A stretch of DNA of 64,000 bases from Polaromonas sp. GTDB taxonomy: Bacteria; Pseudomonadota; Gammaproteobacteria; Burkholderiales; Burkholderiaceae_C. The translations under genes and the position numbers were made by a program. Shown piece after piece: positions 1-64,000 of the stretch. The first letter of the stretch is position 1, and the number at the start of each line of letters is the position of its first letter. The stretch spans positions 62,530 to 126,529 of the forward strand of contig NZ_JACPOF010000029.1 in NCBI RefSeq assembly GCF_016185115.1. The letters are read 5' to 3'. The notes under the pieces were generated by a model that saw only the letters and a list, made by a program, of their open reading frames with translations, had not been told where the DNA came from and searched no databases.

Positions 1-465
1 GTACTGGTTGTAGACGTCCCACAGGCCGTCAACAATCATGGAGTCGATCATCTTCCAGTCGCCCATGCGCTGGCCTTCACGCGAACCGTTCAGCACGTGG
101 GGCGCCAGGCTCATGTTTTCCTGGCCGCCGGCAATCACGATCTCGCTGTCGCCAGTGGCCACGGCCTGTGCAGCCAGCATGACAGACTTGAGACCGGAGC
201 CGCAAACTGCATTGATGGTGAGGCCGGGGATGCCGTTGGGGAAACCCGCCTTGATAACGGTCTGGCGTGCCGGGTTCTGGCCGACGCCTGCAGCCAGCAC
301 CTGGCCCATGATGACTTCACCGATCAGGTCGGCAGAGATGCCGGAGCGCTCCAGCACGGCACGTGCAACCGCAGCACCCAGTTCGGTAGCGGGTGTTTTG
401 GCCAGCGAACCACCAAATTTGCCAACCGCGGTGCGGGCGGCTGAAACGATAACGATGTCTTCCAT
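1..465 (-). CDS. phaA: acetyl-CoA acetyltransferase (beta-ketothiolase), N-terminal part; gene continues beyond window start
   Basis: The reverse complement from CAT at 463-465 reads MEDIVIVSAARTAVGKFGGSLAK...TINAVCGSGLKSV, which contains the thiolase active-site Cys motif. It is absent from the ORF track because no stop lies in the window. It sits 55 bp downstream of phaC on the same strand. Confidence 0.9.
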   Translation of the reverse strand, partial: MEDIVIVSAARTAVGKFGGSLAKTPATELGAAVARAVLERSGISADLIGEVIMGQVLAAGVGQNPARQTVIKAGFPNGIPGLTINAVCGSGLKSVMLAAQAVATGDSEIVIAGGQENMSLAPHVLNGSREGQRMGDWKMIDSMIVDGLWDVYNQY

Positions 466-519
466 GATGTCTTTCCCTTTGATTAAATCTGTTGTGAAAT
501 TTTGCGAGGACCGCCCCGG

Positions 520-2286
520 TCAGGCCTTTGCCTTGACATAGCGACCGGGCGCAGGCTCCAGGGCCTGGTATTTTTTATTGCCGTATGTTTTGGGCGCAGC
601 CACCTGCTTGCCCGAGTGGCCCTTGAGCCAGTTCGACCAGTCTGTCCACCAGCTGCCAGGGTGCTCCGTGGCGGTCTTGAGCCATTCGGCCTGTGCTGCC
701 GGAAACTTGTTCACAGGCAGCTTGTCGTTGGTCCAGTAGCTGCGTTTTTTCTTGGCGGGCGGATTGATGACGCCGGCAATGTGGCCGGATGCGCCCATCA
801 CAAACCGCTTTTTGCCCGGCAGGTGCTGGGTAGAGGCGTAGGCGCCGCCAATCGGCACGATGTGGTCTTCGCGCGAGCCGTACACATAGACGGGGATGTC
901 CACCTTGCCCAGATCAACCTTCTGGCCGCAGACAACAGTCTTGCCGGGCTTGACAAGGTTGTTTTCAAAATAGGTGTTGCGCAGGTACCAGGCGTAAAAA
1001 GGTCCTGGCAGGTTGGTGGAGTCGCTGTTCCAGTAAAGCAGGTCAAACGGCGGCGGCGTTTCACCCTTGAGGTAGTTGCCGACGACGTAGTTCCAGACCA
1101 GGTCGTTTGGCCGCAGGAAACTGAAGGTGGAAGCCAGGTCCTGGCCCTTGAGCAGCCCGCCCTTGCCCATTTCCGACTCACGCTGGGTGACGGTGCTCTC
1201 GTCGATGAAGATATCAAGGATGCCGGTGTCGGTGAAGTCCAGGAAAGACGTCAGCAGGGTTGCACTGGCAGCCGGTTTTTGCCCTTTGGCGGCCAGCACG
1301 GCCAGCGCGGTGGCCAGTATGGTGCCACCCACGCAAAAGCCCAAGGTGTTGATGGTCTTTGCGCCAGAGATTTCCTGCACCACTGAAATGGCCTTCATGG
1401 CCGCATGCTCGATGTAGTCGTCCCATGTTTTGCCCGTCATCGATGCATCCGGGTTGCGCCAGCTCACGACAAACGTACGGTGGCCCTGGCTGACCGCGTA
1501 ACGAATCAGGGAATTCTCGGGCTGCAAATCAAGGATGTAAAACTTGTTGATGCACGGCGGCACCAGCAGGAAAGGCTTTTCATAAACCTTTGCCGTCAGC
1601 GGCTTGTATTCAAGCAACTGGAAGAACTCGTTTTCAAAAACCACCGCGCCCTCAGTAGTGGCCACATTTTTGCCCACTTCAAAGACGCTCTCATCGGTCA
1701 TGGACACATGGCCCTGCCTGATGTCATGCAGCAGGTTGGCAATGCCCCTGGCAATGCTCTCGCCCTGGGTTTCAATGGCCTTCTTTTGCGCTTCGGCATT
1801 GAGCGTCAAAAAGTTGCTCGGTGCAGAAGCGGCCATCCATTGCTCGACCGCAAAACGCACACGGGCTTTGGTCTTTTCATCGCCCTGCACCGCTTCGGCC
1901 AGACTCATCAGGGTGCGGGCGTTAAGCAGGTAGGTTGCGGCAGAGAATCTGGAGACCGGATTTTCATTCCAGGCCTCGGCGGAAAAACGGCGGTCAGACG
2001 CCAGCGGTGCGACACTGCCAGCCTGCACACTCTGGTTCCAGAGGATGGAGGCTTCTTCAAGATAGGTTTGCTGGATCTTCTGCAGTTGCGCCGGGTCAAA
2101 AGTGACCTGCGGCTGCTGGAGTGATTTGAAGGCCGACAAATCCATTTGCGGAAAGCCTGCGGGAGCGCCCGCCGCAGCAAAGGGATTGGCACTGCCGAAA
2201 GAGCCCATGGCCTGCTGCAAGCCCGCGGTAAAGGTCTCTTGCATCTTTTGGGCAGCCTGGGCCCAGTTTGCGTCAGAATTCATCAT
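520..2286 (-). CDS. phaC: class I poly(3-hydroxyalkanoate) synthase
   Basis: 588 aa ORF with the lipase-box-like G-x-C-x-G motif (GFCVGG) and typical PhaC length. It is followed by phaA. Confidence 0.93.
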   Translation of the reverse strand: MMNSDANWAQAAQKMQETFTAGLQQAMGSFGSANPFAAAGAPAGFPQMDLSAFKSLQQPQVTFDPAQLQKIQQTYLEEASILWNQSVQAGSVAPLASDRRFSAEAWNENPVSRFSAATYLLNARTLMSLAEAVQGDEKTKARVRFAVEQWMAASAPSNFLTLNAEAQKKAIETQGESIARGIANLLHDIRQGHVSMTDESVFEVGKNVATTEGAVVFENEFFQLLEYKPLTAKVYEKPFLLVPPCINKFYILDLQPENSLIRYAVSQGHRTFVVSWRNPDASMTGKTWDDYIEHAAMKAISVVQEISGAKTINTLGFCVGGTILATALAVLAAKGQKPAASATLLTSFLDFTDTGILDIFIDESTVTQRESEMGKGGLLKGQDLASTFSFLRPNDLVWNYVVGNYLKGETPPPFDLLYWNSDSTNLPGPFYAWYLRNTYFENNLVKPGKTVVCGQKVDLGKVDIPVYVYGSREDHIVPIGGAYASTQHLPGKKRFVMGASGHIAGVINPPAKKKRSYWTNDKLPVNKFPAAQAEWLKTATEHPGSWWTDWSNWLKGHSGKQVAAPKTYGNKKYQALEPAPGRYVKAKA

Positions 2287-2370
2287 GTCTCCCGGAATCT
2301 TGGATCATCAGACCCCTAGCAATATGCACACCACTTCGTTTACTGATTCTAAAGTCCGCACGGGTGATTT

Positions 2371-2637
2371 ATGTATTTAGTTGTCATTGCGTGGCTGTAC
2401 GTAGTCCTCATGATGAGTGTGGCCGAAGCCACCAACACCACCGGCACTCTCCTGGGCGCCATCATCACCTTTTTTCTGTATGGTTTGGGGCCTGTAGCCT
2501 TGGTGGTTTATCTCATGGGCGCGCCGGCGCGCAGCAAGGCCATCAAGAAACGCAATGCCGAAGAACGGGCAAGAGAAATGGCAGGCGAGATACCGGCGCC
2601 AGAAGCCCGGCCAGACATGCCGGCTGACAAGTCCTGA
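2371..2637 (+). CDS. small membrane protein (two hydrophobic helices, basic C-terminal tail)
   Basis: 88 aa ORF filling the gap between phaC and the LysR gene. The N-terminal half is hydrophobic. No recognisable family. Confidence 0.45.
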   Translation: MYLVVIAWLYVVLMMSVAEATNTTGTLLGAIITFFLYGLGPVALVVYLMGAPARSKAIKKRNAEERAREMAGEIPAPEARPDMPADKS

Positions 2638-2639
2638 GG

Positions 2640-3554
2640 CTACCGCTTCCGGGTTTTGGCACTGGTTTTGGCGCTTTCGCCGTAATACTGCATGCATAAG
2701 TCCCGCGCCAGTTGCACCAGCGAACGGCTGAGCCGCGTCGCAGGCCTGGCTTTTGGCACCGCAATGCACAACCTGTTGCGTATGACAGGCGCGTAAATGG
2801 CGGCCATGTGCGGCGGCGTATCGTGTGTCCACTCCCGCACGGCGCTGGCGGGCAACACGGTGGCTGCCACCCCCCTGGCCACCAGTGACAGCACCGTCTT
2901 GATGGAGTCGACTTCTGCGACCACCTTCAGCAAATGGCCGCGCGGGGCCGCCTCACTTTCGAGCAGTTGACGCAGCGAGTTGGGTTTACTCGGCAACACG
3001 AGCGGCAAGGCTGCCACATCGGCCAGCCGTATGCGCGCGGGCAGCGGTGTCGAGGCCATCAATACCAGCGATTCGCGCGCCACGGTTTCAATATTGAGCA
3101 GCGGCGATGCCGGCGGGTCAAACAGCACGGCCACATCAAGCCGTCCTGCCACCAGCCATTCACGCAGGCGAATGCTCAGCCCCTCTTCCACGCTGATTGC
3201 GGCATCAGGGAATTCGGCGCGAAAACGCTCCACAAGATCGGCCGTCAGGGCGTGCGCCACACGTGGCGGCAGGCCTATGGTGATACGTCCACTGGGTGTG
3301 AGCTGCCTCTCACGCATGTCGGCCCGTGCGCGTTCTGCCAGTTCAAAAATGCCGCGCGCATGCACCAGCAGCGCCAGACCCGCCTCGGTTGGCTCCACGC
3401 CCCTGCCGGTGCGGTTGAGCAGTCGCTGGCCGGTTTCCTGTTCGAGGGCCGCTACCTGCTGGCTCAAGGCCGGTTGCGACATCACCAGCGTGGCGGCAGC
3501 CTTGCTGAAGCTGCCCGCCTCGGCGACCGCCACAAAATATTCAAGCCTGCGCAA
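2640..3554 (-). CDS. LysR-family transcriptional regulator
   Basis: N-terminal HTH (MRRLEYFVAVAEAGSFSKAAATLVMSQPALSQQVAALE) and about 300 aa. Divergent from the catabolic operon. Confidence 0.9.
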   Translation of the reverse strand: MRRLEYFVAVAEAGSFSKAAATLVMSQPALSQQVAALEQETGQRLLNRTGRGVEPTEAGLALLVHARGIFELAERARADMRERQLTPSGRITIGLPPRVAHALTADLVERFRAEFPDAAISVEEGLSIRLREWLVAGRLDVAVLFDPPASPLLNIETVARESLVLMASTPLPARIRLADVAALPLVLPSKPNSLRQLLESEAAPRGHLLKVVAEVDSIKTVLSLVARGVAATVLPASAVREWTHDTPPHMAAIYAPVIRNRLCIAVPKARPATRLSRSLVQLARDLCMQYYGESAKTSAKTRKR

Positions 3555-3601
3555 ATCGATGATGAACTCCTCAGGTTGATGGAAAGCATTTTATAAGTAT
3601 T

Positions 3602-3620
3602 TCAAATATCTGATATTTGA
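3602..3620. promoter_or_regulatory. perfect 9-1-9 palindrome TCAAATATC-T-GATATTTGA, candidate LysR operator
   Basis: Read directly from the sequence. Located in the 114 bp divergent intergenic region between the LysR gene and the amidohydrolase operon. Confidence 0.4.
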
Positions 3621-3668
3621 GAATCATTTTCACAACACGCGCAAGCGCCGCCAGAATACGGACACACC

Positions 3669-4535
3669 ATGAGCAACACCCTTCTCACTTACAACCCTGC
3701 ACCATCAAAGCCGCAGTTCAGCCTGCCACCCGGTGCATGCGACAGCCATGTGCATGTTTTCGGCCCCGCCATACGCTTTCCGTTTGCACAGGGACGCAAC
3801 TTCACCCCGGCTGATGCACCCAAAGAGAAATTGTTTGCACTGCACGAATACCTGGGCATCTCGCGCTGCGTGATCGTGCAGTCCGCCGTTCACGGCTTTG
3901 ACAATTCAGCAACTGAAGACGCCATTTCGGCAGGCGGCGGCAATTACCTGGGAGTGGCGCTGGTTCCGCACGACGTGCCTGACGAAGAACTCCAGCGCCT
4001 GAAGTCGGCCGGCTTTCGCGGCGTGCGATTCAACTTCATGCCGCACTTGGGCGAAGGTGCCACGCCGCCGCAGGTCATTGCATTGACGCATCGCCTCAAG
4101 CCGCTTGGCATGCACCTGCAGGTTCACTTTGCGAGCAGCCTGATCCATGAACTCGCACCTATCCTGAAAACCTCGGCAGTGCCGGTGGTCATTGATCACA
4201 TGGGCCGCGTCGATGCGACGCTGGGACCTGACCACGCCGACTTTCGCGCACTCTGTACCCTGATGGAAGACCCACTGTTTTACATCAAGGTCAGCGGTGC
4301 CGACCGCATTGATGCCACGCCACCCTACGATCTGGGGGCCGCCCTTGCCCGGCAACTGGTCCAAGCCTTCCCCGATCGCTGCTTCTGGGGCACCGACTGG
4401 CCGCACCCCAACCACACCCACATCCCTGACGACGGCGTGCTGGTAGACACCCTCCAGCGCATCGCCCACACCCCCGAATTGCTGCACAAGCTGCTGGTCA
4501 GCAACCCCCAAAACTTCTACAGGTTTGAAGCATGA
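3669..4535 (+). CDS. amidohydrolase-2 family protein (LigI / lactonase-like)
   Basis: CDSHVHVFGP metal-binding start and DWPHP near the C-terminus. 288 aa. Has a 4-bp ATGA overlap with the next gene. Confidence 0.8.
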   Translation: MSNTLLTYNPAPSKPQFSLPPGACDSHVHVFGPAIRFPFAQGRNFTPADAPKEKLFALHEYLGISRCVIVQSAVHGFDNSATEDAISAGGGNYLGVALVPHDVPDEELQRLKSAGFRGVRFNFMPHLGEGATPPQVIALTHRLKPLGMHLQVHFASSLIHELAPILKTSAVPVVIDHMGRVDATLGPDHADFRALCTLMEDPLFYIKVSGADRIDATPPYDLGAALARQLVQAFPDRCFWGTDWPHPNHTHIPDDGVLVDTLQRIAHTPELLHKLLVSNPQNFYRFEA

Positions 4536-5332
4536 GCAGGCGTCTCCAGGACAAGGTGGTACTGGTGACCGGGGCAGGCTCTGTTGGCCCGGGCTGGGGC
4601 AACGGGCGGGCCATCGCCGTGCGTTTCGCGGAGGAAGGCGCGAAGGTGTTTGCAGTGGACCGGGATGCCGATCGCATGCTTGAGACCATCAGGCTGGTGA
4701 AAGAAGCAGGGGGCGAGATCGAGACCGCCACCTGCGACGTGACGCAGTCCGCTTCCATCGCATCTGTTGTCGAAGCATGCGTCAAACGTTTTGGCCGAAT
4801 CGACATCCTGGTCAACAACGTGGGCGGCTCTGCAGCCGGCGGCCCGGTAGAAATGACAGAAGAGGTGTGGGACGCGCAGATCGACCACAACCTCAAAAGT
4901 GTGTTTTTGACCTGCAAGCACGTGCTGCCATTGATGGAAAGCCAGGGTTCTGGCGCCATCGTCAACATCTCGTCAACCTCGGGCGTGCGCTGGACCGGGT
5001 CCGCACAGGTTGCCTATGCATCGACCAAGGCCGGCGTCATCCAGTTCTCGCGCGTCACTGCGGTGCAGTACGCCAAGGCAGGCATACGCATCAATACCGT
5101 GGTACCGGGCCAGCTCTACACACCCATGGTAGATGTACGCCTTGCCAAACAGCGCACAGGCGGCGACGTCACTGCGCTCCTGCAGCAGCGCCAGTCACGC
5201 ATTCCCCTGCCCTTCATGGGCGACGGGCGCGACACCGCCAATGCTGCCCTTTTTCTTGCTTCAGATGAAGCCCGGTTCATCACCGGTACCGAGCTTGTCG
5301 TCGATGGCGGCATGTCGGTCAGATGCGACTGA
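4532..5332 (+). CDS. SDR-family oxidoreductase
   Basis: VLVTGAGS..G Rossmann motif and the YASTKAG (YxxxK) catalytic motif. Confidence 0.9.
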   Translation: MSRRLQDKVVLVTGAGSVGPGWGNGRAIAVRFAEEGAKVFAVDRDADRMLETIRLVKEAGGEIETATCDVTQSASIASVVEACVKRFGRIDILVNNVGGSAAGGPVEMTEEVWDAQIDHNLKSVFLTCKHVLPLMESQGSGAIVNISSTSGVRWTGSAQVAYASTKAGVIQFSRVTAVQYAKAGIRINTVVPGQLYTPMVDVRLAKQRTGGDVTALLQQRQSRIPLPFMGDGRDTANAALFLASDEARFITGTELVVDGGMSVRCD

Positions 5333-5363
5333 TTTAAACAGAGTAAAAACCCAAGGAGACACC

Positions 5364-6356
5364 ATGACCATACGAAAAAATACCACCCGCAGAAATGCAC
5401 TTACCTTCATCGCAGCGGCCGCAATGGCGCTATCGGCGGGCTTCACCCTGCCAGCTTTTGCCCAGCAAAAAGTTACCCGCCTTGTTGTGGCATTCCCGCC
5501 CGGCGGCCCGGTGGACTTCGTTGCCCGTACCATCAGCGAACAACTGGGCAAGGAACTGAACACCCAGGTCATCGTTGAAAACAAGGCTGGCGCGAACGGT
5601 GCCATCGCCGCCGAATACGTGTCGCGTGCGACACCGGATGGCAGCACCTTGTGGCTCACAAGCGTGGGCGCGGTAGCCATCAACCCGCCTCTCTATGAAA
5701 AGCTGCCCTACGACCCGGTCAGGGACCTGACCCCCATCTCGCTGGTGGTGAACAACGTTGAGCTGCTGGTCGTGCACCCGACCAACCCTGCCAGCAACGG
5801 TGCAGAGTTTGTGGCCAATGCCAAGAAGCGCAAGGAAGGCATCACCATGGCATCTTCAGGCACAGGCAGCGTGCCGCACCTGGCGATGGAACTGCTGGCG
5901 GATGTCAGCAAGGCCAAACTGGTCCACGTCCCCTACAAGGGTGCTGCGCCGGCCATTACCGATGTCATGGCCGGCCACGTGGACGGCTTTTTTGGCGACA
6001 TCCCGGGCCTGGTGGGGTTCATCAAATCCGGCAAGCTCAAGCCCATTGGTATTGCATCGCCCAAACGCCATCCGCTGCTGCCCGACGTCAAGACCTTCAA
6101 GGAAATGGGCCTGCCCGGTGTGGATTCAGACAACTGGTATGCCCTCTTCTCATCCAAAGGCACGCCGACGGCTGAGCTGGCCCGGGTCAACCTGGCCGTT
6201 CAGCGCACCCTGGCAACCGAAAGTGTTCGCAGCAAGCTGATGGCATCGGGCGCCGAGCCTGCGGGCTCCACGCCGGACGCACTGGCCACATTGATGAAAA
6301 ATGACACCGCCAAATGGGGCAAGGTCATTCGCGACAAAAAGATCAAGCCCGAATAA
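5364..6356 (+). CDS. Bug-family (TctC-like) tripartite tricarboxylate transporter substrate-binding protein
   Basis: ATG at 5364 preceded by AAGGAGA. Signal peptide ends AFAQQ, followed by RLVVAFPPGGPVD, a Bug hallmark. The ORF-track start at 5133 is an upstream extension overlapping the SDR gene. Confidence 0.9.
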   Translation: MTIRKNTTRRNALTFIAAAAMALSAGFTLPAFAQQKVTRLVVAFPPGGPVDFVARTISEQLGKELNTQVIVENKAGANGAIAAEYVSRATPDGSTLWLTSVGAVAINPPLYEKLPYDPVRDLTPISLVVNNVELLVVHPTNPASNGAEFVANAKKRKEGITMASSGTGSVPHLAMELLADVSKAKLVHVPYKGAAPAITDVMAGHVDGFFGDIPGLVGFIKSGKLKPIGIASPKRHPLLPDVKTFKEMGLPGVDSDNWYALFSSKGTPTAELARVNLAVQRTLATESVRSKLMASGAEPAGSTPDALATLMKNDTAKWGKVIRDKKIKPE

Positions 6357-6364
6357 AACGACCC

Positions 6365-6922
6365 ATGACCCTGACAAGAATCACACCCGTCGAACCGGGT
6401 AGCCGCCCGGAACTGGCGGCCATAGAAGCCGGCATCATGGCTGAGCGGGGCCGCGTCTCACTGCTTTACCAGGTGCTGCTCAACAGCCCGCCGCTGGCGC
6501 AGGGCTGGGAGCAGTTGCTGACCGCCGTGCGCAATCGCAGCAGTGTGCCGGCCGATCTACGCGAGATGGTCATCCTGCGGGTGGCCGTGCTCAACCGCGC
6601 GCCCTACGAATTTGAAGCGCATGTTCCGCATGCCCTCAAGGCAGGCATGACGCAGGACAGCATTGAGGCCCTGCGCAACTTGCAAGTGACGCAAGACGAA
6701 AAAACCTTTTCAGCGAAAGAGCGTGATGTGCTTGCCCTGACCGACACCATGACCCGCGACATTGAGGTAGCTGATGCTGTTTTCAACGCAGCGAAAGCGC
6801 ATTTCAGTGATCAGCAGATGACAGACCTGGTGGCGACCATCGCCGCATACAACATGGTGTCACGCTTTCTGACTGCTTTCAAAATAGGTCACGGACATGA
6901 GCGTATCAAGCGTGGCCACTGA
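6365..6922 (+). CDS. carboxymuconolactone decarboxylase (AhpD-like) family protein
   Basis: YEFEAHVPHALKAGMT motif region and about 185 aa. The start was chosen at the ATG after the Bug gene stop. Confidence 0.75.
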   Translation: MTLTRITPVEPGSRPELAAIEAGIMAERGRVSLLYQVLLNSPPLAQGWEQLLTAVRNRSSVPADLREMVILRVAVLNRAPYEFEAHVPHALKAGMTQDSIEALRNLQVTQDEKTFSAKERDVLALTDTMTRDIEVADAVFNAAKAHFSDQQMTDLVATIAAYNMVSRFLTAFKIGHGHERIKRGH

Positions 6923-7511
6923 TGCCCTGCTCGTGCAGGCCAACACGCCGGACACCTCAAGCCTGCCCATACTGATACAGCGCCTTGAAAAGGCCTTGCC
7001 CGGTACATCCGTCAGGATTCACGCAGCTTTTTCGCGGGTTCAAAAGCAGTTCTACGCTTATCTGTACCTCGACAAACGCCGAACCTGCACTGTTGATGAG
7101 GCTGCCTCCCTGCAGTCGTCGCTGCAAAAAGAATTTCCCCGGCTTCAAAACCTGCGCGTCTCAAGGCTGGAGCAGGTCTTTGCCACTGATGGCTCATCAC
7201 AAGGTTCTGCACCTGCCTTTCATTACGCCGTCGAGATGGACCCGGAGTCCGGCTGGATGCCAGAGCTCTCGCAGTGGTACGACACGGAACACATGCCGGG
7301 CCTGGCCAAAGTGCCGGGCTGCATACGCGCCAGCCGCTTCCTGAACCATGACCACGGTCCGCTGTCCCTGGCCTGCTATGACCTGGTGACTGAAGAAACA
7401 CTGGGGTCCGAACCCTGGCTGGCTGTGCGGGGAACACCGTGGAGCGATCGCATGCGTCCGAAGTTTACGAACACGATCCGCACGATGTTCAGGAGTTGGC
7501 CTTTGCCTTAG
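6897..7511 (+). CDS. hypothetical protein (possible tandem alpha/beta-barrel, EthD-like C-terminal half)
   Basis: 204 aa ORF in the operon. The C-terminal half (WYDTEHMPGLAKVPGCIRASRF) resembles dimeric alpha-beta barrel proteins. The start overlaps the upstream gene by 26 nt and is uncertain. Confidence 0.5.
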   Translation: MSVSSVATDALLVQANTPDTSSLPILIQRLEKALPGTSVRIHAAFSRVQKQFYAYLYLDKRRTCTVDEAASLQSSLQKEFPRLQNLRVSRLEQVFATDGSSQGSAPAFHYAVEMDPESGWMPELSQWYDTEHMPGLAKVPGCIRASRFLNHDHGPLSLACYDLVTEETLGSEPWLAVRGTPWSDRMRPKFTNTIRTMFRSWPLP

Positions 7512-7540
7512 CTGCGCTTGTGCCCAGCCAGGGCGACAGT

Positions 7541-8110
7541 TCAGCCCAGAACCATCAGGCCAATCTGCAAAAGAAGTATCAGCACCAGAGCCGAAAGGTC
7601 AACTCCGCCAATTGAGGGCACGATGCGGCGCAGAGGCGTCAGCAGCGGCTCGGTGAGGCGGCCCAGCAGCACATAGGCAGGCGAGCCGGGCTGAACCCAG
7701 GACAGGATGGCAAAACCTATGACGAGAATCATCATGGTCTGCAGCGCCACGCGCACCAGCATCTTCAGCGCAAACACGAGCAGGTTGAACAGCGCAGAAA
7801 TACCCAGGTCAGGCGACCAGTGCGCCACACCCAGCAGCACACCGAAGAGCAGGCTCCAGAGCAGCCCGTAGGCCAGCGCAAGCACCGCAGCGGCAATCAG
7901 GCTGGCCCAGTCGATCCGGGCTTTGCCGAGACTCGCCGGCAGTACGCGCCTCAAGGGCTTGACCAGCCAGTCCGTGATGGCCAAGACAAAAATGCCGGGC
8001 TGCCCGCGCATGTTCACGCGCGTCCAGTTCATCCAGGCGCGCAGCAGGGACGCGCCTATCAGCAGGAAGAAAATCGTTTCAAGCAGGAAAGCGAGGATAC
8101 GGATCAACAT
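7541..8110 (-). CDS. yggT: YggT-family inner-membrane protein
   Basis: Two YGGT repeats: ..LVKPLRRVLP.. and ILSWVQPGSPAYVLLGRLTEPLLTPLRRIVPSIGGVDLS. 189 aa, as for E. coli YggT. Confidence 0.8.
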   Translation of the reverse strand: MLIRILAFLLETIFFLLIGASLLRAWMNWTRVNMRGQPGIFVLAITDWLVKPLRRVLPASLGKARIDWASLIAAAVLALAYGLLWSLLFGVLLGVAHWSPDLGISALFNLLVFALKMLVRVALQTMMILVIGFAILSWVQPGSPAYVLLGRLTEPLLTPLRRIVPSIGGVDLSALVLILLLQIGLMVLG

Positions 8111-8139
8111 GGGTGTCAGCGTTCAATAAACAAACACGA

Positions 8140-10536
8140 TCATCGGCGCGGCTTTTTGCCCTGCTTTCGGCTGGCCTTGCCCGAAGCCTTTTTGACCGCG
8201 GCTTTCAGCGCCTGGATCGGCGAAGGCGGCGAATGACTGCTGCCTTTTGCGCTACGCCTGGACGAACCGGGTGCATTGCCTTCGCGTCCAGCACCGCGTG
8301 ACTCCGAACGCGACTCAGAGCGCTTTGGCACGCCCTTGCCTTGCGACTTGCCTTCGCTTCGGGACGCACCACGCTCCCGGGCCGGCAGTTCCAACGCATG
8401 GCCACCGGTTTTGTCCTTCATCGCACGGCCCAGCAACTCCTCGCCCTCATTGATCAGGCGGAAATCGATCTTGCGGCCATCGAGGTCCACGCGGCTGACC
8501 TGCACCCGCACGCGCGTGCCGATGGCGTAGCGGATGCCGGTACGCTCGCCGCGCAGTTCCTGGCGTGCTTCGTCAAACCGGAAGTATTCGCCGCCAAGCT
8601 CGGTGATGTGCACCAGCCCCTCGACATACATGGCGTCCAGCGTGACAAATATGCCGAAGCCGGTGGCTGCCGTGACGACGCCGCCGAACTCCTCACCGAG
8701 ATGCTCGCGCATGTACTTGCACTTGAGCCAGGCTTCCACATCGCGGCTGGCTTCGTCGGCGCGGCGCTCGTTCGCGCTGCAGTGCAGGCCCGCCGCTTGC
8801 CAGGCCAGTTCGTCAGCACTGATCTTTTTCGGCTTCTGATCCGGCTCTTTCACGCGCGACGCCAGACGTTTGGACAACTTGGCTTCTGCCTCTCCCGGTG
8901 TCGGAAGAACCGGTAACTGGTACCTGGACTTGGTCAGCACGGCCTTTATGACGCGATGTACCAGCAAATCGGGGTAGCGCCGGATCGGGCTGGTGAAGTG
9001 AGTGTAGGCCTCATAGGCCAGACCGAAGTGGCCGCTGTTGATGGGCGTGTAAATGGCCTGCTGCATGGATCGCAGCAGCATGGAGTGAATCTGCATCGCG
9101 TCCGGCCTGTCCTTGGTGGCCATGGCAATCTGCTGGAACTCGCCCGGCTTGGGGTCATCCGTGATCGTCATGCCCAGGCCAAGCGCTTTCAGGTAGTTGC
9201 GCAGCATGTCTTTCTTCTCTGGCGTCGGACCTTCGTGCACCCGGAACAGGCCCACGTGCTTGCTGTCGGCAATAAAGTCGGCAGAGCAGACGTTGGCGGC
9301 CAGCATGGCTTCTTCAATGATGCGGTGCGCCACGTTGCGGGTGCGCGGCACGATTTTCTCGATGCGCCCCGCTTCGTCACAGACGATCTGGGTTTCTGTG
9401 GTTTCAAAGTCCACGGCACCACGCACGCCGCGCTGCTTGAGCAGCGCCTGATACACATCATGCAGGTCGAGCAGGTGCGGCACCAGCGCCTTGCGCTGCG
9501 CGGCTTCGGGGCCACGCGTGTTGGCGAGAATGGCCGCGACCTCGGTATACGTGAACCGGGCGTGACTGAACATCACGGCCGGGTAAAACTGATAGGCGTG
9601 AACTTCCCCTTTCGCATTGACCAGCATGTCGCAAACCATGCACAGGCGCTCGACATTCGGGTTCAGCGAGCACAGGCCGTTGGACAGCTTTTCGGGCAGC
9701 ATGGGGATCACGCGGCGCGGAAAGTACACGCTGGTGGCACGGTCATAAGCATCTATGTCAATGGCGCTGCCGGTTTCAACATAGTGGCTGACATCGGCAA
9801 TTGCCACGAGAAGGCGCCAGCCCTTGCCGCGGCCGACCTTGGCTGGTTCGCAGTACACGGCATCGTCAAAGTCGCGTGCGTCTTCACCATCTATGGTGAC
9901 CAGCGCCACGTCGGTCAGGTCGATGCGGCCTTTTTTGTCCGCGGGGCGCACGGCATCCGGAAGGGTTCGGGCCAGCGCCAGGGCGCCATCGCTGAACTCA
10001 TGCGGCACGCCGTATTTGCGCACGGCAATTTCAATCTCCATGCCGGGGTCGTCAATCTCTCCCAGCACTTCCTTGACGCGACCTACCGGCTGACCAAACA
10101 GGGCCGGCGGTTCGGTCAGTTGCACGACCACGACCTGGCCCGCCTTGGCAGTGCCGGTCGCGCCCTTGGGAATCAGCACGTCCTGTCCGTAGCGCTTGTC
10201 TTCAGGTGCGACCAGCCAGACGCCGCTTTCCTGCAGCAGGCGGCCAATGATGGGGTTGGGGGAGCGCTCGATGATTTCCGTGACGCGGCCTTCGGGCCGG
10301 TTTTTGCGGTCATGGCGCACGATACGGGCCTTGACCCGGTCCTTGTGCAGGACGGCGCGCATTTCGTTCGGGGGCAGGTAAATGTCCGCCTCGCCGTCGT
10401 CGCGCTGTACAAAGCCATGGCCATCACGGTGGCCGGAAACGGTGCCCTCGAATTCAGCGAGGAGGCCGGCAGATGTGCCGGCATTTTGATGAACTGTTTT
10501 GATAAAAAACTCTTTTTTCTTTAATGAAAACTGCAT
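8140..10536 (-). CDS. rnr: ribonuclease R
   Basis: 798 aa with cold-shock/OB N-terminus, RNB domain, S1 domain and a Lys/Arg/Ser-rich C-terminal tail. Confidence 0.95.
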   Translation of the reverse strand: MQFSLKKKEFFIKTVHQNAGTSAGLLAEFEGTVSGHRDGHGFVQRDDGEADIYLPPNEMRAVLHKDRVKARIVRHDRKNRPEGRVTEIIERSPNPIIGRLLQESGVWLVAPEDKRYGQDVLIPKGATGTAKAGQVVVVQLTEPPALFGQPVGRVKEVLGEIDDPGMEIEIAVRKYGVPHEFSDGALALARTLPDAVRPADKKGRIDLTDVALVTIDGEDARDFDDAVYCEPAKVGRGKGWRLLVAIADVSHYVETGSAIDIDAYDRATSVYFPRRVIPMLPEKLSNGLCSLNPNVERLCMVCDMLVNAKGEVHAYQFYPAVMFSHARFTYTEVAAILANTRGPEAAQRKALVPHLLDLHDVYQALLKQRGVRGAVDFETTETQIVCDEAGRIEKIVPRTRNVAHRIIEEAMLAANVCSADFIADSKHVGLFRVHEGPTPEKKDMLRNYLKALGLGMTITDDPKPGEFQQIAMATKDRPDAMQIHSMLLRSMQQAIYTPINSGHFGLAYEAYTHFTSPIRRYPDLLVHRVIKAVLTKSRYQLPVLPTPGEAEAKLSKRLASRVKEPDQKPKKISADELAWQAAGLHCSANERRADEASRDVEAWLKCKYMREHLGEEFGGVVTAATGFGIFVTLDAMYVEGLVHITELGGEYFRFDEARQELRGERTGIRYAIGTRVRVQVSRVDLDGRKIDFRLINEGEELLGRAMKDKTGGHALELPARERGASRSEGKSQGKGVPKRSESRSESRGAGREGNAPGSSRRSAKGSSHSPPSPIQALKAAVKKASGKASRKQGKKPRR

Positions 10537-10607
10537 CAGTATGCAGTCGAAATATTTCAGGTCTCCGGCCGCGAAAAACCATCAGATAATGGTACACTGC
10601 TAGCTGT

Positions 10608-10692
10608 GCCCGGGTGGCGGAATTGGTAGACGCGCACGGTTCAGGTCCGTGTATCGCAAGATGTGGAGATTCGAGTTCTCTCCCGGGCACCA
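10608..10692 (+). tRNA. tRNA-Leu (anticodon CAG)
   Basis: Hand-folded cloverleaf. Acceptor stem GCCCGGG/CCCGGGC, anticodon stem CACGG/CCGTG with loop TTCAGGT, long variable arm, T-loop TTCGAGT, and an encoded CCA. Confidence 0.93.
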
Positions 10693-10735
10693 AAATTACC
10701 TGGAGTTCCAGCAACCAGACTGGAACTCAAAACTA

Positions 10736-10760
10736 AAAGCCACTGCAAAGTGGCTTTTTT
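10736..10760. terminator. bidirectional intrinsic terminator (GCCACTGCAAAGTGGC flanked by A-run and T-run)
   Basis: Stem GCCAC/GTGGC followed by TTTTTT on the + strand and by A-run complement on the - strand. It is preceded by a second 9-bp-stem hairpin at 10703-10728. Lies between tRNA-Leu (+) and the rimO (-) 3' end. Confidence 0.6.
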
Positions 10761-10780
10761 GTTGCCTGTCGTTTTTGCGA

Positions 10781-12190
10781 TCAGAAAGGCTGCGCCACCA
10801 GATCGTGGCCTTGAACGCCGACGATTCTTGCCTTGGTAAATTCGCCAACCTTGAGCGTCTTGCTGATTTTTTCGGGCGGCAGCAATCTGACCACGCCATC
10901 AATCTCGGGTGCATCGGCATAAGAACGGCCGATACCGCCCTTGCGGCCCAGGGCCGGCGCGGAATCAACCAGCACCTGCATGGTCGCCCCCAGGCGCTGC
11001 TGCAGTTTGCGGCTTGACACAGCCTCGGCCACTGCCATAAAGCGCGCCCTGCGCTCTTCACGCAACTCGATGGGCAGCATGCCGGGAATGTCATTGGCCG
11101 TTGCGCCTTCGACAGCGCTGTAGGCAAAACAACCGGCCCTGTCGATATGGGCTTCCTGCATGAAGTCCAGCAGGTGCTGGAATTCCTCTTCGGTTTCCCC
11201 CGGAAAGCCGGCGATAAACGTGCTGCGAATGACCAGCTCCGGGCAGATTTCGCGCCAGCGCGCAATGCGTTCCAGATTTCTCTCGCCACTGGCGGGCCGC
11301 TTCATGCGCTTGAGCACATCGGGATGGCTGTGCTGCAGGGGCACATCCAGGTAAGGAAGAACCTTGCCCGTAGCCATCAGCGGCAAAATTTCATCGACGC
11401 TGGGATACGGGTACACATAGTGCAACCGCACCCATGCGCCATAAGGCTCGGCAATTTCGCCAAGCGCCTGCACCAGTTCCAGCATGCGGGTCTTGACCGG
11501 TTTGCCGTCCCAGAAACCGGTGCGGTATTTGACGTCAACACCATACGCCGAGGTGTCTTGGCTGATGACCAGGAGTTCTTTCACGCCGCCTTCAAACAGC
11601 GCGCGCGCCTCATTCAGCACATCGCCAATCGGCCGCGACACCAGGTCGCCGCGCATGGACGGGATGATGCAGAACGTGCAGCGATGATTGCAGCCTTCGC
11701 TGATTTTCAGGTAGGCGTAATGTTTGGGCGTGAGCTTGATGCCGGCAATGCCAAACGAATTGGGCACCAGGTCAACGAAGGGGTCATGCGGCTTGGGCAG
11801 GTTCAGGTGCACCGCGTCCATGACCTCCTGCGTGGCATGCGGGCCCGTGACGGCCAGAACACTGGGGTGCATCTGCCTGACCATATTGCCACCGCCCTCG
11901 CCTCCCTTGGCGCCAAGACAACCCGTGACGATGACGCGGCCGTTGGCGGCCAGTGCTTCGCCAATGGTGTCCAGGCTTTCCTTGACCGCATCGTCGATAA
12001 ACCCGCAAGTATTGACGATGACCAGGTCAGCGCCCTCAAAGGTTTTGGAGGTCTGGTAACCCTCTGCACTCAACTGCGTGAGGATCAGTTCGGAATCGGT
12101 CAGCGCCTTGGGGCAACCCAGGCTCACAAAACCCACGCGTGGCGCGGACTTGCTGGCAGTTTGTATCGGTGGGGAAAGGACGTCGCTCAT
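10781..12190 (-). CDS. rimO: ribosomal protein S12 methylthiotransferase
   Basis: [23 protein letters not shown]-terminus, radical-SAM CNHRCTFC motif and a TRAM-like C-terminus. Confidence 0.92.
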
Positions 12191-12229
12191 GGCTCTATTG
12201 TCTCAGAGCCCCAAAAATCAGGGCTTGGT

Positions 12230-12886
12230 TCAGCGTTTCAACCCTAAAGCGGCCAGCATCTGCTCACTTTGCTTTTGCATCTGCTCCTGCATCTGCGTGA
12301 AAACAGTCTTGGACTGCTCGACATAAGTGCCCATCATGCCCTGCATCATGGGCGACTGGGCATTCATGAACTGCGCCCATTTTTCCGGGCTCAGGGTTTT
12401 GGATTGTTCGGCCATCTTGACCTGCAGGTCCATGAAACTCTGGACATTTTTCTCAAGGTAAGCGCCCATGAAACCCTGCATGGCATTGCCGTAAAAACGG
12501 ATGATGTTGGCAAGCACAGGCTCGGTAAACATGGGCGCGCCGCCGGACTCTTCTTCAAGAATGATCTGCAACAGGATGGCGCGGGTCAGGTCTTCGTTGG
12601 TCTTGGCGTCACGCACCACAAAGTGCGCACTGTCCATGACCAGCTGGCGTACTTCGGTGAGCGTGATGTAGGTCGACGTTTCGGTGTCGTACAAACGGCG
12701 GTTCGGGTATTTTTTGATGACACGATTTTTAACGTCGGCTGCATCTTTGGTGCTGGACGGCGTGTCGACAGAATCTTCTGCAGGGGAATCCGTGGCAGGG
12801 GCTGCGCCTGCTTTGGCGCGGGTGGACTTGGCTTTTGGCACGGAGAACTCCTCTGGAATAACCGGCATGCAGGACACTGCACGCAT
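12230..12886 (-). CDS. phaR: polyhydroxyalkanoate synthesis repressor
   Basis: IKKYPNRRLYDTETSTYITLTEVRQLVMD motif. The start is ambiguous. The GTG at 12839-12841 is preceded by GAGGAG and may be the true start; the ATGs at 12886 and 12868 lack a Shine-Dalgarno sequence. Confidence 0.88.
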   Translation of the reverse strand: MRAVSCMPVIPEEFSVPKAKSTRAKAGAAPATDSPAEDSVDTPSSTKDAADVKNRVIKKYPNRRLYDTETSTYITLTEVRQLVMDSAHFVVRDAKTNEDLTRAILLQIILEEESGGAPMFTEPVLANIIRFYGNAMQGFMGAYLEKNVQSFMDLQVKMAEQSKTLSPEKWAQFMNAQSPMMQGMMGTYVEQSKTVFTQMQEQMQKQSEQMLAALGLKR

Positions 12887-13007
12887 TAACTGCTGCTCAA
12901 GACATTCTAGGAAGTAAGGATAGTCGCAATCCCCTTGGTTTACCCTGTGAGTTCAGTCCTGCACACAAAATGTGCAGGCTGAATCGGGGAAAACGATCTA
13001 GGGAAAT

Positions 13008-13084
13008 TGGTAGGCGCGATTGGACTCGAACCAACGACCCCCACCATGTCAAGGTGGTGCTCTAACCAGCTGAGCTACGCGCCT
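13008..13084 (-). tRNA. tRNA-Val (anticodon GAC)
   Basis: The reverse complement reads AGGCGCG TA GCTC AGCTGGTTA GAGC A CCACC TTGACAT GGTGG GGGTC GTTGG TTCGAGT CCAAT CGCGCCT A CCA. Confidence 0.93.
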
Positions 13085-13106
13085 GAAAGTCTGTTCGACA
13101 ACTAGC

Positions 13107-13112
13107 ATTATA
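13107..13112 (-). promoter_or_regulatory. candidate -10 box (TATAAT) for tRNA-Val
   Basis: Perfect TATAAT on the - strand, 23 nt upstream of the tRNA 5' end. No convincing -35 element found. Confidence 0.3.
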
Positions 13113-13268
13113 GCATTGGATTGATCCTCTTTCGGGAAGGCAGCGACAAAGCTGGCCCGCACCCCGCTAAACCCCGGGGAATGTTGCCCTTGCGCTCCAT
13201 CGCTCATCACGTCTATCTGCAGCAGATCCGCGTGGCAACAGGTGGGGCCACCGCACGCAGCAAAATAT

Positions 13269-13670
13269 TCAGGTGGTGTAGTCGCCGCTGGCTTCTGGCT
13301 GAAAAAGGATGGCCGTAACCCTTGCAGAGCACGCATCCCCCTTTGGCGATTTCCAGCTTGCGACGGATCCCACGCGCAAGCCCAGCAGGCTGGCGCCGAC
13401 CGGGGAGAGCACTGAAATAAAACCCGCCGCCGGTTCGGCATCGGCCGGATAACAAAGCACCAGCTTCTGGCGGACACCGGAGCCTGAATCCTCGATCTCC
13501 ACTTGCGAGTACATGGACACCCGGTCAGCTTGAATATCCCGCGGCGCAACCAGCTCTGCAAGTTCAATGCGGTCGGAAATTTCAGGGGGCATATCGCCCC
13601 CGCCAAGTTTTTTCAGGCGGACGAAGTCCAGCTCGGTGATCGTTCGATCAGTGGTCGCCATTGAATACAT
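13269..13670 (-). CDS. rnk: nucleoside diphosphate kinase regulator (GreA/GreB C-terminal domain family)
   Basis: ISVLSPVGASLLGLRVG and the C-terminal QPEASGDY match Rnk. About 133 aa. Confidence 0.8.
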   Translation of the reverse strand: MYSMATTDRTITELDFVRLKKLGGGDMPPEISDRIELAELVAPRDIQADRVSMYSQVEIEDSGSGVRQKLVLCYPADAEPAAGFISVLSPVGASLLGLRVGSVASWKSPKGDACSARVTAILFQPEASGDYTT

Positions 13671-13982
13671 GTGTCAATCTCCAACAGGGCGTGCCTCCGC
13701 ACAGCGCGGCGCTCGCTATCGCGCAGGCTTTGGGCCCGGCGATAAATGGATTGCGCAAAAAAGAGGGGTGGGTATCGCCGGGCTCAGGAATGTGCTGCCG
13801 GCAGGCGCAGCAGCACATCGCAGGCGCGTCGCGCGGGACGCGACAGACCAGGCGGCGAGGCATGGAAGTGTGGTGAGCAAAGACTCATGCGAATGATTTT
13901 AGGGAAATATCCCGTTCGTACAAGCAAGCCCCTACAGGTCTTGCCAGATATGCCGTAACTATTCCCAAAAATGTAGCTGGCT

Positions 13983-16250
13983 TTAGCGTCGCCTTGCTGA
14001 TCGCACACCCGGCACTTCAGCCACCACACCCAGAACCTGCTTGAGCCGACCGGACTGCGCAACCTCAACCGTAAACGTCATCCAGGCGGTGCCGCCGCGG
14101 TTATCTTTCACCGACTGCGTCTGCACGCCGATGACATTCATTTTTTCTTTGGCGAATACTTCTGAAATGTCGCGCAGCAAACCCTGGCGGTCTGACGCTT
14201 CAATCGATACATCGACGGGGTACACCGCGCCATCGGCAGACTTGGGCGCATTCCACTCCACCTCGATCACGCGATCGGGGCTGCCCGATGCCATGTTGCG
14301 AAAGTTGCTGCAGTCGCTGCGGTGAATGCTCACGCCCTTGCCTTTGGTGACAAAACCCAGGATCTCGTCAGGCGGCGCGGGCTTGCAGCACTTCGCAAGC
14401 TGGGTGAGCAGCGAGCCCATGCCGACCACCAGCACACCGCCGTTGCCCTTGGCGTTCTGGCTGGGTGCTCGTGCCTTCTTTGCAAGTACATAGTCGTCCT
14501 GCGTGAGCACGGGCTCCGGCGGCCTGAGCATGTTTTCAATCGTGCGAAGCGAAAGTTCATCCTTGCCGACGACCTCAAACAAATCGTCTGCCGCCTTGAA
14601 ACCCAGCTGCACCGCCAGGTCGTCGAGCTTCATCGACGTTTTGCCCTCACGCTGCAGCAGTTTTTCAACGGCTTCACGGCCACGTGCGACGGTCTGCGCC
14701 ATGTCCAGCGCGTTAAACCAGGCGCGCACTTTGGACTTGGCGCGGTGGCTGGTCAAAAACCCAAGCTCGGGATTCAGCCAGTCGCGCGAAGGCCCGCCAT
14801 CCTTGATGGTGATGATCTCCACCGTCTGGCCATTTTGCAGCGGCGTGTTGAGCGGCACCATCGCGCCGTCAATACGCGCACCGCGGCAGCGGTGGCCGAC
14901 GTTGGTGTGCACGCTGTAGGCGAAGTCCACAGCGGTTGCGCCCTGCGGCAATTCGACAATCGCGGCATCCGGTGTCAGCACATAGATGCGGTCTTCAAAC
15001 AGGCCCTTGTTGGCCTCGCGTGCCTTCGCGGCGGCAGGCCCTGAAAGATCACGCTCCCAGGCCAGCAACTGCCGCAGCACCGCAATCTTGGCATCGTATT
15101 CACTGCTGGCCGACACACCCGCATAACCCTTGTTGCCCGCCTCTTTATAAGCCCAGTGCGCGGCCACGCCGTGCTCGGCATGGTCATGCATGGCCTGGGT
15201 GCGGATCTGGATTTCAATCGCCCTGCCCGCTTCATCGCGCACCACGGTGTGCAGCGACTGGTAACCGTTTGACTTGGGCTTGGCGATGTAGTCGTCGAAC
15301 TCACCCAGCACCGGCGTGAAGCGCGAATGCACAAAGCCCAGCGCGGCATAACAGCCCTTGATGTCAGCGGCAATCACGCGCAATGCACGGATGTCAAATA
15401 CCTGGTCAAAGTCAAGCGACTTGCCGCGCATCTTCTTGACAATGCTGTAGATATGTTTGGGCCGGCCATAGACCAGCGCGGCGATGCCGTCCTTGTTGAG
15501 TTCGCGCTCAAGCTGGCTGCGCAGTGACTCCATGAACTGCTCGCGCTCAAGCCGCTTTTCATCAAGCAGGCGTGCGGTGTTTTTATAGGTCTCAGGCTCA
15601 AGAAAACGGAAGGCCAGGTCTTCCATCTCCCATTTCAGTTGCCAGATACCCAGGCGGCTGGCCAGTGGCGCAAACACGTGCAGCGACTCATAGGCCAGCG
15701 CAGCCGGCGCGGCCTGCCGGGTGGCAGCGTAATGCCTCAGGGTCTGCAGGCGTGATGCCAGGCGCAGCAGCACCACACGCAGGTCGCGTGAGAAAGCCAG
15801 CAGCATCTTGCGCACGTTTTCGGTCTGCACGGCCTGCACTTCCGGCTCGTGGGTGCCGGGAACAGCCGCACGCGCCTGCCGCTGCACATTGACCAGCTTG
15901 GTTGTTTCAACGGCCAGCGCTGCATAGTTCGCGCCAAAAGCCTTGGTGATGGATTCCAGCGGCCTGGCCAGGTGCTCGCACGAATGCACAAGGTAGATGG
16001 CTGCCTGCAGGGCCTCGGTACGGCCTATGGCCTTGAGGATGGCTGCAACAGCGTCGGCATGCGCGAGGATGTTTTCGCCGGTATCAAAGTGTTCGCCGGC
16101 AATCAGCGGTTCGGCAAAGGCGCGTGCCCGGGCCAGGGCATCGGGCTGGTCTGGCACTGCACCGGCCGTGGCAATGGCGATGGATGTCGGTACGTCGTCG
16201 GGATGTACAAAATCTTTGGGGCCGCCTGGCCCCTGCGCGTTGCTTTTCAT
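13983..16250 (-). CDS. relA: RelA/SpoT-family (p)ppGpp synthetase, RelA-type
   Basis: 755 aa with a synthetase domain (YQSLHTVV, RTQAMH), a TGS domain and an ACT domain. The N-terminal HD region lacks the canonical HD hydrolase residues, which points to RelA rather than SpoT. Confidence 0.88.
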   Translation of the reverse strand: MKSNAQGPGGPKDFVHPDDVPTSIAIATAGAVPDQPDALARARAFAEPLIAGEHFDTGENILAHADAVAAILKAIGRTEALQAAIYLVHSCEHLARPLESITKAFGANYAALAVETTKLVNVQRQARAAVPGTHEPEVQAVQTENVRKMLLAFSRDLRVVLLRLASRLQTLRHYAATRQAAPAALAYESLHVFAPLASRLGIWQLKWEMEDLAFRFLEPETYKNTARLLDEKRLEREQFMESLRSQLERELNKDGIAALVYGRPKHIYSIVKKMRGKSLDFDQVFDIRALRVIAADIKGCYAALGFVHSRFTPVLGEFDDYIAKPKSNGYQSLHTVVRDEAGRAIEIQIRTQAMHDHAEHGVAAHWAYKEAGNKGYAGVSASSEYDAKIAVLRQLLAWERDLSGPAAAKAREANKGLFEDRIYVLTPDAAIVELPQGATAVDFAYSVHTNVGHRCRGARIDGAMVPLNTPLQNGQTVEIITIKDGGPSRDWLNPELGFLTSHRAKSKVRAWFNALDMAQTVARGREAVEKLLQREGKTSMKLDDLAVQLGFKAADDLFEVVGKDELSLRTIENMLRPPEPVLTQDDYVLAKKARAPSQNAKGNGGVLVVGMGSLLTQLAKCCKPAPPDEILGFVTKGKGVSIHRSDCSNFRNMASGSPDRVIEVEWNAPKSADGAVYPVDVSIEASDRQGLLRDISEVFAKEKMNVIGVQTQSVKDNRGGTAWMTFTVEVAQSGRLKQVLGVVAEVPGVRSARRR

Positions 16251-16288
16251 GAAAACCTGAGTGAGATATGAGCGCCTGTGTTCACGGT

Positions 16289-17257
16289 TCAGCTAAATAA
16301 AAAGCCCTTGACTGCCGCGACCTGGTCATCGGCAATCAGCGTGGGCGCGTGGCCCACGCCCGGGAACTCCACCAGCCTGGCATGCGGACCGCGTTCTGTC
16401 ATGGCCTTCGCCGTATCCGGGTTCAGCAGATCCGAATTGGCACCGCGTATCAGCAGGGTTTGCGCCTTGATGTTGTCGTAAAGCTGCCAGAGCGCGGCTG
16501 CACCCTGCTGCGTCGCCTCTTCGGTTGCCTGCCTGAAGGGTATGGCCATGGCCGGGTCGTAATGCAGACGGTATTTGCTGCCCGGCGCATCCGACACCGG
16601 CTTGACCATATGCTGCGACAGCGCCAGCCACTGCTCAGGGGTGTGCGGTCCGAAGCCGGTAGACACTGCCCACATCGCATCTGCCGCCGCCTGGACAGAT
16701 TCAAACTCGCCCGCCAGGCCCAGGTACTGGCCTATGCGCACCAGCGCCTGCCACTGGATGGCCGGGCCCACATCGTTCAGGACCAGCTTGCGCACTGGTA
16801 CCGGCAAAGGCAGCCCCGGCTGGCCGCAAAGAATGATGCCGATCAGCCCGCCCATGCTGGTGCCTACCCAGTCCAGCGTGGTGATGGGTGCCTGGCCGTG
16901 CACCTGGCCCAACATGGCCAGCATGTCGGCGGCATAGGCGGGCACCTGGTAGCCCATAGGGTCTTTCAGCCAGTCGCTGGCGCCACGGCCTGCCACGTCA
17001 GGGCAGATGATGCGGACACCGCCTTCGCGCTTTTCACCCTGGTCGCAGAGCGACTGCGCCAGCACGTCGAAATCCCGGCCCTGGCGCGACAGCCCGTGCG
17101 CGCAGACGATCACGTGGCCAGCATCGGGCTGCCCCCACTGCCAGTAAGCCATGCGGTGGCCGCCATTGGCATCAGGGCAATTGACGTAGTTCAGGCTGGG
17201 TTGGGTCATGGTCGGCTTGTCAGGAGTCGAAGGCTGATAATCAGATTGAAAATTCAT
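16289..17257 (-). CDS. alpha/beta-fold hydrolase
   Basis: GTSMGG nucleophile elbow. The start was taken at ATG 17257 (MNFQSDY...); the ORF track extends to 17323. Divergent from bdhA. Confidence 0.72.
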   Translation of the reverse strand: MNFQSDYQPSTPDKPTMTQPSLNYVNCPDANGGHRMAYWQWGQPDAGHVIVCAHGLSRQGRDFDVLAQSLCDQGEKREGGVRIICPDVAGRGASDWLKDPMGYQVPAYAADMLAMLGQVHGQAPITTLDWVGTSMGGLIGIILCGQPGLPLPVPVRKLVLNDVGPAIQWQALVRIGQYLGLAGEFESVQAAADAMWAVSTGFGPHTPEQWLALSQHMVKPVSDAPGSKYRLHYDPAMAIPFRQATEEATQQGAAALWQLYDNIKAQTLLIRGANSDLLNPDTAKAMTERGPHARLVEFPGVGHAPTLIADDQVAAVKGFLFS

Positions 17258-17325
17258 CGGAGTGGCAGGTTTTATGCTTGCCCTTTCCTCAGGCCAACCA
17301 TCGTAAATCATCCGGAGAAACATCC

Positions 17326-18105
<780 letters not shown>

Positions 18106-18175
18106 ATTTCACGCAATTTGTGCTATTAAATTAATAGCTGCTCACGTGCGTATTTAAAGGGCTAGAGGCGTAAAA
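18106..18175 (-). repeat. tail-only copy (inverted orientation) of the AT-rich intergenic repeat family
   Basis: The reverse complement reads ..CTAGCCCTTTAAATACGCACGTGAGCAGCTATTAATTTAATAGCACAAATTGCGTGAAA. This aligns with the 3' module of the copies at 31193, 44274, 54291 and 59915. Confidence 0.7.
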
Positions 18176-18188
18176 CATCCTAAAAAAA

Positions 18189-18219
18189 GGTCGCAAAACC
18201 GGGTTTTGCGGCCTTTTTG
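18189..18219. terminator. bidirectional intrinsic terminator
   Basis: AAAAAAAGGTCGCAAAACC-GGG-GTTTTGCGGCCTTTTT lies between convergent bdhA (+) and the aldehyde dehydrogenase (-). Confidence 0.6.
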
Positions 18220-18321
18220 CCGATTCAGCCAGCTCTGGAATGGTTGCCAGACAATTAATGCGTCATGTATAAATCATTAAGCACTTAAGGCATCTTTTAT
18301 GACACCTTATTTAAACCATCT

Positions 18322-19752
18322 CTAAAACCAGCGTTTGAGCAGACCCATCACCTGCGTAAAGCGTTTGCCATACGGCGGGTAAAACACATCACCCCGGCCC
18401 CACTTCGATGACACAAGCACCGGTTTTTGCTGGGTCAGGCGCAGAAACCCTGCCTCGCCGTGGTAGCTGCCCCAGCCGCTTTCACCGATGCCGCCAAAAG
18501 GCAGATTTTCGTGGGCGATATGCATGAGCGTGTCGTTGACGGTCACGCCGCCGCTGACGGTTTGCGCCAGCACCTTGTCGCGTGAGGCTGTGTCAGTGCC
18601 GAACCAGTACAGCGCCAGCGGCCTGGGCCTGGCGTTGATGTGCGTGATGGCCTGGTCCATGGAGTCGTAGGGCAGCACGGGCAGGATGGGGCCGAAGATT
18701 TCCTCAGTGAGCAGTTTTGAATCTGCCTTTGCACCAAACACCAGCACCGGCACCATCTGCCGCGCTGCGCTGGGCCCTGTATCAGCACCGACGCGTTGCA
18801 GGCGTGCGCCCTCACCTTCAACCTCCGCCAGCAAGGCCTGCAGGCGATCATGGTGGCGCGGGCTGATGATGGCGGCGTAGTCGGGGTTGCCTTCAATCGT
18901 CGGGAATAGCTGCGCCGTGGCTTTGGCGAAGGCTTCGCCGAACGCGCCTTCGCTGCCTTTGGGCAGCAGCACGTAGTCGGGTGCGATGCAGGTCTGGCCG
19001 GCGTTGAGCAGCTTGCCGTGGGCTATCTTGATGGCGGCACTCTCCATGTCGCAAGAGGCGTCAATGATGCAGGGCGACTTGCCGCCCAGTTCAAGTGTGG
19101 TCGGCGTGAGATTGGCTGCGGCGGCTTTGGCAACGATGCGGCCAACGGCGGTAGAGCCTGTGAAAAACAGATGGTCAAACGGCAGGCTTGAGAACTCTGC
19201 CGCCAGTTCCCCATCGCCCTGCACCACACAGAGCTCTTCTGCCGCAAAGGCCTTTTCAATCAGTTCAGCCATAAGGGCCGATGTACGCGGCGTCAGTTCG
19301 CTGGGCTTGAGCATCACGCGGTTACCAGCCGCCAGTGCGGTAATCACAGGCCCCAACGCCAGCTGCACGGGGTAGTTCCACGGCGACACTACGCCTACGA
19401 CACCCAGAGGCTGGCGCTGAAGGTAAGCACTGGAAGGCTGCAGGTAAATCGGCGTGCTGACCTTGACCGGCTTTATCCATTTCGGCAGTGCCTTCAGCGT
19501 ATGGTGCAGCATGGTGCGCAGCACAAACAGGTCGGCAATCTCGGTGAGCTGCGGCGAGCGCACGCCGAAGTCGGCCTGCACTGCAGCGGCCAGCGCATCG
19601 CCGCCATCAACCAGCAAGGCACGCATGCGCAGCAGGCGGTCTCGGCGCATGGCGAGCGGCACATCAATCCGGGCGCGACTGGCCTGGTATTGGGCATTGA
19701 ACAGGGCGCGGAGTGCGGCATTGGCCACAGGAGCGGTCGGGCTTGAATTCAT
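18322..19752 (-). CDS. aldehyde dehydrogenase family protein (coniferyl-aldehyde dehydrogenase-like)
   Basis: ELGGKSP and FTGSTAVG motifs. The start was taken at ATG 19752 (MNSSPTAP...); the ORF track extends to 19821. Confidence 0.85.
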   Translation of the reverse strand: MNSSPTAPVANAALRALFNAQYQASRARIDVPLAMRRDRLLRMRALLVDGGDALAAAVQADFGVRSPQLTEIADLFVLRTMLHHTLKALPKWIKPVKVSTPIYLQPSSAYLQRQPLGVVGVVSPWNYPVQLALGPVITALAAGNRVMLKPSELTPRTSALMAELIEKAFAAEELCVVQGDGELAAEFSSLPFDHLFFTGSTAVGRIVAKAAAANLTPTTLELGGKSPCIIDASCDMESAAIKIAHGKLLNAGQTCIAPDYVLLPKGSEGAFGEAFAKATAQLFPTIEGNPDYAAIISPRHHDRLQALLAEVEGEGARLQRVGADTGPSAARQMVPVLVFGAKADSKLLTEEIFGPILPVLPYDSMDQAITHINARPRPLALYWFGTDTASRDKVLAQTVSGGVTVNDTLMHIAHENLPFGGIGESGWGSYHGEAGFLRLTQQKPVLVSSKWGRGDVFYPPYGKRFTQVMGLLKRWF

Positions 19753-19909
19753 GCAGGGATGATAGGTGGGAGGCAGCCACACCGTTAGGGGCACGCCCCA
19801 AGTTTTGGGGAGGGTTGACACGAGTCAAGGTTTGCGTGGATTCTTACAGGCCCGGCCCCCTACAGCGACTAAGCTCGGGCAGTACGGTTGCAGTCTTCAG
19901 AGGAGTTTC

Positions 19910-20899
19910 ATGGAATACAAGGACTATTACAAGGCGATGGGTGTCGAGCGCAGCGCCACGCCGGAAGAGATCAAAAAAGCCCACCGCAGGCTGGCTCGCA
20001 AATACCATCCCGACGTCAGCAAGGAAAAAGATGCCGAGGCGCGCTTCAAGGAAATCGCCGAAGCCTATGAGGTGCTGAAAGACCCCGAAAAAAGGGCGGC
20101 TTACGACAGGCTGGGCGCCAACTGGCAGGCCGGTCAGGACTTCCGGCCGCCGCCGGACTGGGAACGCCAGGGTGGGCAGACCGGCGGCGGGTTTTCAGGC
20201 CAGGGCTTTGAAGACATGTCCGGCTTCGAACAAAGCGAGTTCTTTGAGTCGCTCTTCCGCGGGATGGGCGGTGCTCGCAGCGGCGGCGCCGGCGGCCAGC
20301 GCACACGCGGCAGCTTCGACATGCATGGCCAGGACCAGCACGCCAAAATCCAGATCAGTATTGACGATTCCTACATGGGGGCGACGCGCACCCTGCAGTT
20401 GCGCGTGCCCCAGCAGACGCCCGACGGCCATGTGCAGATGCAGGAACGCACCATCGAATTCGCCATTCCCAAAGGCATACGCGCAGGGCAGCACATACGC
20501 CTGGCAGGCCAGGGCGGGCCGGGCATAGGCCAGGGCAGCCCGGGCGACCTCTACCTGGATGTCGAATTTTTGCCGCACACACGCTTTCGAACGGAAGGCT
20601 ACGACGTGTACATGGACTTGCCAGTCTCGCCTTGGGAGGCCGCACTGGGTGCAGAAGTCGAAGCGCCCACGCCGACCGGCGACGTTGAGATCAGGATCCC
20701 CGCCGGCTCGGCCAGCGGGCGCAAGCTGCGCCTCAAGGGGCGCGGCCTGCCGGGCAAGACACCGGGCGACTTTTATTTCGTACTCAAACTCAGCCTGCCG
20801 GCAGCGGAGACTGATGCGCAACGCAAGGCTTACGAAGACATGGCCGGCGCGTTCAGGACATTTGACCCCCGCGCAGCACTGAAAGGAGGCAAGGCATGA
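19910..20899 (+). CDS. cbpA: curved-DNA-binding protein (DnaJ-class co-chaperone)
   Basis: J-domain DYYKAMGVERSATPEEIKKAHRRLARKYHPD. AGGAG Shine-Dalgarno sequence before ATG 19910. Followed by cbpM with an ATGA overlap. Confidence 0.9.
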   Translation: MEYKDYYKAMGVERSATPEEIKKAHRRLARKYHPDVSKEKDAEARFKEIAEAYEVLKDPEKRAAYDRLGANWQAGQDFRPPPDWERQGGQTGGGFSGQGFEDMSGFEQSEFFESLFRGMGGARSGGAGGQRTRGSFDMHGQDQHAKIQISIDDSYMGATRTLQLRVPQQTPDGHVQMQERTIEFAIPKGIRAGQHIRLAGQGGPGIGQGSPGDLYLDVEFLPHTRFRTEGYDVYMDLPVSPWEAALGAEVEAPTPTGDVEIRIPAGSASGRKLRLKGRGLPGKTPGDFYFVLKLSLPAAETDAQRKAYEDMAGAFRTFDPRAALKGGKA

Positions 20900-21228
20900 C
20901 ATCCCCATCCACAAACACATCCACAGCCGTACGCATCACCGGTTTCATTCTTGAGGACCAGACCGAACTGACGCTGGACGACCTGTGCCGCGCCTGCGCA
21001 GCGGAATCCGCACACATCACCGAGCTGATTGAAGAAGGCGTGCTGGCGCCTGAGGGCGCCGGGCCGCAGGAATGGCGATTCACCGGGGTGCACGTGCACA
21101 GGGCAGTCACCGCCGTGAGGCTGCAACGCGACCTGGGCGTCAATCCGGCCGGTGCGGCACTCGCCCTGCAGCTCATGGATGAGCTGGCGACGCTGAGGGC
21201 GCAGCTTCATCACCTCACCATCGACTAG
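20896..21228 (+). CDS. cbpM: chaperone modulatory protein CbpM (MerR-like)
   Basis: 110 aa, translationally coupled to cbpA, with a MerR-type helix region. Confidence 0.8.
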   Translation: MTSPSTNTSTAVRITGFILEDQTELTLDDLCRACAAESAHITELIEEGVLAPEGAGPQEWRFTGVHVHRAVTAVRLQRDLGVNPAGAALALQLMDELATLRAQLHHLTID

Positions 21229-21246
21229 GCACCCGCAAGGACAGCA

Positions 21247-22152
21247 TCAACCCCACTGCAGGCAGCGCATGCTGAGCGTGCCGCTCTGAAAGCCTTCAAA
21301 GGTGGTGATGGTTTTTTCGGTCTTGCCCGCCGCACCCAGCGCATACAGCAGCGGCCAGTAGTGGTCTGGCGTGGGCACCGCCATGCGCACCGAGGCATCC
21401 ATGCCCAGCGGGTTCATCAGGGCGTTGTCGTCACGCGCAGCCAGCGCATCGCGCACGGCGTTGTCAAACGATTGGGCCCAGGGCTTGCTGGCCATGACGC
21501 CCATGGGCACACCGCGCTCGGTGGCGCGCAGGTTGTGCACGACATTGCCGCTGCCCATGATGAGCACGCCCTTCTCGCGCAGCGCGGCGAGTTCCTGCCC
21601 GATCGCATAGTGGTATTTGCCCTGCTGCGCATAATCAATCGACAGCTGGAAGACCGGAATGTCCGCCCTGGGGTACATGTGGCGAAGCACCGTCCAGGTG
21701 CCGTGGTCCAGACCCCATTCATCCGAAGTGGAGGCTGGCGCACTTTTGACTAACGCAGCCGCCTGCCTTGCAAACGCCGGTGCGCCGGGCGCGGGGTACT
21801 GCATCTGCTGCAACTGGTCGGGAAAGCCGCCAAAGTCATGAATGGTCTTGGGCTTGTCATCAATGCCCACGGCCGTTTGCCCCGGTGTGAGCCAATGTGC
21901 AGACACCGACAGGATGGCCGCAGGCCGCCCCAGCGACTGGCCCCATTGGGACAGCTGGCGCGTGAAGGCGTTGTCCTGGATGGCATTCATGGGGCTGCCG
22001 TGCCCGACAAAGATGGACGGCATGCGTTTGCCGGCTTTGGCTGGCCTGCCCTGCTGCGCATGTGCCAGGTCGGCCAGGGTGGAAAGTGCAGCCAGTGCGG
22101 CTGCCATGCTGCCGCCTGTGAGGAGCTTGCGGCGGTCGGGAGAAGAAATCAT
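21247..22152 (-). CDS. class III extradiol dioxygenase (4,5-DOPA dioxygenase / YgiD-like) with Tat-type signal
   Basis: FVGHGSPMNAIQDN motif. The N-terminus MISSPDRRKLLTGGSMAAALAAL.. has a twin-arginine pattern. The ORF track extends to 22191. Confidence 0.8.
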   Translation of the reverse strand: MISSPDRRKLLTGGSMAAALAALSTLADLAHAQQGRPAKAGKRMPSIFVGHGSPMNAIQDNAFTRQLSQWGQSLGRPAAILSVSAHWLTPGQTAVGIDDKPKTIHDFGGFPDQLQQMQYPAPGAPAFARQAAALVKSAPASTSDEWGLDHGTWTVLRHMYPRADIPVFQLSIDYAQQGKYHYAIGQELAALREKGVLIMGSGNVVHNLRATERGVPMGVMASKPWAQSFDNAVRDALAARDDNALMNPLGMDASVRMAVPTPDHYWPLLYALGAAGKTEKTITTFEGFQSGTLSMRCLQWG

Positions 22153-22338
22153 GGCTGTTGTATCGGAGATATTTTCTGACACCCCTGGCATCCAGGGGCC
22201 TTGTTAAAAATGACATAGCGGTTGTAAACCCACATCTATGAACCTTCAAAACCGATTTGGTTCAAGAAGATTGATCATGCCGGCAATATGGATGGCTGCG
22301 TGAAGTTGGGTTGGTGAAGTTCTGCGATCATTCCGTTC

Positions 22339-23445
22339 ATGACAGAAGAAGCGCAGACACCCGCACCCGCACTCAAGGAAATTTTCAACACCGCCCGGCT
22401 GCGGCATATCGCAACCGAGGTTGCGGCGGTTTACCCCGCCTTTGACCAGAAGAAATTCCTGAAACTGGCGCAGGCAGACCTGGACAGCCTGAGCCTGATG
22501 CAGCGCCTGAGGCGCACGTCGGAAAGCCTGCATGCCACCCTGCCCGCCGACTACAAAAAGGCGATTGCCATACTGCGCAGGCTGGCACCGCGCATCAACA
22601 GCGGTTTTGTCACGCTGGTGCTGCCAGACTACGTGGGCCTCTATGGGCAGGATGATTTCGACACATCCATGGATGCACTGAAGTTTTTCACCGCCTTCGG
22701 CAGTTCTGAGTTTGCAATTCGTGAATTCCTGCGGCGTGACCCGAAGCGCACACTGGCCGTGATGAAAAACTGGGCGCGCGATGACAGCGAGCATGTGCGC
22801 CGACTGGCCAGCGAAGGCAGCCGCCCCCGCCTGCCCTGGTCATTCCGGCTTGACGCACTGATGGCCGACCCGGACATGGCCGCACCCATTCTTGAAAGGC
22901 TGAAGGCCGACGACAGCCTGTATGTGCGCAAGTCAGTGGCCAACCACCTCAACGACATCACCAAGCTGCACCCCGAATGGGTCATGACGCGCCTTGAAGG
23001 CTGGCCGCTGGACCAACCCCAGACCGCGTGGATTGCGAGACATGCGCTGCGCACGCTCATCAAGCAGGGCGACAGGCGCGCGCTGGCCGTCATCGGTGCG
23101 GGTAAAAAGGCAGCTGTCAGGCTCAAGGGTCTTGCAGTCAGCCCGAAAAAACTTGTCCTCGGTGAGAGGCTTGATATCTCTTTCAGCCTCGAATCAACAG
23201 CGCATGAAAGCCAGCGCCTGGTGGTCGACTACGCCATTCACTACGTCAAGAAATCAGGCGCCAGCTCGGCCAAGGTCTTCAAGCTCAAGGAACTGACGCT
23301 GGCCCCGGGTGACACCGTGCAGCTCAAACGCAGCCAGGTGGTGAAGGACTTCACCACACGCTTGCACCATGCAGGCCACCACGCAATTGATGTGATGGTC
23401 AACGGCGAGAAGCTGGCCAGCAGCGGGTTTGACTTGCAGCGCTGA
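22339..23445 (+). CDS. DNA alkylation repair (HEAT-like repeat) family protein with C-terminal extension
   Basis: WARDDSEHVRRLASEGSRPRLPW and YVRKSVANHLNDI are motifs typical of the DNA_alkylation family. Confidence 0.75.
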   Translation: MTEEAQTPAPALKEIFNTARLRHIATEVAAVYPAFDQKKFLKLAQADLDSLSLMQRLRRTSESLHATLPADYKKAIAILRRLAPRINSGFVTLVLPDYVGLYGQDDFDTSMDALKFFTAFGSSEFAIREFLRRDPKRTLAVMKNWARDDSEHVRRLASEGSRPRLPWSFRLDALMADPDMAAPILERLKADDSLYVRKSVANHLNDITKLHPEWVMTRLEGWPLDQPQTAWIARHALRTLIKQGDRRALAVIGAGKKAAVRLKGLAVSPKKLVLGERLDISFSLESTAHESQRLVVDYAIHYVKKSGASSAKVFKLKELTLAPGDTVQLKRSQVVKDFTTRLHHAGHHAIDVMVNGEKLASSGFDLQR

Positions 23446-23462
23446 TTGCGCTTGTTACTGGC

Positions 23463-24149
23463 TCAGGCTGCCAGGCGCGCGTTCTGCGGGAACATGTGTT
23501 TTTTGGCCTCATCGTCCATCTCCATCTTGAAGTTGAACTTCGCCTGCAGGCCTTCAGCGCGTTTGGCCGCAGGCCGCTCATTGATCTCGTCAAACAGGCG
23601 TTTGAGGTTGGGCAGCTTGCCCATCGCATCAGGCCCCAGCACGCGCGGCAGGGCTCGGGCCCATCCCCAGACGGCCATGTCGACCAGGGTGTAGGTATCG
23701 CCCAGCATGTATTTGTGTTTGGCCAGCTGGTCATCGAGGATTTTGAAGTGGCGCTCGGCCTCAAATGTGTAGCGGTTGATGGCATAGGCATTTTTCTCTG
23801 GCGCAGCGTGCTGGAAGTGCACCGCCTGGCCTGAATACGGGCCTATGCCGCTGGCCACAAACATCAGCCATGACAGCATCTGGCCTCGTGCGGCAGGCGT
23901 GTTTTCGGGCAAAAACTGCCCGGACTTTTCAGCCAGGTAAAGCAGGATGGCATTGCTGTCGAACACCGTCACGTCGCCATCGGTGATCGCGGGTGTCTTG
24001 CCATTCGGGTTGATCTTGAGGAAGGCCGGCGAATGCTGCTCGCCCTTGCGCGTGTCCACCGCCATCAGTTCATAAGGCATGCCGGCCTCCTCCAGAAACA
24101 GCGCGACCTTCAACGGGTTGGGGGATGGGTGGTAGTAGAACTTGATCAT
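23463..24149 (-). CDS. glutathione S-transferase family protein
   Basis: N-terminal thioredoxin-like fold (YYHPSPNPLKVALFLEE...INPNGKTPAI) and an alpha-helical C-terminal domain. Confidence 0.85.
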   Translation of the reverse strand: MIKFYYHPSPNPLKVALFLEEAGMPYELMAVDTRKGEQHSPAFLKINPNGKTPAITDGDVTVFDSNAILLYLAEKSGQFLPENTPAARGQMLSWLMFVASGIGPYSGQAVHFQHAAPEKNAYAINRYTFEAERHFKILDDQLAKHKYMLGDTYTLVDMAVWGWARALPRVLGPDAMGKLPNLKRLFDEINERPAAKRAEGLQAKFNFKMEMDDEAKKHMFPQNARLAA

Positions 24150-24374
24150 GGGGTCTGGTCTTCCTGTTTAAAAATTCCGGGGAGCTGACGCACGGGTGCA
24201 GCAGTGCAGATTTGATAATACCGGCTCGCACGAATTCATGTGGGGGCCGGTACGGCTAGCCGAAGTCAAACAAACCCACCCGGCAAGGGTTATTCGCGCT
24301 GGGGCTATATTGGCTTTCCGCAACGGTTTCCTTCATCTGCTTCATCCGCACTGCCGGCAACAACTTCAAAAACC

Positions 24375-25079
24375 ATGACAAAACTGACCGACTTCCCCAT
24401 CACAAAAAAATGGCCTGCCCAGCACCCTGACCGCATCCAGCTGTATTCATTGCCGACACCCAATGGCGTGAAGGTCTCCATCATGCTGGAGGAAACCGGC
24501 CTGCCTTACGAGGCACATACGGTGAGCTTTGAGAAGAACGACCAGACCTCGCCCGAGTTTTTGTCACTCAACCCCAACAACAAGATACCGGCGATCATTG
24601 ACCCTGACGGCCCCGGCGGCAACCCTCTCGCGCTGTTTGAATCGGGCGCCATACTGCTTTACCTGGCTGACAAGTCCGGCAAGTTCATTCCGAAAGACGC
24701 TGCCGGCCGCTACGAAACAATCCAGTGGCTGATGTTCCAGATGGGCGGCATCGGGCCCATGTTTGGACAGCTTGGTTTTTTCAGCAAGTTTGCCGGCAAG
24801 GACTATGAAGACAAGCGCCCGCGTGACCGCTATGTGGCCGAATCAACCCGCCTGCTCGGCGTGTTGAACCAGCGCCTGGCCAACCGCGCCTGGATTGCCG
24901 GTGACGAGTACAGCATTGCCGACATCGCCACCTTCCCGTGGATTCGCAACCTGGTCGGTTTTTATGAAGCCGGTGACCTGGTCGGTATCCAGAACTTCCC
25001 GAATGTCACGCGCGCACTCGATGCGTTTGTGGCGAGGCCTGCAGTGGCAAAAGGCCTGACCATTCCCCCGCGCGGCTGA
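24375..25079 (+). CDS. glutathione S-transferase (YghU/Nu-class-like)
   Basis: IQLYSLPTPNGVKVSIMLEE...LNPNNKIPAIID...ESGAILLYLA. The start was taken at ATG 24375. Confidence 0.85.
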   Translation: MTKLTDFPITKKWPAQHPDRIQLYSLPTPNGVKVSIMLEETGLPYEAHTVSFEKNDQTSPEFLSLNPNNKIPAIIDPDGPGGNPLALFESGAILLYLADKSGKFIPKDAAGRYETIQWLMFQMGGIGPMFGQLGFFSKFAGKDYEDKRPRDRYVAESTRLLGVLNQRLANRAWIAGDEYSIADIATFPWIRNLVGFYEAGDLVGIQNFPNVTRALDAFVARPAVAKGLTIPPRG

Positions 25080-25099
25080 TACTGATTCTGCTGCCCCGT

Positions 25100-26110
25100 T
25101 CAGCGCGAGGCAGCAGCATGCGGTGGGTCGACCAAAGTGGCGGGGTGCCTTGACGCATAGTGCTCCAGAAAGGCGTAGAGCAGCAGCCCACCGCCCAGCG
25201 GCACCAGGTAATACAGTGCGCGGTAGGCCAATATCGCCCCCATGATGGCGCCCTGCTTCATCGAGCCCGAAAGCAGCGCCAGGTACACAGCTTCAAGTAC
25301 GCCCAGCCCGCCCGGCACGGGTATGAATACACCAGCAATGGAGGCGGCCAGCAGCACGCACAGCGTTGTGCCATAGGGTATGTGCTGCCCCAGCAACAAA
25401 TACATCATCGCGCCCATCAACGCCCAGTTGACCGCGGAGACACAAAGTTGCACCAGCGCCAGCCCGGGCGAAGGCAGCCGCAGGTGCTTGCCGCGAACAA
25501 CCCATTCACGCCCGCTGGCCCACGCACACGCAAGAACATAACAGGCGGCCATCAGCACCAGTGCCACCCCCAGCAGGCGCAGCGTGGTGCTTTCAAGGCG
25601 GGCCTGTGGAGGCGGCTCTATGAGGCCAGCCGCAAACAGGCTGCCCGCCAGCAGACCGTAGCCCATCCAGTTGGTGGCCAGGCCGGTGCCAATGACCTGG
25701 GCAATGGTGAAATCGCCGAGACCAGAGCGGGAGTACAAGCGGGCACGCAAGGCCATGCCGCCCACCAGCGCACCCAGATTCAGGTTGAGCGCATAGCTGG
25801 CCATGGCGATGGCCCATGTCCGCCACACCGGCAATCTGTGGCGCGTGTGCCGCCTGCCAATCAGGTCATAGCAGCCATAAATACAGTGGCTCACGGTCGC
25901 GAGTCCCAGCACAGCCAGCAGCAGCCCGGGCGGGTAATGGGTAAGGGCATACCATGCACCTTTCCAGTCAACCTTGTGCGCATGCGATATGAGCAGGCCC
26001 AGCACGGCAATGCCAAACAGCGGCACCACCCACCGGCGTAAACGGGGCCACCAGCCCTCCCCTGCGGATGAAAGGGTCTGGTCAGTCATGGCAGCGGCAT
26101 GAAAGGTCAT
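25100..26110 (-). CDS. UPF0104 / lysylphosphatidylglycerol-synthase-TM-domain-like integral membrane protein
   Basis: 336 aa and polytopic (about 8 hydrophobic segments). The N-terminal pattern is similar to the YbhN family. Confidence 0.6.
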   Translation of the reverse strand: MTFHAAAMTDQTLSSAGEGWWPRLRRWVVPLFGIAVLGLLISHAHKVDWKGAWYALTHYPPGLLLAVLGLATVSHCIYGCYDLIGRRHTRHRLPVWRTWAIAMASYALNLNLGALVGGMALRARLYSRSGLGDFTIAQVIGTGLATNWMGYGLLAGSLFAAGLIEPPPQARLESTTLRLLGVALVLMAACYVLACAWASGREWVVRGKHLRLPSPGLALVQLCVSAVNWALMGAMMYLLLGQHIPYGTTLCVLLAASIAGVFIPVPGGLGVLEAVYLALLSGSMKQGAIMGAILAYRALYYLVPLGGGLLLYAFLEHYASRHPATLVDPPHAAASR

Positions 26111-26211
26111 GGCACATCATGACCAGGACTGCCGCAGATGTACATTCATCGGCCTCCCCAATCCGCGCAAGAACTTTCCTACAGCCCGGGTAAAAGCCAT
26201 GCTGCGCGCTG

Positions 26212-27141
26212 TCACAACGCTGGCAGCGACCCGCCCGCGCCTGTAAAGGGTGTGCCGGCCGCACGTTGCAGCAGCAGCGACAAATGCTCCGCAGCGGGCG
26301 TCAGGGGGAAATGCGCAGAATGCATCTGCACGATGTCGGGTGCGGCCAGGGATTCCATGACCGGGATCTGCTCCACCATGCCGCCAAACAGTTCATTGCC
26401 GGCCCATACCCGGGGCAGCAGTACCAGTGCATCTGTCGTGGCGATCAGAACCACCAACACCAGCATCGATTCGGCGCGCGTGCGCACGGCCGGGCTGGGC
26501 AGGCCGTGCGCCGAAAACACTTCTTCAAATTCTTCTTCAACACGGTCGCGTATGGCCGAGACCACCCATTCGGCGTCGACCAGCTCGGCCAGGCTGGTAG
26601 CGCCTGCAAGGGGGTGGCCCCTGCGGCCCATGATGACGCGCTCGTTGGCTGAAATGCGCAGCACGCTGTAGCCACTGCCCAGCTCGCGCTCGGGGCGCGG
26701 GCCCATGTAGAAGTCCAGCTCACCGTCGCGCAGTTTGGGTTCTATGACAGGAAAGTTGCCGTCCACAAAACGCACATTGATGGACGGCCAGGCCTTGCGG
26801 AACTGCGGGTAGGCCAGGGGCAGCATGCCGAGCACCGCAGCGCTTGAAATCGACACCGACACCGTGCCGCTCAGGTCGCCCTGGAACTGCCGCGCTTCTT
26901 CACAACCGCGCCGTATCGACTCGCTGGCAATTTGCGCGCGCACCAGGAATTTTTCGCCCGCCGGGGTCAGCACCACACCGCGCGCATGCCGCTCGAACAG
27001 GGGCACGCCCAATTCTTCCTCAAGCTCCTGCAGGCTGCGCGACACAGCCGGTTGCGTCAGCCCCAATGAGGTTGCCGCAGCGCGCAGGCTGCGCGAATGC
27101 GCAATCGCAATAAAGTCACGCAGGTGGCGGCTTTTGGGCAT
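26212..27141 (-). CDS. LysR-family transcriptional regulator
   Basis: HTH region LRDFIAIAHSRSLRAAATSLGLTQPAVSRSLQELE. Confidence 0.9.
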   Translation of the reverse strand: MPKSRHLRDFIAIAHSRSLRAAATSLGLTQPAVSRSLQELEEELGVPLFERHARGVVLTPAGEKFLVRAQIASESIRRGCEEARQFQGDLSGTVSVSISSAAVLGMLPLAYPQFRKAWPSINVRFVDGNFPVIEPKLRDGELDFYMGPRPERELGSGYSVLRISANERVIMGRRGHPLAGATSLAELVDAEWVVSAIRDRVEEEFEEVFSAHGLPSPAVRTRAESMLVLVVLIATTDALVLLPRVWAGNELFGGMVEQIPVMESLAAPDIVQMHSAHFPLTPAAEHLSLLLQRAAGTPFTGAGGSLPAL

Positions 27142-27279
27142 GAGGGTCTTTTATACGGGGCTGGAACACGATGATGGTATCGCGACGCCAGCGGCCCGTG
27201 ACCATATCCGGCAACCGGCACCCGGTTCAACCCACACCAGGGCTTTTACAGACGCGGCTCCGGCGAACGCCTGACTGAA

Positions 27280-27699
27280 TCAGGAAGGGGCAAAGACGAC
27301 CGTTATCCTGCGGTTTTTTATTTTCCAGCCAGCGCCGGTCAGCACAAAGTCGTCGTCATATTCGGCAAATATCAGCAGGGAAGACGGCAGAGGCAAGGCG
27401 GCATCCGGCGCGGCCGTGGCGCCGAACATCATCACACTGCTGCTGCCTCTGGCCGTGGCCGGGCCCGTCATGTCGATGCGGATATTGCTGGTGGCGTGGC
27501 GCACGTAACGGTCCCTGGGTCGCCCCTCGCAGAACTGCTTCAGGCCGTCCATGCCCCTGAACACCTGCCCCGCCCTGTCGAGCGTGGGATCGGGCGCAAA
27601 CAGCGCCAGGAAAGGCTCGTACTGGCGCCTGTCTATGTGGTAAATAAAATCCTGGCACAGGCGCGTGCATTCACTTTCGCAGCGGAGAAGGTCGTCCAT
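27280..27699 (-). CDS. SnoaL-like / NTF2-fold protein
   Basis: 139 aa with a typical NTF2-like pattern. Lies in an operon with the VOC and FAD monooxygenase genes. Confidence 0.65.
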   Translation of the reverse strand: MDDLLRCESECTRLCQDFIYHIDRRQYEPFLALFAPDPTLDRAGQVFRGMDGLKQFCEGRPRDRYVRHATSNIRIDMTGPATARGSSSVMMFGATAAPDAALPLPSSLLIFAEYDDDFVLTGAGWKIKNRRITVVFAPS

Positions 27700-27706
27700 G
27701 CCAGCC

Positions 27707-28321
27707 CTATCGCAGGTTCAGTGAGTCGAGCCCGCGCGCCTCGCTGTCCGGCCGCATCTTGATGGCGGTTTCGTCTTCGCCAGAATGAAAACGCCTGGCC
27801 AGGTCGGCGGGCTCGAAGTCCACACCGATCGGGTTCTTGGCGAAGGCGGGGCTGTAGAAAAATTCACCGGCCTTTTCAACCGTCTCGTAGTTGTCCACCT
27901 GCAGTTCGACCTGGTTGCCGTCGGGGTCTGCGTAATACATGGAGGTCGTCGGGCCATGGTTCATGCAGGTCACGGGGCGTATGCCGGCCTTGTCAAGGCG
28001 CTCATAGGTGGCGACCAGATCGGCCAGGGAGTCATAGGTGAAGGCCACATGGTGCATGCCGGCAATACCATCAGGCTGGCGCTCCAGGCCAGGAATGTTC
28101 AGTATCGCAATGCGGTGGTGCTCTTCGTCATACGACAGGAAGGCCAGGGCGCCGTTGGAAAACGCCGTCTTCGCGCACAGCACCGTGGTGTACCAGTTCA
28201 CCAGCGCATCGAACTGCGAGGTGCGAAACACCACATGGGCCAGTCGTGCGGGTGGCACGGCGGCCCTGGGTGCAACTGCGGCGCGGGCTGTTTGCGGGCG
28301 GGATTCAAGTACCTGATTCAT
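27707..28321 (-). CDS. VOC-family (glyoxalase / extradiol dioxygenase fold) protein
   Basis: LAHVVFRTSQ...GMHHVAFTY...DPDGNQVELQ motifs. The start was taken at ATG 28321, which overlaps the monooxygenase stop. Confidence 0.78.
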   Translation of the reverse strand: MNQVLESRPQTARAAVAPRAAVPPARLAHVVFRTSQFDALVNWYTTVLCAKTAFSNGALAFLSYDEEHHRIAILNIPGLERQPDGIAGMHHVAFTYDSLADLVATYERLDKAGIRPVTCMNHGPTTSMYYADPDGNQVELQVDNYETVEKAGEFFYSPAFAKNPIGVDFEPADLARRFHSGEDETAIKMRPDSEARGLDSLNLR

Positions 28322-29999
28322 GGAGCGTCTCCTTCTGGGTGGTTTTAAAAGCGGCAACAGGTCCCTGCCCTGTCACCATCATGAGCACATCAAAATCTTC
28401 TGCAGCAGGCCACACATCGCCAGCCCACGCAATGTGCTGGTCAGGGCGAATGAGTGTCAGGCGGCGGTTGTAAAGGGCGGGCATGGCCGGGTTGTCTGTC
28501 TGCAGGATCTTCAGCGGTATACCCAGTCGCTTTGCGTCTGCACTGGCTGCATTAAGGGACGATGGCGCCGCCGACGGCAAAGCCAGCAATGTAAAACCCT
28601 CCCCGAAGTTGTCAAACAGCGAACTGCCGTCGTGCAGCCAGGCGTGCGGCGCGCGCCCGCCCGGTGCCGAGCTGGGCACGTAGTTGAGGAAGTCACGCAT
28701 TGCAGGCGCCGCGCCGAGCACAGGCTGAACCACGGGCGAACTGGTGTAGCGATCGCCCAGAATCGTACCGAGGGTATAAAACTCGGAAAGTTTTTCGGCG
28801 TTGATGCGTTTGCCCACGCGCCGCCGTGCATCAGCACCTGCAGGCGTATCGTCCTCAAGCCCCGCCTCAAACAGCGCGTTGCTGAATTTGGAATGGTTGG
28901 TGGCGGCCTCCTGCAGCACATGCATGTGCACAGGCCGTCGCTCCAGTTCATAACTTTGCAGCAGCGTCTCGCCACCCCATCCCTGCAGCACTGCGGCCAG
29001 CTTCCAGCCCAGGTCAACGGCATCGCTGACACCCATGTTCATGCCGAAACCGCCATAGGGTGGGTGCAGGTGGCAGGCATCGCCTGCCAGAAAAGCGCGG
29101 CGGTCGCGGTAGCGGTCGGCCACCACGCGGTGTGCTACCCACTCGTCAATGCTGAGCACTTCAAACGGCAGGTCGATGCCGGTTGCGCGGCGTATCAGGT
29201 CTGCAGCCGTGTCTTTGGTCACCTGCACATCGGGTGCCAGCCCCGTCGGCATGAAGAACCAGCGGTCGCCGGAATCCATGGGCCCGATGAGGCTGGGCAC
29301 GTCATCGTTGATCTGCCAGTACATGATGGCTTTGCCGTGCGGGTGGGCCTCAGCCAGCCCGGGCGCATGGAAAACGATGTTGTAGTTTCTTGAAAGGCCA
29401 AAGGTGCCCTCCATGCTGGCACCTATCGCGCTGCGCACCAGGCTGCGTCCGCCATCACAGCCGGCGATGAATTGCGCTTCGATCTCGCGTTCAAGCCCGG
29501 TCTCCAGGTCGCGCACGATGGCCAGTACGCCGTCATCGTCCTGGGTAAAGCTGATCAGTTCGCAGTTGAGCTGCACATTCACGCTGGCCACCGTGTCCAG
29601 GTGCTGCCGCATCACACGCTCGACGGTGTACTGCGGTATCCATTGCGCATGCTCTGCATACAACGGGTTGCGGCCCGGCGCGCAATACAGCGCGTTGTCA
29701 AAGCGCGCCAGCATGTGGCCCGACATGCGCGTGGTGAACACGATGTTCGACGGGTAATCCACGCCGAAAGGCGCAGCATCACGCAGCGCATCCGCAATGC
29801 CCCAGCGCCTGAAGTGCTCACGCGTGCGCACGTTGGTGGTCTTGGCGCGCGGGGCCACACCAATGCGCGGGTTCTTCTCGATGACCAGGCACGGGATGCC
29901 GCGGTGGCCCAGCTCAATGGCCAGACCCTGCCCGGCCGGACCTGCGCCGACGATCAATACCTGTGTTTTCTGTCGCATGGTGGGTGCATGTGGGGTCAT
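28305..29999 (-). CDS. FAD-dependent aromatic-ring monooxygenase (PheA/TfdB/MhpA-like)
   Basis: VLIVGAGPAGQGLAIEL dinucleotide fold, DG and GD motifs (AGDACH), and a thioredoxin-like C-terminal domain. 564 aa. Confidence 0.88.
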   Translation of the reverse strand: MTPHAPTMRQKTQVLIVGAGPAGQGLAIELGHRGIPCLVIEKNPRIGVAPRAKTTNVRTREHFRRWGIADALRDAAPFGVDYPSNIVFTTRMSGHMLARFDNALYCAPGRNPLYAEHAQWIPQYTVERVMRQHLDTVASVNVQLNCELISFTQDDDGVLAIVRDLETGLEREIEAQFIAGCDGGRSLVRSAIGASMEGTFGLSRNYNIVFHAPGLAEAHPHGKAIMYWQINDDVPSLIGPMDSGDRWFFMPTGLAPDVQVTKDTAADLIRRATGIDLPFEVLSIDEWVAHRVVADRYRDRRAFLAGDACHLHPPYGGFGMNMGVSDAVDLGWKLAAVLQGWGGETLLQSYELERRPVHMHVLQEAATNHSKFSNALFEAGLEDDTPAGADARRRVGKRINAEKLSEFYTLGTILGDRYTSSPVVQPVLGAAPAMRDFLNYVPSSAPGGRAPHAWLHDGSSLFDNFGEGFTLLALPSAAPSSLNAASADAKRLGIPLKILQTDNPAMPALYNRRLTLIRPDQHIAWAGDVWPAAEDFDVLMMVTGQGPVAAFKTTQKETLHESGT

Positions 30000-30013
30000 G
30001 GGGCGTATCCGTA

Positions 30014-31009
30014 TCAGTCGATGGTGGCGCCGGTGCGCTTGACCATGTCGGCGTAGTACACGGTCTCGGTGCCAATCAGCCGGACCAGGGCGGCGGGCGT
30101 CTGGGCATCGGGCAGAAAACCGAAGCCGGCGAACTTCTCTATCACCTCAGGCTGCTTGAGCACATCACCCAGGCTTCGGTTGAGCGTGTTGACGACCGCG
30201 GATGGCGTGCCTTTGGGCGCCATCACGGCGACCCAGCTGCGCACCTGGATATCCTTCGGCCCACCAGCTTCCTGGAAGGTCGGTACGTCAGGCAGGACGG
30301 TAGAGCGCGCGCTGTCCGCCACGGCGATCAGGCGCAGCTTGCCGGCCTTGACCAGCGCCGAGGTGCTGGCCACGGAGCCCATGGCCCAGTCCACCTCGCC
30401 AGTCGATACCGCCAGATACAGCTGCGAGATCTCCTTGTAGGGAACATGCAGCATCTTTGTGCCGGTGACGGCTTCGACCTGCGCAGCGCCCAGATGCAAT
30501 GGCCCACCCACGGAGTTGGAGCCATAGGTGATCTTGCCGGGGTTGGCGCTTGCGGCGGCGATCAGGTCTTTCACAGTACGTATGGGGCTGTTGGCGCCCA
30601 CGGCGATGAAAAAAGAGGTGCGGTAAATGCCGCCCACCGGCACGAAGTCGGTCTTGGGGTTGTAGGGCAGGTTTTTGAAGAGTGCCGGGCTGATGGCCAG
30701 GTGGCCTACATCGGCCAGCAGCAGGTCGTAGCCGGTGGGAGCGGCCTGCTTGACGGCTCCCGCCGCCAGGAAACCATTTGCACCCGGGCGGGCATCCACC
30801 ACCACAGGCTGCTTCCACGCAGCACTCAGGCGCTCACCCACGATGCGGGCGACGACGTCGGGGCCGCTGCCAGCGGGGAAAGGCGAAATCAGGCGCACAG
30901 GCTGGGCCGGGAAGGACTGCGCCAGTGCAGCTGGCGATGTCGTGGCCGCCAAAAGGCCCGCCAATACCGCCGCGCATACCGCCACAGAAGCCAGGAATCG
31001 TTGCTTCAT
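30014..31009 (-). CDS. Bug-family (TctC-like) substrate-binding protein
   Basis: ATG 31009 preceded by GGAGA. Signal peptide ..ALAQSFPAQPVRLISPFPAGSGPD. The ORF-track extension to 31126 was rejected. Confidence 0.9.
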   Translation of the reverse strand: MKQRFLASVAVCAAVLAGLLAATTSPAALAQSFPAQPVRLISPFPAGSGPDVVARIVGERLSAAWKQPVVVDARPGANGFLAAGAVKQAAPTGYDLLLADVGHLAISPALFKNLPYNPKTDFVPVGGIYRTSFFIAVGANSPIRTVKDLIAAASANPGKITYGSNSVGGPLHLGAAQVEAVTGTKMLHVPYKEISQLYLAVSTGEVDWAMGSVASTSALVKAGKLRLIAVADSARSTVLPDVPTFQEAGGPKDIQVRSWVAVMAPKGTPSAVVNTLNRSLGDVLKQPEVIEKFAGFGFLPDAQTPAALVRLIGTETVYYADMVKRTGATID

Positions 31010-31192
31010 GCTTGTCTCCAGATTTTTATAAGAAAGGGCAGCACGGATGCTAGGGACACCGGCGTTGAGGCGACAGACCTCAAATATGACCAAAATATGC
31101 CTTTTAGGCATCACAAACCCTTGCAAAAGGTTGTTTTCATCTAAAAAGGTATGGGAAACCCTTAGAAGACAGGTTTATTGCCATCAATCACA

Positions 31193-31294
31193 CTTTTTGG
31201 CCCCAAAAAGGCATCAAAAGGCCTATTTTTAGCCTCGAATATGGCTATAGCCCTTTAAATACGGGCGTGAGCAGCTACTAAATACATAGCAAAA
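31193..31294 (+). repeat. tail-half copy of the AT-rich intergenic repeat family
   Basis: ..AAAAGGCCTATTTTTAGCC..GGCTATAGCCCTTTAAATACGGGCGTGAGCAGCTACTAAATACATAGCAAAAC aligns with the 3' halves of the copies at 44274, 54291 and 59915. Confidence 0.7.
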
Positions 31295-31301
31295 CTGGCG
31301 T

Positions 31302-31332
31302 AAAAAAGCCCACTCCTGTGCGGGAGCGGGCT
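31302..31332 (-). terminator. intrinsic terminator of the Bug gene ending at 31368
   Basis: The - strand reads AAGCCCGCTCCCGCACAGGAGTGGGCTTTTTTA, a GC-rich stem followed by a T-run. Confidence 0.6.
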
Positions 31333-31367
31333 TGTCGGCGCCAACAACGGGCGGATCAAGCGGCTTG

Positions 31368-32378
31368 TCAGTCCGCCTTCGCGCCGGATGACTTGATGAT
31401 CCCGGCCCAGCGTGGGATTTCCAGCTGCAGGCGCTGCGTCACGCGCTCGGGGGCACCGCCTTCAGCCTCGGCACCGACTACCTGAAGTCGCGCGCGGGCT
31501 GTGGGGGTCTGCAGCGCCTTGTTCAGGGCTGCGTTGAGCTTCTGAACCACCTCAGGCGGCGTGCCGCGCGGCGCCATCAGCGATATCCACGAGCTCACGT
31601 CAAAGTCCTTGTAGCCCAGCTCTTTCAGGGTTGGCGTGTCGGGCAACAGCGTGGAGCGTTTCGGCGTGGTCACGGCCAGCGCGCGCAGCTTGCCGCTGCT
31701 GACCAGTGGTGAAGCCGTGGGCACGATGTCCATCATCACGTCTATCCGGCCAGCCATCAGTTCATTGAGAGCGGGCGCGCTGCCCTTGTACGGCACATGC
31801 AGCCACTTGATGCCGCTTTTCTCCTGGAAGTACTCACCCATCAGGTGGTTGATGCTGCCGCTGCCAGCCGAGCCCATGTTCAGCTGCTGCTTGGAAGCTT
31901 TTGACAGGCCCACCAGTTCGCTGACCTTGCCGGCCTTGACATTCGGGTTGACCACCAGCACGCCGGGGGTGCTCGCGTACCAGATCACCGGGTCAAAGCG
32001 CGTGAGCGGGTCGAAGTTGCGGTCCTTGTAGAGAGACGGGCTCATGGACAGCGGGCCAGCGGCACCTACGGCCAGCGTGTAGCCGTCAGGCGCCGAAGCG
32101 GCCACCTGTTCATAAGCCAGCAACCCGCCCGCGCCCGGGCGATTCTCGACAACAAAAGCCTGGTTGAGCGCTTCTGTCAGCGCGACGGCCATCTGCCGGC
32201 CAATCAGGTCGACAGCGCCACCGGCGGCAAAGGGCACGATCAGGCGCACCGGTTTGGCGGGGTAGGCCGCAGCCGTCTGGGCGCTGGAACCAGCGGCCAC
32301 ACAAAGCGCGCCGGTCAGCAGAGCCAGGGTTCGAATGGAAGAGAGAGCTGCGCGGCGGCCGTTGTTGAAGGGGTTCAT
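31368..32378 (-). CDS. Bug-family (TctC-like) substrate-binding protein
   Basis: ATG 32378 preceded by GGAGACAAC. Signal peptide ..SSAQTAAAYPAKPVRLIVPFAAGG. The 470 aa ORF-track version is an artefactual upstream extension. Confidence 0.9.
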   Translation of the reverse strand: MNPFNNGRRAALSSIRTLALLTGALCVAAGSSAQTAAAYPAKPVRLIVPFAAGGAVDLIGRQMAVALTEALNQAFVVENRPGAGGLLAYEQVAASAPDGYTLAVGAAGPLSMSPSLYKDRNFDPLTRFDPVIWYASTPGVLVVNPNVKAGKVSELVGLSKASKQQLNMGSAGSGSINHLMGEYFQEKSGIKWLHVPYKGSAPALNELMAGRIDVMMDIVPTASPLVSSGKLRALAVTTPKRSTLLPDTPTLKELGYKDFDVSSWISLMAPRGTPPEVVQKLNAALNKALQTPTARARLQVVGAEAEGGAPERVTQRLQLEIPRWAGIIKSSGAKAD

Positions 32379-32460
32379 GTTGTGTTGTCTCCAGTGCTTC
32401 AGCATTGACATTGGGAGGCCGGCACGAATGGGTGCGGCCCGAAAAGCAAAACAAATATTG

Positions 32461-32495
32461 TTCTTTTCAAAAGAATAACATTTCTTTAAAAGAAA
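32461..32495. promoter_or_regulatory. two tandem 7-1-7 palindromes (TTCTTTTCAAAAGAA and TTTCTTTAAAAGAAA), candidate IclR operator
   Basis: Read directly. The centres are 20 bp apart, and the pair is nested in an outer inverted repeat ATATTGTT...AACAATAT. Lies in the divergent Bug / IclR intergenic region. Confidence 0.45.
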
Positions 32496-32580
32496 CAATA
32501 TACTTTGTTGAAATTTTCTCGGGAAGGGGCCGGTCACCCGTTGCGCGACGTGACTGCACAGGGACACATGCACAATCGAA

Positions 32581-33444
32581 ATGCCCCCACCCTCCCGTAA
32601 ATCCATCCACATGCCACGGACCACCGCCGCAAAACAAAACAGCCCCCGCACCGCCGCCACACCGGCCGGCCCGGGCATTCTTGAGTCCGTCGGCATTGTT
32701 TTCGACATCCTCGACAAGCTGACCCAGGCCGGGCGGCCGCTGGGCGTGACTGAGCTTGCACAGCTCATGAACGAACCCAAGCCGCGTGTCTACCGGCACC
32801 TGGCCTCCATGCGCCAGCTAGGTGTGGTCGAACAGGAAGCGCTCAGTGAAAAGTACCGCCTGGGCGCGCGGCTGGTCGGCTACGGCGCAGCTGCCAACAA
32901 CCAGTTTGATTTGCGCGCGCTGGCCACCCCCTACCTCAACCGCCTGCGCGATGCGACCGGCGAGACCGCCGTGCTGTCAGTGGCCGACCAGGCCTCGGCG
33001 CTGGTGATTGCGTCTGCAGATTCCGCCAACCCGGTCTGCATATCCGTCAAGCCAGGCAACCGCGTGCCCGTGCACAGCTCTGCGCAGGGGCGCATCGTGC
33101 TGGCCTGGTGCGATGCCGCGACGCAAAGGAAACTGCTCAAACCCAAGCTGCAGCGCTTTACCGACAAATCGTCGGTTGACCCGCAGGAAGTACTTGAGCG
33201 CCTGGCACGCATTCGCGAGCGGCTTTATGAAGACGCCAACGGCGAAATGATTGAAGGCGTCAACGTGCTGGCCGCGCCCATCTTCTCGGCCGGCGATGAG
33301 CTGGTCGGCGTGATCGGCATCATCGGCGCCGCGCGCGACGTGCCCTCCCCGCCCGCCAGCAAGCTGCTCAAGGCCGTGCAGGGGACTGCAGCAGAAATCA
33401 GCGCCAGGCTGGGAAGCGACATCTACGAGCGGCCGCGCAAATAA
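32581..33444 (+). CDS. IclR-family transcriptional regulator
   Basis: HTH region (ILDKLTQAGRPLGVTELAQLMNEPKPRVYRHLASM) and an IclR effector domain. The alternative start at ATG 32611 is equally possible. Confidence 0.88.
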   Translation: MPPPSRKSIHMPRTTAAKQNSPRTAATPAGPGILESVGIVFDILDKLTQAGRPLGVTELAQLMNEPKPRVYRHLASMRQLGVVEQEALSEKYRLGARLVGYGAAANNQFDLRALATPYLNRLRDATGETAVLSVADQASALVIASADSANPVCISVKPGNRVPVHSSAQGRIVLAWCDAATQRKLLKPKLQRFTDKSSVDPQEVLERLARIRERLYEDANGEMIEGVNVLAAPIFSAGDELVGVIGIIGAARDVPSPPASKLLKAVQGTAAEISARLGSDIYERPRK

Positions 33445-33469
33445 ACAAACCATTCAAGGACAAGGACAT

Positions 33470-34522
33470 ATGGCCAACCTGCAGACCACGATAGGCAGCA
33501 TCACCCTGAAGAACCCGGTGATCTGCGGATCGGGCGAACACACCATGAGCGCAGAAGGCATACGCGCGGCGATTGCCAGTGGTGCGGGCGCAGTCGTGGC
33601 CAAATCCACCAACGAATCTGCAGCGGCCAAATCACAGCTGGACAAAACCGACTACCGCCTGCTGGACGAGAACTGGCAGGCCGTGCCCTGGGACTTCAAT
33701 GTGCCGCGCGACGCCACTGTGTTCTGCAGGTCGGGCCTGATACAGCAGGACTTCGAACCATGGATGGCGCAACTGCTCGCCCTTGACAGGGAAGCCGCCG
33801 CTGCTGGCAGCTACGTCATACCCAGCCTGATATTGAGCGGCCTGGACCAGTGCGTGGCTTACGCACAGCAGATTGAAAAAATGGGTTTTCGCATTCTCGA
33901 AGTGAACATAGGCGCACCGCATGGCGATGAGGCCGCCAAGGGCGCCATCATTCTTGAGCGTGATGCCGGCCGCATCACCACCATCGTCAGTCGCCTGCGC
34001 GCCGCCACAAAACTCCCGCTGTGGATCAAGCTCACCGGCCAGAGCGAAGACCCCGCCGCCCTGGCGGTGGCGGCAAAAGACGCCGGCGCCGATGCCGTGG
34101 TGCTGATGGGCCGCTTCATGGGTTTCATGCCTGACCTCGAAACACAGGCACCCCTGCTCAACACATCGGCAGCGATAGGCGGCGGCTGGGCCCTGCCGCT
34201 CACGGCACGCTGCATTGCACTGGCACGCAAACGTGTGGGCCGCAGCTACCCGCTGCTGGCCACCAACGGCGCACGCAGCGGTCTTGATGTCGCACGCTTT
34301 TTGTTGTCAGGCGCAGCGGCTACAGAGATGGCTTCACTGGTACTGATGCGGGGTTATCGCGCGCTGACAGAAGCGATTGCTGAACTTGATGCCTACCTCG
34401 ATGGTTGCGGCAAGTCAGCTGCCGATATCACAGGCACTGCTGCAGACAGTCTGCAAACCTATGGCCAGCAGGCAGACAGGCCTGGCATCTGGCGCGACTT
34501 TGTGCCGCCCGTGAATGTGTAG
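33470..34522 (+). CDS. dihydroorotate dehydrogenase-family (class 1 DHOD / DPD-B-like) TIM-barrel flavoprotein
   Basis: LKNPVICGSG start, and EVNIGAPH, WIKLTG and NGARSG motifs of the DHOD/DHPD family. Confidence 0.7.
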   Translation: MANLQTTIGSITLKNPVICGSGEHTMSAEGIRAAIASGAGAVVAKSTNESAAAKSQLDKTDYRLLDENWQAVPWDFNVPRDATVFCRSGLIQQDFEPWMAQLLALDREAAAAGSYVIPSLILSGLDQCVAYAQQIEKMGFRILEVNIGAPHGDEAAKGAIILERDAGRITTIVSRLRAATKLPLWIKLTGQSEDPAALAVAAKDAGADAVVLMGRFMGFMPDLETQAPLLNTSAAIGGGWALPLTARCIALARKRVGRSYPLLATNGARSGLDVARFLLSGAAATEMASLVLMRGYRALTEAIAELDAYLDGCGKSAADITGTAADSLQTYGQQADRPGIWRDFVPPVNV

Positions 34523-34795
34523 GGTCTTCCCCATACTGGTCACGGTTGTCCCAGCACTTTCAAGAGCTAAAAAGACTTGCAGCCCAGTAGTGGCGGCCTT
34601 GTCTGAAGACATGCTCCTTCTGTGAACGCATTCCGGTCACTGGAAAACCCTCCCAAAGTACAGACAGGTTTTCGATATGCCCGGGCTATAGTGCAGGCAA
34701 TAACCGCAAAAACAGTTTGCGGGGTTTGACGGATTCTTTATGAACGTACAACCACGTACAAAAATATCGGCAAACCCGATACACATGCCGGTTCC

Positions 34796-34872
34796 AGGAG
34801 GATTTTCATGACCAGCTTATGTTGCAGTTGCCAGGTTAGGCCGTAGGTGTTGCGGCACACATTACGTTAGAC
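34796..34872 (+). promoter_or_regulatory. attI-like left junction: SD plus 12-codon mini-ORF overlapping four direct GTT-N4 repeats
   Basis: AGGAGG (34796-34801), 6 nt, then ATG 34808...TAG 34846 (MTSLCCSCQVRP). GTTGCAG at 34821, GTTAGGC at 34835, GTTGCGG at 34849 and GTTAGAC at 34866. The last is identical to the R' core of the middle attC. Confidence 0.35.
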
Positions 34873-34949
34873 CTCATGGAGAACAATCACACGCTGTAAC
34901 AGTGCCAGCGAAACTAGGTCATCCAAGATTAAGAACTGAGGGGTAGGAA

Positions 34950-35159
34950 ATGAGTCCAACAATAGCTCCACCGATACCAGAGAAATGCGAAAAATGCGCG
35001 CGTTGCGTTGAGGTAGCCATAACTAGTAACCCATTTGATTTCGATGCTCCGTCGTTCAACTCGGAATGCAACCTCGATGGTTGTCCGGTAAACGCGCGGA
35101 ATCAGCCAAACTCGGATGAACGGGTGAATGTCTATTTCGTGAATTGTGATGAGGCCTAA
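34950..35159 (+). CDS. cassette 1: small Cys-rich hypothetical protein (69 aa)
   Basis: ATG preceded by GAGGGG. Cys at positions 13, 16, 19, 40, 45 and 66. The stop TAA lies inside the degenerate inverse core GCCTAAT. An overlapping TTG-start ORF on the - strand is the alternative reading. Confidence 0.4.
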   Translation: MSPTIAPPIPEKCEKCARCVEVAITSNPFDFDAPSFNSECNLDGCPVNARNQPNSDERVNVYFVNCDEA

Positions 35160-35243
35160 TTTATCAATCGACAAGGACGCACAACAGCAGACTGTGGTTT
35201 TGCCGCAAGTGTTGGTTGTACGGTCATTTTTGCGTTAAACCGC
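35151..35243 (+). repeat. attC-like site 1 (degenerate): GCCTAAT ... GTTAAAC
   Basis: 87 bp from R'' to R', the same length as site 2. An ungapped alignment to site 2 gives 52/93 identities by hand count, with shared blocks TCGACA.GGA and GCCG...GTGTTG. Its own arm pairing is weak. Confidence 0.55.
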
Positions 35244-35244
35244 A

Positions 35245-35667
35245 ATGGCTATGGACCTTGCACTTTCTCAGGCCACTGCGAGTGCATTTCTGGAGGCATT
35301 TCGGCGCTGCGAGCCTGACGCCAATGACTCAAAGTACTTCATGGCATTCCCTGCATTGGTCTGCGCTGCCTTTTCTGCCGAGGTGGGGCTCAAGACAATT
35401 TTAAAAAGGGAGGGGAAAAGTGCGCATGGTCATGATCTTCTCTCTCTATTCATGCAGCTTTCAGACGAGAAAAAGATCGAAATCGCAGATGAAACCGGCA
35501 TTTCAATTGAAGACTTTGCAGCGCATCTAAACCACTCGAAAAAAGCGTTCTTGGAATGGCGCTATATCTATGAAGAGTCTGGCGAAAAAATGATTAGTCT
35601 TCTTTTCATTGGAAAATTCGCCGCAGCTGTCGAGGCGGCGGGCCTCAGAATGAAAAATGCGGTCTAA
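35245..35667 (+). CDS. cassette 2: HEPN-like domain protein (140 aa)
   Basis: All-helical-looking sequence with R55-x5-H61 (LKREGKSAHGHDLLSLF) and a downstream FLEWRYIYE, resembling HEPN signatures. The ATG starts 5 nt after the preceding GTTAAAC. The stop TAA lies inside GTCTAAC. Confidence 0.55.
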   Translation: MAMDLALSQATASAFLEAFRRCEPDANDSKYFMAFPALVCAAFSAEVGLKTILKREGKSAHGHDLLSLFMQLSDEKKIEIADETGISIEDFAAHLNHSKKAFLEWRYIYEESGEKMISLLFIGKFAAAVEAAGLRMKNAV

Positions 35668-35751
35668 CATGTTGCTCGACACGGAAACACAACTACACAC
35701 TCGTACTTCGCCGATCGTGTTGCGCTCCTGTCAGCCTCGATGTTAGACCGC
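35659..35751 (+). repeat. attC-like site 2: GTCTAAC ... GTTAGAC
   Basis: Perfect 12-bp terminal inverted repeat GCGGTCTAACAT / ATGTTAGACCGC. The arms continue to pair (GCT, GACA, GGA) with single bulged bases. 87 bp from R'' to R'. Confidence 0.75.
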
Positions 35752-35845
35752 ACATTCACCTCTGTGTCAACGCGAAGCTTGAAGACGACCAGCACCTGAA
35801 CTTGAATTTGAACTCAGCCCGTGCATACAAAATCGAATACCCGAC

Positions 35846-36490
35846 ATGACTCATACACAGACCGCGCGGCTTCTCACGTCCTTCATTCGGTATGCCGATG
35901 AAAAGGGTTCCATTGACAAACATAACGAGGAGTTCTTCGGAGAGATTGGCGCGCTGTACTCGAACGGGAATCAACTCAGCGAACATCTGTACGAATTGAG
36001 CGCGGCAGGCGTTGTGTACTATGAAGAAATTGGAGAAGACGGCTTCGCCCCGATCATCATGGCGGGCTGCACAAAGCAGACAGCAGCGCATCTTGCTAGT
36101 CTTCTCAAAGAGATCGATGCAGATGTAGAAGGTCTGCGACGGCGTATCAACGAAATACTGACTTTTGATCCCGATCGCCTGAAGTCAGAAATCAGCGTCG
36201 CAGAAGAGAAGCTTGGTGCTGCCCGCAGGGCCGCGGAGGAGAACGAGTTGCTCAGACCTCTTCTTCGGCAAATAACTGAGATAGAGAAGTATTTCCACGG
36301 CGTCTCCGCAGTGGCTGACAAATACGAAGATGTGTACAAAAACATCATCCGGCCGGTTCAACTTGAAGGAAAGTCAGGTGTCGAGGCTACCGTACGCTGG
36401 GCCATCATCAGTATCGTTGCATCGACAGCCATCTCAGTCGTGTTGGGAAATTGGAAGGAGCTTGCGCAGCTGTTTAGGAGCCTGATATGA
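35846..36490 (+). CDS. cassette 3: hypothetical protein, winged-helix-like N-terminus, coiled coil, C-terminal TM anchor (214 aa)
   Basis: Residues about 90-170 are heptad-like and charged. Residues about 184-202 (WAIISIVASTAISVVLGNW) are hydrophobic. No family recognised. No clear Shine-Dalgarno sequence. Confidence 0.65.
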   Translation: MTHTQTARLLTSFIRYADEKGSIDKHNEEFFGEIGALYSNGNQLSEHLYELSAAGVVYYEEIGEDGFAPIIMAGCTKQTAAHLASLLKEIDADVEGLRRRINEILTFDPDRLKSEISVAEEKLGAARRAAEENELLRPLLRQITEIEKYFHGVSAVADKYEDVYKNIIRPVQLEGKSGVEATVRWAIISIVASTAISVVLGNWKELAQLFRSLI

Positions 36491-36513
36491 GGGGAAAGGA
36501 TGAAAGTGCGACA

Positions 36514-36592
36514 GCGGTCTAACAGGTCGTTCGACGCGGACACGCAGCGGCGCAATGGCACTGCGCGCCGGGCAGTTCCAAGGTTAAGCCCC
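36514..36592 (+). repeat. attC-like site 3: GTCTAAC ... GTTAAGC
   Basis: The 5' arm GCGGTCTAACAGGTCGTTCGACGCGGACAC matches the site 2 5' arm at 28/35 positions. The 3' end is GTTAAGC. 73 bp. Arm pairing is weaker than in site 2. Confidence 0.5.
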
Positions 36593-36669
36593 CATTTGCC
36601 TTCCGAAGCGAATCATTTACCTCCCTTCCGGCTTCAGCACTGTGAAGCCTTACTACCAGACGGCGCAGC

Positions 36670-37452
36670 TCAGTTCGCAATCGTTTCCTGATAGGCCGCT
36701 TCAATCCGCGCAGCCGCATCCCGCAATATCGGCAAATAACGTCGTGTAGCCTCATCGAACTTGATGGCCGAATCTATCCAGATGATGTTGATGCAGCCCA
36801 GCACGTGGGCTCCATTCATGATGGGCACGGCGATGCTGGATGTTTTGGCCATGAACTCGCGCTGGCGCGTGCCGTAGCCGCGCCGCCTTGTGGCCGCCAG
36901 TGTGCGCCGAACGGCTTCAGGGTCCTGCATCTTGTCCTGGTCAGGCCCGGGCACCGAGCTGATACGTTCAAGAATGGCCTTGCGCTCCGGCAGCGGTGAG
37001 AAGGCCAGGTAAGTCCAGCCTATCGCTGTACTCAACATCGGCAGGTGCCGCCCCACCCACGAACGTTCTATGGAAAGCGGGCTGCGGAAATGGGTGGTTG
37101 AACGTATCACCATGCCATCGTCTTCATAGGTGGCGACATCTGTGGGCCAGACCACCTCATTGACCAGTTCACCCAGCACCACATCGGCGATTTGGGTGAT
37201 CCAGTCGTCATCCTTGTAACCACCGGACAGGCTTTTGACCTTCAGCGTGAGGCGGTAGGCATCGCGCAAACCGCTGCGCTGCAAAAAACCTTCTGTGCGC
37301 AGCGTCTCCAGCAGGCGGTGCACGGTCGGCCGCGGCAGGCCGGTGTGCGCAGCCACCTCGACCGTCGTTGCATGCTGCAGTGCATTCACGGCGCGCAACA
37401 CAGCGAGGCCGCGTTCCAGCCCGCGCACCGAGTGATAGGTGGATGTCGTCAT
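36670..37452 (-). CDS. IclR-family transcriptional regulator
   Basis: N-terminal wHTH (LERGLAVLRAVNALQHATTVEVAAHTGLPRPTVHRLLETL) and an IclR effector domain. Confidence 0.9.
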   Translation of the reverse strand: MTTSTYHSVRGLERGLAVLRAVNALQHATTVEVAAHTGLPRPTVHRLLETLRTEGFLQRSGLRDAYRLTLKVKSLSGGYKDDDWITQIADVVLGELVNEVVWPTDVATYEDDGMVIRSTTHFRSPLSIERSWVGRHLPMLSTAIGWTYLAFSPLPERKAILERISSVPGPDQDKMQDPEAVRRTLAATRRRGYGTRQREFMAKTSSIAVPIMNGAHVLGCINIIWIDSAIKFDEATRRYLPILRDAAARIEAAYQETIAN

Positions 37453-37472
37453 ATCGGGAAAACCATGAGTGA

Positions 37473-37493
37473 AATGTTCAGCCAGTGGACATT
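37473..37493. promoter_or_regulatory. imperfect palindrome AATGTTCA-N5-TGGACATT, candidate IclR operator
   Basis: 7 of 8 positions are symmetric. Lies in the divergent IclR / VOC intergenic region. Confidence 0.3.
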
Positions 37494-37581
37494 GAGCTTA
37501 AATCAATTGCGCCGCCCTGGTGCAGACCCTATTCTCCAAAGCAGGCGCCCACGAAGGCGCAGCAAAAAAAGGAGACATGAC

Positions 37582-38118
37582 ATGACACGACCGCCGGACG
37601 CACAACTCACGCACATCGGCCTGTTTGTGCGCGACCTCGACGCCATGGTGGCGTTTTACGGCAAGCTGCTCGGCCTGGTGGTGACCGACAGCGGTGACTT
37701 CCATGGCAAGCGCATCGCCTTCATGAGCCGCAATGCCAATGAGCACCACCAGCTGGTGATGGTCAGCGGCCGGCCCGAAGACGAGTACTCGCCTGTCAAC
37801 CAGATGTCGTTCCGCGTGAAGACGCTCGAAGACCTGCAGCACTTTCACCGCGAAGTCGCTTCACTGGGCCTGCGCGACCTCAAACCCTCCAACCACGGCA
37901 ATGCCTGGAGCATTTATTTCCTCGACCCGGAAGGCAACCGCATCGAGATCTATGCCGGTTCGCCCTGGTATGTGAACCAGCCCTACCAGCAACCCGTGGA
38001 CCTCAGTGCCCCGGCTGACGAGATACGCGCCAGCACCCACGCCATGGTCAGCAAGGACCCCAGCTTTCTGCCGCATGAGACCTGGCAGCAGGGCCTGATG
38101 GAACGCCTGGCTGCATGA
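37582..38118 (+). CDS. VOC-family extradiol-dioxygenase-like protein
   Basis: LTHIGLFVRDLDAMVAFY...HHQLVM...NHGNAWSIYFLDPEGNRIEIY. GGAGA Shine-Dalgarno sequence before ATG 37582. The ORF-track start at 37192 overlaps the IclR gene and was rejected. Confidence 0.8.
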   Translation: MTRPPDAQLTHIGLFVRDLDAMVAFYGKLLGLVVTDSGDFHGKRIAFMSRNANEHHQLVMVSGRPEDEYSPVNQMSFRVKTLEDLQHFHREVASLGLRDLKPSNHGNAWSIYFLDPEGNRIEIYAGSPWYVNQPYQQPVDLSAPADEIRASTHAMVSKDPSFLPHETWQQGLMERLAA

Positions 38119-38146
38119 GCCCGAACACTTTTAAACGGAGACAACA

Positions 38147-39070
38147 ATGAGCACAGTGATGAATGCCGAAGCGGCGCACCCCGCCACTTCAGCACGCCCA
38201 GCCCCCTTCCGCAGCGTCTGGTCCGAGCTGCGCGAAACATCTTTCCGCCAGGGCTGGATAGATGCAGGCGGCATACGCACCCGCTACATCCAGGCAGGCC
38301 CTGAAAACGCCCCGCCGCTGCTGATGATCCACGGCACAGGCGGCAGCTGGGAATGCTTTTGCGCCAACATTGCTGCGTTTTCAAAAGACTACAACTGCTA
38401 TGCCTTCGACACCGTGGGCACGGGCTTCAGCGACAAGCCCGATGTGGACTACGAAATCCCGCTGTATGTCGAGCACACCGCAAACTTCATGAAGGCCGTG
38501 GGCATCAGCAAGGCGTCCATCATCGGTGTCTCGCTGGGGGCCTGGATCGCCGTGCGTTTTGCGCTCACCCATCCTGACAAGGTGCAAAGCCTGGTGCTGG
38601 TGTCAGCTACCGGCCTGCTGACAGATGCCAAAACCTCGTCGGACATCAAGGGCGCGCGCTTCAATGCCGTCGACAACCCCAGTTGGGAAAACGTCAGCGC
38701 CGTCTTCAAGGGCCTGATTCTTGAAGAGCAGAACCGCATTCCTGACTTTGTCAGCGTACGGCAAGCCGTCTACAAACAGCCCGGCATGCGCCGCGCGATG
38801 GAGCACATCCTCTGCCTGCAGGAGCCCGGCATACGCGCGCGCAACATGATCCCGGAGAGTGAATGGCGCACGGTGCAGGCGCCGACGCTGCTGATAGGCG
38901 CTGTAGACCATCAGGACATTTTTCTTGAGACCGCGAAACAGGTGGCCAAACTCATACCGAATGCCGAGTACGTCGAGATACACCGCAGCTCTCACTGGTC
39001 GCAGTTCGAGGCCCCCGAAGAGTTCAACCGCGCCGGGATTGATTTTTTGAAGCGTACAGTTACCCGCTGA
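38147..39070 (+). CDS. alpha/beta hydrolase, meta-cleavage-product (C-C bond) hydrolase-like
   Basis: HGTGGSWE and GVSLGAW nucleophile elbow, with HWSQFE near the C-terminus, typical of the BphD/MhpC type. Confidence 0.82.
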   Translation: MSTVMNAEAAHPATSARPAPFRSVWSELRETSFRQGWIDAGGIRTRYIQAGPENAPPLLMIHGTGGSWECFCANIAAFSKDYNCYAFDTVGTGFSDKPDVDYEIPLYVEHTANFMKAVGISKASIIGVSLGAWIAVRFALTHPDKVQSLVLVSATGLLTDAKTSSDIKGARFNAVDNPSWENVSAVFKGLILEEQNRIPDFVSVRQAVYKQPGMRRAMEHILCLQEPGIRARNMIPESEWRTVQAPTLLIGAVDHQDIFLETAKQVAKLIPNAEYVEIHRSSHWSQFEAPEEFNRAGIDFLKRTVTR

Positions 39071-39134
39071 CAACCTGGTTCAGCTTTGCAGACGCCTGCC
39101 AGAGGCGCGCCACAACAACGAAGGAGACAAGACA

Positions 39135-40139
39135 ATGAGCATTCACACCCGCAGGCGTTTCACCACCCTTGCATCAAGGGCTATCACGGCATGTGTGGCA
39201 TTCGCAGGGCTCTCAGGCCTCAGCATGCCCGCCCATGCACAGGACTACCCCAACAAGCCGGTGAAGTTCATCGTCGGCTTCACGCCCGGCGGCAGCGCCG
39301 ACATCATCAGCCGCTTCATGGCGCAAAAACTCGGCGAGCGCCTGGGCCAGACCTTTGTGGTGGAACAGCGCCTGGGCGCCGGCGGCATCATTGCGCAGTC
39401 TGCCGTGGCCAAGGCGCCGCCTGACGGCTACACCATGGTGCTGCTGACCGGAGGACACCCCACATCGGCCGCGATGAAAAAGACGCTGCCCTACCACCCC
39501 GTCAATGACTTCGGCATGGTCTCGACCATCATCGAATACCCCATGGCCATAGGCGTCAAGCCCGATTCGCCCATCAAGTCTTTCGCCGACCTGATCGCAC
39601 GTGCGAAGGCCGAGCAGGGCAAGCTCAGCATGTCGTCTGCAGGCGTGGGCACCCTGCACCACCTGATGGGCGAGTGGATCAAGATCGAATCCGGCGCAGA
39701 GATGATCCACGTGCCGTTTGCGGGCGCAGCACCCGCCTACACCGAACTGCTGGGTGGCCGTATCGACGTGATGATAGAAACCATGACCTTCATGAGCACC
39801 AACTTCAAGAACGGACAGATACGCCCGCTGGCCGTGTCATCGTCGAAGCGCCTGAAGGACTTCCCGAATGTGCAGACCATGTCTGAAACCCTGCCCGGTG
39901 TTGAAACGACTTCATGGCTGGGCCTGGTGGTGGCGCCCGGCACGCCCGCGCCCATCATTGAGCGCCTGAACCGTGAGATGCGCGCCATCCTGGCAGAGCC
40001 GGCAACAGCCGAAAAATTTGCACAACTCGGTGGCGTTCCCGCGCCTTCCAGCCCGGAAGAAATGCGCACCCGCATCCAGCGTGAGGTGGAACGCTGGAAC
40101 CGCGTGGTCAACCTGCGCAAGATAGAGCGCCAGGATTGA
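39135..40139 (+). CDS. Bug-family (TctC-like) substrate-binding protein
   Basis: Signal peptide ..MPAHAQDYPNKPVKFIVGFTPGGSAD. Confidence 0.9.
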   Translation: MSIHTRRRFTTLASRAITACVAFAGLSGLSMPAHAQDYPNKPVKFIVGFTPGGSADIISRFMAQKLGERLGQTFVVEQRLGAGGIIAQSAVAKAPPDGYTMVLLTGGHPTSAAMKKTLPYHPVNDFGMVSTIIEYPMAIGVKPDSPIKSFADLIARAKAEQGKLSMSSAGVGTLHHLMGEWIKIESGAEMIHVPFAGAAPAYTELLGGRIDVMIETMTFMSTNFKNGQIRPLAVSSSKRLKDFPNVQTMSETLPGVETTSWLGLVVAPGTPAPIIERLNREMRAILAEPATAEKFAQLGGVPAPSSPEEMRTRIQREVERWNRVVNLRKIERQD

Positions 40140-40182
40140 TACCCGGCCATACAACAAAACACAACAGGCAAAAGAGACAAGC

Positions 40183-41637
40183 ATGACCATCTTTCAATCT
40201 TCCCGCCGTGACTTCCTGGGCCGCGCCGGCCAGCTCGGCGCCGTGACTTCCCTTGGCTTCGTGGCGCAGGCCGGCCTGCTGTCGAACGCCATGGCTGCGG
40301 ACAAACCGCTGCGGCCAGACGTTCGCAGCGTGACTGGCCCGCTGCCCAGGCGCGGCGAGTACCTGATACGCGGCGCCTATGTGCTGACCATGGACAAGGC
40401 CGGTGACATGCCCGACGCCGACGTACACGTCAAAAACGGCGAGATCATCGCCGTCGGCAAGGGCTTGCGCGCACCCGGTGCCGAGACCATAGACGCACGC
40501 GGCATGCTGGTCATGCCCGGGATGGTCGAGACCCACTGGCACATGTGGAACACCTTGCTGCGCAGCATGTCGGGCGACATTCAGGCAAAGGGCTACTTCC
40601 CACTGTCTGAAGCGCTTGGCAAGGTCTTCACACCCGGCGACATGTACCTGGGTGCCATGCTCTCTTCCGCCGAGGCCATCAACTCCGGCATCACCACGGT
40701 GCATGACTGGTGCCACAACACCAACTCGCCGGCCCACGTCGACCAGGACATCCTGGCCCTGCAGAACTCCGGTATACGCGCACGCTTCAGCTACGGTTAC
40801 CCACAGGGCCTAGCGCGCGACAAATCGGTGGACCTGCAGGACCTCTCGCGCGTCAAACAGCAATGGTTTACCGGCAACGATGGCCTGCTGACCATGGGTT
40901 ACGCCGCACGCGGCACGCGTTACCCCGGCGCCTACCCCAGCGAATGGGAGGCAGTGCGCAGGATGGGCCTGCCGATCTCCGTGCATGCCAACATCACAAA
41001 AAAATTCGGCAACGAGACAGAGATCGAGACCTTCTACAAGGACGGCTTTCTCGGCCCCGACGTGCAGGTCATACACGCCCTCACCGCACCGCCTGCTGCC
41101 ATCGAGGCCATGGCCAAAACCGGCACCTCGGTCAGCCTCAGCCCCTACACAGAGATGCGCATAGGCTTCGGCTTCCCGCAGACCGGTGCATTCCTGGCTG
41201 GCGGCGTGCTGGTCACGTTGTCTGTCGATACGGCGGCGCTGTCCGGCAATGCCGACATGTTCGGCGTGATGAAGGCCACGCTGAACGTCGAGAACGGCCG
41301 CGCCGAAAGCGAGTTCAAACTGACCGCGCGCAAGGTGCTGGAGATGGCCACCATAGACGGCGCCAAAGGCATGGGCATCGCCGACAAGGTGGGCTCCATC
41401 GTCGCGGGCAAGCGGGCCGACATCATCATGGTGCGCACTGGCGACATCAACATCGGCCCCATGACCGATGCCGCGCATCTGCTGGTCGAGGCCGCGCAAC
41501 CGTCAAACGTTGACCTGGTCATGGTCGATGGACGCATCCTCAAGCGCAAAGGCAAACTGACCGCCATACGCCCCGACCAGGTGGTGCGCGAGTCGGCCGT
41601 CGCACTGGCGGGTGTCCGCAAGCGCGCCAACTGGTAA
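40183..41637 (+). CDS. amidohydrolase-superfamily protein with Tat signal (aminohydrolase / chlorohydrolase-like)
   Basis: The N-terminal SRRDFLGRAG is a twin-arginine motif. The metal ligands are ETHWHMW. 484 aa. Confidence 0.82.
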   Translation: MTIFQSSRRDFLGRAGQLGAVTSLGFVAQAGLLSNAMAADKPLRPDVRSVTGPLPRRGEYLIRGAYVLTMDKAGDMPDADVHVKNGEIIAVGKGLRAPGAETIDARGMLVMPGMVETHWHMWNTLLRSMSGDIQAKGYFPLSEALGKVFTPGDMYLGAMLSSAEAINSGITTVHDWCHNTNSPAHVDQDILALQNSGIRARFSYGYPQGLARDKSVDLQDLSRVKQQWFTGNDGLLTMGYAARGTRYPGAYPSEWEAVRRMGLPISVHANITKKFGNETEIETFYKDGFLGPDVQVIHALTAPPAAIEAMAKTGTSVSLSPYTEMRIGFGFPQTGAFLAGGVLVTLSVDTAALSGNADMFGVMKATLNVENGRAESEFKLTARKVLEMATIDGAKGMGIADKVGSIVAGKRADIIMVRTGDINIGPMTDAAHLLVEAAQPSNVDLVMVDGRILKRKGKLTAIRPDQVVRESAVALAGVRKRANW

Positions 41638-41658
41638 ACACAGCGTCCCCGGGGTTTC

Positions 41659-41695
41659 AAAACCCTGCTTCAGGAGAACCCGCAAGCAGGGTTTT
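41659..41695 (+). terminator. hairpin terminator after the amidohydrolase gene
   Basis: AAAACCCTGCTT-13 nt loop-AAGCAGGGTTTT, a 12-bp stem ending in a T-run. Confidence 0.5.
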
Positions 41696-41782
41696 GCCAT
41701 TGAAGGGCTGGTGTTATAACCAAGACCCCTCAAAGGCGGGCGCACGGCGCCCCCATATCCAAAATATCAAGGAACTCCGAAC

Positions 41783-42493
41783 ATGGGCGCGCAGTGGAAA
41801 GCAAAAGGCAAGGAACTTGCCGCAAATGCAAAAGGCAAGGTCTTCGGCAAGCTGGCCAAGGAAATCATGGTCGCGGCCCGCAGCGGGGCTGACCCTGCCT
41901 CCAACGCCAAACTGCGGCTGGTGGTCGAGCAGGCCCGTAAGGTGTCCATGCCCAAGGACACCCTTGAGCGTGCCATCAAGAAAGGCGCAGGCCTGACCGG
42001 TGAATCCGTCAATTTCGAGCACGTGATATACGAGGGCTTTGCGCCGCACCGCGTGCCGGTGATGGTCGAATGCCTGACCGACAACCTCAACCGCACCGCG
42101 CCCGAGATGCGCGTGCTGTTCCGCAAGGGCCAGCTGGGTACATCGGGCTCGGTGTCATGGGACTTTGACCATGTGGGCATGATTGAAGCCGAGCCGATTG
42201 AAAAAGGCGCTGATCCCGAACTGGCCGCCATTGAAGCCGGTGCGCAGGACTTCGAGGCTGGCGAAGAAGGCGTCACCATGTTCCTGACCGATGCAACCGA
42301 CCTCGACATCGTCAGCCGCGCCCTGCCCGCGCAAGGTTTCACCGTGCTGTCGGCCAAACTCGGCTACAAGGCGAAGAACCCGATTGACCCTTCAACACTG
42401 AGCGCCGCAGAGCTCGAAGAAGTCGAAGCCTTCCTGGCCGCGATTGATTCGAACGACGATGTGCAGAATATTTTTGCGGGGCTTGGAGGCTGA
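41783..42493 (+). CDS. YebC/PmpR-family DNA-binding transcriptional regulator
   Basis: [28 protein letters not shown]... is a characteristic YebC N-terminus. 236 aa. Confidence 0.9.
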
Positions 42494-42674
42494 GGCTGCT
42501 GGTTGTACACCTCTGTCATTGCGGACGCTGTCCGCAATCCATGACCCCAGTCCGTTGATCGCGGCGCAAGTGAAGTCATGGATCCCGGATCAAGTCCGGG
42601 ATGACAACCTTGAAGCGCAGACAGCCCTGCGGCTCACTTCCTGCTTCCATTCCCGCACCGACTGAATCTCCTGC

Positions 42675-43868
42675 ATGAATCCGCCAAGCCATTCGTCCGC
42701 CCCCGAACCCTCACCCGCAAAAAGACTGCTGCCCCTCGCCGCCATCGTGCTCTTCGGCTTTCTCGCCGTCGGCCTGCCGCTGGCCGCGTTGCCCCTCTAT
42801 CTGCATGGCGTGCTGGGTTTTGACACCGTCACCGTCGGCTGGGTGGTCGGCATACAGTCACTCGCCACCGTGCTGACGCGGCAATTCGCCGGCAACTACT
42901 GCGACCGGCATGGCTCGAAGGCCTCTGCACTGGCCGGCCTGCCGCTGGCGGCGCTGGCAGGCCTCATCTATCTGGCGTCAACCTTCCTGCCCGCAGGCAA
43001 CGCCGCGCTGGGCGTGCTGGTCATCGGGCGCCTGCTCATGGGCCTGGCCGAGAGCCTCTTCCTGACCGGCACCATGACCTGGGGCATTGGCCGTATCGGC
43101 CCCGCACGCACAGGCATGGTCATGGCGTGGCAGGGCATCGCCATGTTCGCGGCCTTCGGCATCGGGTCCCCCAGCGGCATTGCCGTCATGCAGCAATGGG
43201 GCTTTACCGGTGTGTCGATTGCCACAATCGTGCTGCCGCTCATCGGTCTGTGCATCGCGCTCGCGCTGCCCGACACGGCCAAATTTGTCGGTGGCCGGGT
43301 GCGTCAATCGATGCTCAGCGTGATCGGCCTGGTATGGCGTCCCGGCCTGGCGATGGCCCTGGGCACGGTTCCGTTTTCAGTCATCACCACCTTTGTCGTG
43401 CTGTACTACGGCGACAAGGGCTGGGCCGGCGCAGGTGCATCGGTCGCCAGCTTCACGGCCGGCTACATCGCCATACGCCTGTTCTGGGCGCACCTACCCG
43501 ACAGGCTGGGCGGCCGCAAGGTGGGCATCATTTCAGTCCTGATACAGATTGCCGGCCTGCTCTTGCTCTGGTGGGCGCCCTCGCCCCTGTTTGCGCTGGC
43601 AGGCTGCGTGCTCACCGGCATGGGCCTGTCACTGGTCTTCCCCGCCATGGGCGTGGAAGCCATGCGCCACGTCCCACCCGAAAGGCGCGGCCTGGCCGTC
43701 GGCTGCTTCGTCGCGTTCATCGATCTCAGCACCGCCATCGCTGGCCCCCTCATGGGCGCGGTGATCGGCCTGGCAGGCTACCCCGCCGTGTTTCTCTGCT
43801 CGGCGGCGCTGTGCGTAGCGGCGCTCGGGCTGATGGGCTGGGGCTTGGGTGCGCGGCGGGTGGCCTGA
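42675..43868 (+). CDS. MFS transporter
   Basis: 397 aa with about 12 hydrophobic segments and the loop motif G.YCDRHGSK between TM2 and TM3. Confidence 0.85.
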   Translation: MNPPSHSSAPEPSPAKRLLPLAAIVLFGFLAVGLPLAALPLYLHGVLGFDTVTVGWVVGIQSLATVLTRQFAGNYCDRHGSKASALAGLPLAALAGLIYLASTFLPAGNAALGVLVIGRLLMGLAESLFLTGTMTWGIGRIGPARTGMVMAWQGIAMFAAFGIGSPSGIAVMQQWGFTGVSIATIVLPLIGLCIALALPDTAKFVGGRVRQSMLSVIGLVWRPGLAMALGTVPFSVITTFVVLYYGDKGWAGAGASVASFTAGYIAIRLFWAHLPDRLGGRKVGIISVLIQIAGLLLLWWAPSPLFALAGCVLTGMGLSLVFPAMGVEAMRHVPPERRGLAVGCFVAFIDLSTAIAGPLMGAVIGLAGYPAVFLCSAALCVAALGLMGWGLGARRVA

Positions 43869-43967
43869 TCCCGTGCTGCGCGCTGGTTCCGGCACTTCGG
43901 CCTGCAAGGGTATTTAAATCACTGCCAGCCGGCTTAAACGGGTACCCTTGGGCACACGCAGGACTAC

Positions 43968-44216
43968 ATGCCCCACAACACCACCCAAACCCAACACCTT
44001 ATTGCCCAGACTGCGGAAGAAGTCCTGAACGATGAGGCTTACCGGCTTTACGCACACCTGATTGCAGCCATCACAGCCTTCCAGCTCGGCAAATGTGACG
44101 CACCAGCTGATGAAGAATTTGCCCTGTGGCGGGCAGCCCAGCAAAAGCGGCTGGACACCACCATCAAGCCCATAGATACATTCCTGCCGCGGCCGGACCG
44201 GCGCCCGGCCGGTTAA
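43968..44216 (+). CDS. hypothetical small protein (82 aa)
   Basis: An ORF with plausible helical composition. No Shine-Dalgarno sequence or family recognised. Confidence 0.3.
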   Translation: MPHNTTQTQHLIAQTAEEVLNDEAYRLYAHLIAAITAFQLGKCDAPADEEFALWRAAQQKRLDTTIKPIDTFLPRPDRRPAG

Positions 44217-44273
44217 GAGCAGCAGCACCCTCCCGGCACACCGGCCCCCCACCTGGCCAGATGGAGCAATTTT

Positions 44274-44458
44274 CGCGTACACGGCAAATTTTTAATGTAT
44301 GCGTTAAAAATTGGGTAAAAGTTAATATGGAAGTTAACTTTTGGGCTTGTAGCCGGGTTGGGCAGCCCAAAATGCCTCAAAAACCCCATTTTTTAGTGCC
44401 AAATCGGGCTGCAGGCCAATAGATACGCACGTGAGAAGCTATGAAAAACATAGCAATC
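44274..44458 (+). repeat. full copy A of the about 190 bp AT-rich structured intergenic repeat
   Basis: Contains the shared blocks GCAAATTTTTAATGTA, TTAACTTTTGG, ATACGCACGTGA and AGCTAT-N8-ATAGCA. Lies between convergent small ORFs. Confidence 0.8.
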
Positions 44459-44488
44459 GCAGGATCGGCGGGCAAGGCAGCGCCCGTG

Positions 44489-44680
44489 TCACTGGAGCCG
44501 CTTCAGGGTTTTGGCAGCTGCGCTGGCCATATCGAGCTCATGAAGCTCTGACAACTGGGCGGTGATGGCTTCGCGCGCCAGCATTTCCTTATTCACGGCG
44601 TGATTGAGTCGCAGCGCGACCCATGCCAGGACGACCACCACCAGTGCGAAGGCACACCACAGAAAATTTATCAGGCCCAT
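44489..44680 (-). CDS. hypothetical small membrane-anchored protein (63 aa)
   Basis: N-terminal hydrophobic helix (INFLWCAFALVVVVLAWVAL) followed by an amphipathic helix. Confidence 0.35.
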   Translation of the reverse strand: MGLINFLWCAFALVVVVLAWVALRLNHAVNKEMLAREAITAQLSELHELDMASAAAKTLKRLQ

Positions 44681-44768
44681 GAATCAGCATTGATGAACCC
44701 GGAGCGTCTGTCTGTGCGCTGGCGAACACAGCGCAGCCCCGGCTGGCTGAAGAAAGCCAGGCGCCCGA

Positions 44769-45017
44769 TCAGCCAGCGCCTTTTTTGTGGGCCTTGCGCC
44801 CTTTCACCTCGGCAGACGCCAGCTCTTTCGCCGTCAGCATGTAGGCGGGGTTGTCGGTCAGGCGGCTGACGGCCAGGTCTATGAAGGCCCGGACACGGGC
44901 CGGTTGCGCGGGCCGGCTGCCGTAGTAGACAAACACGCTGGACAAGTCGGCCATGTGGTCAGTGAGCAGGGGTAGTTGCGGTGATTTTTGAGCGCCGAAC
45001 GCGCGATCGTTCAGGGA
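44769..45017 (-). pseudogene. C-terminal remnant of a LysR-family regulator
   Basis: The translation ..PLLTDHMADLSSVFVYYGSRPAQPARVRAFIDLAVSRL matches the conserved end of LysR effector domains. No HTH or N-terminal half is present. The reading frame is cut directly by the 3' end of the RidA gene at 45018. Confidence 0.6.
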
Positions 45018-45407
45018 TCACCCGCATGTGCCTACAACTTCAACTTCAATGGCAAAGCCGTAATGCAGTTCAGGTACCGGTACGACCGTGCGGGCAGGCC
45101 TTGCCGGCCCGGCCCACGCCTTGTAGAGCTGGTTGAAGGCTGGCCAGTGGGCTATGCCGGTGATGTACACACGCACCTGCACCAGTTGCGCGACGCTGCT
45201 GCCCGCGGCCTCAAGTGCGGCCTGCACGTTGGCCAGGGTTTGTCTGGCCTGCGCTTCAAAGCTGGCCCGGTTGAGGCGCTCGCCTGAGGGCGTGATGGGC
45301 AACTGGCCGGAGACAAACACCAGGCCGCCGGCGACCACGGCGTGACTGTAGTGGCCGCCGGGTGGCGCCATGCTGGCTGGGTTGATCAGGCGAATGCTGT
45401 TGTCCAT
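45018..45407 (-). CDS. RidA/YjgF-family enamine/imine deaminase
   Basis: 129 aa. PGGHYSHAVVAGGLVFVSGQ and ..RTVVPV..L....IEVE motifs. Confidence 0.9.
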   Translation of the reverse strand: MDNSIRLINPASMAPPGGHYSHAVVAGGLVFVSGQLPITPSGERLNRASFEAQARQTLANVQAALEAAGSSVAQLVQVRVYITGIAHWPAFNQLYKAWAGPARPARTVVPVPELHYGFAIEVEVVGTCG

Positions 45408-45424
45408 GGCAGTGCTGGCCGTGG

Positions 45425-46573
45425 CTACCAGCCATAAAAGCGTTGCCAGGTCGCGCCTGCTTCGGGCTCGCCGCCCGGGGTTGCGGCGACGGTATGGTAT
45501 TCGGGAAACTGCGCGCCGGTGGCGCAGGCGTGGTTGGGCAGGATGCGCAGCTGCGTGCCGATGGGAAAGCGGGTGGTGATGTCCTGCTCTGGCTCGTCGC
45601 TCGTGCTGCTGAGGATGCCGTGCTCCTGGTTGGCGCCTGTGAGCTGGTAGCCGTCAAGCGGTTGGCCGTCGGTGTTGCAGACCTGGCCGTAGCCGTAGTC
45701 CCGTGACTGCTTTTGCGTGCCGCGGTCCCGGCTCATGGCCATCCAGCCGGCGTCAACGATGGCCCAGCCCTTGTCTTTCTGGTGGCCAATCACGGTAGTG
45801 AGCACGCTCAGGGCAATGTCGTCCAGGCCGCAGACGCCCACATTGGCCATGACCAGGTCAAACAGCACATACACGCCGGCTCGTACTTCCGTCACGCCTT
45901 CCAGTTGCTGTGCCGACAGCGCGGTGGGCGTGGAGCCGACGCTGACATTCGGGCAAGGCAGGCCTGCAGAGCGCAGGCGCGTAGCAGCGAGTACGCAGAG
46001 GCTGCGCTCCTGCTCGGCCATGGCCTGCAGGGCAGCGGGTGTGCTCAACTCGTAGCTTGAGCCCGCATGTGTCATGACGCCGCCGAGCGTGACGGCGCCC
46101 TGGTGCAGCAGGCGGCCTATGGTGAGCAGGTCTTCGCCGGCGGGTTGCACGCCGGAGCGGTGGCCGTCGGTGTCGATTTCTATCCAGACCTCGAAGGGGG
46201 TGTTGCTGGCCTGCGAGAACGCGACGATGGCGGCGGCAGAGTCGGCGCTGTCGGCAATGATCTTGAGCGCGCAGCCCTTGTTGATCAGTGCGGCGGCCTG
46301 TCTAAGCTTGGGCGCGGCCATGCCGACTGCGTAGAGGATGTCGGTGATGCCGGCGGCAAAAAACTGCTCGGCCTCTTTCAGCGTTGAGACGGTGATGCCG
46401 CGTGCGCCGGCAGCAATTTGCGCCTGGGCGATATCAACACACTTGGTGGTTTTGACGTGCGGGCGAAAGGCGACGCCGAGCGTGTTCATGCGCTGCTGCA
46501 TGCGCCGGATGTTGCGCTGCATGCGCGCGGTGTCGATCAGCGCGGCGGGGGTGGTGAGGTCTTGCAGTTGCAT
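45425..46573 (-). CDS. DSD1-family PLP-dependent enzyme (D-serine / D-threo-3-hydroxyaspartate dehydratase-like)
   Basis: PAALIDTARMQRNIRRMQ...FRPHVKTTKC (PLP lysine context) and a C-terminal ILPNHAC motif. Confidence 0.82.
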   Translation of the reverse strand: MQLQDLTTPAALIDTARMQRNIRRMQQRMNTLGVAFRPHVKTTKCVDIAQAQIAAGARGITVSTLKEAEQFFAAGITDILYAVGMAAPKLRQAAALINKGCALKIIADSADSAAAIVAFSQASNTPFEVWIEIDTDGHRSGVQPAGEDLLTIGRLLHQGAVTLGGVMTHAGSSYELSTPAALQAMAEQERSLCVLAATRLRSAGLPCPNVSVGSTPTALSAQQLEGVTEVRAGVYVLFDLVMANVGVCGLDDIALSVLTTVIGHQKDKGWAIVDAGWMAMSRDRGTQKQSRDYGYGQVCNTDGQPLDGYQLTGANQEHGILSSTSDEPEQDITTRFPIGTQLRILPNHACATGAQFPEYHTVAATPGGEPEAGATWQRFYGW

Positions 46574-46585
46574 GGTGGTTTATGT

Positions 46586-47593
46586 TCAGTCAATGTATTC
46601 GCCGCGTGCCTTCAGTGCGGGCACGTCGCGGCGCAGGCCGAGTGTGATGAAAGCCGAGACGACGCCCGGGGCTACAGTTTCGGCCGTGGGCATGTCGACG
46701 CCGACGGCGGCCATCTGCATGCGGAGCTCGGGGTCGGCCACTGCGGTGGCCAGTGATCTGCTCAGCTGGGCCAGCACTTCTTTGGGCACGCCCTTGGGCG
46801 CGAAGATGGCGTTCCATGAGCGCACATCGACGTCGCTGTAACCCAGGCTTGCCAGCGTGGCCGTGGCAGGCAGTTGCCGGAGCGGCTGGCGGGACAGCAC
46901 GCCGAGCGCCTTGATCTTGCCGCCGGCCACCTGCGGCAGCGCCGTGGTGGTCTGGTCGCACATGAAGTCGGTCTGACCGCCCATCAGGTCGTTCATGGCC
47001 GGCGCCACGCCGCGATACGGGACGTGGGTGATGTCGATTTTCAGGGCCGACAGCATCATCACGCAGCCGTAATGCGAGATGGAGCCGACGCCGGCGCTGC
47101 CATACGAAAGTTTGGCCTTGTTGGCCTGCGCGTAGGTGATGAAGTCCTTGAGATTGCTGGCGGGCAGCGCGGACCTGGCGACGAGGATGAGCGCCGCACT
47201 GCCGGCCATGCCAATAGGCTCGAAGTCGGCAATCGGGTCATACGGGAGTTTTTTGAACAGCGCCACGTTGGCCACATGCGTGCCTATGGTGCCAAAGCCA
47301 AGCGTATAACCGTCGGGGTTGGCGCGCACCATTTTGCTCAGGCCTATGGTGCCGCTGGCGCCACCTATGTTTTCTATCACCACCGTCTGGCCCAGGTTTT
47401 TACCCATGCGCAAGGCGACGGCCCGTGCCAGTGCATCGCTGGGACCACCGGGCGGAAACGGAACGATCAGCGTGACCGGCCGGGTGGGAAAGCCTTGCGC
47501 CGCTGCTGTCAGGCAGACAGCGGTGAGCAGGGCAAGCGTTGTTGCGGCAAGCAGATGGCGCAAGGCGGGGCGGCGCGAGGTGGGCTGTGGCAT
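46586..47593 (-). CDS. Bug-family (TctC-like) substrate-binding protein
   Basis: ATG 47593 (MPQPTSRRPALRHLL...). Signal peptide ..AAAQGFPTRPVTLIVPFPPGGPSD. The 506 aa ORF-track version runs through the HAD gene and was rejected. Confidence 0.9.
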   Translation of the reverse strand: MPQPTSRRPALRHLLAATTLALLTAVCLTAAAQGFPTRPVTLIVPFPPGGPSDALARAVALRMGKNLGQTVVIENIGGASGTIGLSKMVRANPDGYTLGFGTIGTHVANVALFKKLPYDPIADFEPIGMAGSAALILVARSALPASNLKDFITYAQANKAKLSYGSAGVGSISHYGCVMMLSALKIDITHVPYRGVAPAMNDLMGGQTDFMCDQTTTALPQVAGGKIKALGVLSRQPLRQLPATATLASLGYSDVDVRSWNAIFAPKGVPKEVLAQLSRSLATAVADPELRMQMAAVGVDMPTAETVAPGVVSAFITLGLRRDVPALKARGEYID

Positions 47594-47594
47594 G

Positions 47595-48284
47595 TCAGGC
47601 TTTCGGGTGGGGCTTGAGGTTATGGGTTGGGGCGTTGAATGTCTGCAACCATGGCAGGGCGGCGTCCAGCGTGGGGGATTCAACTTCAGCAATCGGCGCG
47701 CCTTCGGGGCGTTGAAGCCCGACGCGGTTGTGCCAGTAGGTGCGCAGGCCAACCTGCGCGGTACCAAACAGGTCGTAGCCTGAACCCGCGACAAAGGCGG
47801 CATCGCTGGCCGGCACGCCGAGTTTGTTGAGTGCCATCTGGTAGGGCCGCGGGTCGGGTTTGTAGTAGCCGGCTTCCTCACTGGTGATGACGACGTCCCA
47901 GGCAATGCCCAGCCTGTCGGCGGCCTGCCTGCCCAGGGTGACCGAGCAGTTGGTGACCACCGCCAGCTGGCAATGCGGCGCCAGCGCCTGCAGCAGTTCG
48001 CGTGCGCCGCTCCACACGGGCAACGTGGACCATGCGGCATCGAGCCGGTCTGCTGCGCCCGCTTGCATGCCGGTGTTGCGGGCGGCGTCGCGCACCAGTT
48101 GTTCATAGGGCTGGTAGGCGCCGCAACCGTAAGTCAGGCGCAGGTATTCGGCGCGCCAGGTGCGGCCTGCAGCCTCCGATCCGGCTGCAGCGTTCCAGAC
48201 TGTCCATGAGTCCAGCAATGCGGTGAGCAGGTCAAAGAGCACGGCGCGGGGATAGCCCGGGTTTGGAGAGAAGTCATTTGCCAT
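47595..48284 (-). CDS. HAD-superfamily hydrolase
   Basis: AVLFDLLTALLDSW (motif I region), VVTNCS and AGSGYD motifs. The start was taken at ATG 48284. Confidence 0.75.
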   Translation of the reverse strand: MANDFSPNPGYPRAVLFDLLTALLDSWTVWNAAAGSEAAGRTWRAEYLRLTYGCGAYQPYEQLVRDAARNTGMQAGAADRLDAAWSTLPVWSGARELLQALAPHCQLAVVTNCSVTLGRQAADRLGIAWDVVITSEEAGYYKPDPRPYQMALNKLGVPASDAAFVAGSGYDLFGTAQVGLRTYWHNRVGLQRPEGAPIAEVESPTLDAALPWLQTFNAPTHNLKPHPKA

Positions 48285-48383
48285 GCGTCGAACTATACAA
48301 ATCAAATGATTAGTTTTGGTTAAAATAAATTGAATATATCGTTTACTTTAAATTAACTGCAAGACACTTGTCGGCCAACTGCC

Positions 48384-49301
48384 ATGCTCCATATCGAAGA
48401 CTTGCAAATGATCAGCACACTGGCCAACAGCCCGTCGCTCAGCGCAGCGGCGCGTGCGTTGAACGTCACGCCGCCGGCGCTGTCAACGCGGCTGAAGCGG
48501 CTGGAGGCGCAATTGAAGGTCAACCTGGCGGTACGCAGCGCGCGGCATTTGTCGCTGACGCGTGAGGGCGAGCAACTTGCAGCGAGTGCTGCCGGACTGC
48601 TGGCGCAGATCGAGGCCCTGCCGGAGTCCTTTGCGCGCATGGGCCAGGACGTGAGCGGCAGCCTGCGCATCACGGCGCCCTTTGGTTTTGGGCGCGAACA
48701 CATTGCGCCTGAGGTAGCCCGCTTTGTGAAGGCGCATCCGCGGGTACACCCCGTCCTGGAGTTGCTTGAATCACCGTGGCCCGACAAGCGCGACGCCGAT
48801 GTGGTGGTACACATAGGAGCGGTGCGCGACTCGTCATGGGTAGCGCATCTGCTGGCGCGCAATGTGAGGTGGGTGTGCGCCAGCCCCGCCTATCTGAAGG
48901 CGCGGGGCGTGCCACTGCACCCGCGAGAGCTGGTGTCGCACGCGACCATCTGCATCCGCGAAAACGATGAAGACGTGAGCTTGTGGCACTACCGCAAGGG
49001 CAGCACGCGCAGCGCGATACGTGTGTCACCCACCATGGTCAGCAACGACGGTGAAGTGGCCCGCACCTGGGCACAGGCCGGCCTGGGCGTGGTGCTGCGA
49101 TCACAATGGGACGTTGAGCACCTTGTAGCGCAGGGCAAGCTGGTGCGCCTGTTTTCTGACTGGCAGTTTGACAGTGCGGACATCGTGGCACTGGTGCCCA
49201 GCCGCCGCGGCAACACGCTGCGTGTGAAAGCCTGCGTGGAGCACCTGCGGGCTGCTTTTGCCAGGCCTGCCTGGCAAAAAGGAACAGTCGCGAAACGCTG
49301 A
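48384..49301 (+). CDS. LysR-family transcriptional regulator
   Basis: HTH region LQMISTLANSPSLSAAARALNVTPPALSTRLKRLE. Divergent from the HAD-Bug-DSD1-RidA operon. Confidence 0.9.
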   Translation: MLHIEDLQMISTLANSPSLSAAARALNVTPPALSTRLKRLEAQLKVNLAVRSARHLSLTREGEQLAASAAGLLAQIEALPESFARMGQDVSGSLRITAPFGFGREHIAPEVARFVKAHPRVHPVLELLESPWPDKRDADVVVHIGAVRDSSWVAHLLARNVRWVCASPAYLKARGVPLHPRELVSHATICIRENDEDVSLWHYRKGSTRSAIRVSPTMVSNDGEVARTWAQAGLGVVLRSQWDVEHLVAQGKLVRLFSDWQFDSADIVALVPSRRGNTLRVKACVEHLRAAFARPAWQKGTVAKR

Positions 49302-49471
49302 TCCAGGTTGCGCCAGCCTCCCCGCGCAGTGTGTGGCGTGCACGGGCAGGTCCTGCTCAATGTCCGGGTCAGACTACCGTCCGTCATACCATCAGCGGAC
49401 CTGGCAAGCTTGGGCTGGACAAAAGCACCCAGAAATAATCTGACGCCCACCTCGGGAGCCACCTGCAGGGC

Positions 49472-50389
49472 TTATGCGGACAACGCGCGCGAAGACACAT
49501 ACTGCGCGCTGGCACGGCGGAACATGTCGCCCAGATAGTCCGCCGCAGGCGTGAGCGGAATCCCGGCGCGCCGGATGATGACGATGTCCGGGGCCGGCAA
49601 TGCCTCCTTGATGTCGATGATCTGCAGGGCGCTGCGGGTCAATTTGAATTCATCGTATTGACGCAGGGTCACCACCAGCGCATCAGACGACATCAGGGTG
49701 ATCAGCGCGCTGAGCATGGATTCGGCCTTGATGACCAGGCGTGGCGGCGGCAGCTTGTTGCGTGTGAACAGTGCGCGGAACTCCGCCTCGGCATCGCTGG
49801 TGGTGCCGGTGGTGATCCAGCTGGCGCCTGCCAGTTCACGCAAAGAACGAGCCTTTGCCAGCGGGTGGCCTTTGCGTGCAAACACCTGCCTTGTATTGTT
49901 GAACAGCACCTCGACCGAATACTCACGCGACGGTGCCGGTTTGGGTGCGGGGCCGAGGTAGAAGTCCATGCTGCCATCGCGCAGCCTTGATTCCACCGCC
50001 GGGAACGACCCTTCAACAATCTGCAGACGCACGTTGGCAAAGCGCTGCTGGAACAGCGGCAGGGCCACAGGCAACAGCGCCAGATGCGCCACGATAGACA
50101 GGCAGACCGCCACCTCGCCCTTGTCGCCGCCAAGATATTGCTGCACATCTTCAAGCACGTGGCGCGCTTCGTTGGTGATGGTGCGCGCCCGCCGCAGCAC
50201 CAGCTCGCCCAGCGGCGTGGTCGTCATGCCGCGTGCCCGCCGTTCAAATACGGGCGCGCCCAGTTCGCGCTCAAGTTCGCCGAGATTGTGGGTCAGCGCC
50301 GGTTGCGACATGCCCAGTGCCCGCGCCGCGCCGCGCAGGCTGCCATGCTCTGCAATGGCCAGTGCCGCGCGTAGTTGATGCAGCTTCAT
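49472..50389 (-). CDS. LysR-family transcriptional regulator
   Basis: HTH region MKLHQLRAALAIAEHGSLRGAARALGMSQPALTHNLGELE. Divergent from the Bug-ALDH-ADH operon. Confidence 0.9.
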   Translation of the reverse strand: MKLHQLRAALAIAEHGSLRGAARALGMSQPALTHNLGELERELGAPVFERRARGMTTTPLGELVLRRARTITNEARHVLEDVQQYLGGDKGEVAVCLSIVAHLALLPVALPLFQQRFANVRLQIVEGSFPAVESRLRDGSMDFYLGPAPKPAPSREYSVEVLFNNTRQVFARKGHPLAKARSLRELAGASWITTGTTSDAEAEFRALFTRNKLPPPRLVIKAESMLSALITLMSSDALVVTLRQYDEFKLTRSALQIIDIKEALPAPDIVIIRRAGIPLTPAADYLGDMFRRASAQYVSSRALSA

Positions 50390-50543
50390 GAATGATCCTT
50401 GATCATAAGTAATTTCTATCAGTGGAACACTTTTGACATCTTACGCCGTTCTTGACCCTTGCCTAGACTTCACCCCAAGAGCCCGGCAGCAGAAGGGCCA
50501 AGCCATCGTCGGCAACCAATTCAATTTACCGGAGACAACCCTC

Positions 50544-51506
50544 ATGCGTATTCACACCGCACTACTTGCCGCCACACTGCTGGCAGCCCCTTTTGCCCCG
50601 GCGATGGCGCAGCCGCCCGCCTTCCCGAGCCGGCTGCTGACCGTCGTCGTTCCGGTCGGCCCCGGCGGCAGTTATGACTACCTCGGCAGGCTGCTGGGTG
50701 ACGGACTGTCAAAAGAACTGGGGCAAGCCGTGGTGGTAGAAAACCGCCCCGGCGCAGGCACGGTTGTCGGCACGACCTATGTCGTCAAGGCCGCAGCCGA
50801 TGGCTACACCATGGTGGTGGGCGGTGTCGGCAGCATTGCACAGGCCCCTGCGCTGACACGCGACCTGCCCTACAACCCCACCCGGGATTTGCTGCCCTTG
50901 CAACTGGTCTCAACCAACGGCTACACACTGATTGCCCGCCCTGACCTGCCGCAAAAGACCCTGCCAGAGCTGATCGCCTTTGCAAAGGCCAATCCCGGCA
51001 AACTGACCATAGGCACACCCGGCCAGGGCAGCGGCCAGGCTGTTGGTGCAGCGTTGCTCAAGAGCCTGGCCGGCATTGACCTGCTTGAAGTGCAGTTCAA
51101 GGGCGCACCGCCTATCTACACCGAACTGCTGGCCGGCCGCATAGACCTGTTCTTCGACGGCACCGGCACGGCGCAGCCCTTCGTCAAGAGCGGCAAGGTC
51201 AGGGCCATCGCGACGTCCGGCGACACCCGCGAGCTGGCTGATGTGCCGACCTTCCGTGAAAGCGGATTGCCTGAACTGGTGCTCTCAAGCTGGACGGGCC
51301 TGTTCGTCCCCGCCGCCACACCCAAACCGGTCGTGCTGCGCCTGCGCCAGGCCATAGACAAGATCGCCGCCACGCCCGCTTTCAGGGACCAACTGGCCTC
51401 ACGCAGTTTCAGCCCCTTCACCACGCCCGATGTAGAGGCCTTCGTGCGTGCCGAGAACCAGCGCTGGCCTGCCCTGCTGGCCAAGGCCGGCGTCAAGCCA
51501 CAGTAA
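50544..51506 (+). CDS. Bug-family (TctC-like) substrate-binding protein
   Basis: GGAGACAAC Shine-Dalgarno sequence before ATG 50544. Signal peptide ..APAMAQPPAFPSRLLTVVVPVGPGGSYD. Confidence 0.9.
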   Translation: MRIHTALLAATLLAAPFAPAMAQPPAFPSRLLTVVVPVGPGGSYDYLGRLLGDGLSKELGQAVVVENRPGAGTVVGTTYVVKAAADGYTMVVGGVGSIAQAPALTRDLPYNPTRDLLPLQLVSTNGYTLIARPDLPQKTLPELIAFAKANPGKLTIGTPGQGSGQAVGAALLKSLAGIDLLEVQFKGAPPIYTELLAGRIDLFFDGTGTAQPFVKSGKVRAIATSGDTRELADVPTFRESGLPELVLSSWTGLFVPAATPKPVVLRLRQAIDKIAATPAFRDQLASRSFSPFTTPDVEAFVRAENQRWPALLAKAGVKPQ

Positions 51507-51536
51507 TAGTCCTAGCAAACCACCAAAGGAAACGAC

Positions 51537-53030
51537 ATGACAAGCACCACACTCCAGACCCCTGCAGCCGCCACAGGCGTGCGCACGATGAAACAACTCA
51601 TCAACGGCGAATGGGCAGCAGCCTCCAGCGGCCAGACTTTTGACGACATCAACCCGTACACCGGCGAGGTTTACGCGCGCATCCCTGCCTCCGGTGCCGC
51701 CGATGCCAAACGCGCCATTGAGGCAGCAGAAAAAGCCTTCCCCGCCTGGGCAAAAGTGGGCGCACGCGCACGCCAGGCGCTGTTTCTGAAAGCAGCAGAC
51801 ATCGTCGAACGCCGCGCCGAAGAACTGGTCAGCATCATGGCGCAGGAGACAGGCGCATCTCATGCCTTCGGGCGTTTTCAGGTCCAGTGGTCTGTCGGCC
51901 TGCTGCGCCAGGCAGCTGGCTACCCTTACCTGTCGGGCGGCGAGATCGTACCCTCGGACACACCCGGCGTTTTTGCCATGGCGATCCGCAGGCCCCTGGG
52001 CGTGGTGGCCGGCATCTCGCCATGGAACGGCGCCCTCGCGCTGGGACTGCGCACTGTCGTGTGCCCGCTGGCCTGCGGCAACACTGTCGTGCTCAAGCCT
52101 TCAGAAGAAGCCCCCATATGCGCCGGCCTGGTGATCGGCGAGATCCTGCATGAGGCGGGCTTTCCGCCGGGCGTGGTCAACGTCATCACGCATGCACCTT
52201 CGGAAGTCGGCCCCATCTCTGACCAGCTGTTTGAAAGCCGCTCGGTCCGCGCCTACAACTTCACCGGTTCATCAGCCACCGGCTCCATGCTGGCGGCGCG
52301 CGCCGGCAAACACCTCAAGCGCATTGCGCTCGAACTTGGTGGCTACAACCCCATGCTGGTGCTGCACGATGCCGACCTGGAATATTCAGTCGACACCGCC
52401 ATCTTTGCGGCCTTCTTCCACCAGGGTCAGATCTGCATGAACACGCGCAAGATCCTGGTGGCACGCCCGCTGTTTGATGACTTCCTCGAGCGCTTTGTGG
52501 CGCGCGCCAAGGCCCTCAAGGCGGGCGACCCGACCAACCCGGCCACGAAGATCGGGCCGCTGATCAACGACGATGCCGTAGCCAAGGTGAAAGCCGGGAT
52601 TGCCAAGGCTGTTGCCATGGGCGCACGCATTGTGGCTGGCGGCAACGCCGATGGCCGCTGCTTCGAGCCCACCGTGCTGGTCAATGTGCCAGCCAACGCA
52701 CCTATCTACTGCGAAGAGGTGTTCGGCCCTGTCGTGCTGGTTGAACCCTTCGACGACGAGCAGGACGCCGTACAAAAAGCCAACGGCAGTGACTACGGTT
52801 TGTCGGCATCCATCATGTCGCGCGATGCATGGCGCGCCATCACGCTGGGCGGACAGATACAGGCCGGCATGGTGAATGTGAACGGCCCCACCATGGGCGG
52901 CGAACCGCAGATTCCGTTCGGCGGCGTCAAGGACAGCGGCTGGGCGCGCTTTGGCCGCTGGGCAATCGACATCTTCTCTGACCTGAACCTGGCCACTGTC
53001 AGCGAAGAGAAACGCAAATATCCGCTGTGA
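51537..53030 (+). CDS. NAD(P)-dependent aldehyde dehydrogenase
   Basis: ELGGYNP, FTGSSATG and EEVFGPV motifs. 497 aa. Confidence 0.9.
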   Translation: MTSTTLQTPAAATGVRTMKQLINGEWAAASSGQTFDDINPYTGEVYARIPASGAADAKRAIEAAEKAFPAWAKVGARARQALFLKAADIVERRAEELVSIMAQETGASHAFGRFQVQWSVGLLRQAAGYPYLSGGEIVPSDTPGVFAMAIRRPLGVVAGISPWNGALALGLRTVVCPLACGNTVVLKPSEEAPICAGLVIGEILHEAGFPPGVVNVITHAPSEVGPISDQLFESRSVRAYNFTGSSATGSMLAARAGKHLKRIALELGGYNPMLVLHDADLEYSVDTAIFAAFFHQGQICMNTRKILVARPLFDDFLERFVARAKALKAGDPTNPATKIGPLINDDAVAKVKAGIAKAVAMGARIVAGGNADGRCFEPTVLVNVPANAPIYCEEVFGPVVLVEPFDDEQDAVQKANGSDYGLSASIMSRDAWRAITLGGQIQAGMVNVNGPTMGGEPQIPFGGVKDSGWARFGRWAIDIFSDLNLATVSEEKRKYPL

Positions 53031-53064
53031 ACATCCTGATGAAAAAAACTGCGATCAACAAGCC

Positions 53065-54207
53065 ATGAACCCTATGACCGAACCACCTTCAGCCCTCAAC
53101 CTGCCGCGCGTATTGTTCGCGGCCGGCGCCCTGGCTGCGCTTGCAGGGGAGCTTGAGGCGCTGGGCGTACGCAAGCCACTGCTGGTGACCGATCAGGGCC
53201 TGGTGGGCGCCGGGCTGGCAGCCAAAGCGATTGCAGCCTGCGGCAAAAACACGCCTGCAGTTTTTGACAACGTGACAGAGAACCCGCTGTTCTCCGATGT
53301 GGACAAGGGCGCGGCCTTTTATGCCCAGCAAGGGTGCGATGGCATCGTTGCGCTGGGCGGCGGCTCGGTGATAGACACAGCCAAGATGATTGCCCTGCTG
53401 GGAACCAACCCCGGCTCGGTTGCCAACTACGCAGGCGTGCGCAACGCTCCCCACGGACCCAGCGCGCCACTCATCGTCATCCCGACGACGGCTGGCACGG
53501 GCAGTGAAGCCTCGCCATCTGCAGGCATACACCCTGACGCTGCCAGCCCCTCTGTCGGCATGGGGTCGCGCCACCTGGTGCCGGTACTCGCCATCCTTGA
53601 CCCTGACCTCACGCGCAGCCTGCCCCCACGCCTGACCGCGGCCACAGGCATAGATGCCCTGTCGCATTGCATCGAAGGCTTTCTGTCGAAAAAGCACGTC
53701 CCGCTCGGCAAATCAATCGCGCTCGACGGCATTGCCCGCGTCGCACGCTACCTGCGCCGTGCAGTCACTGACCGTGATGACGCCGAGGCCAGAGGCGAAA
53801 TGATGCTTGCCGCCTTCGCCGGTGGTGCCGCCATCGGCATGGGCCTTGGCCCTGCCCACGCGGTCGCCATCGTCTGCAGTGACCAGGGCTTTCATCATGG
53901 CGTTCTGAGCGGCATAGGCCTGGTCGCCACACTGGACGCCACCAGCGCGCATGTGCCTGAACGTGCTGCAGAAGTTGCGGCTGCGCTCGGCCTCGAACGC
54001 AGCGCATCCCTGAGTGAGGCCATCGCCGCCCTCATGCGTGAGCTGGGCCTGCCGGCCACGCTCGCCGAGCTGAAATATGCGCCACGTGACATTGACGCGC
54101 TTGCCACTGCTGCGCACCAGAGCCATTTCAACTTCTTCGCGCCGTTTCACCCCACTGCAGGCGACTACGCCAGCATGCTTGCCGGTTCATTAAAGAGAAG
54201 CCACTGA
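53065..54207 (+). CDS. iron-containing (group III) alcohol dehydrogenase family protein
   Basis: GGGSVIDTAK and PTTAGTGSE motifs. Confidence 0.85.
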   Translation: MNPMTEPPSALNLPRVLFAAGALAALAGELEALGVRKPLLVTDQGLVGAGLAAKAIAACGKNTPAVFDNVTENPLFSDVDKGAAFYAQQGCDGIVALGGGSVIDTAKMIALLGTNPGSVANYAGVRNAPHGPSAPLIVIPTTAGTGSEASPSAGIHPDAASPSVGMGSRHLVPVLAILDPDLTRSLPPRLTAATGIDALSHCIEGFLSKKHVPLGKSIALDGIARVARYLRRAVTDRDDAEARGEMMLAAFAGGAAIGMGLGPAHAVAIVCSDQGFHHGVLSGIGLVATLDATSAHVPERAAEVAAALGLERSASLSEAIAALMRELGLPATLAELKYAPRDIDALATAAHQSHFNFFAPFHPTAGDYASMLAGSLKRSH

Positions 54208-54290
54208 ATACATGAGCGGCTTTATGAGCAAGGCACGCCTGGATGGCCTGTGCCAAGAAAACTGACCAAGGCGGCGCACTGCATAATTTT

Positions 54291-54485
54291 GACGTATACC
54301 GCAAATTTTTAATGTACGCGTTAAATTTACGCCAAAAACTCAACACGAAAGTTAACTTTTGGAGTTTGCAGCAGCCACCACGTCTAAAAAATGCCCCAAA
54401 TCCGCAAAAAGGCCGTTTTTAGCTGAAAAATAAGGCTGTGGCCCAATGGATACGCACGTGACCAGCTATGAAAATAGTAGCATTC
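54291..54485 (+). repeat. full copy B of the about 190 bp AT-rich structured intergenic repeat
   Basis: Shares the blocks GCAAATTTTTAATGTA, AAAGTTAACTTTTGG, GATACGCACGTGA and AGCTATGAAAATAGTAGCA. Lies between convergent ADH (+) and LysR (-). Confidence 0.8.
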
Positions 54486-54550
54486 GCATTTGTTCGCCGG
54501 GTTGCAATGCGGCGCACCCCGACCCAGCCAGTGCCTGCAATCCCCCGCAT

Positions 54551-55438
54551 TCAGGGGCTGGCATTGGCCCGCCGCAACATGTCTAGAAAATATTCTGCAG
54601 CCGGTGTCAGGGGCATGCCGAACCTTCGCACAAACACCCCGCGCGGCCCGGCAATGGGTTTGTTGATATTCAGGACGGTGACGCCGGGTGGGCCGCCCAA
54701 GTCCACCAGAGGCTTGGGAACCAGCGCCAGCAAATCTGTGTGCATCACCGAAAAAATAATCGTGTTGATGGTCGAGCAGCGGACGGCAACATCGGGCAAC
54801 GGCATGTTCAGCTGCAGGAAGGCTTGGGAAAGATTGTCGATCTGGTGGCCCGGCGTGGCGCTGACCCACTGCGCACTCCTGAGGTCATCCAGCGACTCCA
54901 CCTGCGACAGCGGATGGCCCTTGCGCACTATGACCACCAGATGGTTGTCGTACATGAACTCGCTCACCAATTCGCTGTCGATTGAGGTTTCGGGTTCCGG
55001 GCCGATATAGAAGTCGATATTGCCATCCTTCAGTCCCAGCTCTGCGGTGGGGTACTGCCCCTCGAACACCTTGAGCTGAACGCCAGGATAGCGTTTGAGA
55101 AAGGGCACCAGTGCACCTTCCAGCAGCCTGGCTTGCGCGCCACTCGACAGGCAGGCCACGACCGCACCCACGTTCTGGCCCTGCAGTTGCTTGATCTCGT
55201 CGCGGGCGCGCTGGAGTTCTGCCATCGCGGCACTGGCGCGCTGCACAAAACGTTCGCCCATGGGCGAGAGTTGCGCACCGCGGGCATGGCGGTCGAACAG
55301 CACCACGCCGAGGTCGCGCTCAAGCTCGCCGATGCTGCGCGAAATGGCAGGCTGTGTTATGTGCAGGTGGCGGGCGGCAGCCCGAAAGCTGCGTTTGTTG
55401 GCGACGGCGAGTACGTCTTTTAACTGGCTGAGTTTCAT
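54551..55438 (-). CDS. LysR-family transcriptional regulator
   Basis: HTH region MKLSQLKDVLAVANKRSFRAAARHLHITQPAISRSIGELE. The start was taken at ATG 55438. Confidence 0.9.
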   Translation of the reverse strand: MKLSQLKDVLAVANKRSFRAAARHLHITQPAISRSIGELERDLGVVLFDRHARGAQLSPMGERFVQRASAAMAELQRARDEIKQLQGQNVGAVVACLSSGAQARLLEGALVPFLKRYPGVQLKVFEGQYPTAELGLKDGNIDFYIGPEPETSIDSELVSEFMYDNHLVVIVRKGHPLSQVESLDDLRSAQWVSATPGHQIDNLSQAFLQLNMPLPDVAVRCSTINTIIFSVMHTDLLALVPKPLVDLGGPPGVTVLNINKPIAGPRGVFVRRFGMPLTPAAEYFLDMLRRANASP

Positions 55439-55660
55439 GGTGGAGGCCCGTTCAAGACTGCGCTGGGGCAGCCACATCTGCTCAAATTTCAGCGATGCCG
55501 ATCTTGCATCACCGTGACAATTTTGCCATCTTTCGGATTCACTCGGAAATTTCTAGTATTGCTGCAGCTGTGTGTGCTTCCCGTTTTGGCCACCACAGGC
55601 TGTACGCGCGCTCCCCGACATCAGGGTGCGCCACACAACTAAAAGTGACAGGAGACAAGA

Positions 55661-56488
55661 ATGCAAATAGCCTTTATCGGCCTTGGGGTTCAGGGCAAGG
55701 GCCTGGCCAAAAACGCCGTAGCGGCCGGACATGAGGTCACCGTATTCGACCCCCGGCCTGAACCTTGTGCAGAACTTGCCGCCCTGGGTGCCACCGTTGC
55801 CGGCTCGAACGCCGACGCAGGCAAGAGCGCTCGGGTCATCCAGGTGTGTGTGCTCAACGATGCGCAGGTCGAGTCGGTCATTGCCGGCCCTGCCGGGCTA
55901 CTGTTCAGCGCACAGCCCGGCACGATCATCGCCGTACACAGCACCATACGCCCGGCCACCATCGTGGCCATGGCCGCCAAAGGGCTTGAAAAAGGCGTCA
56001 TCGTCATCGACGCCCCCGTCAGTGGAGGCGCTGCGGGTGCCGAGGCGAAGCGCATGTCCTTTATGGTAGGCGGATCGCCTGAGGCGCTGGACGTCTGCCG
56101 CCCTGTTTTTCAATCATCCGGTGACCGCATCGCACATATCGGTGAGCTGGGCAGCGCACTGCGCGCCAAGCTGGCGCACCAGCTCATCATCTCCGTCAAT
56201 TTGCTTGCCGCCTATGAAGGCATGAAGCTCGGCGTGATGGCCGGCGTACCCGCCGAACTCCTGGAGCAGGTGGTGCGTGACGGGGCTGCACAAAGTTATG
56301 TCACCCATCACTGGTCAACCCTGGTGCTCGGGCCGCAGGCACCTGCGGTTTTTTACAAAGACCTGCAGCTGTGCATAGAGCTCGCCAATTCGCTCGGCCT
56401 CAGCGTGCCCGGCGCAGCACTGGCGCAACAACTCATGGAGGTCATCCTGGCTGACCACCGTATACCCAAGGAGCAAAAGCAATCATGA
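55661..56488 (+). CDS. NAD(P)-dependent beta-hydroxyacid dehydrogenase family oxidoreductase
   Basis: MQIAFIGLGVQGKGLAKN Rossmann start. About 275 aa. AGGAGA Shine-Dalgarno sequence. ATGA overlap with the next gene. Confidence 0.82.
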   Translation: MQIAFIGLGVQGKGLAKNAVAAGHEVTVFDPRPEPCAELAALGATVAGSNADAGKSARVIQVCVLNDAQVESVIAGPAGLLFSAQPGTIIAVHSTIRPATIVAMAAKGLEKGVIVIDAPVSGGAAGAEAKRMSFMVGGSPEALDVCRPVFQSSGDRIAHIGELGSALRAKLAHQLIISVNLLAAYEGMKLGVMAGVPAELLEQVVRDGAAQSYVTHHWSTLVLGPQAPAVFYKDLQLCIELANSLGLSVPGAALAQQLMEVILADHRIPKEQKQS

Positions 56489-57888
56489 ACCGGCGCATTC
56501 ACATTAACCTAGATGTCAGCGGCAAGCCTGGGGGTGCCGACAACGGCCGCTTTGTGGCGCGTGATGCGGTTGACTCCGCCAATGGCGAAATTGCCCGCAG
56601 GATCTACGTCGACGAAGACATCTACAAGCAGGAAATCCAGCATGTCTTCAAGCGCTCATGGCTGTACATCGGACATGAAAGCCAGATCCCCAAACCGGGC
56701 GATTTTGTGCTGTCGCGTATGGGCGATGAATCCGTCATCCTGACGCGCGACGCAAAAGGCGTCGTGCATGTGTTTCTCAACTCATGCCGGCACCGGGGCA
56801 TGAAGGTCTGCCGTTACGACGAAGGCAACGCCCGCAACTTTGTCTGCCCCTACCATGGCTGGACATTCAAGACGAGCGGCGAACTCATGCTTGTGCCGGG
56901 CTACGACGAAGCCTACAAGGCCGCCCCGTTCGACAAGGCCAAGTGGGGCCTCGTCGAAGTGGCCCAGATCGCCAACCTGCGCGGCACCATCTGGGCCACG
57001 TGGGACGCTAGTGCGCCGTCCTTCAAGGACTACATGGGCGACATGTATTTTTCGATGAACCTCGCGCTTTCGCCATGGAACGGCAGCGACGATGAAATCG
57101 AACTGCTGGGCAGCCCGCAGAAATGGGTGATTCCTTCGAACTGGAAGATCGTTGCCGAGAACTTTGCTGGCGACATGGCCCACACCATCAGCCATGCATC
57201 CGTCGACAAGGTCGGCATCGGTCCCAACAACAAGGACGGCATGACCGAAGGCCGGCGTGACGACCCAGGCGAACTGGCCCTGTGCACAACGCCGCAAGGC
57301 CATGGCGTGCTTTACGGTATTTCGCCCGAGGGACAGGAGCCACGCGACTATGCCGTCTCGCCGCCGACGGCAGCCTACTTCCTTGAAAACTGGCGCGAGC
57401 GCCAGAAACTCCAGGGTAACAAGGGCCGGCTGACACCAGTCGTCGGCACCATATTCCCCAACATGTCTTTTCACGGCCAACAGCCAAGAACCATACTCGT
57501 GTCACACCCCAACGGACCCAACCACACCGAAATGTGGCGGGTCTATTTTGTCGACAAGAAAGCGCCACCAGAGGTCAAGGCGTTTCTGCGCCGCTACTAC
57601 ACCCGCTACTCGGGCCCGGCCGGCATGACCGAGCAGGACGACATGGAAAACTGGAACTACGCTACAGCCAGTTGCCGGGGTAGCGTCGCGGAAGAGTATC
57701 CCTTCAACTACAAGGCGGGCCTACACGTCGGTGGTACGCACCCCATGATTCCCGGTGTGATCACGCAGCACCCGATCACCAGCGAGCAAAACGTGCGGTC
57801 GCTCTACCACCGCTGGGCAGAGATGATGGACGCCGAAAGCTGGGACTCATTGCGCGCACCCACTGCAGCCGACGGAGGCCGGCAATGA
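56485..57888 (+). CDS. aromatic ring-hydroxylating dioxygenase, Rieske alpha subunit
   Basis: The Rieske motif is CRHRGMKVC...CPYHGW. The catalytic domain has a His-rich region. Confidence 0.9.
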   Translation: MNRRIHINLDVSGKPGGADNGRFVARDAVDSANGEIARRIYVDEDIYKQEIQHVFKRSWLYIGHESQIPKPGDFVLSRMGDESVILTRDAKGVVHVFLNSCRHRGMKVCRYDEGNARNFVCPYHGWTFKTSGELMLVPGYDEAYKAAPFDKAKWGLVEVAQIANLRGTIWATWDASAPSFKDYMGDMYFSMNLALSPWNGSDDEIELLGSPQKWVIPSNWKIVAENFAGDMAHTISHASVDKVGIGPNNKDGMTEGRRDDPGELALCTTPQGHGVLYGISPEGQEPRDYAVSPPTAAYFLENWRERQKLQGNKGRLTPVVGTIFPNMSFHGQQPRTILVSHPNGPNHTEMWRVYFVDKKAPPEVKAFLRRYYTRYSGPAGMTEQDDMENWNYATASCRGSVAEEYPFNYKAGLHVGGTHPMIPGVITQHPITSEQNVRSLYHRWAEMMDAESWDSLRAPTAADGGRQ

Positions 57889-58424
57889 GCAGTCACGACA
57901 AGTCTGCCTATCGGGACCTGGTCCGCGACGTTGAAGAGTTTTTGTACCTTGAAGCAGACATGCTTGACGAGCGCCGCTACAAGGAATGGCTGGACCTGCT
58001 CAGCGAAGACATCCGCTACCGCATACCGCTACGCAAAAACATGAAGTATTCAGACAGCCACCTCGACATCAGCGGCGATGACGACATGTCATGGATGGAC
58101 GATGACAGGGAAACCCTGGTCAAGCGTGTGAAGCAGATCATGACCGGCATTCACTGGGCCGAGGAGCCGCAGTCGCGCGTCTCGCACCTGGTCACCAATG
58201 TGCGCATCATCAATCCGGCTGAAGCGCTGGCAGGCAGCGCAGACATCCTGGTGTCCAGCCGCGTGCTAGTTCACCGCAACAGGCTCGAAGGCGAGACCGA
58301 CTACTTCATCGGCCGGCGCAACGACATCGTGCGGCGGAACGGCGATGGATTCCTGCTGACGGGCCGTACGGTCATTCTTGACCAGGCGACCCTGCTGGCC
58401 AAAAACCTCACGATCTTTATTTGA
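57885..58424 (+). CDS. aromatic ring-hydroxylating dioxygenase, beta subunit
   Basis: 179 aa with an NTF2-like fold signature (EEFLYLEADMLDERRYKEWLDLL). Translationally coupled to the alpha subunit. Confidence 0.9.
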   Translation: MSSHDKSAYRDLVRDVEEFLYLEADMLDERRYKEWLDLLSEDIRYRIPLRKNMKYSDSHLDISGDDDMSWMDDDRETLVKRVKQIMTGIHWAEEPQSRVSHLVTNVRIINPAEALAGSADILVSSRVLVHRNRLEGETDYFIGRRNDIVRRNGDGFLLTGRTVILDQATLLAKNLTIFI

Positions 58425-58590
58425 TCACCGGTGGGCATCGGTGCTTGACCTATGGCTTTTTTACTCTCGCCAACTACTCGTCGTGCAGAGACTGAAATTT
58501 ACGGACTGGTAACAGCCTGCACCTCAACTTCGCCAGCGATTCCAGCATCCCCTTTCTAACTACAAGAGTTTTTTACTCACAGGAGTCAAC

Positions 58591-59763
58591 ATGCAAAAAC
58601 GATTTTTCCTCAACACCCTGGCCCTTGCGATTTTGGGTACCGGCATTGCAGGCAATGCACTCGCGCAGGACAACAAGTTCAAGGTCGGCCTGGTGCTGTC
58701 CATGACCGGATCGTTTGCCACGCTCGGTAAACAAACCGAAGCGGGTGCCCGCCTTTATATGGCTCAACACGGCGACACCGTTGCCGGCAAAAAGATCGAG
58801 CTGATCGTCAAGGATGACACCAGCGTGCCGGATATTGCCAAACGCATCGCACAGGAGCTCGTAGTCAACGACAAGGTCAACGTACTTGCAGGCTTTTTGC
58901 TGACGCCGGCTGCCCTGGCGGCCGCACCGATCGCCACGCAGGCCAAAACGCCACTCATCACAATGGCCGGTGCCAGCTCCAGCGTGACGCAGGCATCACC
59001 CTACGTGCTGCGTACCAGCTTCACCGTAGCCCAAACCGCAGTAGGCATCGCCGACTGGGCACCCAAAAACGGCATCAAAAAAGTTGTCACGCTGGTGTCT
59101 GACTTCACGCCCGGCCTGGACGTTGAAAAATTCTTTGGCGACCGCTACACCTTCAACGGCGGCAAGGTACTCGACCAGTTGCGCGTACCCCTGCGCAACC
59201 CCGACTTCGCGCCCTTCCTGCAGCGTGTGCGCGACCTGGCACCTGATGCAGTGTTCGTATTCGTACCGGCAGGCGCCAACGCCGCGCTGATGAAGCAGTT
59301 TGCTGAACGCGGCCTCGACAAGGCCGGGATCAAGCTGATAGGCACAGGCGACATCACTGATGACGACATCCTCAATGCTACTGGCGACGTGGCACTGGGT
59401 GTGGTGACTTCGCACCAGTATTCAGCCTCGCACAACTCCGCGCTAAACAAGAAGTTCGTTGCAGAGTTCAAAAAGGCCAACAACGGTTTGCGCCCCAACT
59501 TCCTGGCTGTAGCGGGTTACGACGGCATGCGCGTGATTTACGAAGCAGCCAAAGCTGCAAAGGGCGGCAACGGCGACGCACTTCTGGCAGCCATGAAAGG
59601 TCAGGTATTTGAAAGCCCGCGCGGACCGATTTTTATCGACGCCCAGACACGCGAACTGGTGCAGAACATCTACATCCGCAAGGTCGAACGGGTCAACGGC
59701 GAGCTATATAACACCGAATTTGAAACCATCAAGGACGTGAAGGACCCCGGCAAGATTCGCTAG
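58591..59763 (+). CDS. ABC-transporter periplasmic substrate-binding protein (LivK / branched-chain amino-acid-binding family)
   Basis: Signal peptide ..GNALAQDNKFKVGLVLSMTGSFATLGKQ. 390 aa. No permease or ATPase genes are adjacent. Confidence 0.88.
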   Translation: MQKRFFLNTLALAILGTGIAGNALAQDNKFKVGLVLSMTGSFATLGKQTEAGARLYMAQHGDTVAGKKIELIVKDDTSVPDIAKRIAQELVVNDKVNVLAGFLLTPAALAAAPIATQAKTPLITMAGASSSVTQASPYVLRTSFTVAQTAVGIADWAPKNGIKKVVTLVSDFTPGLDVEKFFGDRYTFNGGKVLDQLRVPLRNPDFAPFLQRVRDLAPDAVFVFVPAGANAALMKQFAERGLDKAGIKLIGTGDITDDDILNATGDVALGVVTSHQYSASHNSALNKKFVAEFKKANNGLRPNFLAVAGYDGMRVIYEAAKAAKGGNGDALLAAMKGQVFESPRGPIFIDAQTRELVQNIYIRKVERVNGELYNTEFETIKDVKDPGKIR

Positions 59764-59914
59764 GTCGCAAGACAGACAGCGAACCCGCCGGGCATGGCTT
59801 CATGGCTTGGTAGCGGGTTCGTATGCTCCGATGCATGCCGGATAGGCCGTACAGCACGCCAAGGCTTGGTCGACGCTGCCAGAATTGCAAAACGCAGCGG
59901 CGGGGATCAAAATT

Positions 59915-60109
59915 TACCGTATACCGCAAATTTTTAATGTACACGTTAAAAATTTATCGAAAGTTAATATGAAGCTTAACTTTTGGCTTGCGGCAGCCGC
60001 CAGCTCAAAAAATGGTCTGAAAAACGGCTTAAAAGGCCATTTTTACCTGCCAAATCAGGCTGCAGCCCAATAGATACGCACGTGAGCAGCTATTAATAAC
60101 ATAGCATTC
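59915..60109 (+). repeat. full copy C of the about 190 bp AT-rich structured intergenic repeat
   Basis: Shares the blocks listed above. It contains hairpins AAATTTTTAA/TTAAAAATTT, AAAGTTAA/TTAACTTT, AAAAATGGTC/GGCCATTTTT and GCTAT/ATAGC. Lies between the convergent SBP gene (+) and TetR gene (-). Confidence 0.8.
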
Positions 60110-60189
60110 TCGGTGAAGCCGGCCTCCCCCTGCATGCCCGGTCGCGACGATCAGGTCATGCCCGTACAGCCATCTCGCCGGATGGCCGC

Positions 60190-60948
60190 TTAAACCCCGG
60201 CAACCCTCTTCTTGTGTTCCAGCTCAAGAGCCTGCAGCATCAGCCGCAGGCCCATCGAATAAGCGTCTGATGCATTGAGGCTCACAAGGCTTTCACGCAC
60301 AAAATGCGTTCCGGGAAACTCTTTCGGGTCAAGCTGTGCGAGCTTCTCGTTGAGGAATTCCCCGTGCTGCCCCGGCCAGCGCCGCGCCACCGTTGAGTGC
60401 GCGAATGAGGTCACCAGTTCCACGACAAGGTGGGCATAGGCGGCGGTGTGCATCGCATCAAATCCGGCCTGACGCATGGTGCTGGAGAATTTTTCAAAAA
60501 AGAGGATGCCGTAATCGGTTTCGCCAGCCTGCACGTCCTGCACCATGCGGTAGCGGTTGTGGGTAGAGACATAAGAGGCAATGCCGGGATAGCGCAGCAA
60601 GGCGCGGTAAAAGGCATTGGCCACGTTTTCAATGTTTTCCAGCCAGTGCGGCTGTTCACGCGGCCAGTTTTCAATCACTTCACGCCAGAAGGCGTTCATG
60701 ACGCCTGACGTCAAGGGATCGCGGCCGCCGAGGTAGTAGTGAATGAGGCCAGGCGTCACGCCCAGCTCCCGTGCGACCAGCACGACCGAGAGGTCCGCCA
60801 GCGGAACCGTCTTTGTCAGCTGCAATGACAGGGAAAGAACCGTCGCGCGGTCCAGTGCGCCGGTGGTGGCGCCGGCCGGGCGACCGGGACGTCGGCCGGT
60901 CTTGCGGGCTGCTGCTGTTTTTGCGGTGGCTGTATTCGCGGAAGACAT
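60190..60948 (-). CDS. TetR/AcrR-family transcriptional regulator
   Basis: N-terminal HTH region (..ATVLSLSLQLTKTVPLADLSVVLVARELGVTPGLIHYYL) and a helical C-terminal domain. Confidence 0.88.
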   Translation of the reverse strand: MSSANTATAKTAAARKTGRRPGRPAGATTGALDRATVLSLSLQLTKTVPLADLSVVLVARELGVTPGLIHYYLGGRDPLTSGVMNAFWREVIENWPREQPHWLENIENVANAFYRALLRYPGIASYVSTHNRYRMVQDVQAGETDYGILFFEKFSSTMRQAGFDAMHTAAYAHLVVELVTSFAHSTVARRWPGQHGEFLNEKLAQLDPKEFPGTHFVRESLVSLNASDAYSMGLRLMLQALELEHKKRVAGV

Positions 60949-60993
60949 TCGGTTTTGATTATCGCCGTAGCGGTCATGCTGCCCTGCTGCGAC

Positions 60994-62289
60994 TCACCGC
61001 GCGTAGCGCGCCTGCAGCCACCCGGCAATCGCAGCACCGGCGATGTCCTGCGGCCAGGGGTCGCCCGCAGACACCGCGTGGCCATGGTGGTTGCCCTTGA
61101 TGTCCACGCGCTGCCTGTCCGCACTGCCTATCTGCTGCTCGATCTGGTGGGCATCCGAGGGAAAGACGGTGTTGTCGGCGGTGTAATAAATCATCAGCGC
61201 CGGTTGTTTGATGGCTGCGCCGGTTTTGGCAAACGACGCGTTGGACGACAGCGCCGACCAGTTGGACAGCCAGCTTTCTGCCGTGCAGACGCGCCCGAAC
61301 CCGACGGCCCCCAGATTGGATGCCACGGGATCAGAACCCCAGACCGTGCCCCAGCGCCGGTCAGACGGGTCCAGCGACAAGTCAAATGCCCGCAGGTCGG
61401 CATCAGTCCGCCAGACTTCGAAGATGGCGTTGAACGATCCCTGCATGGCGTCGCGCTCGCTGCCGCCCTGCTTTGAACGTGCGCGCGCCTCCAGCCGGTC
61501 AGCGATCATTTTTTTGGCCATCGCATCGATGCGCGCCACGCGCCCGCGCTGGGCCTCGCGGTAGCGCGTGACAAACTCCGGCGAATACTGCGCGCTTTGC
61601 GGGCGCGGGCGAAAACCATTGGCTTCACGAAAGGCATTCAGGCCCTCATCAAGTTCCAGTGGTTTTGATTCATCGCTCACCGCGGGGTCTATGCAGCTCA
61701 TCAGCAGATGGCCCTGGCCGGGGTGCGGGGCCACAAAAATAAAACCATCCACCACCGGCATGATGGCATCGTGCAGCTTCACGGGCCGCATGCCGGGCGT
61801 GCGCTGGAGGCGCTGCTCAGGCGCGAGCAGTGACTGCTGGTTGTAAAACGAAAACAGGCTGGCGCCCCCCGAGTTGCCGAGCAGCACGATCTTTTCAAAA
61901 CCGAGTTGTTTCAGGTGCTGCAACCCGGCCGCGACGTCCAGCAAGGCGACTTCATGCTCCAGGCGGATATCGTTGCCCACAGTCCTGGCACCCTGGACCC
62001 AGCATGCATAACCGGCCTCCACGATGTAGGGCACCAGATAGTGGGTGACCAGCAATTCACGCGGATGCATGATGACCACCACCGTTTTTTCACCCCCACG
62101 CGCATGCAGGTAGCCAGTGATCTGCGCGCCGTCCTGGGTGGGCACCGCTGCAACGCGTGTTTGCATGCCGGCGGGCAAACGATCCGCGTTCCACGATGCG
62201 CCCCGCAAGCCTGCGGTGGGTCGCGGTTCGGCGCGTGCGGTTTCTGCTGTTGAACTCAAGGTGATCTCCTGGCGATGGGCCGGCCGCAA
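60994..62289 (-). CDS. alpha/beta-fold hydrolase
   Basis: GNSGGA nucleophile elbow. The maximal ORF is listed. The TTG at 62259, preceded by AGGAGA, is a plausible true start. Confidence 0.7.
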   Translation of the reverse strand: MRPAHRQEITLSSTAETARAEPRPTAGLRGASWNADRLPAGMQTRVAAVPTQDGAQITGYLHARGGEKTVVVIMHPRELLVTHYLVPYIVEAGYACWVQGARTVGNDIRLEHEVALLDVAAGLQHLKQLGFEKIVLLGNSGGASLFSFYNQQSLLAPEQRLQRTPGMRPVKLHDAIMPVVDGFIFVAPHPGQGHLLMSCIDPAVSDESKPLELDEGLNAFREANGFRPRPQSAQYSPEFVTRYREAQRGRVARIDAMAKKMIADRLEARARSKQGGSERDAMQGSFNAIFEVWRTDADLRAFDLSLDPSDRRWGTVWGSDPVASNLGAVGFGRVCTAESWLSNWSALSSNASFAKTGAAIKQPALMIYYTADNTVFPSDAHQIEQQIGSADRQRVDIKGNHHGHAVSAGDPWPQDIAGAAIAGWLQARYAR

Positions 62290-62345
62290 GGCTTGCAGCC
62301 ACGACGCCCGGTTTCAAATTCAAATGGCCGCCATCCTAATAATTA

Positions 62346-62361
62346 TTGACATCTATGTCAA
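62346..62361. promoter_or_regulatory. palindrome TTGACAT-CT-ATGTCAA, candidate TetR-type operator or promoter overlap
   Basis: Read directly. Located in the 270 bp AT-rich divergent region between the hydrolase-TetR operon (-) and the AMP-ligase gene (+). Confidence 0.35.
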
Positions 62362-62408
62362 ATTTTTACTCAAACCATCCATTCAACAGGAATCAATCAA
62401 TTCCCTTA

Positions 62409-62426
62409 GAGAATTTAAAAATTCTC
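62409..62426. promoter_or_regulatory. palindrome GAGAATTT-AA-AAATTCTC
   Basis: Perfect 8-2-8 inverted repeat in the same divergent region. Confidence 0.3.
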
Positions 62427-62559
62427 AGTGTGTTTAATGCATAGCCGAAAGCAGCATCAGGGTAAATACGCATTTATTGATATGCCTGTTAATTTATGCT
62501 TCGGTCATTGTGAACGCACTGCACAGGCACGCAAGCCATCAATCCCAGGAGACAGACAC

Positions 62560-64000
62560 ATGATCGGAGTCAAGGAAGCCATCCCCGGGGTGACTTACAT
62601 ACCGCTGGACAAACTGACGGAGTACGTCGCCGCAGGCGAGCTTGAAAACCGCACGCTGACTGAAGCGCTGGCCGGGTCCTTCAAGACCAATGCCGGGCGC
62701 GTGGCCATCGCCAGCCCTGAAGGCGAGGTGACTTACGCGCAGCTTGACGACATCACCGACCGCTTTGCCGCAGCCCTGCTGCAGCTTGGCATGAAGCCGC
62801 TGGACCGCGTTATCTTTCAGTCCGGCAACTGCCGCGAAGTGATCTACACGGTTGTCGGGTGCCTCAAGGCAGGCCTGATTCCGGTCTGCACGCTTGCCGC
62901 GCATCGCGAACTTGAAATCGAATACCTGGGCCGGCATACCGATGCGCGTTTGCACATCGTGCAGGGCAACGACCCGAAGTTCGACCTGCCGGGTTTTGCC
63001 CTCAAGACAAAGTCGCAGATCCCAACCATGCGGCACGTGATCTCATTCCTGGGCGAGAAGCGCGAAGGCATCCTGCGGTTTGAAGACCTGATTGCCCAAC
63101 CGGTGTCCGCCCCTGCAAGGCAGGCCCTTGCAGACGTTCCGCGCGACCCTTACCAGGTGGCGGTCTTCCAGTTGTCGGGCGGCACGACCGGTGTTCCCAA
63201 GGTGATACCGCGCATGCAGAACGACTACCTGCGCAACGCGCTGGGCAGCATGGAAGCCATGGGGCTGCGGGCCACCGACGTGCTCTTCATGCCCATGCCC
63301 ATGATGCACAACGCCGCCATGATCTGCATCTGGCTGCCATCCCTTCTGGCCGGCTCGACCTTTGTGATTCCCGGCGGCATGACCGCAGAGACATGGGGTG
63401 AGGTGTTCAGCGCCTACAGGCCGACCTTTATCGGCATGATCCGTGCGCTGTTGCCCCGGCTTGATGAAATGGTCACGCGCAAGCTCGGCAGCCTCGACCA
63501 GGTACGCGGCGCCTGGGCACCCGATGCCGCGCGCGTGATTCGCGAGAGGTACGGCATCCTCAGTTTCGGGATGTTCGGCATGTCGGAAGGCCTGAACCTG
63601 TATTGCCGGGCAGACGACCCGGAGGAAGCACGGGACTGGACCATAGGGCGACCCCTGTCCCGGCTTGACGAGGTGCGGCTGGTCGAACCCGGTACCGAAC
63701 GCGACGTGGCCGTCGGCGACGTCGGCGAATTCATATGCCGGGGCCCCTACACATTGCGCGGTTACTACAACGCGCCAGACCGCAATGCGCAGGCCTTCAC
63801 CGCCGACGGTTATTACCGCAGCGGCGACCTGATGATGCAGCGCGAGATCGAAGGAAAGCTTTATTACGCTTTCGCAGGGCGCACCAAGGACGTCATTGAC
63901 CGCGGCGGCGAAAAGATCAATTGCGAGGAAGTCGAAAGCGCCGCATCCACCCACCCGGCCATATCGGAATGCGCCGTGGTTGCAATGCCCGATCCGGTGC
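62560..64000 (+). CDS. AMP-dependent synthetase/ligase (aryl-acid--AMP ligase, EntE/DhbE-like), C-terminus beyond the window end
   Basis: AGGAGAC Shine-Dalgarno sequence before ATG 62560. The frame is open to the window end. Carries the motifs FQLSGGTTGVPK and YYRSGDL...GRTKD. It is absent from the ORF track because no stop lies in the window. Confidence 0.88.
   Translation, partial: MIGVKEAIPGVTYIPLDKLTEYVAAGELENRTLTEALAGSFKTNAGRVAIASPEGEVTYAQLDDITDRFAAALLQLGMKPLDRVIFQSGNCREVIYTVVGCLKAGLIPVCTLAAHRELEIEYLGRHTDARLHIVQGNDPKFDLPGFALKTKSQIPTMRHVISFLGEKREGILRFEDLIAQPVSAPARQALADVPRDPYQVAVFQLSGGTTGVPKVIPRMQNDYLRNALGSMEAMGLRATDVLFMPMPMMHNAAMICIWLPSLLAGSTFVIPGGMTAETWGEVFSAYRPTFIGMIRALLPRLDEMVTRKLGSLDQVRGAWAPDAARVIRERYGILSFGMFGMSEGLNLYCRADDPEEARDWTIGRPLSRLDEVRLVEPGTERDVAVGDVGEFICRGPYTLRGYYNAPDRNAQAFTADGYYRSGDLMMQREIEGKLYYAFAGRTKDVIDRGGEKINCEEVESAASTHPAISECAVVAMPDPV

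Follow-up and report, generated by a model that had tools for sequence, protein, structure and literature searches.

Evidence for a degraded three-cassette integron of the sedentary chromosomal type at the DHO_dh-like/IclR junction of a Polaromonas-like member of the Comamonadaceae

Bacterial genomes commonly contain cassette arrays that lack an integrase, and how these arose is for the most part unexplained. Where does such an array come from, and does it still exchange genes? The locus described here raises both questions, and its history can be read directly. In the window, as we call the whole 64-kb stretch of DNA that was analysed, an AT-richer insert lies between a DHO_dh-like gene and a convergent IclR gene (Table 1). 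GC content falls from about 0.60–0.66 in the flanks to 0.44–0.53 across 34500–36450, in agreement with a preliminary description of this DNA, which had pointed to the drop in composition. The same description proposed an integron-type array of three cassettes, of the kind called CALIN, and our attC model, the G|TT boundaries of the cassettes and the content of the locus in relatives all agree with it. Integron identity follows from the attC sites, the cassette boundaries, the homology to attI, the putative intI stub and the variability of the locus, and we are highly confident in reading the region as a sedentary chromosomal integron, now degraded, of a Polaromonas-like Comamonadaceae member. 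The array is a CALIN derived from integrase loss, a known kind of element of which it is an ordinary example.

Table 1. Coordinates of the insert and of the features within it (positions in the 64-kb window).
Feature	Position	Strand	Description
AT-richer insert	34523–36669	.	From the stop of the DHO_dh-like gene (34522) to the stop of the convergent IclR gene (36670)
intI 5' stub (putative)	34643–34730	-	Decayed, about 90 bp; start-codon region 34715–34730, ATG changed to GTC
LexA-box position (presumed)	34743–34759	.	CTGTATAAAATTACAG in L072, degenerate here (AACGTACAACCACGTAC); by-eye alignment of window, L072 and L104
attI	34816–34872	+	Crossover G34866/T34867
attI, DR2-like	34816–34827		CTTATGTTGCAG
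attI, DR1-like	34835–34847		GTTAGGCCGTAGG
attI, L-like	34852–34860		GCGGCACAC
attI, R core	34866–34872		GTTAGAC
Cassette 1	34867–35234	+	attI crossover to the G of the attC1 core
ORF1	34950–35159	+	69 aa, Cys-rich
attC1	35154–35240	+	87 bp; R'' GCCTAAT (35154–35160), L'' AAT(C)GAC, L' GTCATT, R' GTTAAAC (35234–35240); degenerate copy
Cassette 2	35235–35742	+	Homology with L004–L009 extends from G|TTA to the attC R' core
ORF2	35245–35667	+	140 aa, predicted HEPN-fold protein
attC2	35662–35748	+	87 bp; R'' GTCTAAC (35662–35668), L'' GCT(C)GAC, L' GTCAGC, R' GTTAGAC (35742–35748)
Cassette 3	35743–36583	+	attC2 core to attC3 core; homology to L015 resumes at 36573
ORF3	35846–36490	+	214 aa; predicted N-terminal winged helix, coiled coil, C-terminal hydrophobic helix
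attC3	36517–36589	+	73 bp; R'' GTCTAAC (36517–36523), L'' GTT(C)GAC, L' GGCAGT, R' GTTAAGC (36583–36589)
Glyoxalase/VOC-family gene stump (5' end)	36584–36669	+	Start codon ATG replaced by ATT at 36615; some 14 codons remain, up to 36657

Re-reading of the sequence upheld every coordinate previously given for the heptamers and palindromes at the ends of the three ORFs. All three elements combine an inverse core and a core of the forms RYYYAAC and GTTRRRY, the inverse core of element 1 ending in T instead of C, and all have an L''/L' helix with an extrahelical base on the R''–L'' arm (a G on the bottom strand) and an unpaired spacer; the L''/L' pairing of attC3 includes two G–T pairs and one mismatch. 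The stop codons (TAA) of ORF1 and ORF2 do lie within the inverse cores, as had been noted. The terminal repeat of element 2 is perfect as described, although its length is 13 bp (35658–35670/35740–35752) and not 12, and ORF2 indeed starts just past GTTAAAC, after a gap of 4 nt (ATG at 35245) and not 5. The motif of the 5' arm, YTAAY-N7-TCGAC, occurs three times in 64 kb, always at an attC site, against 0.09 occurrences expected.

The covariance-model search was made with a model of our own, R1, and not with that of IntegronFinder. Its training set comprised 14 attCs, all from arrays elsewhere, and left out the window, the element 1 family and the attC of the ORF2 orthologue. Within this training set the L-box helix is 89% paired, with compensatory changes in eight of nine pairs, and the R-box cells are 79% paired. 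As validation, R1 was applied to the complete integron L072, which lies outside the training set, and it found nine attCs there, downstream of attI. R1 returned three significant matches in the 64-kb window, all on the + strand and at the positions of the palindromes, with scores and rough E-values of 47.3 bits (E = 5.9e-9) for attC3, 40.1 bits (E = 3e-7) for attC2 and a borderline 19.5 bits (E = 0.022) for attC1, and it found no attC in the empty-site locus L017. Folding of the bottom strand, proposed as a further check, supported element 2 (z = -4.9, with two bulged Gs on the 3' arm) but neither of the others: free folding of elements 1 and 3 against shuffles yielded no attC hairpin (z about 0), and these two are recognised by R1 via their conserved R and L boxes. 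Element 1 aligns without gaps with five attCs of L018 and L016 (mean column identity 79% over the six sequences). Rfam, scanned over 34000–37200 with E-values as high as 10 admitted, returned nothing but a microRNA match attributable to chance.

Movement as a discrete unit is seen for cassette 2, which recurs with a 95% identical protein in metagenome contigs L004–L009 among other neighbours, the breakpoints coinciding exactly with the G|TT cores. Movement of cassettes 1 and 3 is suggested by attC-flanked homologues elsewhere; in L118 an attC overlaps the stop codon of the ORF1 homologue, and the ORF3 homologue of Acidovorax radicis is directly followed by an attC of 62.6 bits. A homologue of ORF2 is likewise a cassette, in the array of L010–L012, beside a degraded intI. 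Homology of cassette 1 with the relatives stops at 34870–34878. The three cassettes of the earlier account thus stand, but it missed a fourth gene at the right edge, of which a stump remains at 36584–36669. Alignment to L015 and to the 131-aa gene that L019 has intact (7552–7947, PF00903) identified this stump, which ends in a deletion junction beside the IclR stop.

To the left of the cassettes, 34706–34872 is 72.5% identical to the whole intI–attI intergenic region of L072, whose IntI passes TIGR02249 with 436 bits (cut-off 265). The homology among the window, L015, L016, L018, L019 and L007 stops at GTTA, and metagenome contigs with identical leaders show at least 12 distinct junctions to the right of it. 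This is the pattern of an attI: an intI-proximal leader, conserved to the left of the GTT core and variable to the right. GTTAGGC at 34835–34841 matches the R'' of element 1 in reverse complement, which at first made it look like the beginning of cassette 1; alignment of the relatives places it in DR1, within attI, and the junction at 34866–34872. Farther left, the counterpart of 34743–34759 in L072 is what we take, with low confidence, to be a LexA box.

Beyond the leader, 34643–34730 is probably a decayed stub of intI. Its start-codon region aligns over some 15 nt with the intI start of L072 and L104 (GTTGCGGGGTTTCAT), and the peptide 'LHYSPGISKTCLYFGRVF' (34696–34643) matches residues 24–41 of the L072 IntI by tblastn, with 10 identities in 18 residues and with strand and position both as expected (E = 0.002–0.015, in small search spaces). 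A stub of identical type is also present in L015 and L018. The preliminary description had seen neither an intI gene nor a remnant of one. As to the gene it was right, since tblastn with the L072 IntI, IntI1 and VchIntIA detected none in the window, nor is any detectable in the relatives up to 6 kb from the locus; as to the remnant it was not, given the stub and attI at 34643–34872. A check of the leader at 34523–34642 for more intI fragments gave nothing convincing.

Comparison of the DHO_dh/IclR junction among relatives, which had been suggested earlier, bore out the variability of the locus. In L017, a Polaromonas metagenome-assembled genome, the insert is absent and the two stop codons lie about 5 nt apart. 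The leader is conserved at this locus in L015, L016 and L018, with different cassettes (two in L015, a long array in L018), and L019 has the attI core, one cassette and an intact VOC gene. The cassettes of these four are entirely different from those of the window, and the window, L015, L016 and L018 have none in common. An exact-protein look-up of the DHOD and IclR neighbours returned the same sequence only (L013/L014).

The original platform would have consisted, in order, of intI on the minus strand, the intI–attI intergenic region, attI and cassettes. An old deletion would then have removed intI save for a stub of about 90 bp. What is left is attI with its crossover G|TTAGAC at 34866/34867, followed by three cassettes, each of one ORF and one attC, and by the glyoxalase-family stump. 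The cassettes would owe their entry to an integrase acting on the bottom strand of attC in its folded form (attI × attC recombination), and each could leave again by attC × attC recombination. Because the locus encodes no integrase, any present-day movement would require an IntI acting in trans, whether encoded at another place in the genome or brought by a mobile element.

That relatives carry different cassettes at one site bears on whether integrase-less arrays still exchange genes. We regard it as possible, if doubtful, that the platform is still a working exchange site, serviced in trans, and not an inert fossil. Loss of intI looks ancestral, since the stub is common to the window, L015 and L018 and the leader also to L016, and yet the cassettes all differ; the flanks of these relatives, however, are 83–88% identical, and therefore there has been time enough for differential loss or for replacement of arrays by homologous recombination. 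The attI core is exact in L016, L018 and dozens of integrase-less contigs with otherwise diverged leaders, but the metagenome contigs were picked by exact match to that core, so its apparent conservation is biased, and the attI of the window has three substitutions at positions conserved in the family. Because of these substitutions, and because L015 is without DR1, the window attI may be non-functional; attC1 and attC3 are also degenerate. Among the contigs so picked, same-strand attCs follow the core in 39 of 59, and 46 of the 50 with at least 500 bp upstream are without intI, most of them bearing arrays. A wider proposal, which we consider unlikely, is that Betaproteobacteria of freshwater and groundwater commonly possess and maintain integrase-less attI platforms, the cassettes turning over via an integrase in trans. 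If this were true, the window locus and those 46 contigs would sample a maintained, trans-serviced state, and a large share of unexplained CALINs would have both an origin and a working mode. The attI core pattern also provides a simple handle for finding the integron family of the window in metagenomes, where attI is normally unannotated. Near one attI leader family (L112 and others) we considered a 350-aa recombinase as the missing IntI and rejected it: it is of phage type, has no similarity to IntI and lies adjacent to phage lysis genes.

Alternatively, the array could be an orphan cluster that never had an intI here, its cassettes having been inserted at a secondary, non-attI site or split from an intact integron. 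Indeed, the window holds no intI ORF, most CALINs are without a recognisable intI pseudogene, and insertion at secondary sites and rearrangement are possible origins (PMC4889954). That survey sought only C-terminal intI pseudogenes, within 10 kb, and found them near 15 of 279 CALINs, with a clustering threshold of 4 kb; for most integrons attI is not known (PMC4889954). At our locus, however, the sequence upstream of cassette 1 is homologous to the intI–attI region of L072 including the intI start, a peptide matching IntI follows just beyond the leader, and the leader is kept in place in three other genomes. Because of the decayed intI 5' stub and the recognisable attI we read the array as a degraded integron, and an orphan cluster seems to us very improbable. 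Generic REP-like palindromes or terminators behind three ORFs of a horizontally acquired island, with no link to integrons, can be discarded with near certainty, for although elements 1 and 3 fold no better than shuffles, one terminator-like stem lies within element 1 and Rfam has no match, the repeat occurs in only three copies in the 64-kb window, all at ORF ends and on one strand (and not scattered away from ORF ends, as the preliminary description had supposed a generic repeat would be), the elements have R''/L''/L'/R' boxes with an extra base in L'' and match a model derived from the attCs of arrays linked to an integrase, cassette 2 travels as a core-bounded unit, and attI and the putative intI stub adjoin the array.

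The degraded integron can be compared with three kinds of known element. Its leader is 70–72% identical to the intI–attI region of the complete integrons on metagenome contigs L072 and L104, the IntI of L072 being about 61% identical to IntI1. With these integrons and with class 1 attI1 it shares two direct repeats, an inverse L site and a GTTAG core, and the repeats lie 50 and 31 nt from the crossover here versus 51 and 32 nt in attI1. Unlike L072 and L104, the window has no integrase gene, the LexA-box position is degenerate and attI is substituted; where a complete integron has beside attI an intact intI, encoding a tyrosine recombinase with the IntI-specific insertion, there is the stub of about 90 bp. 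A second comparison is with sedentary chromosomal integrons whose integrases are inactivated. Like these, the locus has a fixed chromosomal site across related species, lineage-homogeneous attCs (in our case the element 1 family), strain-specific cassettes and a decayed intI, but the present array is much smaller, and its intI is reduced to about 90 bp versus a frameshifted full-length pseudogene. Xanthomonas provides an example of such integrons (bioRxiv 10.1101/2025.06.18.660453). Finally, CALINs as defined with IntegronFinder (Cury et al., 2016; PMC4889954) have at least two attCs and no nearby intI ORF, and our locus, with three attCs, no intI in the 64-kb window, a small array and cassettes without assigned function, agrees with this; it differs in that its origin is readable, attI and the intI 5' stub having remained.

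The cargo comprises a small Cys-rich protein, a non-canonical protein of predicted HEPN fold and a membrane-tailed winged-helix protein. Searches of the three ORFs against Pfam, NCBIfam and PADLOC gave nothing above threshold; none of the PADLOC defence models was matched, ORF3 giving one weak match (E = 0.032), and a Fer4 match of ORF1 was below threshold. No sigma-70 consensus promoter was found in a scan of 34450–36750, so any expression of the cassettes is a presumption. ORF1 has only three homologues (68–80% identical). ORF2 has 51, some of them called HEPN by their sources and one with PF05168, marked weak. Its AlphaFold model (pLDDT 86.6) has as top PDB matches 1ufb, 2hsb, 1wol, 4nqf and 1o3u, all HEPN, at TM scores of 0.5–0.66 and with weak E-values (5e-3 or worse), so that the model points to a HEPN-fold four-helix bundle. 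The canonical Rx4-6H motif of HEPN ribonucleases is absent from the family alignment, in which E46, K50, H63, R106 and E110 are invariant and Y107 is nearly so (one F); R106 is followed by YIYE and no histidine, and the window protein's 'REGKSAH' has an R that the family does not conserve. A presumed toxin–antitoxin or anti-phage role of the cargo, raised in the preliminary description, accordingly found no backing, as ORF2 lacks this motif and no defence-system model matches any of the ORFs. The 127 homologues of ORF3 are unnamed or 'hypothetical' in their sources, except for two JGI labels, and the model of ORF3 (pLDDT 80) shows an N-terminal domain similar to the winged helices of PadR/MarR. 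Membrane-tailed winged-helix proteins of the ORF3 type are frequent in defence islands.

The locus has the anatomy of an integron whose integrase was deleted. An Rfam search returned nothing at the three palindromic elements that follow ORF1, ORF2 and ORF3, and we built our own covariance model from 14 attC sites of other arrays: locus L011, which adjoins a degraded intI, the metagenome contig L004, and three relatives sharing the DHO_dh-like (DHOD)/IclR junction (L015, L016 and L018). The window, the element 1 family and the attC of the ORF2 orthologue were excluded from training. Within the training set the R and L boxes were paired in 84% of cells versus 69% in shuffles, and the L-box helix in 89%, with compensatory changes in eight of its nine pairs; when the partner was shifted by 1-3 columns, only 15-46% of cells were paired instead of 84%. 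Across the whole window the model gave three significant matches, all on the + strand (best remaining match E = 1.2), which begin and end exactly where the preliminary description had placed attC sites; on re-reading the window sequence, all of its coordinates proved correct. The same model found nine attCs downstream of attI in metagenome contig L072, a complete integron outside the training set, and none in L017, a Polaromonas MAG with an empty site.

Cassette features in the window and covariance-model matches
Feature	Position	Strand	Length	Model score	E-value	Stop codon
ORF1	34950-35159					TAA inside inverse core of element 1
Element 1	35154-35240	+	87 bp	19.5 bits	0.022	
ORF2	35245-35667					TAA inside inverse core of element 2
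Element 2	35662-35748	+	87 bp	40.1 bits	3e-7	
ORF3	35846-36490					27 nt before element 3
Element 3	36517-36589	+	73 bp	47.3 bits	5.9e-9	

Element 1, the weakest match, can be aligned ungapped with five attCs from L018 and L016 (columns of the six-sequence alignment average 79% identity) and belongs to a lineage-homogeneous attC family, such as sedentary chromosomal integrons also have. The terminal inverted repeat of element 2 is perfect, as first described, but measures 13 bp rather than 12. Bottom-strand folding, proposed at the same time as a check, bore out element 2 (z = -4.9, two G bulged from the 3' arm) but not elements 1 and 3, which folded no better than shuffled sequences; it is in their poor folding that the raw observation is weak. 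Three copies of the 5'-arm motif common to the elements (YTAAY-N7-TCGAC) are present in the 64-kb window, each at an element, versus 0.09 expected, and the repeat is therefore not scattered; a stricter pattern matches elements 2 and 3 only. GC content is 0.44-0.53 inside the island, down from 0.60-0.66 in its flanks. A second dip (0.46-0.51), without an attC match, lies at 30900-31350, upstream of a TctC/Bug-family gene.

To the left, alignment of the leader, the sequence between the DHOD gene and the first cassette, revealed a conserved 3' block ending ...ATTAC|GTTAG, where homology between genomes ceases. An exact-match search of metagenome contigs with this block, a 34-nt attI core (TTATRCCGCAGGNTTYGCGGNNNNNATTNNGTTA), found 59 loci (L056-L114), in two of which (L072 and L104) a full divergent integrase gene has its start codon about 150 nt to the left of the GTTA that closes the pattern on its right. 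The L072 integrase passes the NCBIfam integron-integrase models (TIGR02249, 436 bits against a cut-off of 265), and the full intI-attI intergenic region of that contig matches window positions 34706-34872 at 72.5% identity. Since the bases right of GTTA differ among contigs with an identical leader (one leader family shows at least 12 different junctions) and attCs follow on the same strand at 39 of the 59 loci, GTTA is a recombination crossover and the window site an attI. Its layout comprises a pair of direct repeats, an inverse L site and a GTTAG core, with element spacing within 1 nt of that in class 1 attI1, a sequence verified in at least 4897 plasmid records.

The preliminary description was mistaken in seeing no intI remnant. 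The intI start region is kept left of the intergenic region (GTTTGCGGGGTTTGAC in the window versus GTTGCGGGGTTTCAT in L104), and the minus strand at 34696-34643 reads LHYSPGISKTCLYFGRVF, identical at 10 of 18 positions to IntI residues 24-41 (LHYSLSTEKTYLYWVRFF). On this resemblance, 34643-34730 is probably a small intI stub, and the same stub is present in L015 and L018; apart from it, no intI was detectable in the window, nor in relatives up to 6 kb from the locus. To the right, 36584-36669 aligns with L015 and also with L019, there around the start of a glyoxalase-family gene; in the window this gene is a stump, its ATG changed to ATT at 36615 and only about 14 codons left, after which a deletion junction follows at the IclR stop.

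A DHO_dh-like protein search retrieved 29 loci, the closest (84-93% identical) being from Polaromonas or unclassified Burkholderiales MAGs, and the DHOD/IclR junction was compared across relatives by blastn. In L017 the two stop codons lie about 5 nt apart. L015 keeps the window sequence to 34870 and then has two different cassettes, homology resuming at 36573; L016 shares the leader and carries other cassettes over about 3.5 kb; L018 combines the leader with a long array and a second, incomplete copy of the leader; and in L019 only the final ~30 bp of the leader remain, joined to the DHOD end, together with one cassette and a glyoxalase-family gene that is intact (131 aa). No cassette is common to the window and the occupied junctions. 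The prospect that all relatives carry the identical three genes, initially put forward as an argument against an integron, was thus checked and did not hold, which favours an integron. The second leader copy in L018 (8540-8663) lies within the cassette array, covers the final ~124 bp with attI and is joined to the 3' portion of a cassette ORF, so that this array contains two attI sites. In L019 (7040-7080) the DR1-L-R portion of attI stands in place of the last DHOD-like codons, apparently as the result of a deletion at a CCGC microhomology, and the end of the DHOD protein therefore differs.

Cassettes would have been inserted between G34866 and T34867 by attI x attC recombination and could in principle be excised by attC x attC recombination; as the local integrase is absent, such movement would need IntI in trans. 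The stub shared by the window, L015 and L018, together with their wholly different cassettes, suggests turnover after integrase loss. Yet the flanks of relatives are only 83-88% identical, the window attI has three substitutions at conserved positions, and attC1 and attC3 (elements 1 and 3) are degenerate, so that a fossil array, differential loss, or replacement by homologous recombination are all possible instead of trans-serviced turnover. Ongoing trans activity at the window locus seems doubtful, and no consensus promoter was found there. The initial classification as a CALIN (cluster of attC sites lacking an integron-integrase) fits the IntegronFinder definition. In the study defining CALINs, intI pseudogenes were near only 15 of 279, and attI is unknown for most integrons (PMC4889954); the present locus is a clear case of an 'integrase loss' origin with attI still readable.

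Homologues of the cargo lie next to attCs elsewhere. The closest of 51 ORF2 homologues (P0001, 95% identical) is found in six short metagenome contigs with differing neighbours, and cassette 2 homology between L004, L007, L008 and the window starts at G|TTA(R)ACCGCA.ATGGCTATGG, spans the attC and ends at the R' core. In L010-L012 another homologue, P0039, is one of about seven ORFs on the + strand that lie downstream of an integrase remnant on the minus strand; the remnant shares 45-49% identity with IntI sequences, and the attI and attCs of this array are directly readable. A third, P0016, is isolated on a 203-kb contig (L001, 7939-8429), flanked by asmA-like and tex genes and preceded directly by a single attC (31 bits), an arrangement resembling a solitary chromosomal cassette. 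For ORF3 (127 homologues), an attC of 62.6 bits directly follows the homologue in Acidovorax radicis (L044), with more attCs on both sides. ORF1 has only three homologues, one of which (L118) has an attC overlapping its stop codon.

Defence models had no match among the three ORFs, and a toxin or defence role of the cargo is only a guess. The ORF2 structure model (pLDDT 86.6) has HEPN domains as all its best PDB matches (TM 0.5-0.66), and the residues conserved in its family (E46, K50, H63, R106, Y107 and E110) do not form an Rx4-6H motif. The ORF3 protein begins with a winged helix of PadR/MarR type, continues as a long coiled coil and ends in a hydrophobic helix. Its family, widespread in Beta- and Gammaproteobacteria (L044, L047-L055), often occurs in islands with defence-type genes (OLD nuclease and UvrD helicase, AAA_15/AAA_21 ATPases or HamA) and also beside Dam and HARE-HTH, and is a candidate stand-alone defence or addiction gene. 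The ORF1 protein is rare, Cys-rich and 69 aa long.

Of the attI-core contigs, 50 extend at least 500 bp upstream; two of these have a full intI, two a fragment and 46 none, a figure affected by selection through exact core match. These 46 cores lie beside unrelated genes (arsH, cysE, RND pump, CoA-transferase, vapBC) and may merit separate study. Over the 59 contigs of this exact-core sample, the remaining leader has diverged into several families. One family (L112, L068, L082, L095 and L113) has a 350-aa phage-type tyrosine integrase at the intI position (L112, 2622-3674, minus strand, in the orientation reversed from the stored record), with a PF00589 match below cut-off and no IntI similarity. 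[quoted passage not shown]

Follow-up and report, generated by a model that had tools for sequence, protein, structure and literature searches.

The gene at positions 35245-35667 (forward strand) of the 64-kb window, by which we mean the whole stretch of DNA that was analysed, forms, together with an attC site of its own, a mobile single-gene integron cassette, and its 140-residue product is a stand-alone HEPN protein without a conserved partner. On balance, we hold the best explanation of the whole to be that a stand-alone HEPN protein of the AF0298 type moves alone as a cassette and probably binds or cleaves RNA, with a value against phages or other mobile elements. Earlier work has described variants of HEPN-T as well as HEPN proteins borne on integrons and HEPN defence proteins encoded by a single gene; the present protein offers a minimal, clean case in which to test the 'alternative histidine' HEPN site.

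The cassette array

The gene lies within a low-GC island on a host chromosome that is Burkholderiales-like. The GC content of the island is about 48-52%, against a window background of about 61%, and the kilobase 35001-36000 has the lowest GC content in the 64 kb. A DHO_dh-like gene (33470-34522, forward strand) and an IclR-type regulator (36670-37452, reverse strand) flank the island. A DHO_dh-like neighbour in common with one locus of a relative (L015) was dismissed as coincidental, the identity being only 24%. The features of the array are as follows, all except the island itself on the forward strand, each with its basis in brackets.

34550-36600, no strand assigned: low-GC island with a three-cassette array whose left end is approximate, 34550-34870 (composition, tblastn, flanking genes)
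34950-35159, forward: Cys-rich ORF of 69 aa in the upstream cassette (ORF list; only a sub-threshold Fer4 match)
35154-35240, forward: degenerate attC of the upstream cassette (homology breakpoint at 35233; GTTAGACCGCA directly before ATG in other contigs)
35235-35742, forward: single-gene integron cassette of 508 bp (blastn homology limits against six metagenomic contigs)
35245-35667, forward: stand-alone HEPN-T-like CDS (ORF list, dN/dS, relatives, fold matches, residue conservation)
35662-35748, forward: attC of the HEPN cassette (covariance-model match, bottom-strand fold, pattern scan)
35846-36490, forward: ORF of 214 aa in the downstream cassette (ORF list; hydrophobic C-terminal stretch)
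36517-36589, forward: probable, marginal attC of the third cassette (GTCTAAC ... GTTAAGC; covariance-model match)

The HEPN cassette begins at the TT of the upstream core, GTTAAAC, and ends at the G of GTTAGAC, the core of its own attC; it comprises a leader of 10 bases followed by the CDS, whose stop codon is overlapped by the attC. In this attC the R'' core is GTCTAAC (35662-35668), which contains the TAA stop of the HEPN CDS, and the R' core is GTTAGAC (35742-35748). A covariance model was trained on 21 attC sites from other loci (L004, L007, L010, L018 and L022). Its top match in the 64-kb window is this site, with 30 bits and an E-value of 1.2e-4, compared with 7.9 bits for the minus strand. 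The bottom strand of the site folds at -24.6 kcal/mol (z -5.1). A strict attC pattern scan returned only the same site and an AT-rich palindrome at 62381-62494, which was rejected as an attC for want of covariance-model support.

The mobility of the cassette is seen in the distribution of a close copy. P0001, a protein 95% identical to the query, is encoded on six or more metagenomic contigs, and its neighbours differ among them: the upstream ORFs are of 122, 148 or 163 aa, and downstream there is an ORF of 199 aa that matches HNH weakly, or else ORFs of 54 or 147 aa. Compared by blastn with six such contigs, the window shows 92% DNA identity over exactly 35233-35749 and none outside, and the junctions read GTTA[A/G]ACCGCA directly before ATG on the 5' side and [G/C]TTAG[A/G]C on the 3' side. 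The gene is thus a single-gene cassette, because it has the attC at 35662-35748 and because homology ends at the cassette limits in differing contexts.

The two other attC sites of the array are weaker. The degenerate site at 35154-35240 marks the 5' boundary of the HEPN cassette. In it an R''-like GCCTAAT includes the stop of the 69-aa ORF, and the R' core is GTTAAAC (35234-35240); this site gave no covariance-model match at E<=10 and folds no better than shuffles (z -0.26). The site at 36517-36589 is the third-best covariance-model match of the window (13 bits, E 0.69), with strand and place as expected. Its left arm, GTCTAACaggtcgttcgac, is similar to the attC left arms of three loci of relatives (L008, L010 and L011), and its fold is not significant. 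The first-pass annotation had put each of the three genes in a cassette of its own. This stands for the HEPN gene, on the strength of its attC and homology limits; the two neighbours are cassette-like with weak attC sites.

Clusters of attC sites that lack an integrase are reportedly termed CALINs. No IntI-like sequence or remnant was detected in the 64-kb window by tblastn and, since the window holds no integron integrase, the three-cassette array is a CALIN-type remnant. Expression of the HEPN gene in this array is probably poor, if it occurs at all. Any expression here would depend on read-through, given that no promoter-like site was found within the island and no obvious Shine-Dalgarno sequence precedes the HEPN ATG.

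The gene, its product and its family

The CDS at 35245-35667 yields a product of 140 aa, as the first-pass annotation gave. Comparison with the 95%-identical copy from the metagenomic contigs revealed purifying selection, with a dN/dS of 0.11 and 16 of the 23 substitutions synonymous. An exhaustive search with the family profile found 3,745 clusters (at 50% identity) at E<=1e-3, of which 944 reached E<=1e-10. The ORF is therefore a genuine gene, as both the dN/dS value and the 3,745 related clusters attest. The possibility that a second gene is hidden within the CDS was also considered and rejected: no conserved overlapping ORF was found across the loci of HEPN homologues, and those ORFs that do overlap vary in place and strand and are absent in some relatives.

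An AlphaFold2 model built from 42 relatives (mean pLDDT 92.4, pTM 0.85) contains seven helices, at residues 5-21, 34-55, 65-70, 74-83, 88-97, 101-106 and 119-139, and so bears out the earlier description of the product as all-helical. The protein has a pI of 5.56 and the family median is 6.3; such a mildly acidic family is unlike what would be expected of an avid RNA binder.

The family carries an invariant W-R-Y-x-Y-E signature. Nearly all of the 150 clusters listed are single-domain proteins of 130-160 aa, and the query has 51 close relatives. Relatives flanked by attC sites occur in at least 13 independent loci; they are present both in the loci used for training the covariance model and in loci independent of it (L008, L011, L020, L025, L036, L039, L045 and L053/56/57). 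Across 41 foreign loci the covariance model gave 20 matches, every one of them on the same strand as the HEPN gene. In two of the loci (L008 and L036) the relative occupies the first cassette position, beside a divergent IntI-type integrase. Firmicute and some other distant relatives lie outside integrons. A search of a phage collection gave no match to the family, and a plasmid collection gave one distant match, a 357-aa fusion protein that includes the domain and whose other part yielded no informative domain. The family has no model of its own in the copy of Pfam searched, and no characterisation of it was found in the literature searched.

Membership of the HEPN fold

Membership of the HEPN fold is established, since independent lines of sequence and structure evidence converge on this one family. 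Searched alone, the 140-aa query matches nothing significantly in Pfam, NCBIfam, PADLOC or the PDB sequences, and the HEPN profile PF05168 does not match it at E<=1. Among its relatives PF05168 is by a wide margin the commonest Pfam match, found at E<=0.1 in 17 of the 42 close relatives and in 16 of the 36 more distant proteins. Three relatives with 48-51% identity to the query, P0039, P0028 and P0029, score 27.1, 24.4 and 24.6 bits respectively, above the Pfam cut-off of 22, and in P0039 the envelope spans residues 43-115 against profile positions 33-96. Some members of the family are already named HEPN domain-containing protein in NCBI, UniRef and JGI.

The predicted structure leads to the same family. 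The five top-ranked Foldseek matches in the PDB are all classical HEPN proteins, namely AF0298 (2hsb), TT1696 (1ufb), two chains of 4nqf, and ST0689 (1wol), with probabilities of 0.75-0.99, and the next match falls below 0.1. These matches are modest by their other measures (E 0.085-0.6, TM 0.37-0.53, rmsd 6.6-8.6 Å). In BFVD, a library of viral structures, the single strong match is a phage protein annotated as HEPN domain-containing (E 5e-6, TM 0.73, 27% identity). A profile search reached no classical HEPN protein sequences. Against the PDB sequences the best match of the family profile is TT1696 (1ufb), the E-values there being 0.13-0.36, and E46-x3-K50...G62-H63 of the profile aligns with AAEAALK...GH of TT1696. 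The first-pass annotation's reading of the protein as HEPN-like is upheld, by the five PDB fold matches and by the three homologues above the PF05168 cut-off. Of the checks that it had proposed, structure prediction gave a HEPN fold, while the HMM search succeeded with the relatives and failed with the query alone.

Conserved residues and the branch within HEPN

The first-pass annotation had based its reading in part on an R-x5-H motif, formed by R55 and H61 in LKREGKSAHGHDLLSLF. The same protein contains H63-D64-L65-x-x-L68 and, further downstream, FLEWRYIYE (residues 102-110). Conservation was assessed in two sets, one of 42 close relatives and the other of 47 distinct relatives from genomes; the latter spans Proteobacteria, Cyanobacteria, Firmicutes, Planctomycetes and one archaeal MAG. 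R55 is kept in only 9 of the 47 relatives, and position 61 is mainly K, R, E, T or S, with histidine in few. At least one R-x4-6-H occurs in 35% of shuffles of the 140-aa sequence. Nor does the motif lie where the canonical R-x4-6-H is expected, at the end of helix 3; R55-x5-H61 sits at the end of helix 2. R55-x5-H61 was consequently discarded as the active site, having failed both the conservation and the shuffle test. Because both residues vary freely, they are not a catalytic R-x4-6-H, and the motif is, by the alignments, a coincidence beside the really conserved histidine, H63. Of the findings that the annotation had named as counting against it, placement in a non-HEPN family is contradicted by the Pfam and fold matches, and the R and H residues did prove not to be conserved.

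The residues that are conserved lie close by. Among relatives of several phyla, with identities as low as about 25%, the invariant set is E46, K50, H63, F102, W105, R106, Y107, Y109 and E110, with H63 invariant in every full-length relative; for E46, K50, H63, W105, R106, Y107 and E110 such conservation is far in excess of chance. Two features that had been noticed earlier, H-D-L at a helix start and RY further downstream, are true signatures of the family through H63 and R106-Y107. In the AlphaFold2 model, E46 and K50 are on helix 2, H63 is in the connector of residues 56-64 between the helices at 34-55 and 65-70, and R106 lies just ahead of the last helix. The sequence after R106 is Y-I-Y-E-E, without a conserved histidine, so that Y-x-Y-E takes the place of the motif histidine. 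The residues to be targeted by mutagenesis are corrected accordingly to H63, R106, E46, K50 and E110, instead of R55 and H61.

Several bona fide HEPN families lack R-x4-6-H (PMC3710099), so the motif is not required for membership of the fold. In AF0298-type HEPN-T proteins and in AbiV the motif histidine is typically absent and a basic residue is kept at the position of the arginine; the AF0298-type variant has a second strongly conserved histidine N-terminal to the motif, and a conserved acidic residue of helix 2 adjoins the site (PMC3710099). The combination of the arginine with this alternative histidine was argued to be possibly catalytic, the 'alternative active site' being a prediction (PMC3710099), and no activity of any AF0298-type HEPN protein was reported in the literature searched. 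The alignment with TT1696 shows H63 in the position of the predicted alternative histidine. R106 would be the equivalent of the motif arginine, if the fold matches and the extent of the Pfam envelope are a guide. With R106 taken in this way, the 140-aa protein fits the HEPN-T (PF05168-like) branch and, within it, the AF0298/TT1696-like variant point by point. The picture of a typical HEPN toxin, which would normally need an antitoxin, is replaced by that of a protein from this branch without the canonical motif.

The question of a partner

The neighbours of the HEPN gene are, as described earlier, the Cys-rich 69-aa ORF and the 214-aa ORF with a hydrophobic C-terminal stretch. The latter has no family match above cut-off and a weak match to the PADLOC '2TM effector' (E 0.032). 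Relatives of neither neighbour were found in the 58 HEPN-homologue loci searched. The flanking ORFs scanned in the window include no nucleotidyltransferase, and Pfam scans of the immediate neighbours in more than 40 loci detected no MNT beside any relative. When neighbouring ORFs were clustered across loci, the integrase was the only recurrent family. The earlier observation that a cognate MNT or antitoxin gene is missing thus extends from the window to every related locus examined.

The first-pass annotation had left three options, a stand-alone HEPN, a non-canonical pairing and a non-catalytic HEPN. A stand-alone HEPN without a conserved partner is what the loci show, as the cassette holds a single gene and no partner recurs. 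A non-canonical pairing is disfavoured, the cassette moving alone with neighbours that differ between copies; both this and an antitoxin gene embedded in the CDS are unlikely because the neighbours are variable and no overlapping ORF is conserved. A gene of the neighbouring cassettes was likewise rejected as a partner, on account of the differing neighbours, the homology limits and the lack of relatives of these genes in HEPN loci.

Proposed function and alternatives

We favour, on balance, the following account. By analogy with other HEPN proteins, the protein would dimerise. A putative cluster of E46, K50, H63 and R106, possibly with Y107 and E110, would bind RNA and probably cleave it. No dedicated antitoxin would be needed if the protein had little activity or stayed latent until a trigger came. 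Its selective value may come from conflicts with phages or with other mobile elements, in the manner of other single-gene HEPN defence cassettes. Precedents for such a role are several. Esos and AbiV are HEPN defence cassettes, and AbiV is among the commonest of the known systems in cassettes (10.1101/2024.07.02.601686). A cassette protein that bears a HEPN AbiU2 domain makes cells resistant to T4 and T7 (10.64898/2026.03.17.712381). RAZR/PD-T7-4, a HEPN RNase made up of a single protein, becomes active only on assembly around ring proteins of the phage (PMC13017515), and integron-borne HEPN proteins were proposed to be RNases that induce stress responses or dormancy (Anantharaman et al. 2013, PMC3710099). 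Lactococcal AbiV needs an RNA antitoxin (10.1101/2024.05.05.592566); the 508-bp cassette has no spare sequence for one, save the attC transcript.

The main alternative, which we regard as rather unlikely but as the strongest competitor, is that the protein is a harmless, non-catalytic HEPN that binds nucleotide, RNA or protein. The invariant E/K/H/R/Y/E set would then be a binding pocket and not an active site, which would explain travel without an antitoxin. The absence of the canonical R-x4-6-H accords with this, as HEPN proteins without the motif, some HEPN-T proteins included, can be inactive binding domains (PMC3710099), and so do the mildly acidic character of the family and the solitary travel of a cassette for which no partner was found anywhere. 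Against it, there are nine invariant positions, of which six are polar or charged; their conservation across several phyla, to about 25% identity, is typical of catalysis or of very specific ligand binding, and the constellation of arginine and alternative histidine is itself possibly catalytic (PMC3710099). The enrichment in integron cassettes and the occurrence in phage further suggest a role in genetic conflict.

It is improbable that the protein is the orphan toxin of a HEPN/MNT (type VII) or other toxin-antitoxin system whose antitoxin lies elsewhere, has been lost or is a gene of a neighbouring cassette. HEPN-T proteins are classically linked to minimal nucleotidyltransferases (PMC3710099) and toxin-antitoxin cassettes abound in integron arrays; moreover Y107 and Y109, beside R106, might by analogy with HepT/MntA be sites of nucleotidylylation, a speculative comparison. 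However, the mobile unit holds one gene and ends at its own attC sites, and its 95%-identical copy has different neighbours on different contigs. The two neighbours in the window lack relatives in the 58 related loci, no MNT adjoins any relative examined and no overlapping ORF is conserved, while a dN/dS of 0.11 speaks against a decaying orphan. The version of this alternative with an adjacent partner is largely refuted. Least probable of all is an unrelated helical bundle with a superficial resemblance to HEPN, for which the query's own failure in Pfam, the PDB profile E-values of 0.13-0.36 and the Foldseek figures (E above 0.08, rmsd 6.6-8.6 Å) would speak, against the three homologues above Pfam's curated HEPN cut-off, five best PDB fold matches that are all HEPN with the next at a probability below 0.1, the BFVD HEPN protein (E 5e-6, TM 0.73) and the alignment of E-x3-K...GH with TT1696.

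Beyond the favoured account of a stand-alone, RNA-binding or RNA-cleaving cassette protein, a bolder proposal can be made for the family as a whole, which we offer as tentative and hold to be doubtful. The W-R-Y-x-Y-E proteins may be widespread minimal HEPN ribonucleases of about 140 aa that are free of antitoxins, use a site of H63 and R106, act in phage-triggered abortive infection by a single gene and are spread by integrons. If true, this would give the first experimental proof of catalysis by an AF0298-type 'alternative histidine' HEPN site. An active protein would be a tiny, self-contained model both for RNA cleavage by the site of arginine and alternative histidine predicted in 2013 and for the safe carriage of a HEPN nuclease without an antitoxin, and it would add one more family, of about 3,700 clusters, to the compact defence genes of integron cassettes. 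If it were merely a binding module, it would be an ordinary cassette gene.

Comparison with known systems

The type VII system HepT/MntA pairs a HEPN protein (DUF86, PF01934) with an MNT, as in Shewanella SO_3166/SO_3165. The query resembles HepT in the fold of the superfamily, in small size and in an arginine near conserved tyrosines. It differs in lacking R-x4-H and in belonging to another HEPN clade, and no MNT adjoins it or any relative examined.

The 'Integron cassette HEPN' is known from a Vibrio cassette protein (PDB 3jrt; PMC3710099) and, like the query, is a HEPN fold encoded as an integron cassette. The 3jrt family keeps the canonical R-x4-6-H (PMC3710099, Table 1), which the query family lacks. 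3jrt appears neither in the profile searches at E<=10 nor among the top 50 Foldseek matches. Given its absence from sequence and fold matches and the absence of the canonical motif, the query family is therefore separate from the 3jrt family and independently cassette-borne.

AbiV, Esos (from a Vibrio cholerae integron cassette, and likened here by its description), RAZR/PD-T7-4 and the AbiU2-type cassette share with the query a small HEPN protein and no protein antitoxin, and several of them are found in integron cassettes, as the query is. AbiV in addition shares the 'alternative histidine' feature with the query family (PMC3710099). The query has no significant match to the PADLOC or Pfam models for AbiV, AbiU2 or PD-T7-4; among its relatives, 2 of 36 match PD-T7-4 weakly (E 6e-4) and none of the 36 matches AbiV. 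RAZR has a zinc-finger domain, whereas the 140-aa query has neither this nor any additional N-terminal domain. Lactococcal AbiV, for its part, has an RNA antitoxin (10.1101/2024.05.05.592566), for which the 508-bp cassette offers room only in the attC transcript.

The closest likeness is to HEPN-T proteins of the AF0298/TT1696 type (PMC3710099). The all-helical fold is the same, 2hsb and 1ufb being the best matches, as are E-x3-K on helix 2 and the invariant histidine of the helix 2-3 connector that opens an H-[DN]-L-x-x-L helix. An arginine at what would be the motif position is followed in both by a tyrosine, the motif histidine being missing, and stand-alone versions are known. The query differs in falling below the Pfam threshold, in the family's own invariant W-R-Y-x-Y-E and in additional short helices (residues 88-106). 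Its family also has no linkage to nucleotidyltransferases, and it is found in integron cassettes, mostly of Proteobacteria, instead of MNT operons of archaea or thermophiles.

Cassettes flanking the HEPN gene

The HEPN gene lies between two further cassettes of the low-GC island, which contribute the following features:

34950-35159, + strand: Cys-rich 69-aa ORF of the upstream cassette (CEKCARC...)
35846-36490, + strand: 214-aa ORF of the downstream cassette, with a hydrophobic C-terminal stretch, WAIISIVASTAISVVLG
36517-36589, + strand: marginal attC of the downstream cassette

The stop codon of the 69-aa ORF falls within a degenerate attC core, GCCTAAT. Its product matches the 4Fe-4S (Fer4) profile below threshold (E 0.0024; 18.1 bits vs a cut-off of 21.1). 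At the left end of the island (34550-34870), GTTAGGC and GTTAGAC cores are present at about 34836-34872, and no full attC, attI or integrase remnant was recognisable between 34550 and 34870.

The 214-aa protein has a single weak match, to the PADLOC '2TM effector' (E 0.032), and no relatives of the protein were found in the fetched loci that carry HEPN homologues. The downstream cassette could be another small defence-type cassette.

Other features of the window

The sole Rfam match in the window is a tRNA gene:

13011-13084, - strand: tRNA gene

A second short GC dip (31050-31350, ~46% GC) is intergenic and located upstream of a gene encoding a tripartite tricarboxylate transporter-type binding protein. 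A simple attC-like scan detected an imperfect AT-rich palindrome of 114 bp (62381-62494; ATTCAAC...GTTAATT), which received no support from the attC covariance model.

Family members in other settings

Relatives of the HEPN protein also occur in other gene settings. In the Chromobacterium haemolyticum locus L031, a distant family member (4920-5420) begins 7 nt past a gene (3729-4913) encoding a patatin-like phospholipase (Pfam E 1e-18); the two genes may constitute a two-gene unit, an arrangement observed in this one locus. On the Eleftheria terrae megaplasmid NZ_CP106953.1 (locus L059, 4920-5993), the HEPN-like homologous domain forms the N-terminal portion of a 357-aa 'hypothetical protein', for whose C-terminal half Pfam gives no informative match. 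This region also encodes an Imm7 immunity protein and transposases.

A tblastn search for family members across 50,697 GenBank phage records returned zero matches. BFVD does contain a family member encoded by a phage, Siphoviridae sp. ct73D3 (entry A0A8S5QFF3; 145 aa, 27% identity, TM 0.73), and the family is therefore not restricted to integrons.

In Lysobacter cavernae (loci L010 and L013), the HEPN homologue's cassette is directly preceded by one that contains a unit of two genes (2866-3462). One of the two has a match to dnstrm_HI1420, a family of HigA-like antitoxins. An attC site separates this cassette from the HEPN cassette within the same array. The two-gene cassette is a typical toxin-antitoxin cassette.

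What the first reader, a model, noticed from the sequence alone, without database searches (positions are those of the whole stretch)
59915..60109. Family of structured, AT-rich, about 190 bp non-coding repeats (five copies in 64 kb)
Three full copies run in the same orientation at 44274-44458, 54291-54485 and 59915-60109. Two tail-only copies lie at 31193-31294 (same orientation) and 18106-18175 (inverted).

They share long identical blocks:
- GCAAATTTTTAATGTA
- TTAACTTTTGG
- ATACGCACGTGA, which contains the CACGTG palindrome
- AGCTAT-N8-ATAGCA

Each full copy is a chain of hairpins. In copy C these are AAATTTTTAA/TTAAAAATTT, AAAGTTAA/TTAACTTT, AAAAATGGTC/GGCCATTTTT and GCTAT/ATAGC.

Four of the five copies sit between convergently transcribed genes. 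The repeats are far more AT-rich than the host DNA. The frames of the ORFs that cross them are broken by indels between copies, so they are not coding.

Candidate roles are an sRNA or terminator-associated element family, a protein-binding (nucleoid or replication) site, or a decayed MITE. I cannot place them in a described repeat class from memory.
Basis: seen in the sequence. Interest (0 to 1): 0.65.

Follow-up and report, generated by a model that had tools for sequence, protein, structure and literature searches.

The report
REP-like mosaic repeats after gene ends
The five AT-rich repeats are real copies of an apparently undescribed, high-copy, non-coding repeat family of Comamonadaceae bacteria that sits just past gene ends, resembling the REP/BIME "junk-or-punctuation" repeats of E. 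coli rather than a small-RNA gene.

Summary
There are exactly five copies in the window, 39-41% G+C against 61% for the window. They share an invariant 20-mer expected 0.03 times by chance.

The anatomy needs re-reading.
- It stands at roughly 130 copy-equivalents in the source metagenome.
- Diverged versions occur across Comamonadaceae: Polaromonas, Acidovorax, Simplicispira, Giesbergeria, Rhodoferax and Comamonas.
- In several of those genera it is a 12-15 bp palindrome preceded by (A/G)TAG, which is REP-like.
- In the window lineage the palindrome has decayed into a lineage-specific box.

About a tenth of the units are embedded in a ~190 bp mosaic. The mosaic adds an A/T-flanked hairpin and arrays of AT-rich palindromes.

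Read on the opposite strand, all five copies begin 15-83 nt after the stop codon of a co-oriented ORF.

Tests that came back negative:
- no Rfam match and no promoter-like site;
- no stem covariation;
- no orientation bias in sister genera;
- no target-site duplication or transposase; no RAYT in the roughly 3.5 Mb of fetched sequence around copies (no whole genome was searched).

Best reading: a REP/BIME-like non-autonomous interspersed repeat with an unknown mobilising agent. A terminator or insulator effect is only partly supported. It is a new member of a known kind, of moderate interest.

The parts
59910..60106 (+). Read on the - strand it starts 83 nt after the stop of the TetR-family gene 60190-60948(-).
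   Evidence: The boundary after 60106 is sharp in metagenome contig depth.
60044..60108 (+). Copy C core unit: GGCTGCAGCC, the box AATAGATACGCACGTGAGC and the small hairpin AGCTAT-N7-ATAGCA. This is the family-defining module.
   Evidence: nhmmer E=2.6e-16. Summed depth is about 2400 against 18 for the host contig.
60008..60044 (.). Copy C middle hairpin with an A-tract before and a T-tract after (AAAAATGGTCT ... AGGCCATTTTT). It is weakly terminator-like in both directions.
   Evidence: Inverted repeat I5. The terminator scan hits 60026-60038 on the + strand.
59909..59983 (.). Copy C distal array of AT-rich palindromes: AAAATTTACCGTA/TACCGCAAATTTT, AAATTTTTAATGT/ACGTTAAAAATTT and AAAGTTAA/TTAACTTT.
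   Evidence: Inverted repeats I3, I4 and I6. Such units are found only next to cores of this lineage. Depth indicates about 14 copy-equivalents.
54285..54485 (+). Copy B, type-I mosaic, with its core at 54420-54485. On the - strand it starts 68 nt after the stop of the LysR-family gene 54551-55477(-).
44268..44458 (+). Copy A, type-I mosaic, with its core at 44392-44458. On the - strand it starts 33 nt after the stop of a 63-aa ORF, 44489-44680(-), whose status as a gene is uncertain.
31171..31294 (+). Copy D, with its core at 31229-31293 plus the A/T-flanked hairpin region. Its box is ATACGGGCGTGA, which keeps the GCCC/GGGC pairing. On the - strand it starts 76 nt after the stop of the TctC-family gene 31368-32780(-), behind that gene's own terminator-like hairpin at 31324-31309.
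18119..18300 (-). Copy E, type-II mosaic. The core is at 18119-18181 and a strong hairpin with a T run is at 18192-18210. The distal module TTAATGATTTATACATGACGCATTAA differs from type I. On the + strand the core starts 15 nt after the stop of the short-chain dehydrogenase gene 17278-18105(+).
   Evidence: (191-nt match to L004).

Best explanation
The five repeats belong to a high-copy, non-coding, REP/BIME-like interspersed repeat family native to Comamonadaceae.

**The unit**
- The unit that defines and probably propagates the family is the roughly 55-65 nt core.
- Read in the direction away from the nearest stop codon it is (T/C)GCTAT-N7-(A/G)TAGCTGCT-box-GGGCT.NAGCC-GATTT.
- In Acidovorax, Simplicispira and Giesbergeria the part after (A/G)TAG is a 12-15 bp palindromic hairpin followed by a T run.
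- In the window's Polaromonas-like lineage that palindrome has decayed into a lineage-specific box (CACGTGCGTAT).
- About one core in ten is embedded in a larger mosaic: an A/T-flanked hairpin plus a variable number of AT-rich palindromes.

**How it behaves**
- Copies accumulate in the short spacers just downstream of genes, where insertion is tolerated.
- Their likeness within a genome is kept up by continuing copying from master sequences or by gene conversion, not by selection on an RNA fold.

**Likely effect on the host (inferred, not shown)**
- AT-rich palindromic DNA between convergent genes could act as a bidirectional transcription stop or insulator, and as a binding platform for nucleoid proteins.

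**Shown here:** repetition, copy number, boundaries, gene-end location, taxonomic spread, lack of coding, lack of promoter and lack of covariation.

**Inferred:** mobility, the mobilising enzyme (unknown; by analogy a hairpin-recognising transposase such as a RAYT) and any host function.
For: **Family and copy number**
- There are exactly five copies in the window with an invariant 20-mer.
- Depth over the core is about 2400 against 18 for the host contig, and 101 contigs are laid in metagenome X1. The head reaches only about 250 and the middle is unique.
- The boundary after ATAGCA is sharp, with 16 different flanks.
- Joints show other copies in which head and core are joined differently or inverted, which indicates a mosaic.

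**Spread across Comamonadaceae**
- Diverged cores occur in many Comamonadaceae loci.
- A copy sits directly after the stop of the conserved dehydrogenase gene in many genera, in either orientation, and is absent in others.
- 93 of 104 such units adjoin at least one gene 3' end, 11 lie between divergent starts, and orientation is 61 against 61.
- Acidovorax-type units fold strongly (z -1.8 to -5.7, eight of nine below -2.8), with arms that differ between genomes yet stay complementary.
- Inverted doublets of about 210-350 bp occur in Polaromonas L110.

**Turnover**
- Paralogs within a genome are more alike than orthologs between species (0.78 against 0.57-0.70).

**Window context**
- All five window copies start 15-83 nt after a co-oriented stop when read on the opposite strand.
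Against: - No mobilising enzyme was found. phmmer with E. coli RayT finds nothing in about 2.7 Mb plus 0.89 Mb of sequence around copies.
- No transposase family was found among the window proteins that were scanned.
- No target-site duplications are visible, and no clean filled/empty pair in near-identical strains was obtained. The one orthologue fetched (L178) breaks synteny exactly at copy C.
- The window-type core is not a palindrome and does not fold. It therefore fails the structural definition of a REP.
- Invariance of the 20-mer inside copies that are otherwise only 71-77% identical could instead reflect selection for a host factor's binding site.
- Only 2 of the 5 copies carry an internal hairpin that passes a simple terminator scan.
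Confidence: 0.6

Rival explanations
1. This is a family of host-selected DNA binding sites. The invariant core box would be recognised by a lineage-specific DNA-binding protein, such as a nucleoid-associated, termination or chromosome-organising factor. Copies would be kept by selection, and the AT-rich palindromes would provide bent DNA.
For: - The 20-mer is identical in 4 of 5 window copies and in all 8 true copies found in other genomes (those were, however, retrieved by exact match to this 20-mer), while the rest of the element is 65-77% identical with indels.
- Each lineage has its own box flavour, even at orthologous sites.
- GGCTGCAGCC and CACGTG are dyad-symmetric, and their stems are too short for hairpins.
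- The distal palindromes are spaced about 20-21 bp apart with phased A/T tracts.
Against: - The orthologous copy in the closest relative (L094) has drifted from the consensus box. Not every copy is constrained.
- No candidate protein was identified.
- The same pattern is produced by copying from master sequences.
- Units occur in either orientation, in variable number and inside coding sequence.
Confidence: 0.15
2. This is a classical TIR-type MITE from a DDE insertion sequence. The core would be the terminal inverted repeat (TG...CA ends), and the window copies would be single-ended remnants or chimeric elements.
For: - Polaromonas L110 carries three elements of about 210-350 bp bounded by inverted cores of about 48-65 nt that end in TGCTA.../...TAGCA.
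- Both ends of the window copies have sharp boundaries.
Against: - The window copies have no second, inverted core.
- No target-site duplication is seen at any inspected copy.
- No parent element or transposase was found, and the plasmid collection gives no match.
- Single cores far outnumber doublets.
Confidence: 0.1
3. This is a cis-acting RNA element or sRNA family. It would be transcribed as part of 3' UTRs, or from its own promoter, and would act through the hairpins as a terminator, an mRNA stabiliser or an RNA-binding-protein site.
For: - Read on the opposite strand, all five copies begin 15-83 nt after a co-oriented stop codon.
- Copy E and its orthologues contain a strong hairpin followed by a T run.
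- Full copy C folds somewhat better than shuffles on the + strand (z -2.8).
Against: - There is no Rfam match and no promoter-like site.
- Covariation does not exceed the shuffles, and the core does not fold.
- There is no strand bias in sister genera.
- Copy D lies downstream of another terminator-like hairpin.
- Copies A and B lack a scan-positive terminator.
- No RNA data exist for this organism.
Confidence: 0.08

Closest known systems
REP / BIME elements of Enterobacteria and Pseudomonas (REPIN-RAYT systems)
   Same: - Short extragenic unit present on the order of 100 times per genome.
- Placed just after genes and between convergent genes.
- In sister genera, an (A/G)TAG tag followed by a 12-15 bp palindrome.
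- Occasional inverted doublets.
- Combination with other motifs into mosaics.
- Genome-specific 'master' sequence and persistence at orthologous sites.
   Different: - The tag is mostly ATAG rather than GTAG.
- An extra upstream GCTAT pairs with the tag.
- In the window lineage the palindrome is lost, so the unit no longer folds.
- No RAYT gene was found in any sequence available here.
- The elements are AT-rich, whereas REPs are usually GC-rich.
BOX elements of Streptococcus pneumoniae (boxA-boxB(n)-boxC)
   Same: - Modular architecture: a constant module joined to a variable number of short palindromic modules.
- About 100-200 bp long, non-coding and intergenic.
- Mobilising agent unknown.
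   Different: There is no sequence relationship. The host phylum is different. BOX elements have two constant end modules, whereas here only one end is constant.
Correia/NEMIS (Neisseria) and ERIC (Enterobacteria) MITE-like repeats
   Same: Size of 100-200 bp, intergenic location with possible terminator effects, and many copies.
   Different: Those elements have clear terminal inverted repeats, and Correia also has a TA target duplication. The window copies have neither.
BRE, Betaproteobacterial repeat element (Hot et al. 2011, PMC3110155)
   Same: It is reported in Polaromonas and other Comamonadaceae, is intergenic and has no known function.
   Different: BRE is about 69% G+C and often tandem. 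Its sequence (TTTTTTTGGCCGCGGGCCGCCCAAGGCAAAAAAGCCCCC...) shares nothing with this family.

Membership tests
REP / REPIN-RAYT | Unit is a 20-40 nt imperfect palindrome able to form a hairpin | tested here: not met
   Window-type cores fold no better than shuffles (z +0.55 and -0.16). Homologous units in Acidovorax, Simplicispira and Giesbergeria do form 12-15 bp hairpins (z -1.8 to -5.7, eight of nine below -2.8).
REP / REPIN-RAYT | Conserved 5' tetranucleotide tag (GTAG or CGTC) next to the palindrome | tested here: inconclusive
   (A/G)TAG directly precedes the palindrome or box. TAG is 90-100% conserved (AG invariant) in 49 aligned units, and the first base is mostly A and sometimes G.
REP / REPIN-RAYT | High copy number (over about 100 per genome), extragenic | tested here: met
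   The depth ratio is about 2400/18 and 101 contigs are laid. This is a metagenome, so it is an estimate. All five window copies are intergenic. In sister genera 97 of 104 units with both neighbours in view (111 including those inside coding sequence) are extragenic.
REP / REPIN-RAYT | A RAYT (Y1 HUH transposase) gene flanked by the repeats in the same genome | tested here: inconclusive
   phmmer and tblastn with E. coli RayT find nothing in about 3.6 Mb of loci around copies or in the window. No complete genome could be searched.
REP / REPIN-RAYT | Inverted doublets (REPINs) as the replicating form | tested here: not met
   No inverted second core lies in or near any window copy. Doublets do exist in Polaromonas L110.
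TIR-type MITE | Terminal inverted repeats and target-site duplication; related autonomous IS | tested here: not met
   The window copies have no TIRs. No duplication is seen at the flanks. No parent element was found.
Structured RNA family (Rfam) / sRNA | Match to a curated model, or conserved structure with compensatory changes; own promoter | tested here: not met
   Rfam returns only a tRNA elsewhere and a chance hit at E=2.5. Covariation does not exceed the shuffles. There are no promoter-like sites.
Intrinsic (Rho-independent) terminator | GC-rich hairpin followed by a T run, placed after a gene end | tested here: inconclusive
   The scan is positive inside C (weak, + strand) and E (strong, - strand). 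It is negative in A and B. In D the positive hairpin lies outside the element.
BRE (Hot et al. 2011) | Sequence similarity to the published about 90 bp GC-rich consensus | tested here: not met
   The published sequences were read and show no resemblance.

The most novel reading that the evidence does not exclude
The core is the recognition sequence of a vertically inherited, REPIN-like replicator system in Betaproteobacteria, whose partner enzyme is not a known RAYT.

- The lineage-specific box would be the co-evolving 'address'. This would explain why paralogs stay alike while orthologs diverge.
- In the window lineage the system would have switched from hairpin recognition to sequence recognition.
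- Units have even been absorbed in frame into coding genes.
Probability: 0.15. Interest if true: 0.6.

Novelty: new member of a known kind. Interest (0 to 1): 0.35.

Why it matters
- **Assembly and annotation.** Short interspersed repeats shape bacterial genome assembly, and contigs of this organism break at these units. They mislead ORF callers. They can also set transcript ends between convergent genes.
- **A gap in what is described.** I found no description of a REP-like family for Comamonadaceae. This is a large group of environmental and plant-associated Betaproteobacteria, in which RAYT-REP systems are reported as essentially absent (Nunvar 2010, PMC2817692).
- **If a partner enzyme exists.** The family would extend the REPIN-type 'resident replicator' idea to a new clade.
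- **If none exists.** It is a useful case of long-lived repeats maintained by conversion or by host use.
- **Practical uses.** The core is a lineage marker, because the box flavour tracks phylogeny, and a good probe for strain typing.

Tried and rejected
1. **Metagenome scan.** Scanning metagenome contigs for the 20-mer gave four hits, all chance matches inside coding sequence. The only metagenome scan is now spent.
2. **Orthologous loci for B and C.** A search through the 467-aa protein at 56485-57888 found an accessory gene with at most 68% identity and no synteny. That scan was effectively wasted.
3. **Exact-protein look-ups.** Two window proteins are not on record. The TetR protein gave only the same strain (L175-L177) and one relative (L178) in which synteny breaks exactly at copy C, so there is no clean empty site.
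4. **RNA evidence.** There are no RNA runs for this organism.
5. **BRE repeat (Hot 2011).** Considered because it is reported in Polaromonas; rejected after reading its sequences.
6. **RAYT search.** tblastn and phmmer with E. coli RayT gave nothing significant. A weak tblastn hit in L110 lies inside an acyl-CoA synthetase gene.
7. **Sequence databases.** Rfam (gathering and E-value modes) and plasmid BLAST gave nothing.
8. **Other ideas.** dif/Xer-like site, integron attC, sigma-54 or ECF promoter, IHF site and group II intron remnant were considered by eye from the sequence. None fits, and none was pursued.
9. **Long outer stem GCGGCAGCC/GGCTGCAGC in copy C** (I7). It is not supported across copies.
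10. **Weak HMM hits.** Several proved to be signal-peptide coding sequence (ATAGCTGCTAGCGC encodes I-A-A-S-A) and were left out of the alignment.

Full report
**1. The observation**

- MAFFT, BLAST and nhmmer give A 44268-44458, B 54285-54485 and C 59910-60109 on the + strand.
- They give D 31171-31294 (+) and E 18119-18246 (-).
- A profile of the conserved part, run without filters, finds exactly these five in 64 kb.
- The 20-mer ATACGCACGTGA-NN-AGCTAT occurs five times against 0.03 expected.
- The copies are 39-41% G+C in a 60.6% window.
- A, B and C are only 71-77% identical overall, so the shared blocks are islands.
- The small hairpin spacer is 7 nt, not 8.
- A, B, C and E lie between convergent ORFs. 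D lies between two genes on the minus strand.
- The neighbours are ordinary metabolic, transport and regulator genes, and none of those scanned against Pfam/NCBIfam is a transposase.

**2. Where the window comes from**

- The stretch is held by groundwater, watershed and sediment metagenomes only. No RNA runs exist.
- RelA (13983-16250) is 96% identical to two 'Pseudomonadota' MAGs (JAZKHN01, JAZKCB01) and 80-86% identical to Polaromonas species.
- The organism is therefore a Polaromonas-like member of Comamonadaceae.

**3.

- Exact-match scans with the 20-mer found only eight true copies in species-representative genomes. They are in JAZKHN01, JAZKDR01 and two Polaromonas genomes. None was found in JGI metagenomes.
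- In those copies the last 60 nt or so are constant, but the rest varies in content and length.
- A profile of the tail then detected many diverged copies in Comamonadaceae loci fetched around RelA. These include Polaromonas, Acidovorax, Simplicispira, Giesbergeria, Hylemonella and others.
- I laid metagenome contigs on copy C. Summed depth is about 2400 over 60060-60091, about 250 over the head palindrome, and 18 (the host contig's own depth) over the middle.
- 101 contigs are laid in X1, and 16 different flanks start right after 60106.
- The roughly 55 nt core therefore stands at about 10^2 copy-equivalents and the type-I head at about 14. The 190 bp arrangement is a minority mosaic.
- Joints in the same output show other copies in which head and core are joined with 74-107 nt missing, or in opposite orientation.
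- Copy E has a different distal module. That module recurs in the relative's orthologous site (L094, L095) and at a second locus (L004).
- The AT-rich units of the type TTTTAACGTATACGTTAAAA are seen only beside cores of this lineage.

**4. Orientation and gene ends**

- E: 15 nt after the dehydrogenase gene.
- A: 33 nt after a 63-aa ORF of uncertain status.
- B: 68 nt after the LysR-family gene.
- D: 76 nt after the TctC-family gene.
- C: 83 nt after the TetR-family gene.

The dehydrogenase gene next to RelA is conserved across the family.
- In many genera a unit sits directly after its stop. It is usually co-oriented, sometimes inverted, once a doublet, and in many Polaromonas species absent, with the convergent gene abutting.
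- There the unit reads stop-(T)GCTAT-N7-ATAGCTGCTAGCGCTTA-loop-TAAGCGCTAGCAGCC-ATTTTT. That is an (A/G)TAG tag plus a 12-15 bp palindrome and a T run.

- Of the 104 units with both neighbours in view, 93 adjoin at least one gene 3' end and 11 lie between divergent starts. A further 7 lie in ORFs.
- Orientation relative to the adjoining gene end is 61 against 61.

**5. Structure**

- Acidovorax-type units fold far better than shuffles as single strands (z -1.8 to -5.7, eight of nine below -2.8). Their arms differ between genomes while staying complementary.
- The window-type and Polaromonas-type cores do not fold better than shuffles (z +0.55, -0.16, -0.41).
- RNAalifold on 13 tails predicts only the 5 bp GCTAT/ATAGC hairpin, with no compensatory change.
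- On a gapless alignment of 49 units, neither the small hairpin nor the inner GCCC/GGGC stem nor the outer GCTG/CAGC stem exceeds the shuffle controls on any measure.
- Whole copy C folds moderately better than shuffles on the + strand (z -2.8) and not on the - strand (z -1.5). This reflects the AT-rich palindromes.
- Simple scans find no sigma-70-like promoter in any copy.
- Terminator-like hairpins are found only in C (weak) and E (strong). In D the hit is a separate hairpin between the gene and the core.
- Rfam gives nothing.

**6. Evolution**

- Orthologous copies exist in species whose RelA is only about 82% identical. One site lies upstream of a dadA-like gene and another at about 18.7 kb of the loci.
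- Each genome nevertheless has its own box flavour: window/JAZKHN CACGTGCGTAT, L110 TTGCGCCCGAAT, L122/L117 AGCGCATATAT.
- One L110 copy is 0.78 identical on average to its paralogs (maximum 0.89) but 0.57-0.70 to its orthologs.
- This points to turnover from master copies or to gene conversion.
- The orthologue of E in the nearest relative has drifted from the consensus box. Individual copies are therefore not all under strict constraint.
- Polaromonas L110 has three elements bounded by inverted cores. No target duplication is visible.

**7. Search for a mobilising gene and for prior descriptions**

- E. coli RayT, taken from NC_000913.3, finds no relative in the window, in about 2.7 Mb of loci, or in 0.89 Mb around 120 Acidovorax-type units. 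No complete genome could be searched.
- The plasmid collection has no match.
- The literature search returned only BRE, a GC-rich betaproteobacterial repeat whose sequences are unrelated.
- REP/RAYT surveys do not mention these genera. [quoted passage not shown]
- No paper on MITEs or REPs of Comamonadaceae was found.

**8. Verdict**

- The finding is a real repeat family, but it is not a structured RNA gene.
- It is best filed as a REP/BIME-like, non-autonomous interspersed repeat of Comamonadaceae.
- In this lineage the core has degenerated and the core is built into mosaics.
- The mobilising agent is unknown, and a terminator or insulator role is only partly supported.
- It fails the strict REP definition in the window, having neither a palindrome nor a RAYT. 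I therefore describe it as working like a REP/BIME rather than as a proven member.

Noticed in passing
L102:7297-7365 (also the orthologous stretches of L096, L097, L101, L112, L116): A stretch inside an LhgO-like FAD oxidoreductase gene matches the repeat core (E=1e-11), with 13 of 13 bases identical to copy E at ACGCCTCTAGCCC. It reads through in frame with no length change relative to orthologues. It uses AT-rich codons (GCT ATT TAT TTG ATA GCG) that are unusual for these genomes.
   Followed up: partly
L121:6930-6997: A second core-like stretch (E=3e-12) lies inside what looks like a peptide-ABC-transporter ATPase gene, again in frame. I did not check it against orthologues.
   Followed up: no
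L110:5452-5709 (-), next to the doublet at 5221-5437: An 85-aa ORF resembles, by eye, the N-terminus of an IS110-family transposase (IGIDLSKNVFAVH...GMEAC). It stops exactly where an inverted doublet of the repeat begins. From my own knowledge, IS110-family elements are known to target REPs elsewhere.
   Followed up: no
L110:4100-8200: This is an unusually dense cluster: seven core copies, including three inverted doublets, in about 4 kb of a Polaromonas MAG. Small ORFs lie between them, one of them a 124-aa protein with a predicted signal peptide.
   Followed up: partly
L121:1400-1560: Next to a core copy lies a different, GC-rich tandem repeat (CTCGCCTCCCCCAGCGGGGGAGGGAATTTATAT, three or more units). 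It was not analysed.
   Followed up: no
window 34600-36400: A roughly 1.9 kb low-GC island (48-51% against 61%) has no high-GC3 gene. Its ORFs at 35245-35667 and 35846-36490 have no significant Pfam match. It sits between a DHO_dh-like gene and an IclR-family regulator.
   Followed up: partly
window 55600-59800 against L178: The four-gene block upstream of copy C is absent at the corresponding place in the nearest relative fetched. There the TetR gene abuts a phytase-like gene with a 26 nt spacer. Copy C therefore sits at a synteny breakpoint.
   Followed up: partly
L224:6352-6389, L234:3970-4008, L244:7317-7355: In some Acidovorax genomes the unit is a fully symmetric palindrome, ATAGCTGCTAGCGCTTA-N4/5-TAAGCGCTAGCAGCTAT, with the tag on both arms.
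   Followed up: no
window 13011-13084 (-): This is a tRNA gene, the only Rfam gathering-threshold hit in the window.
   Followed up: no
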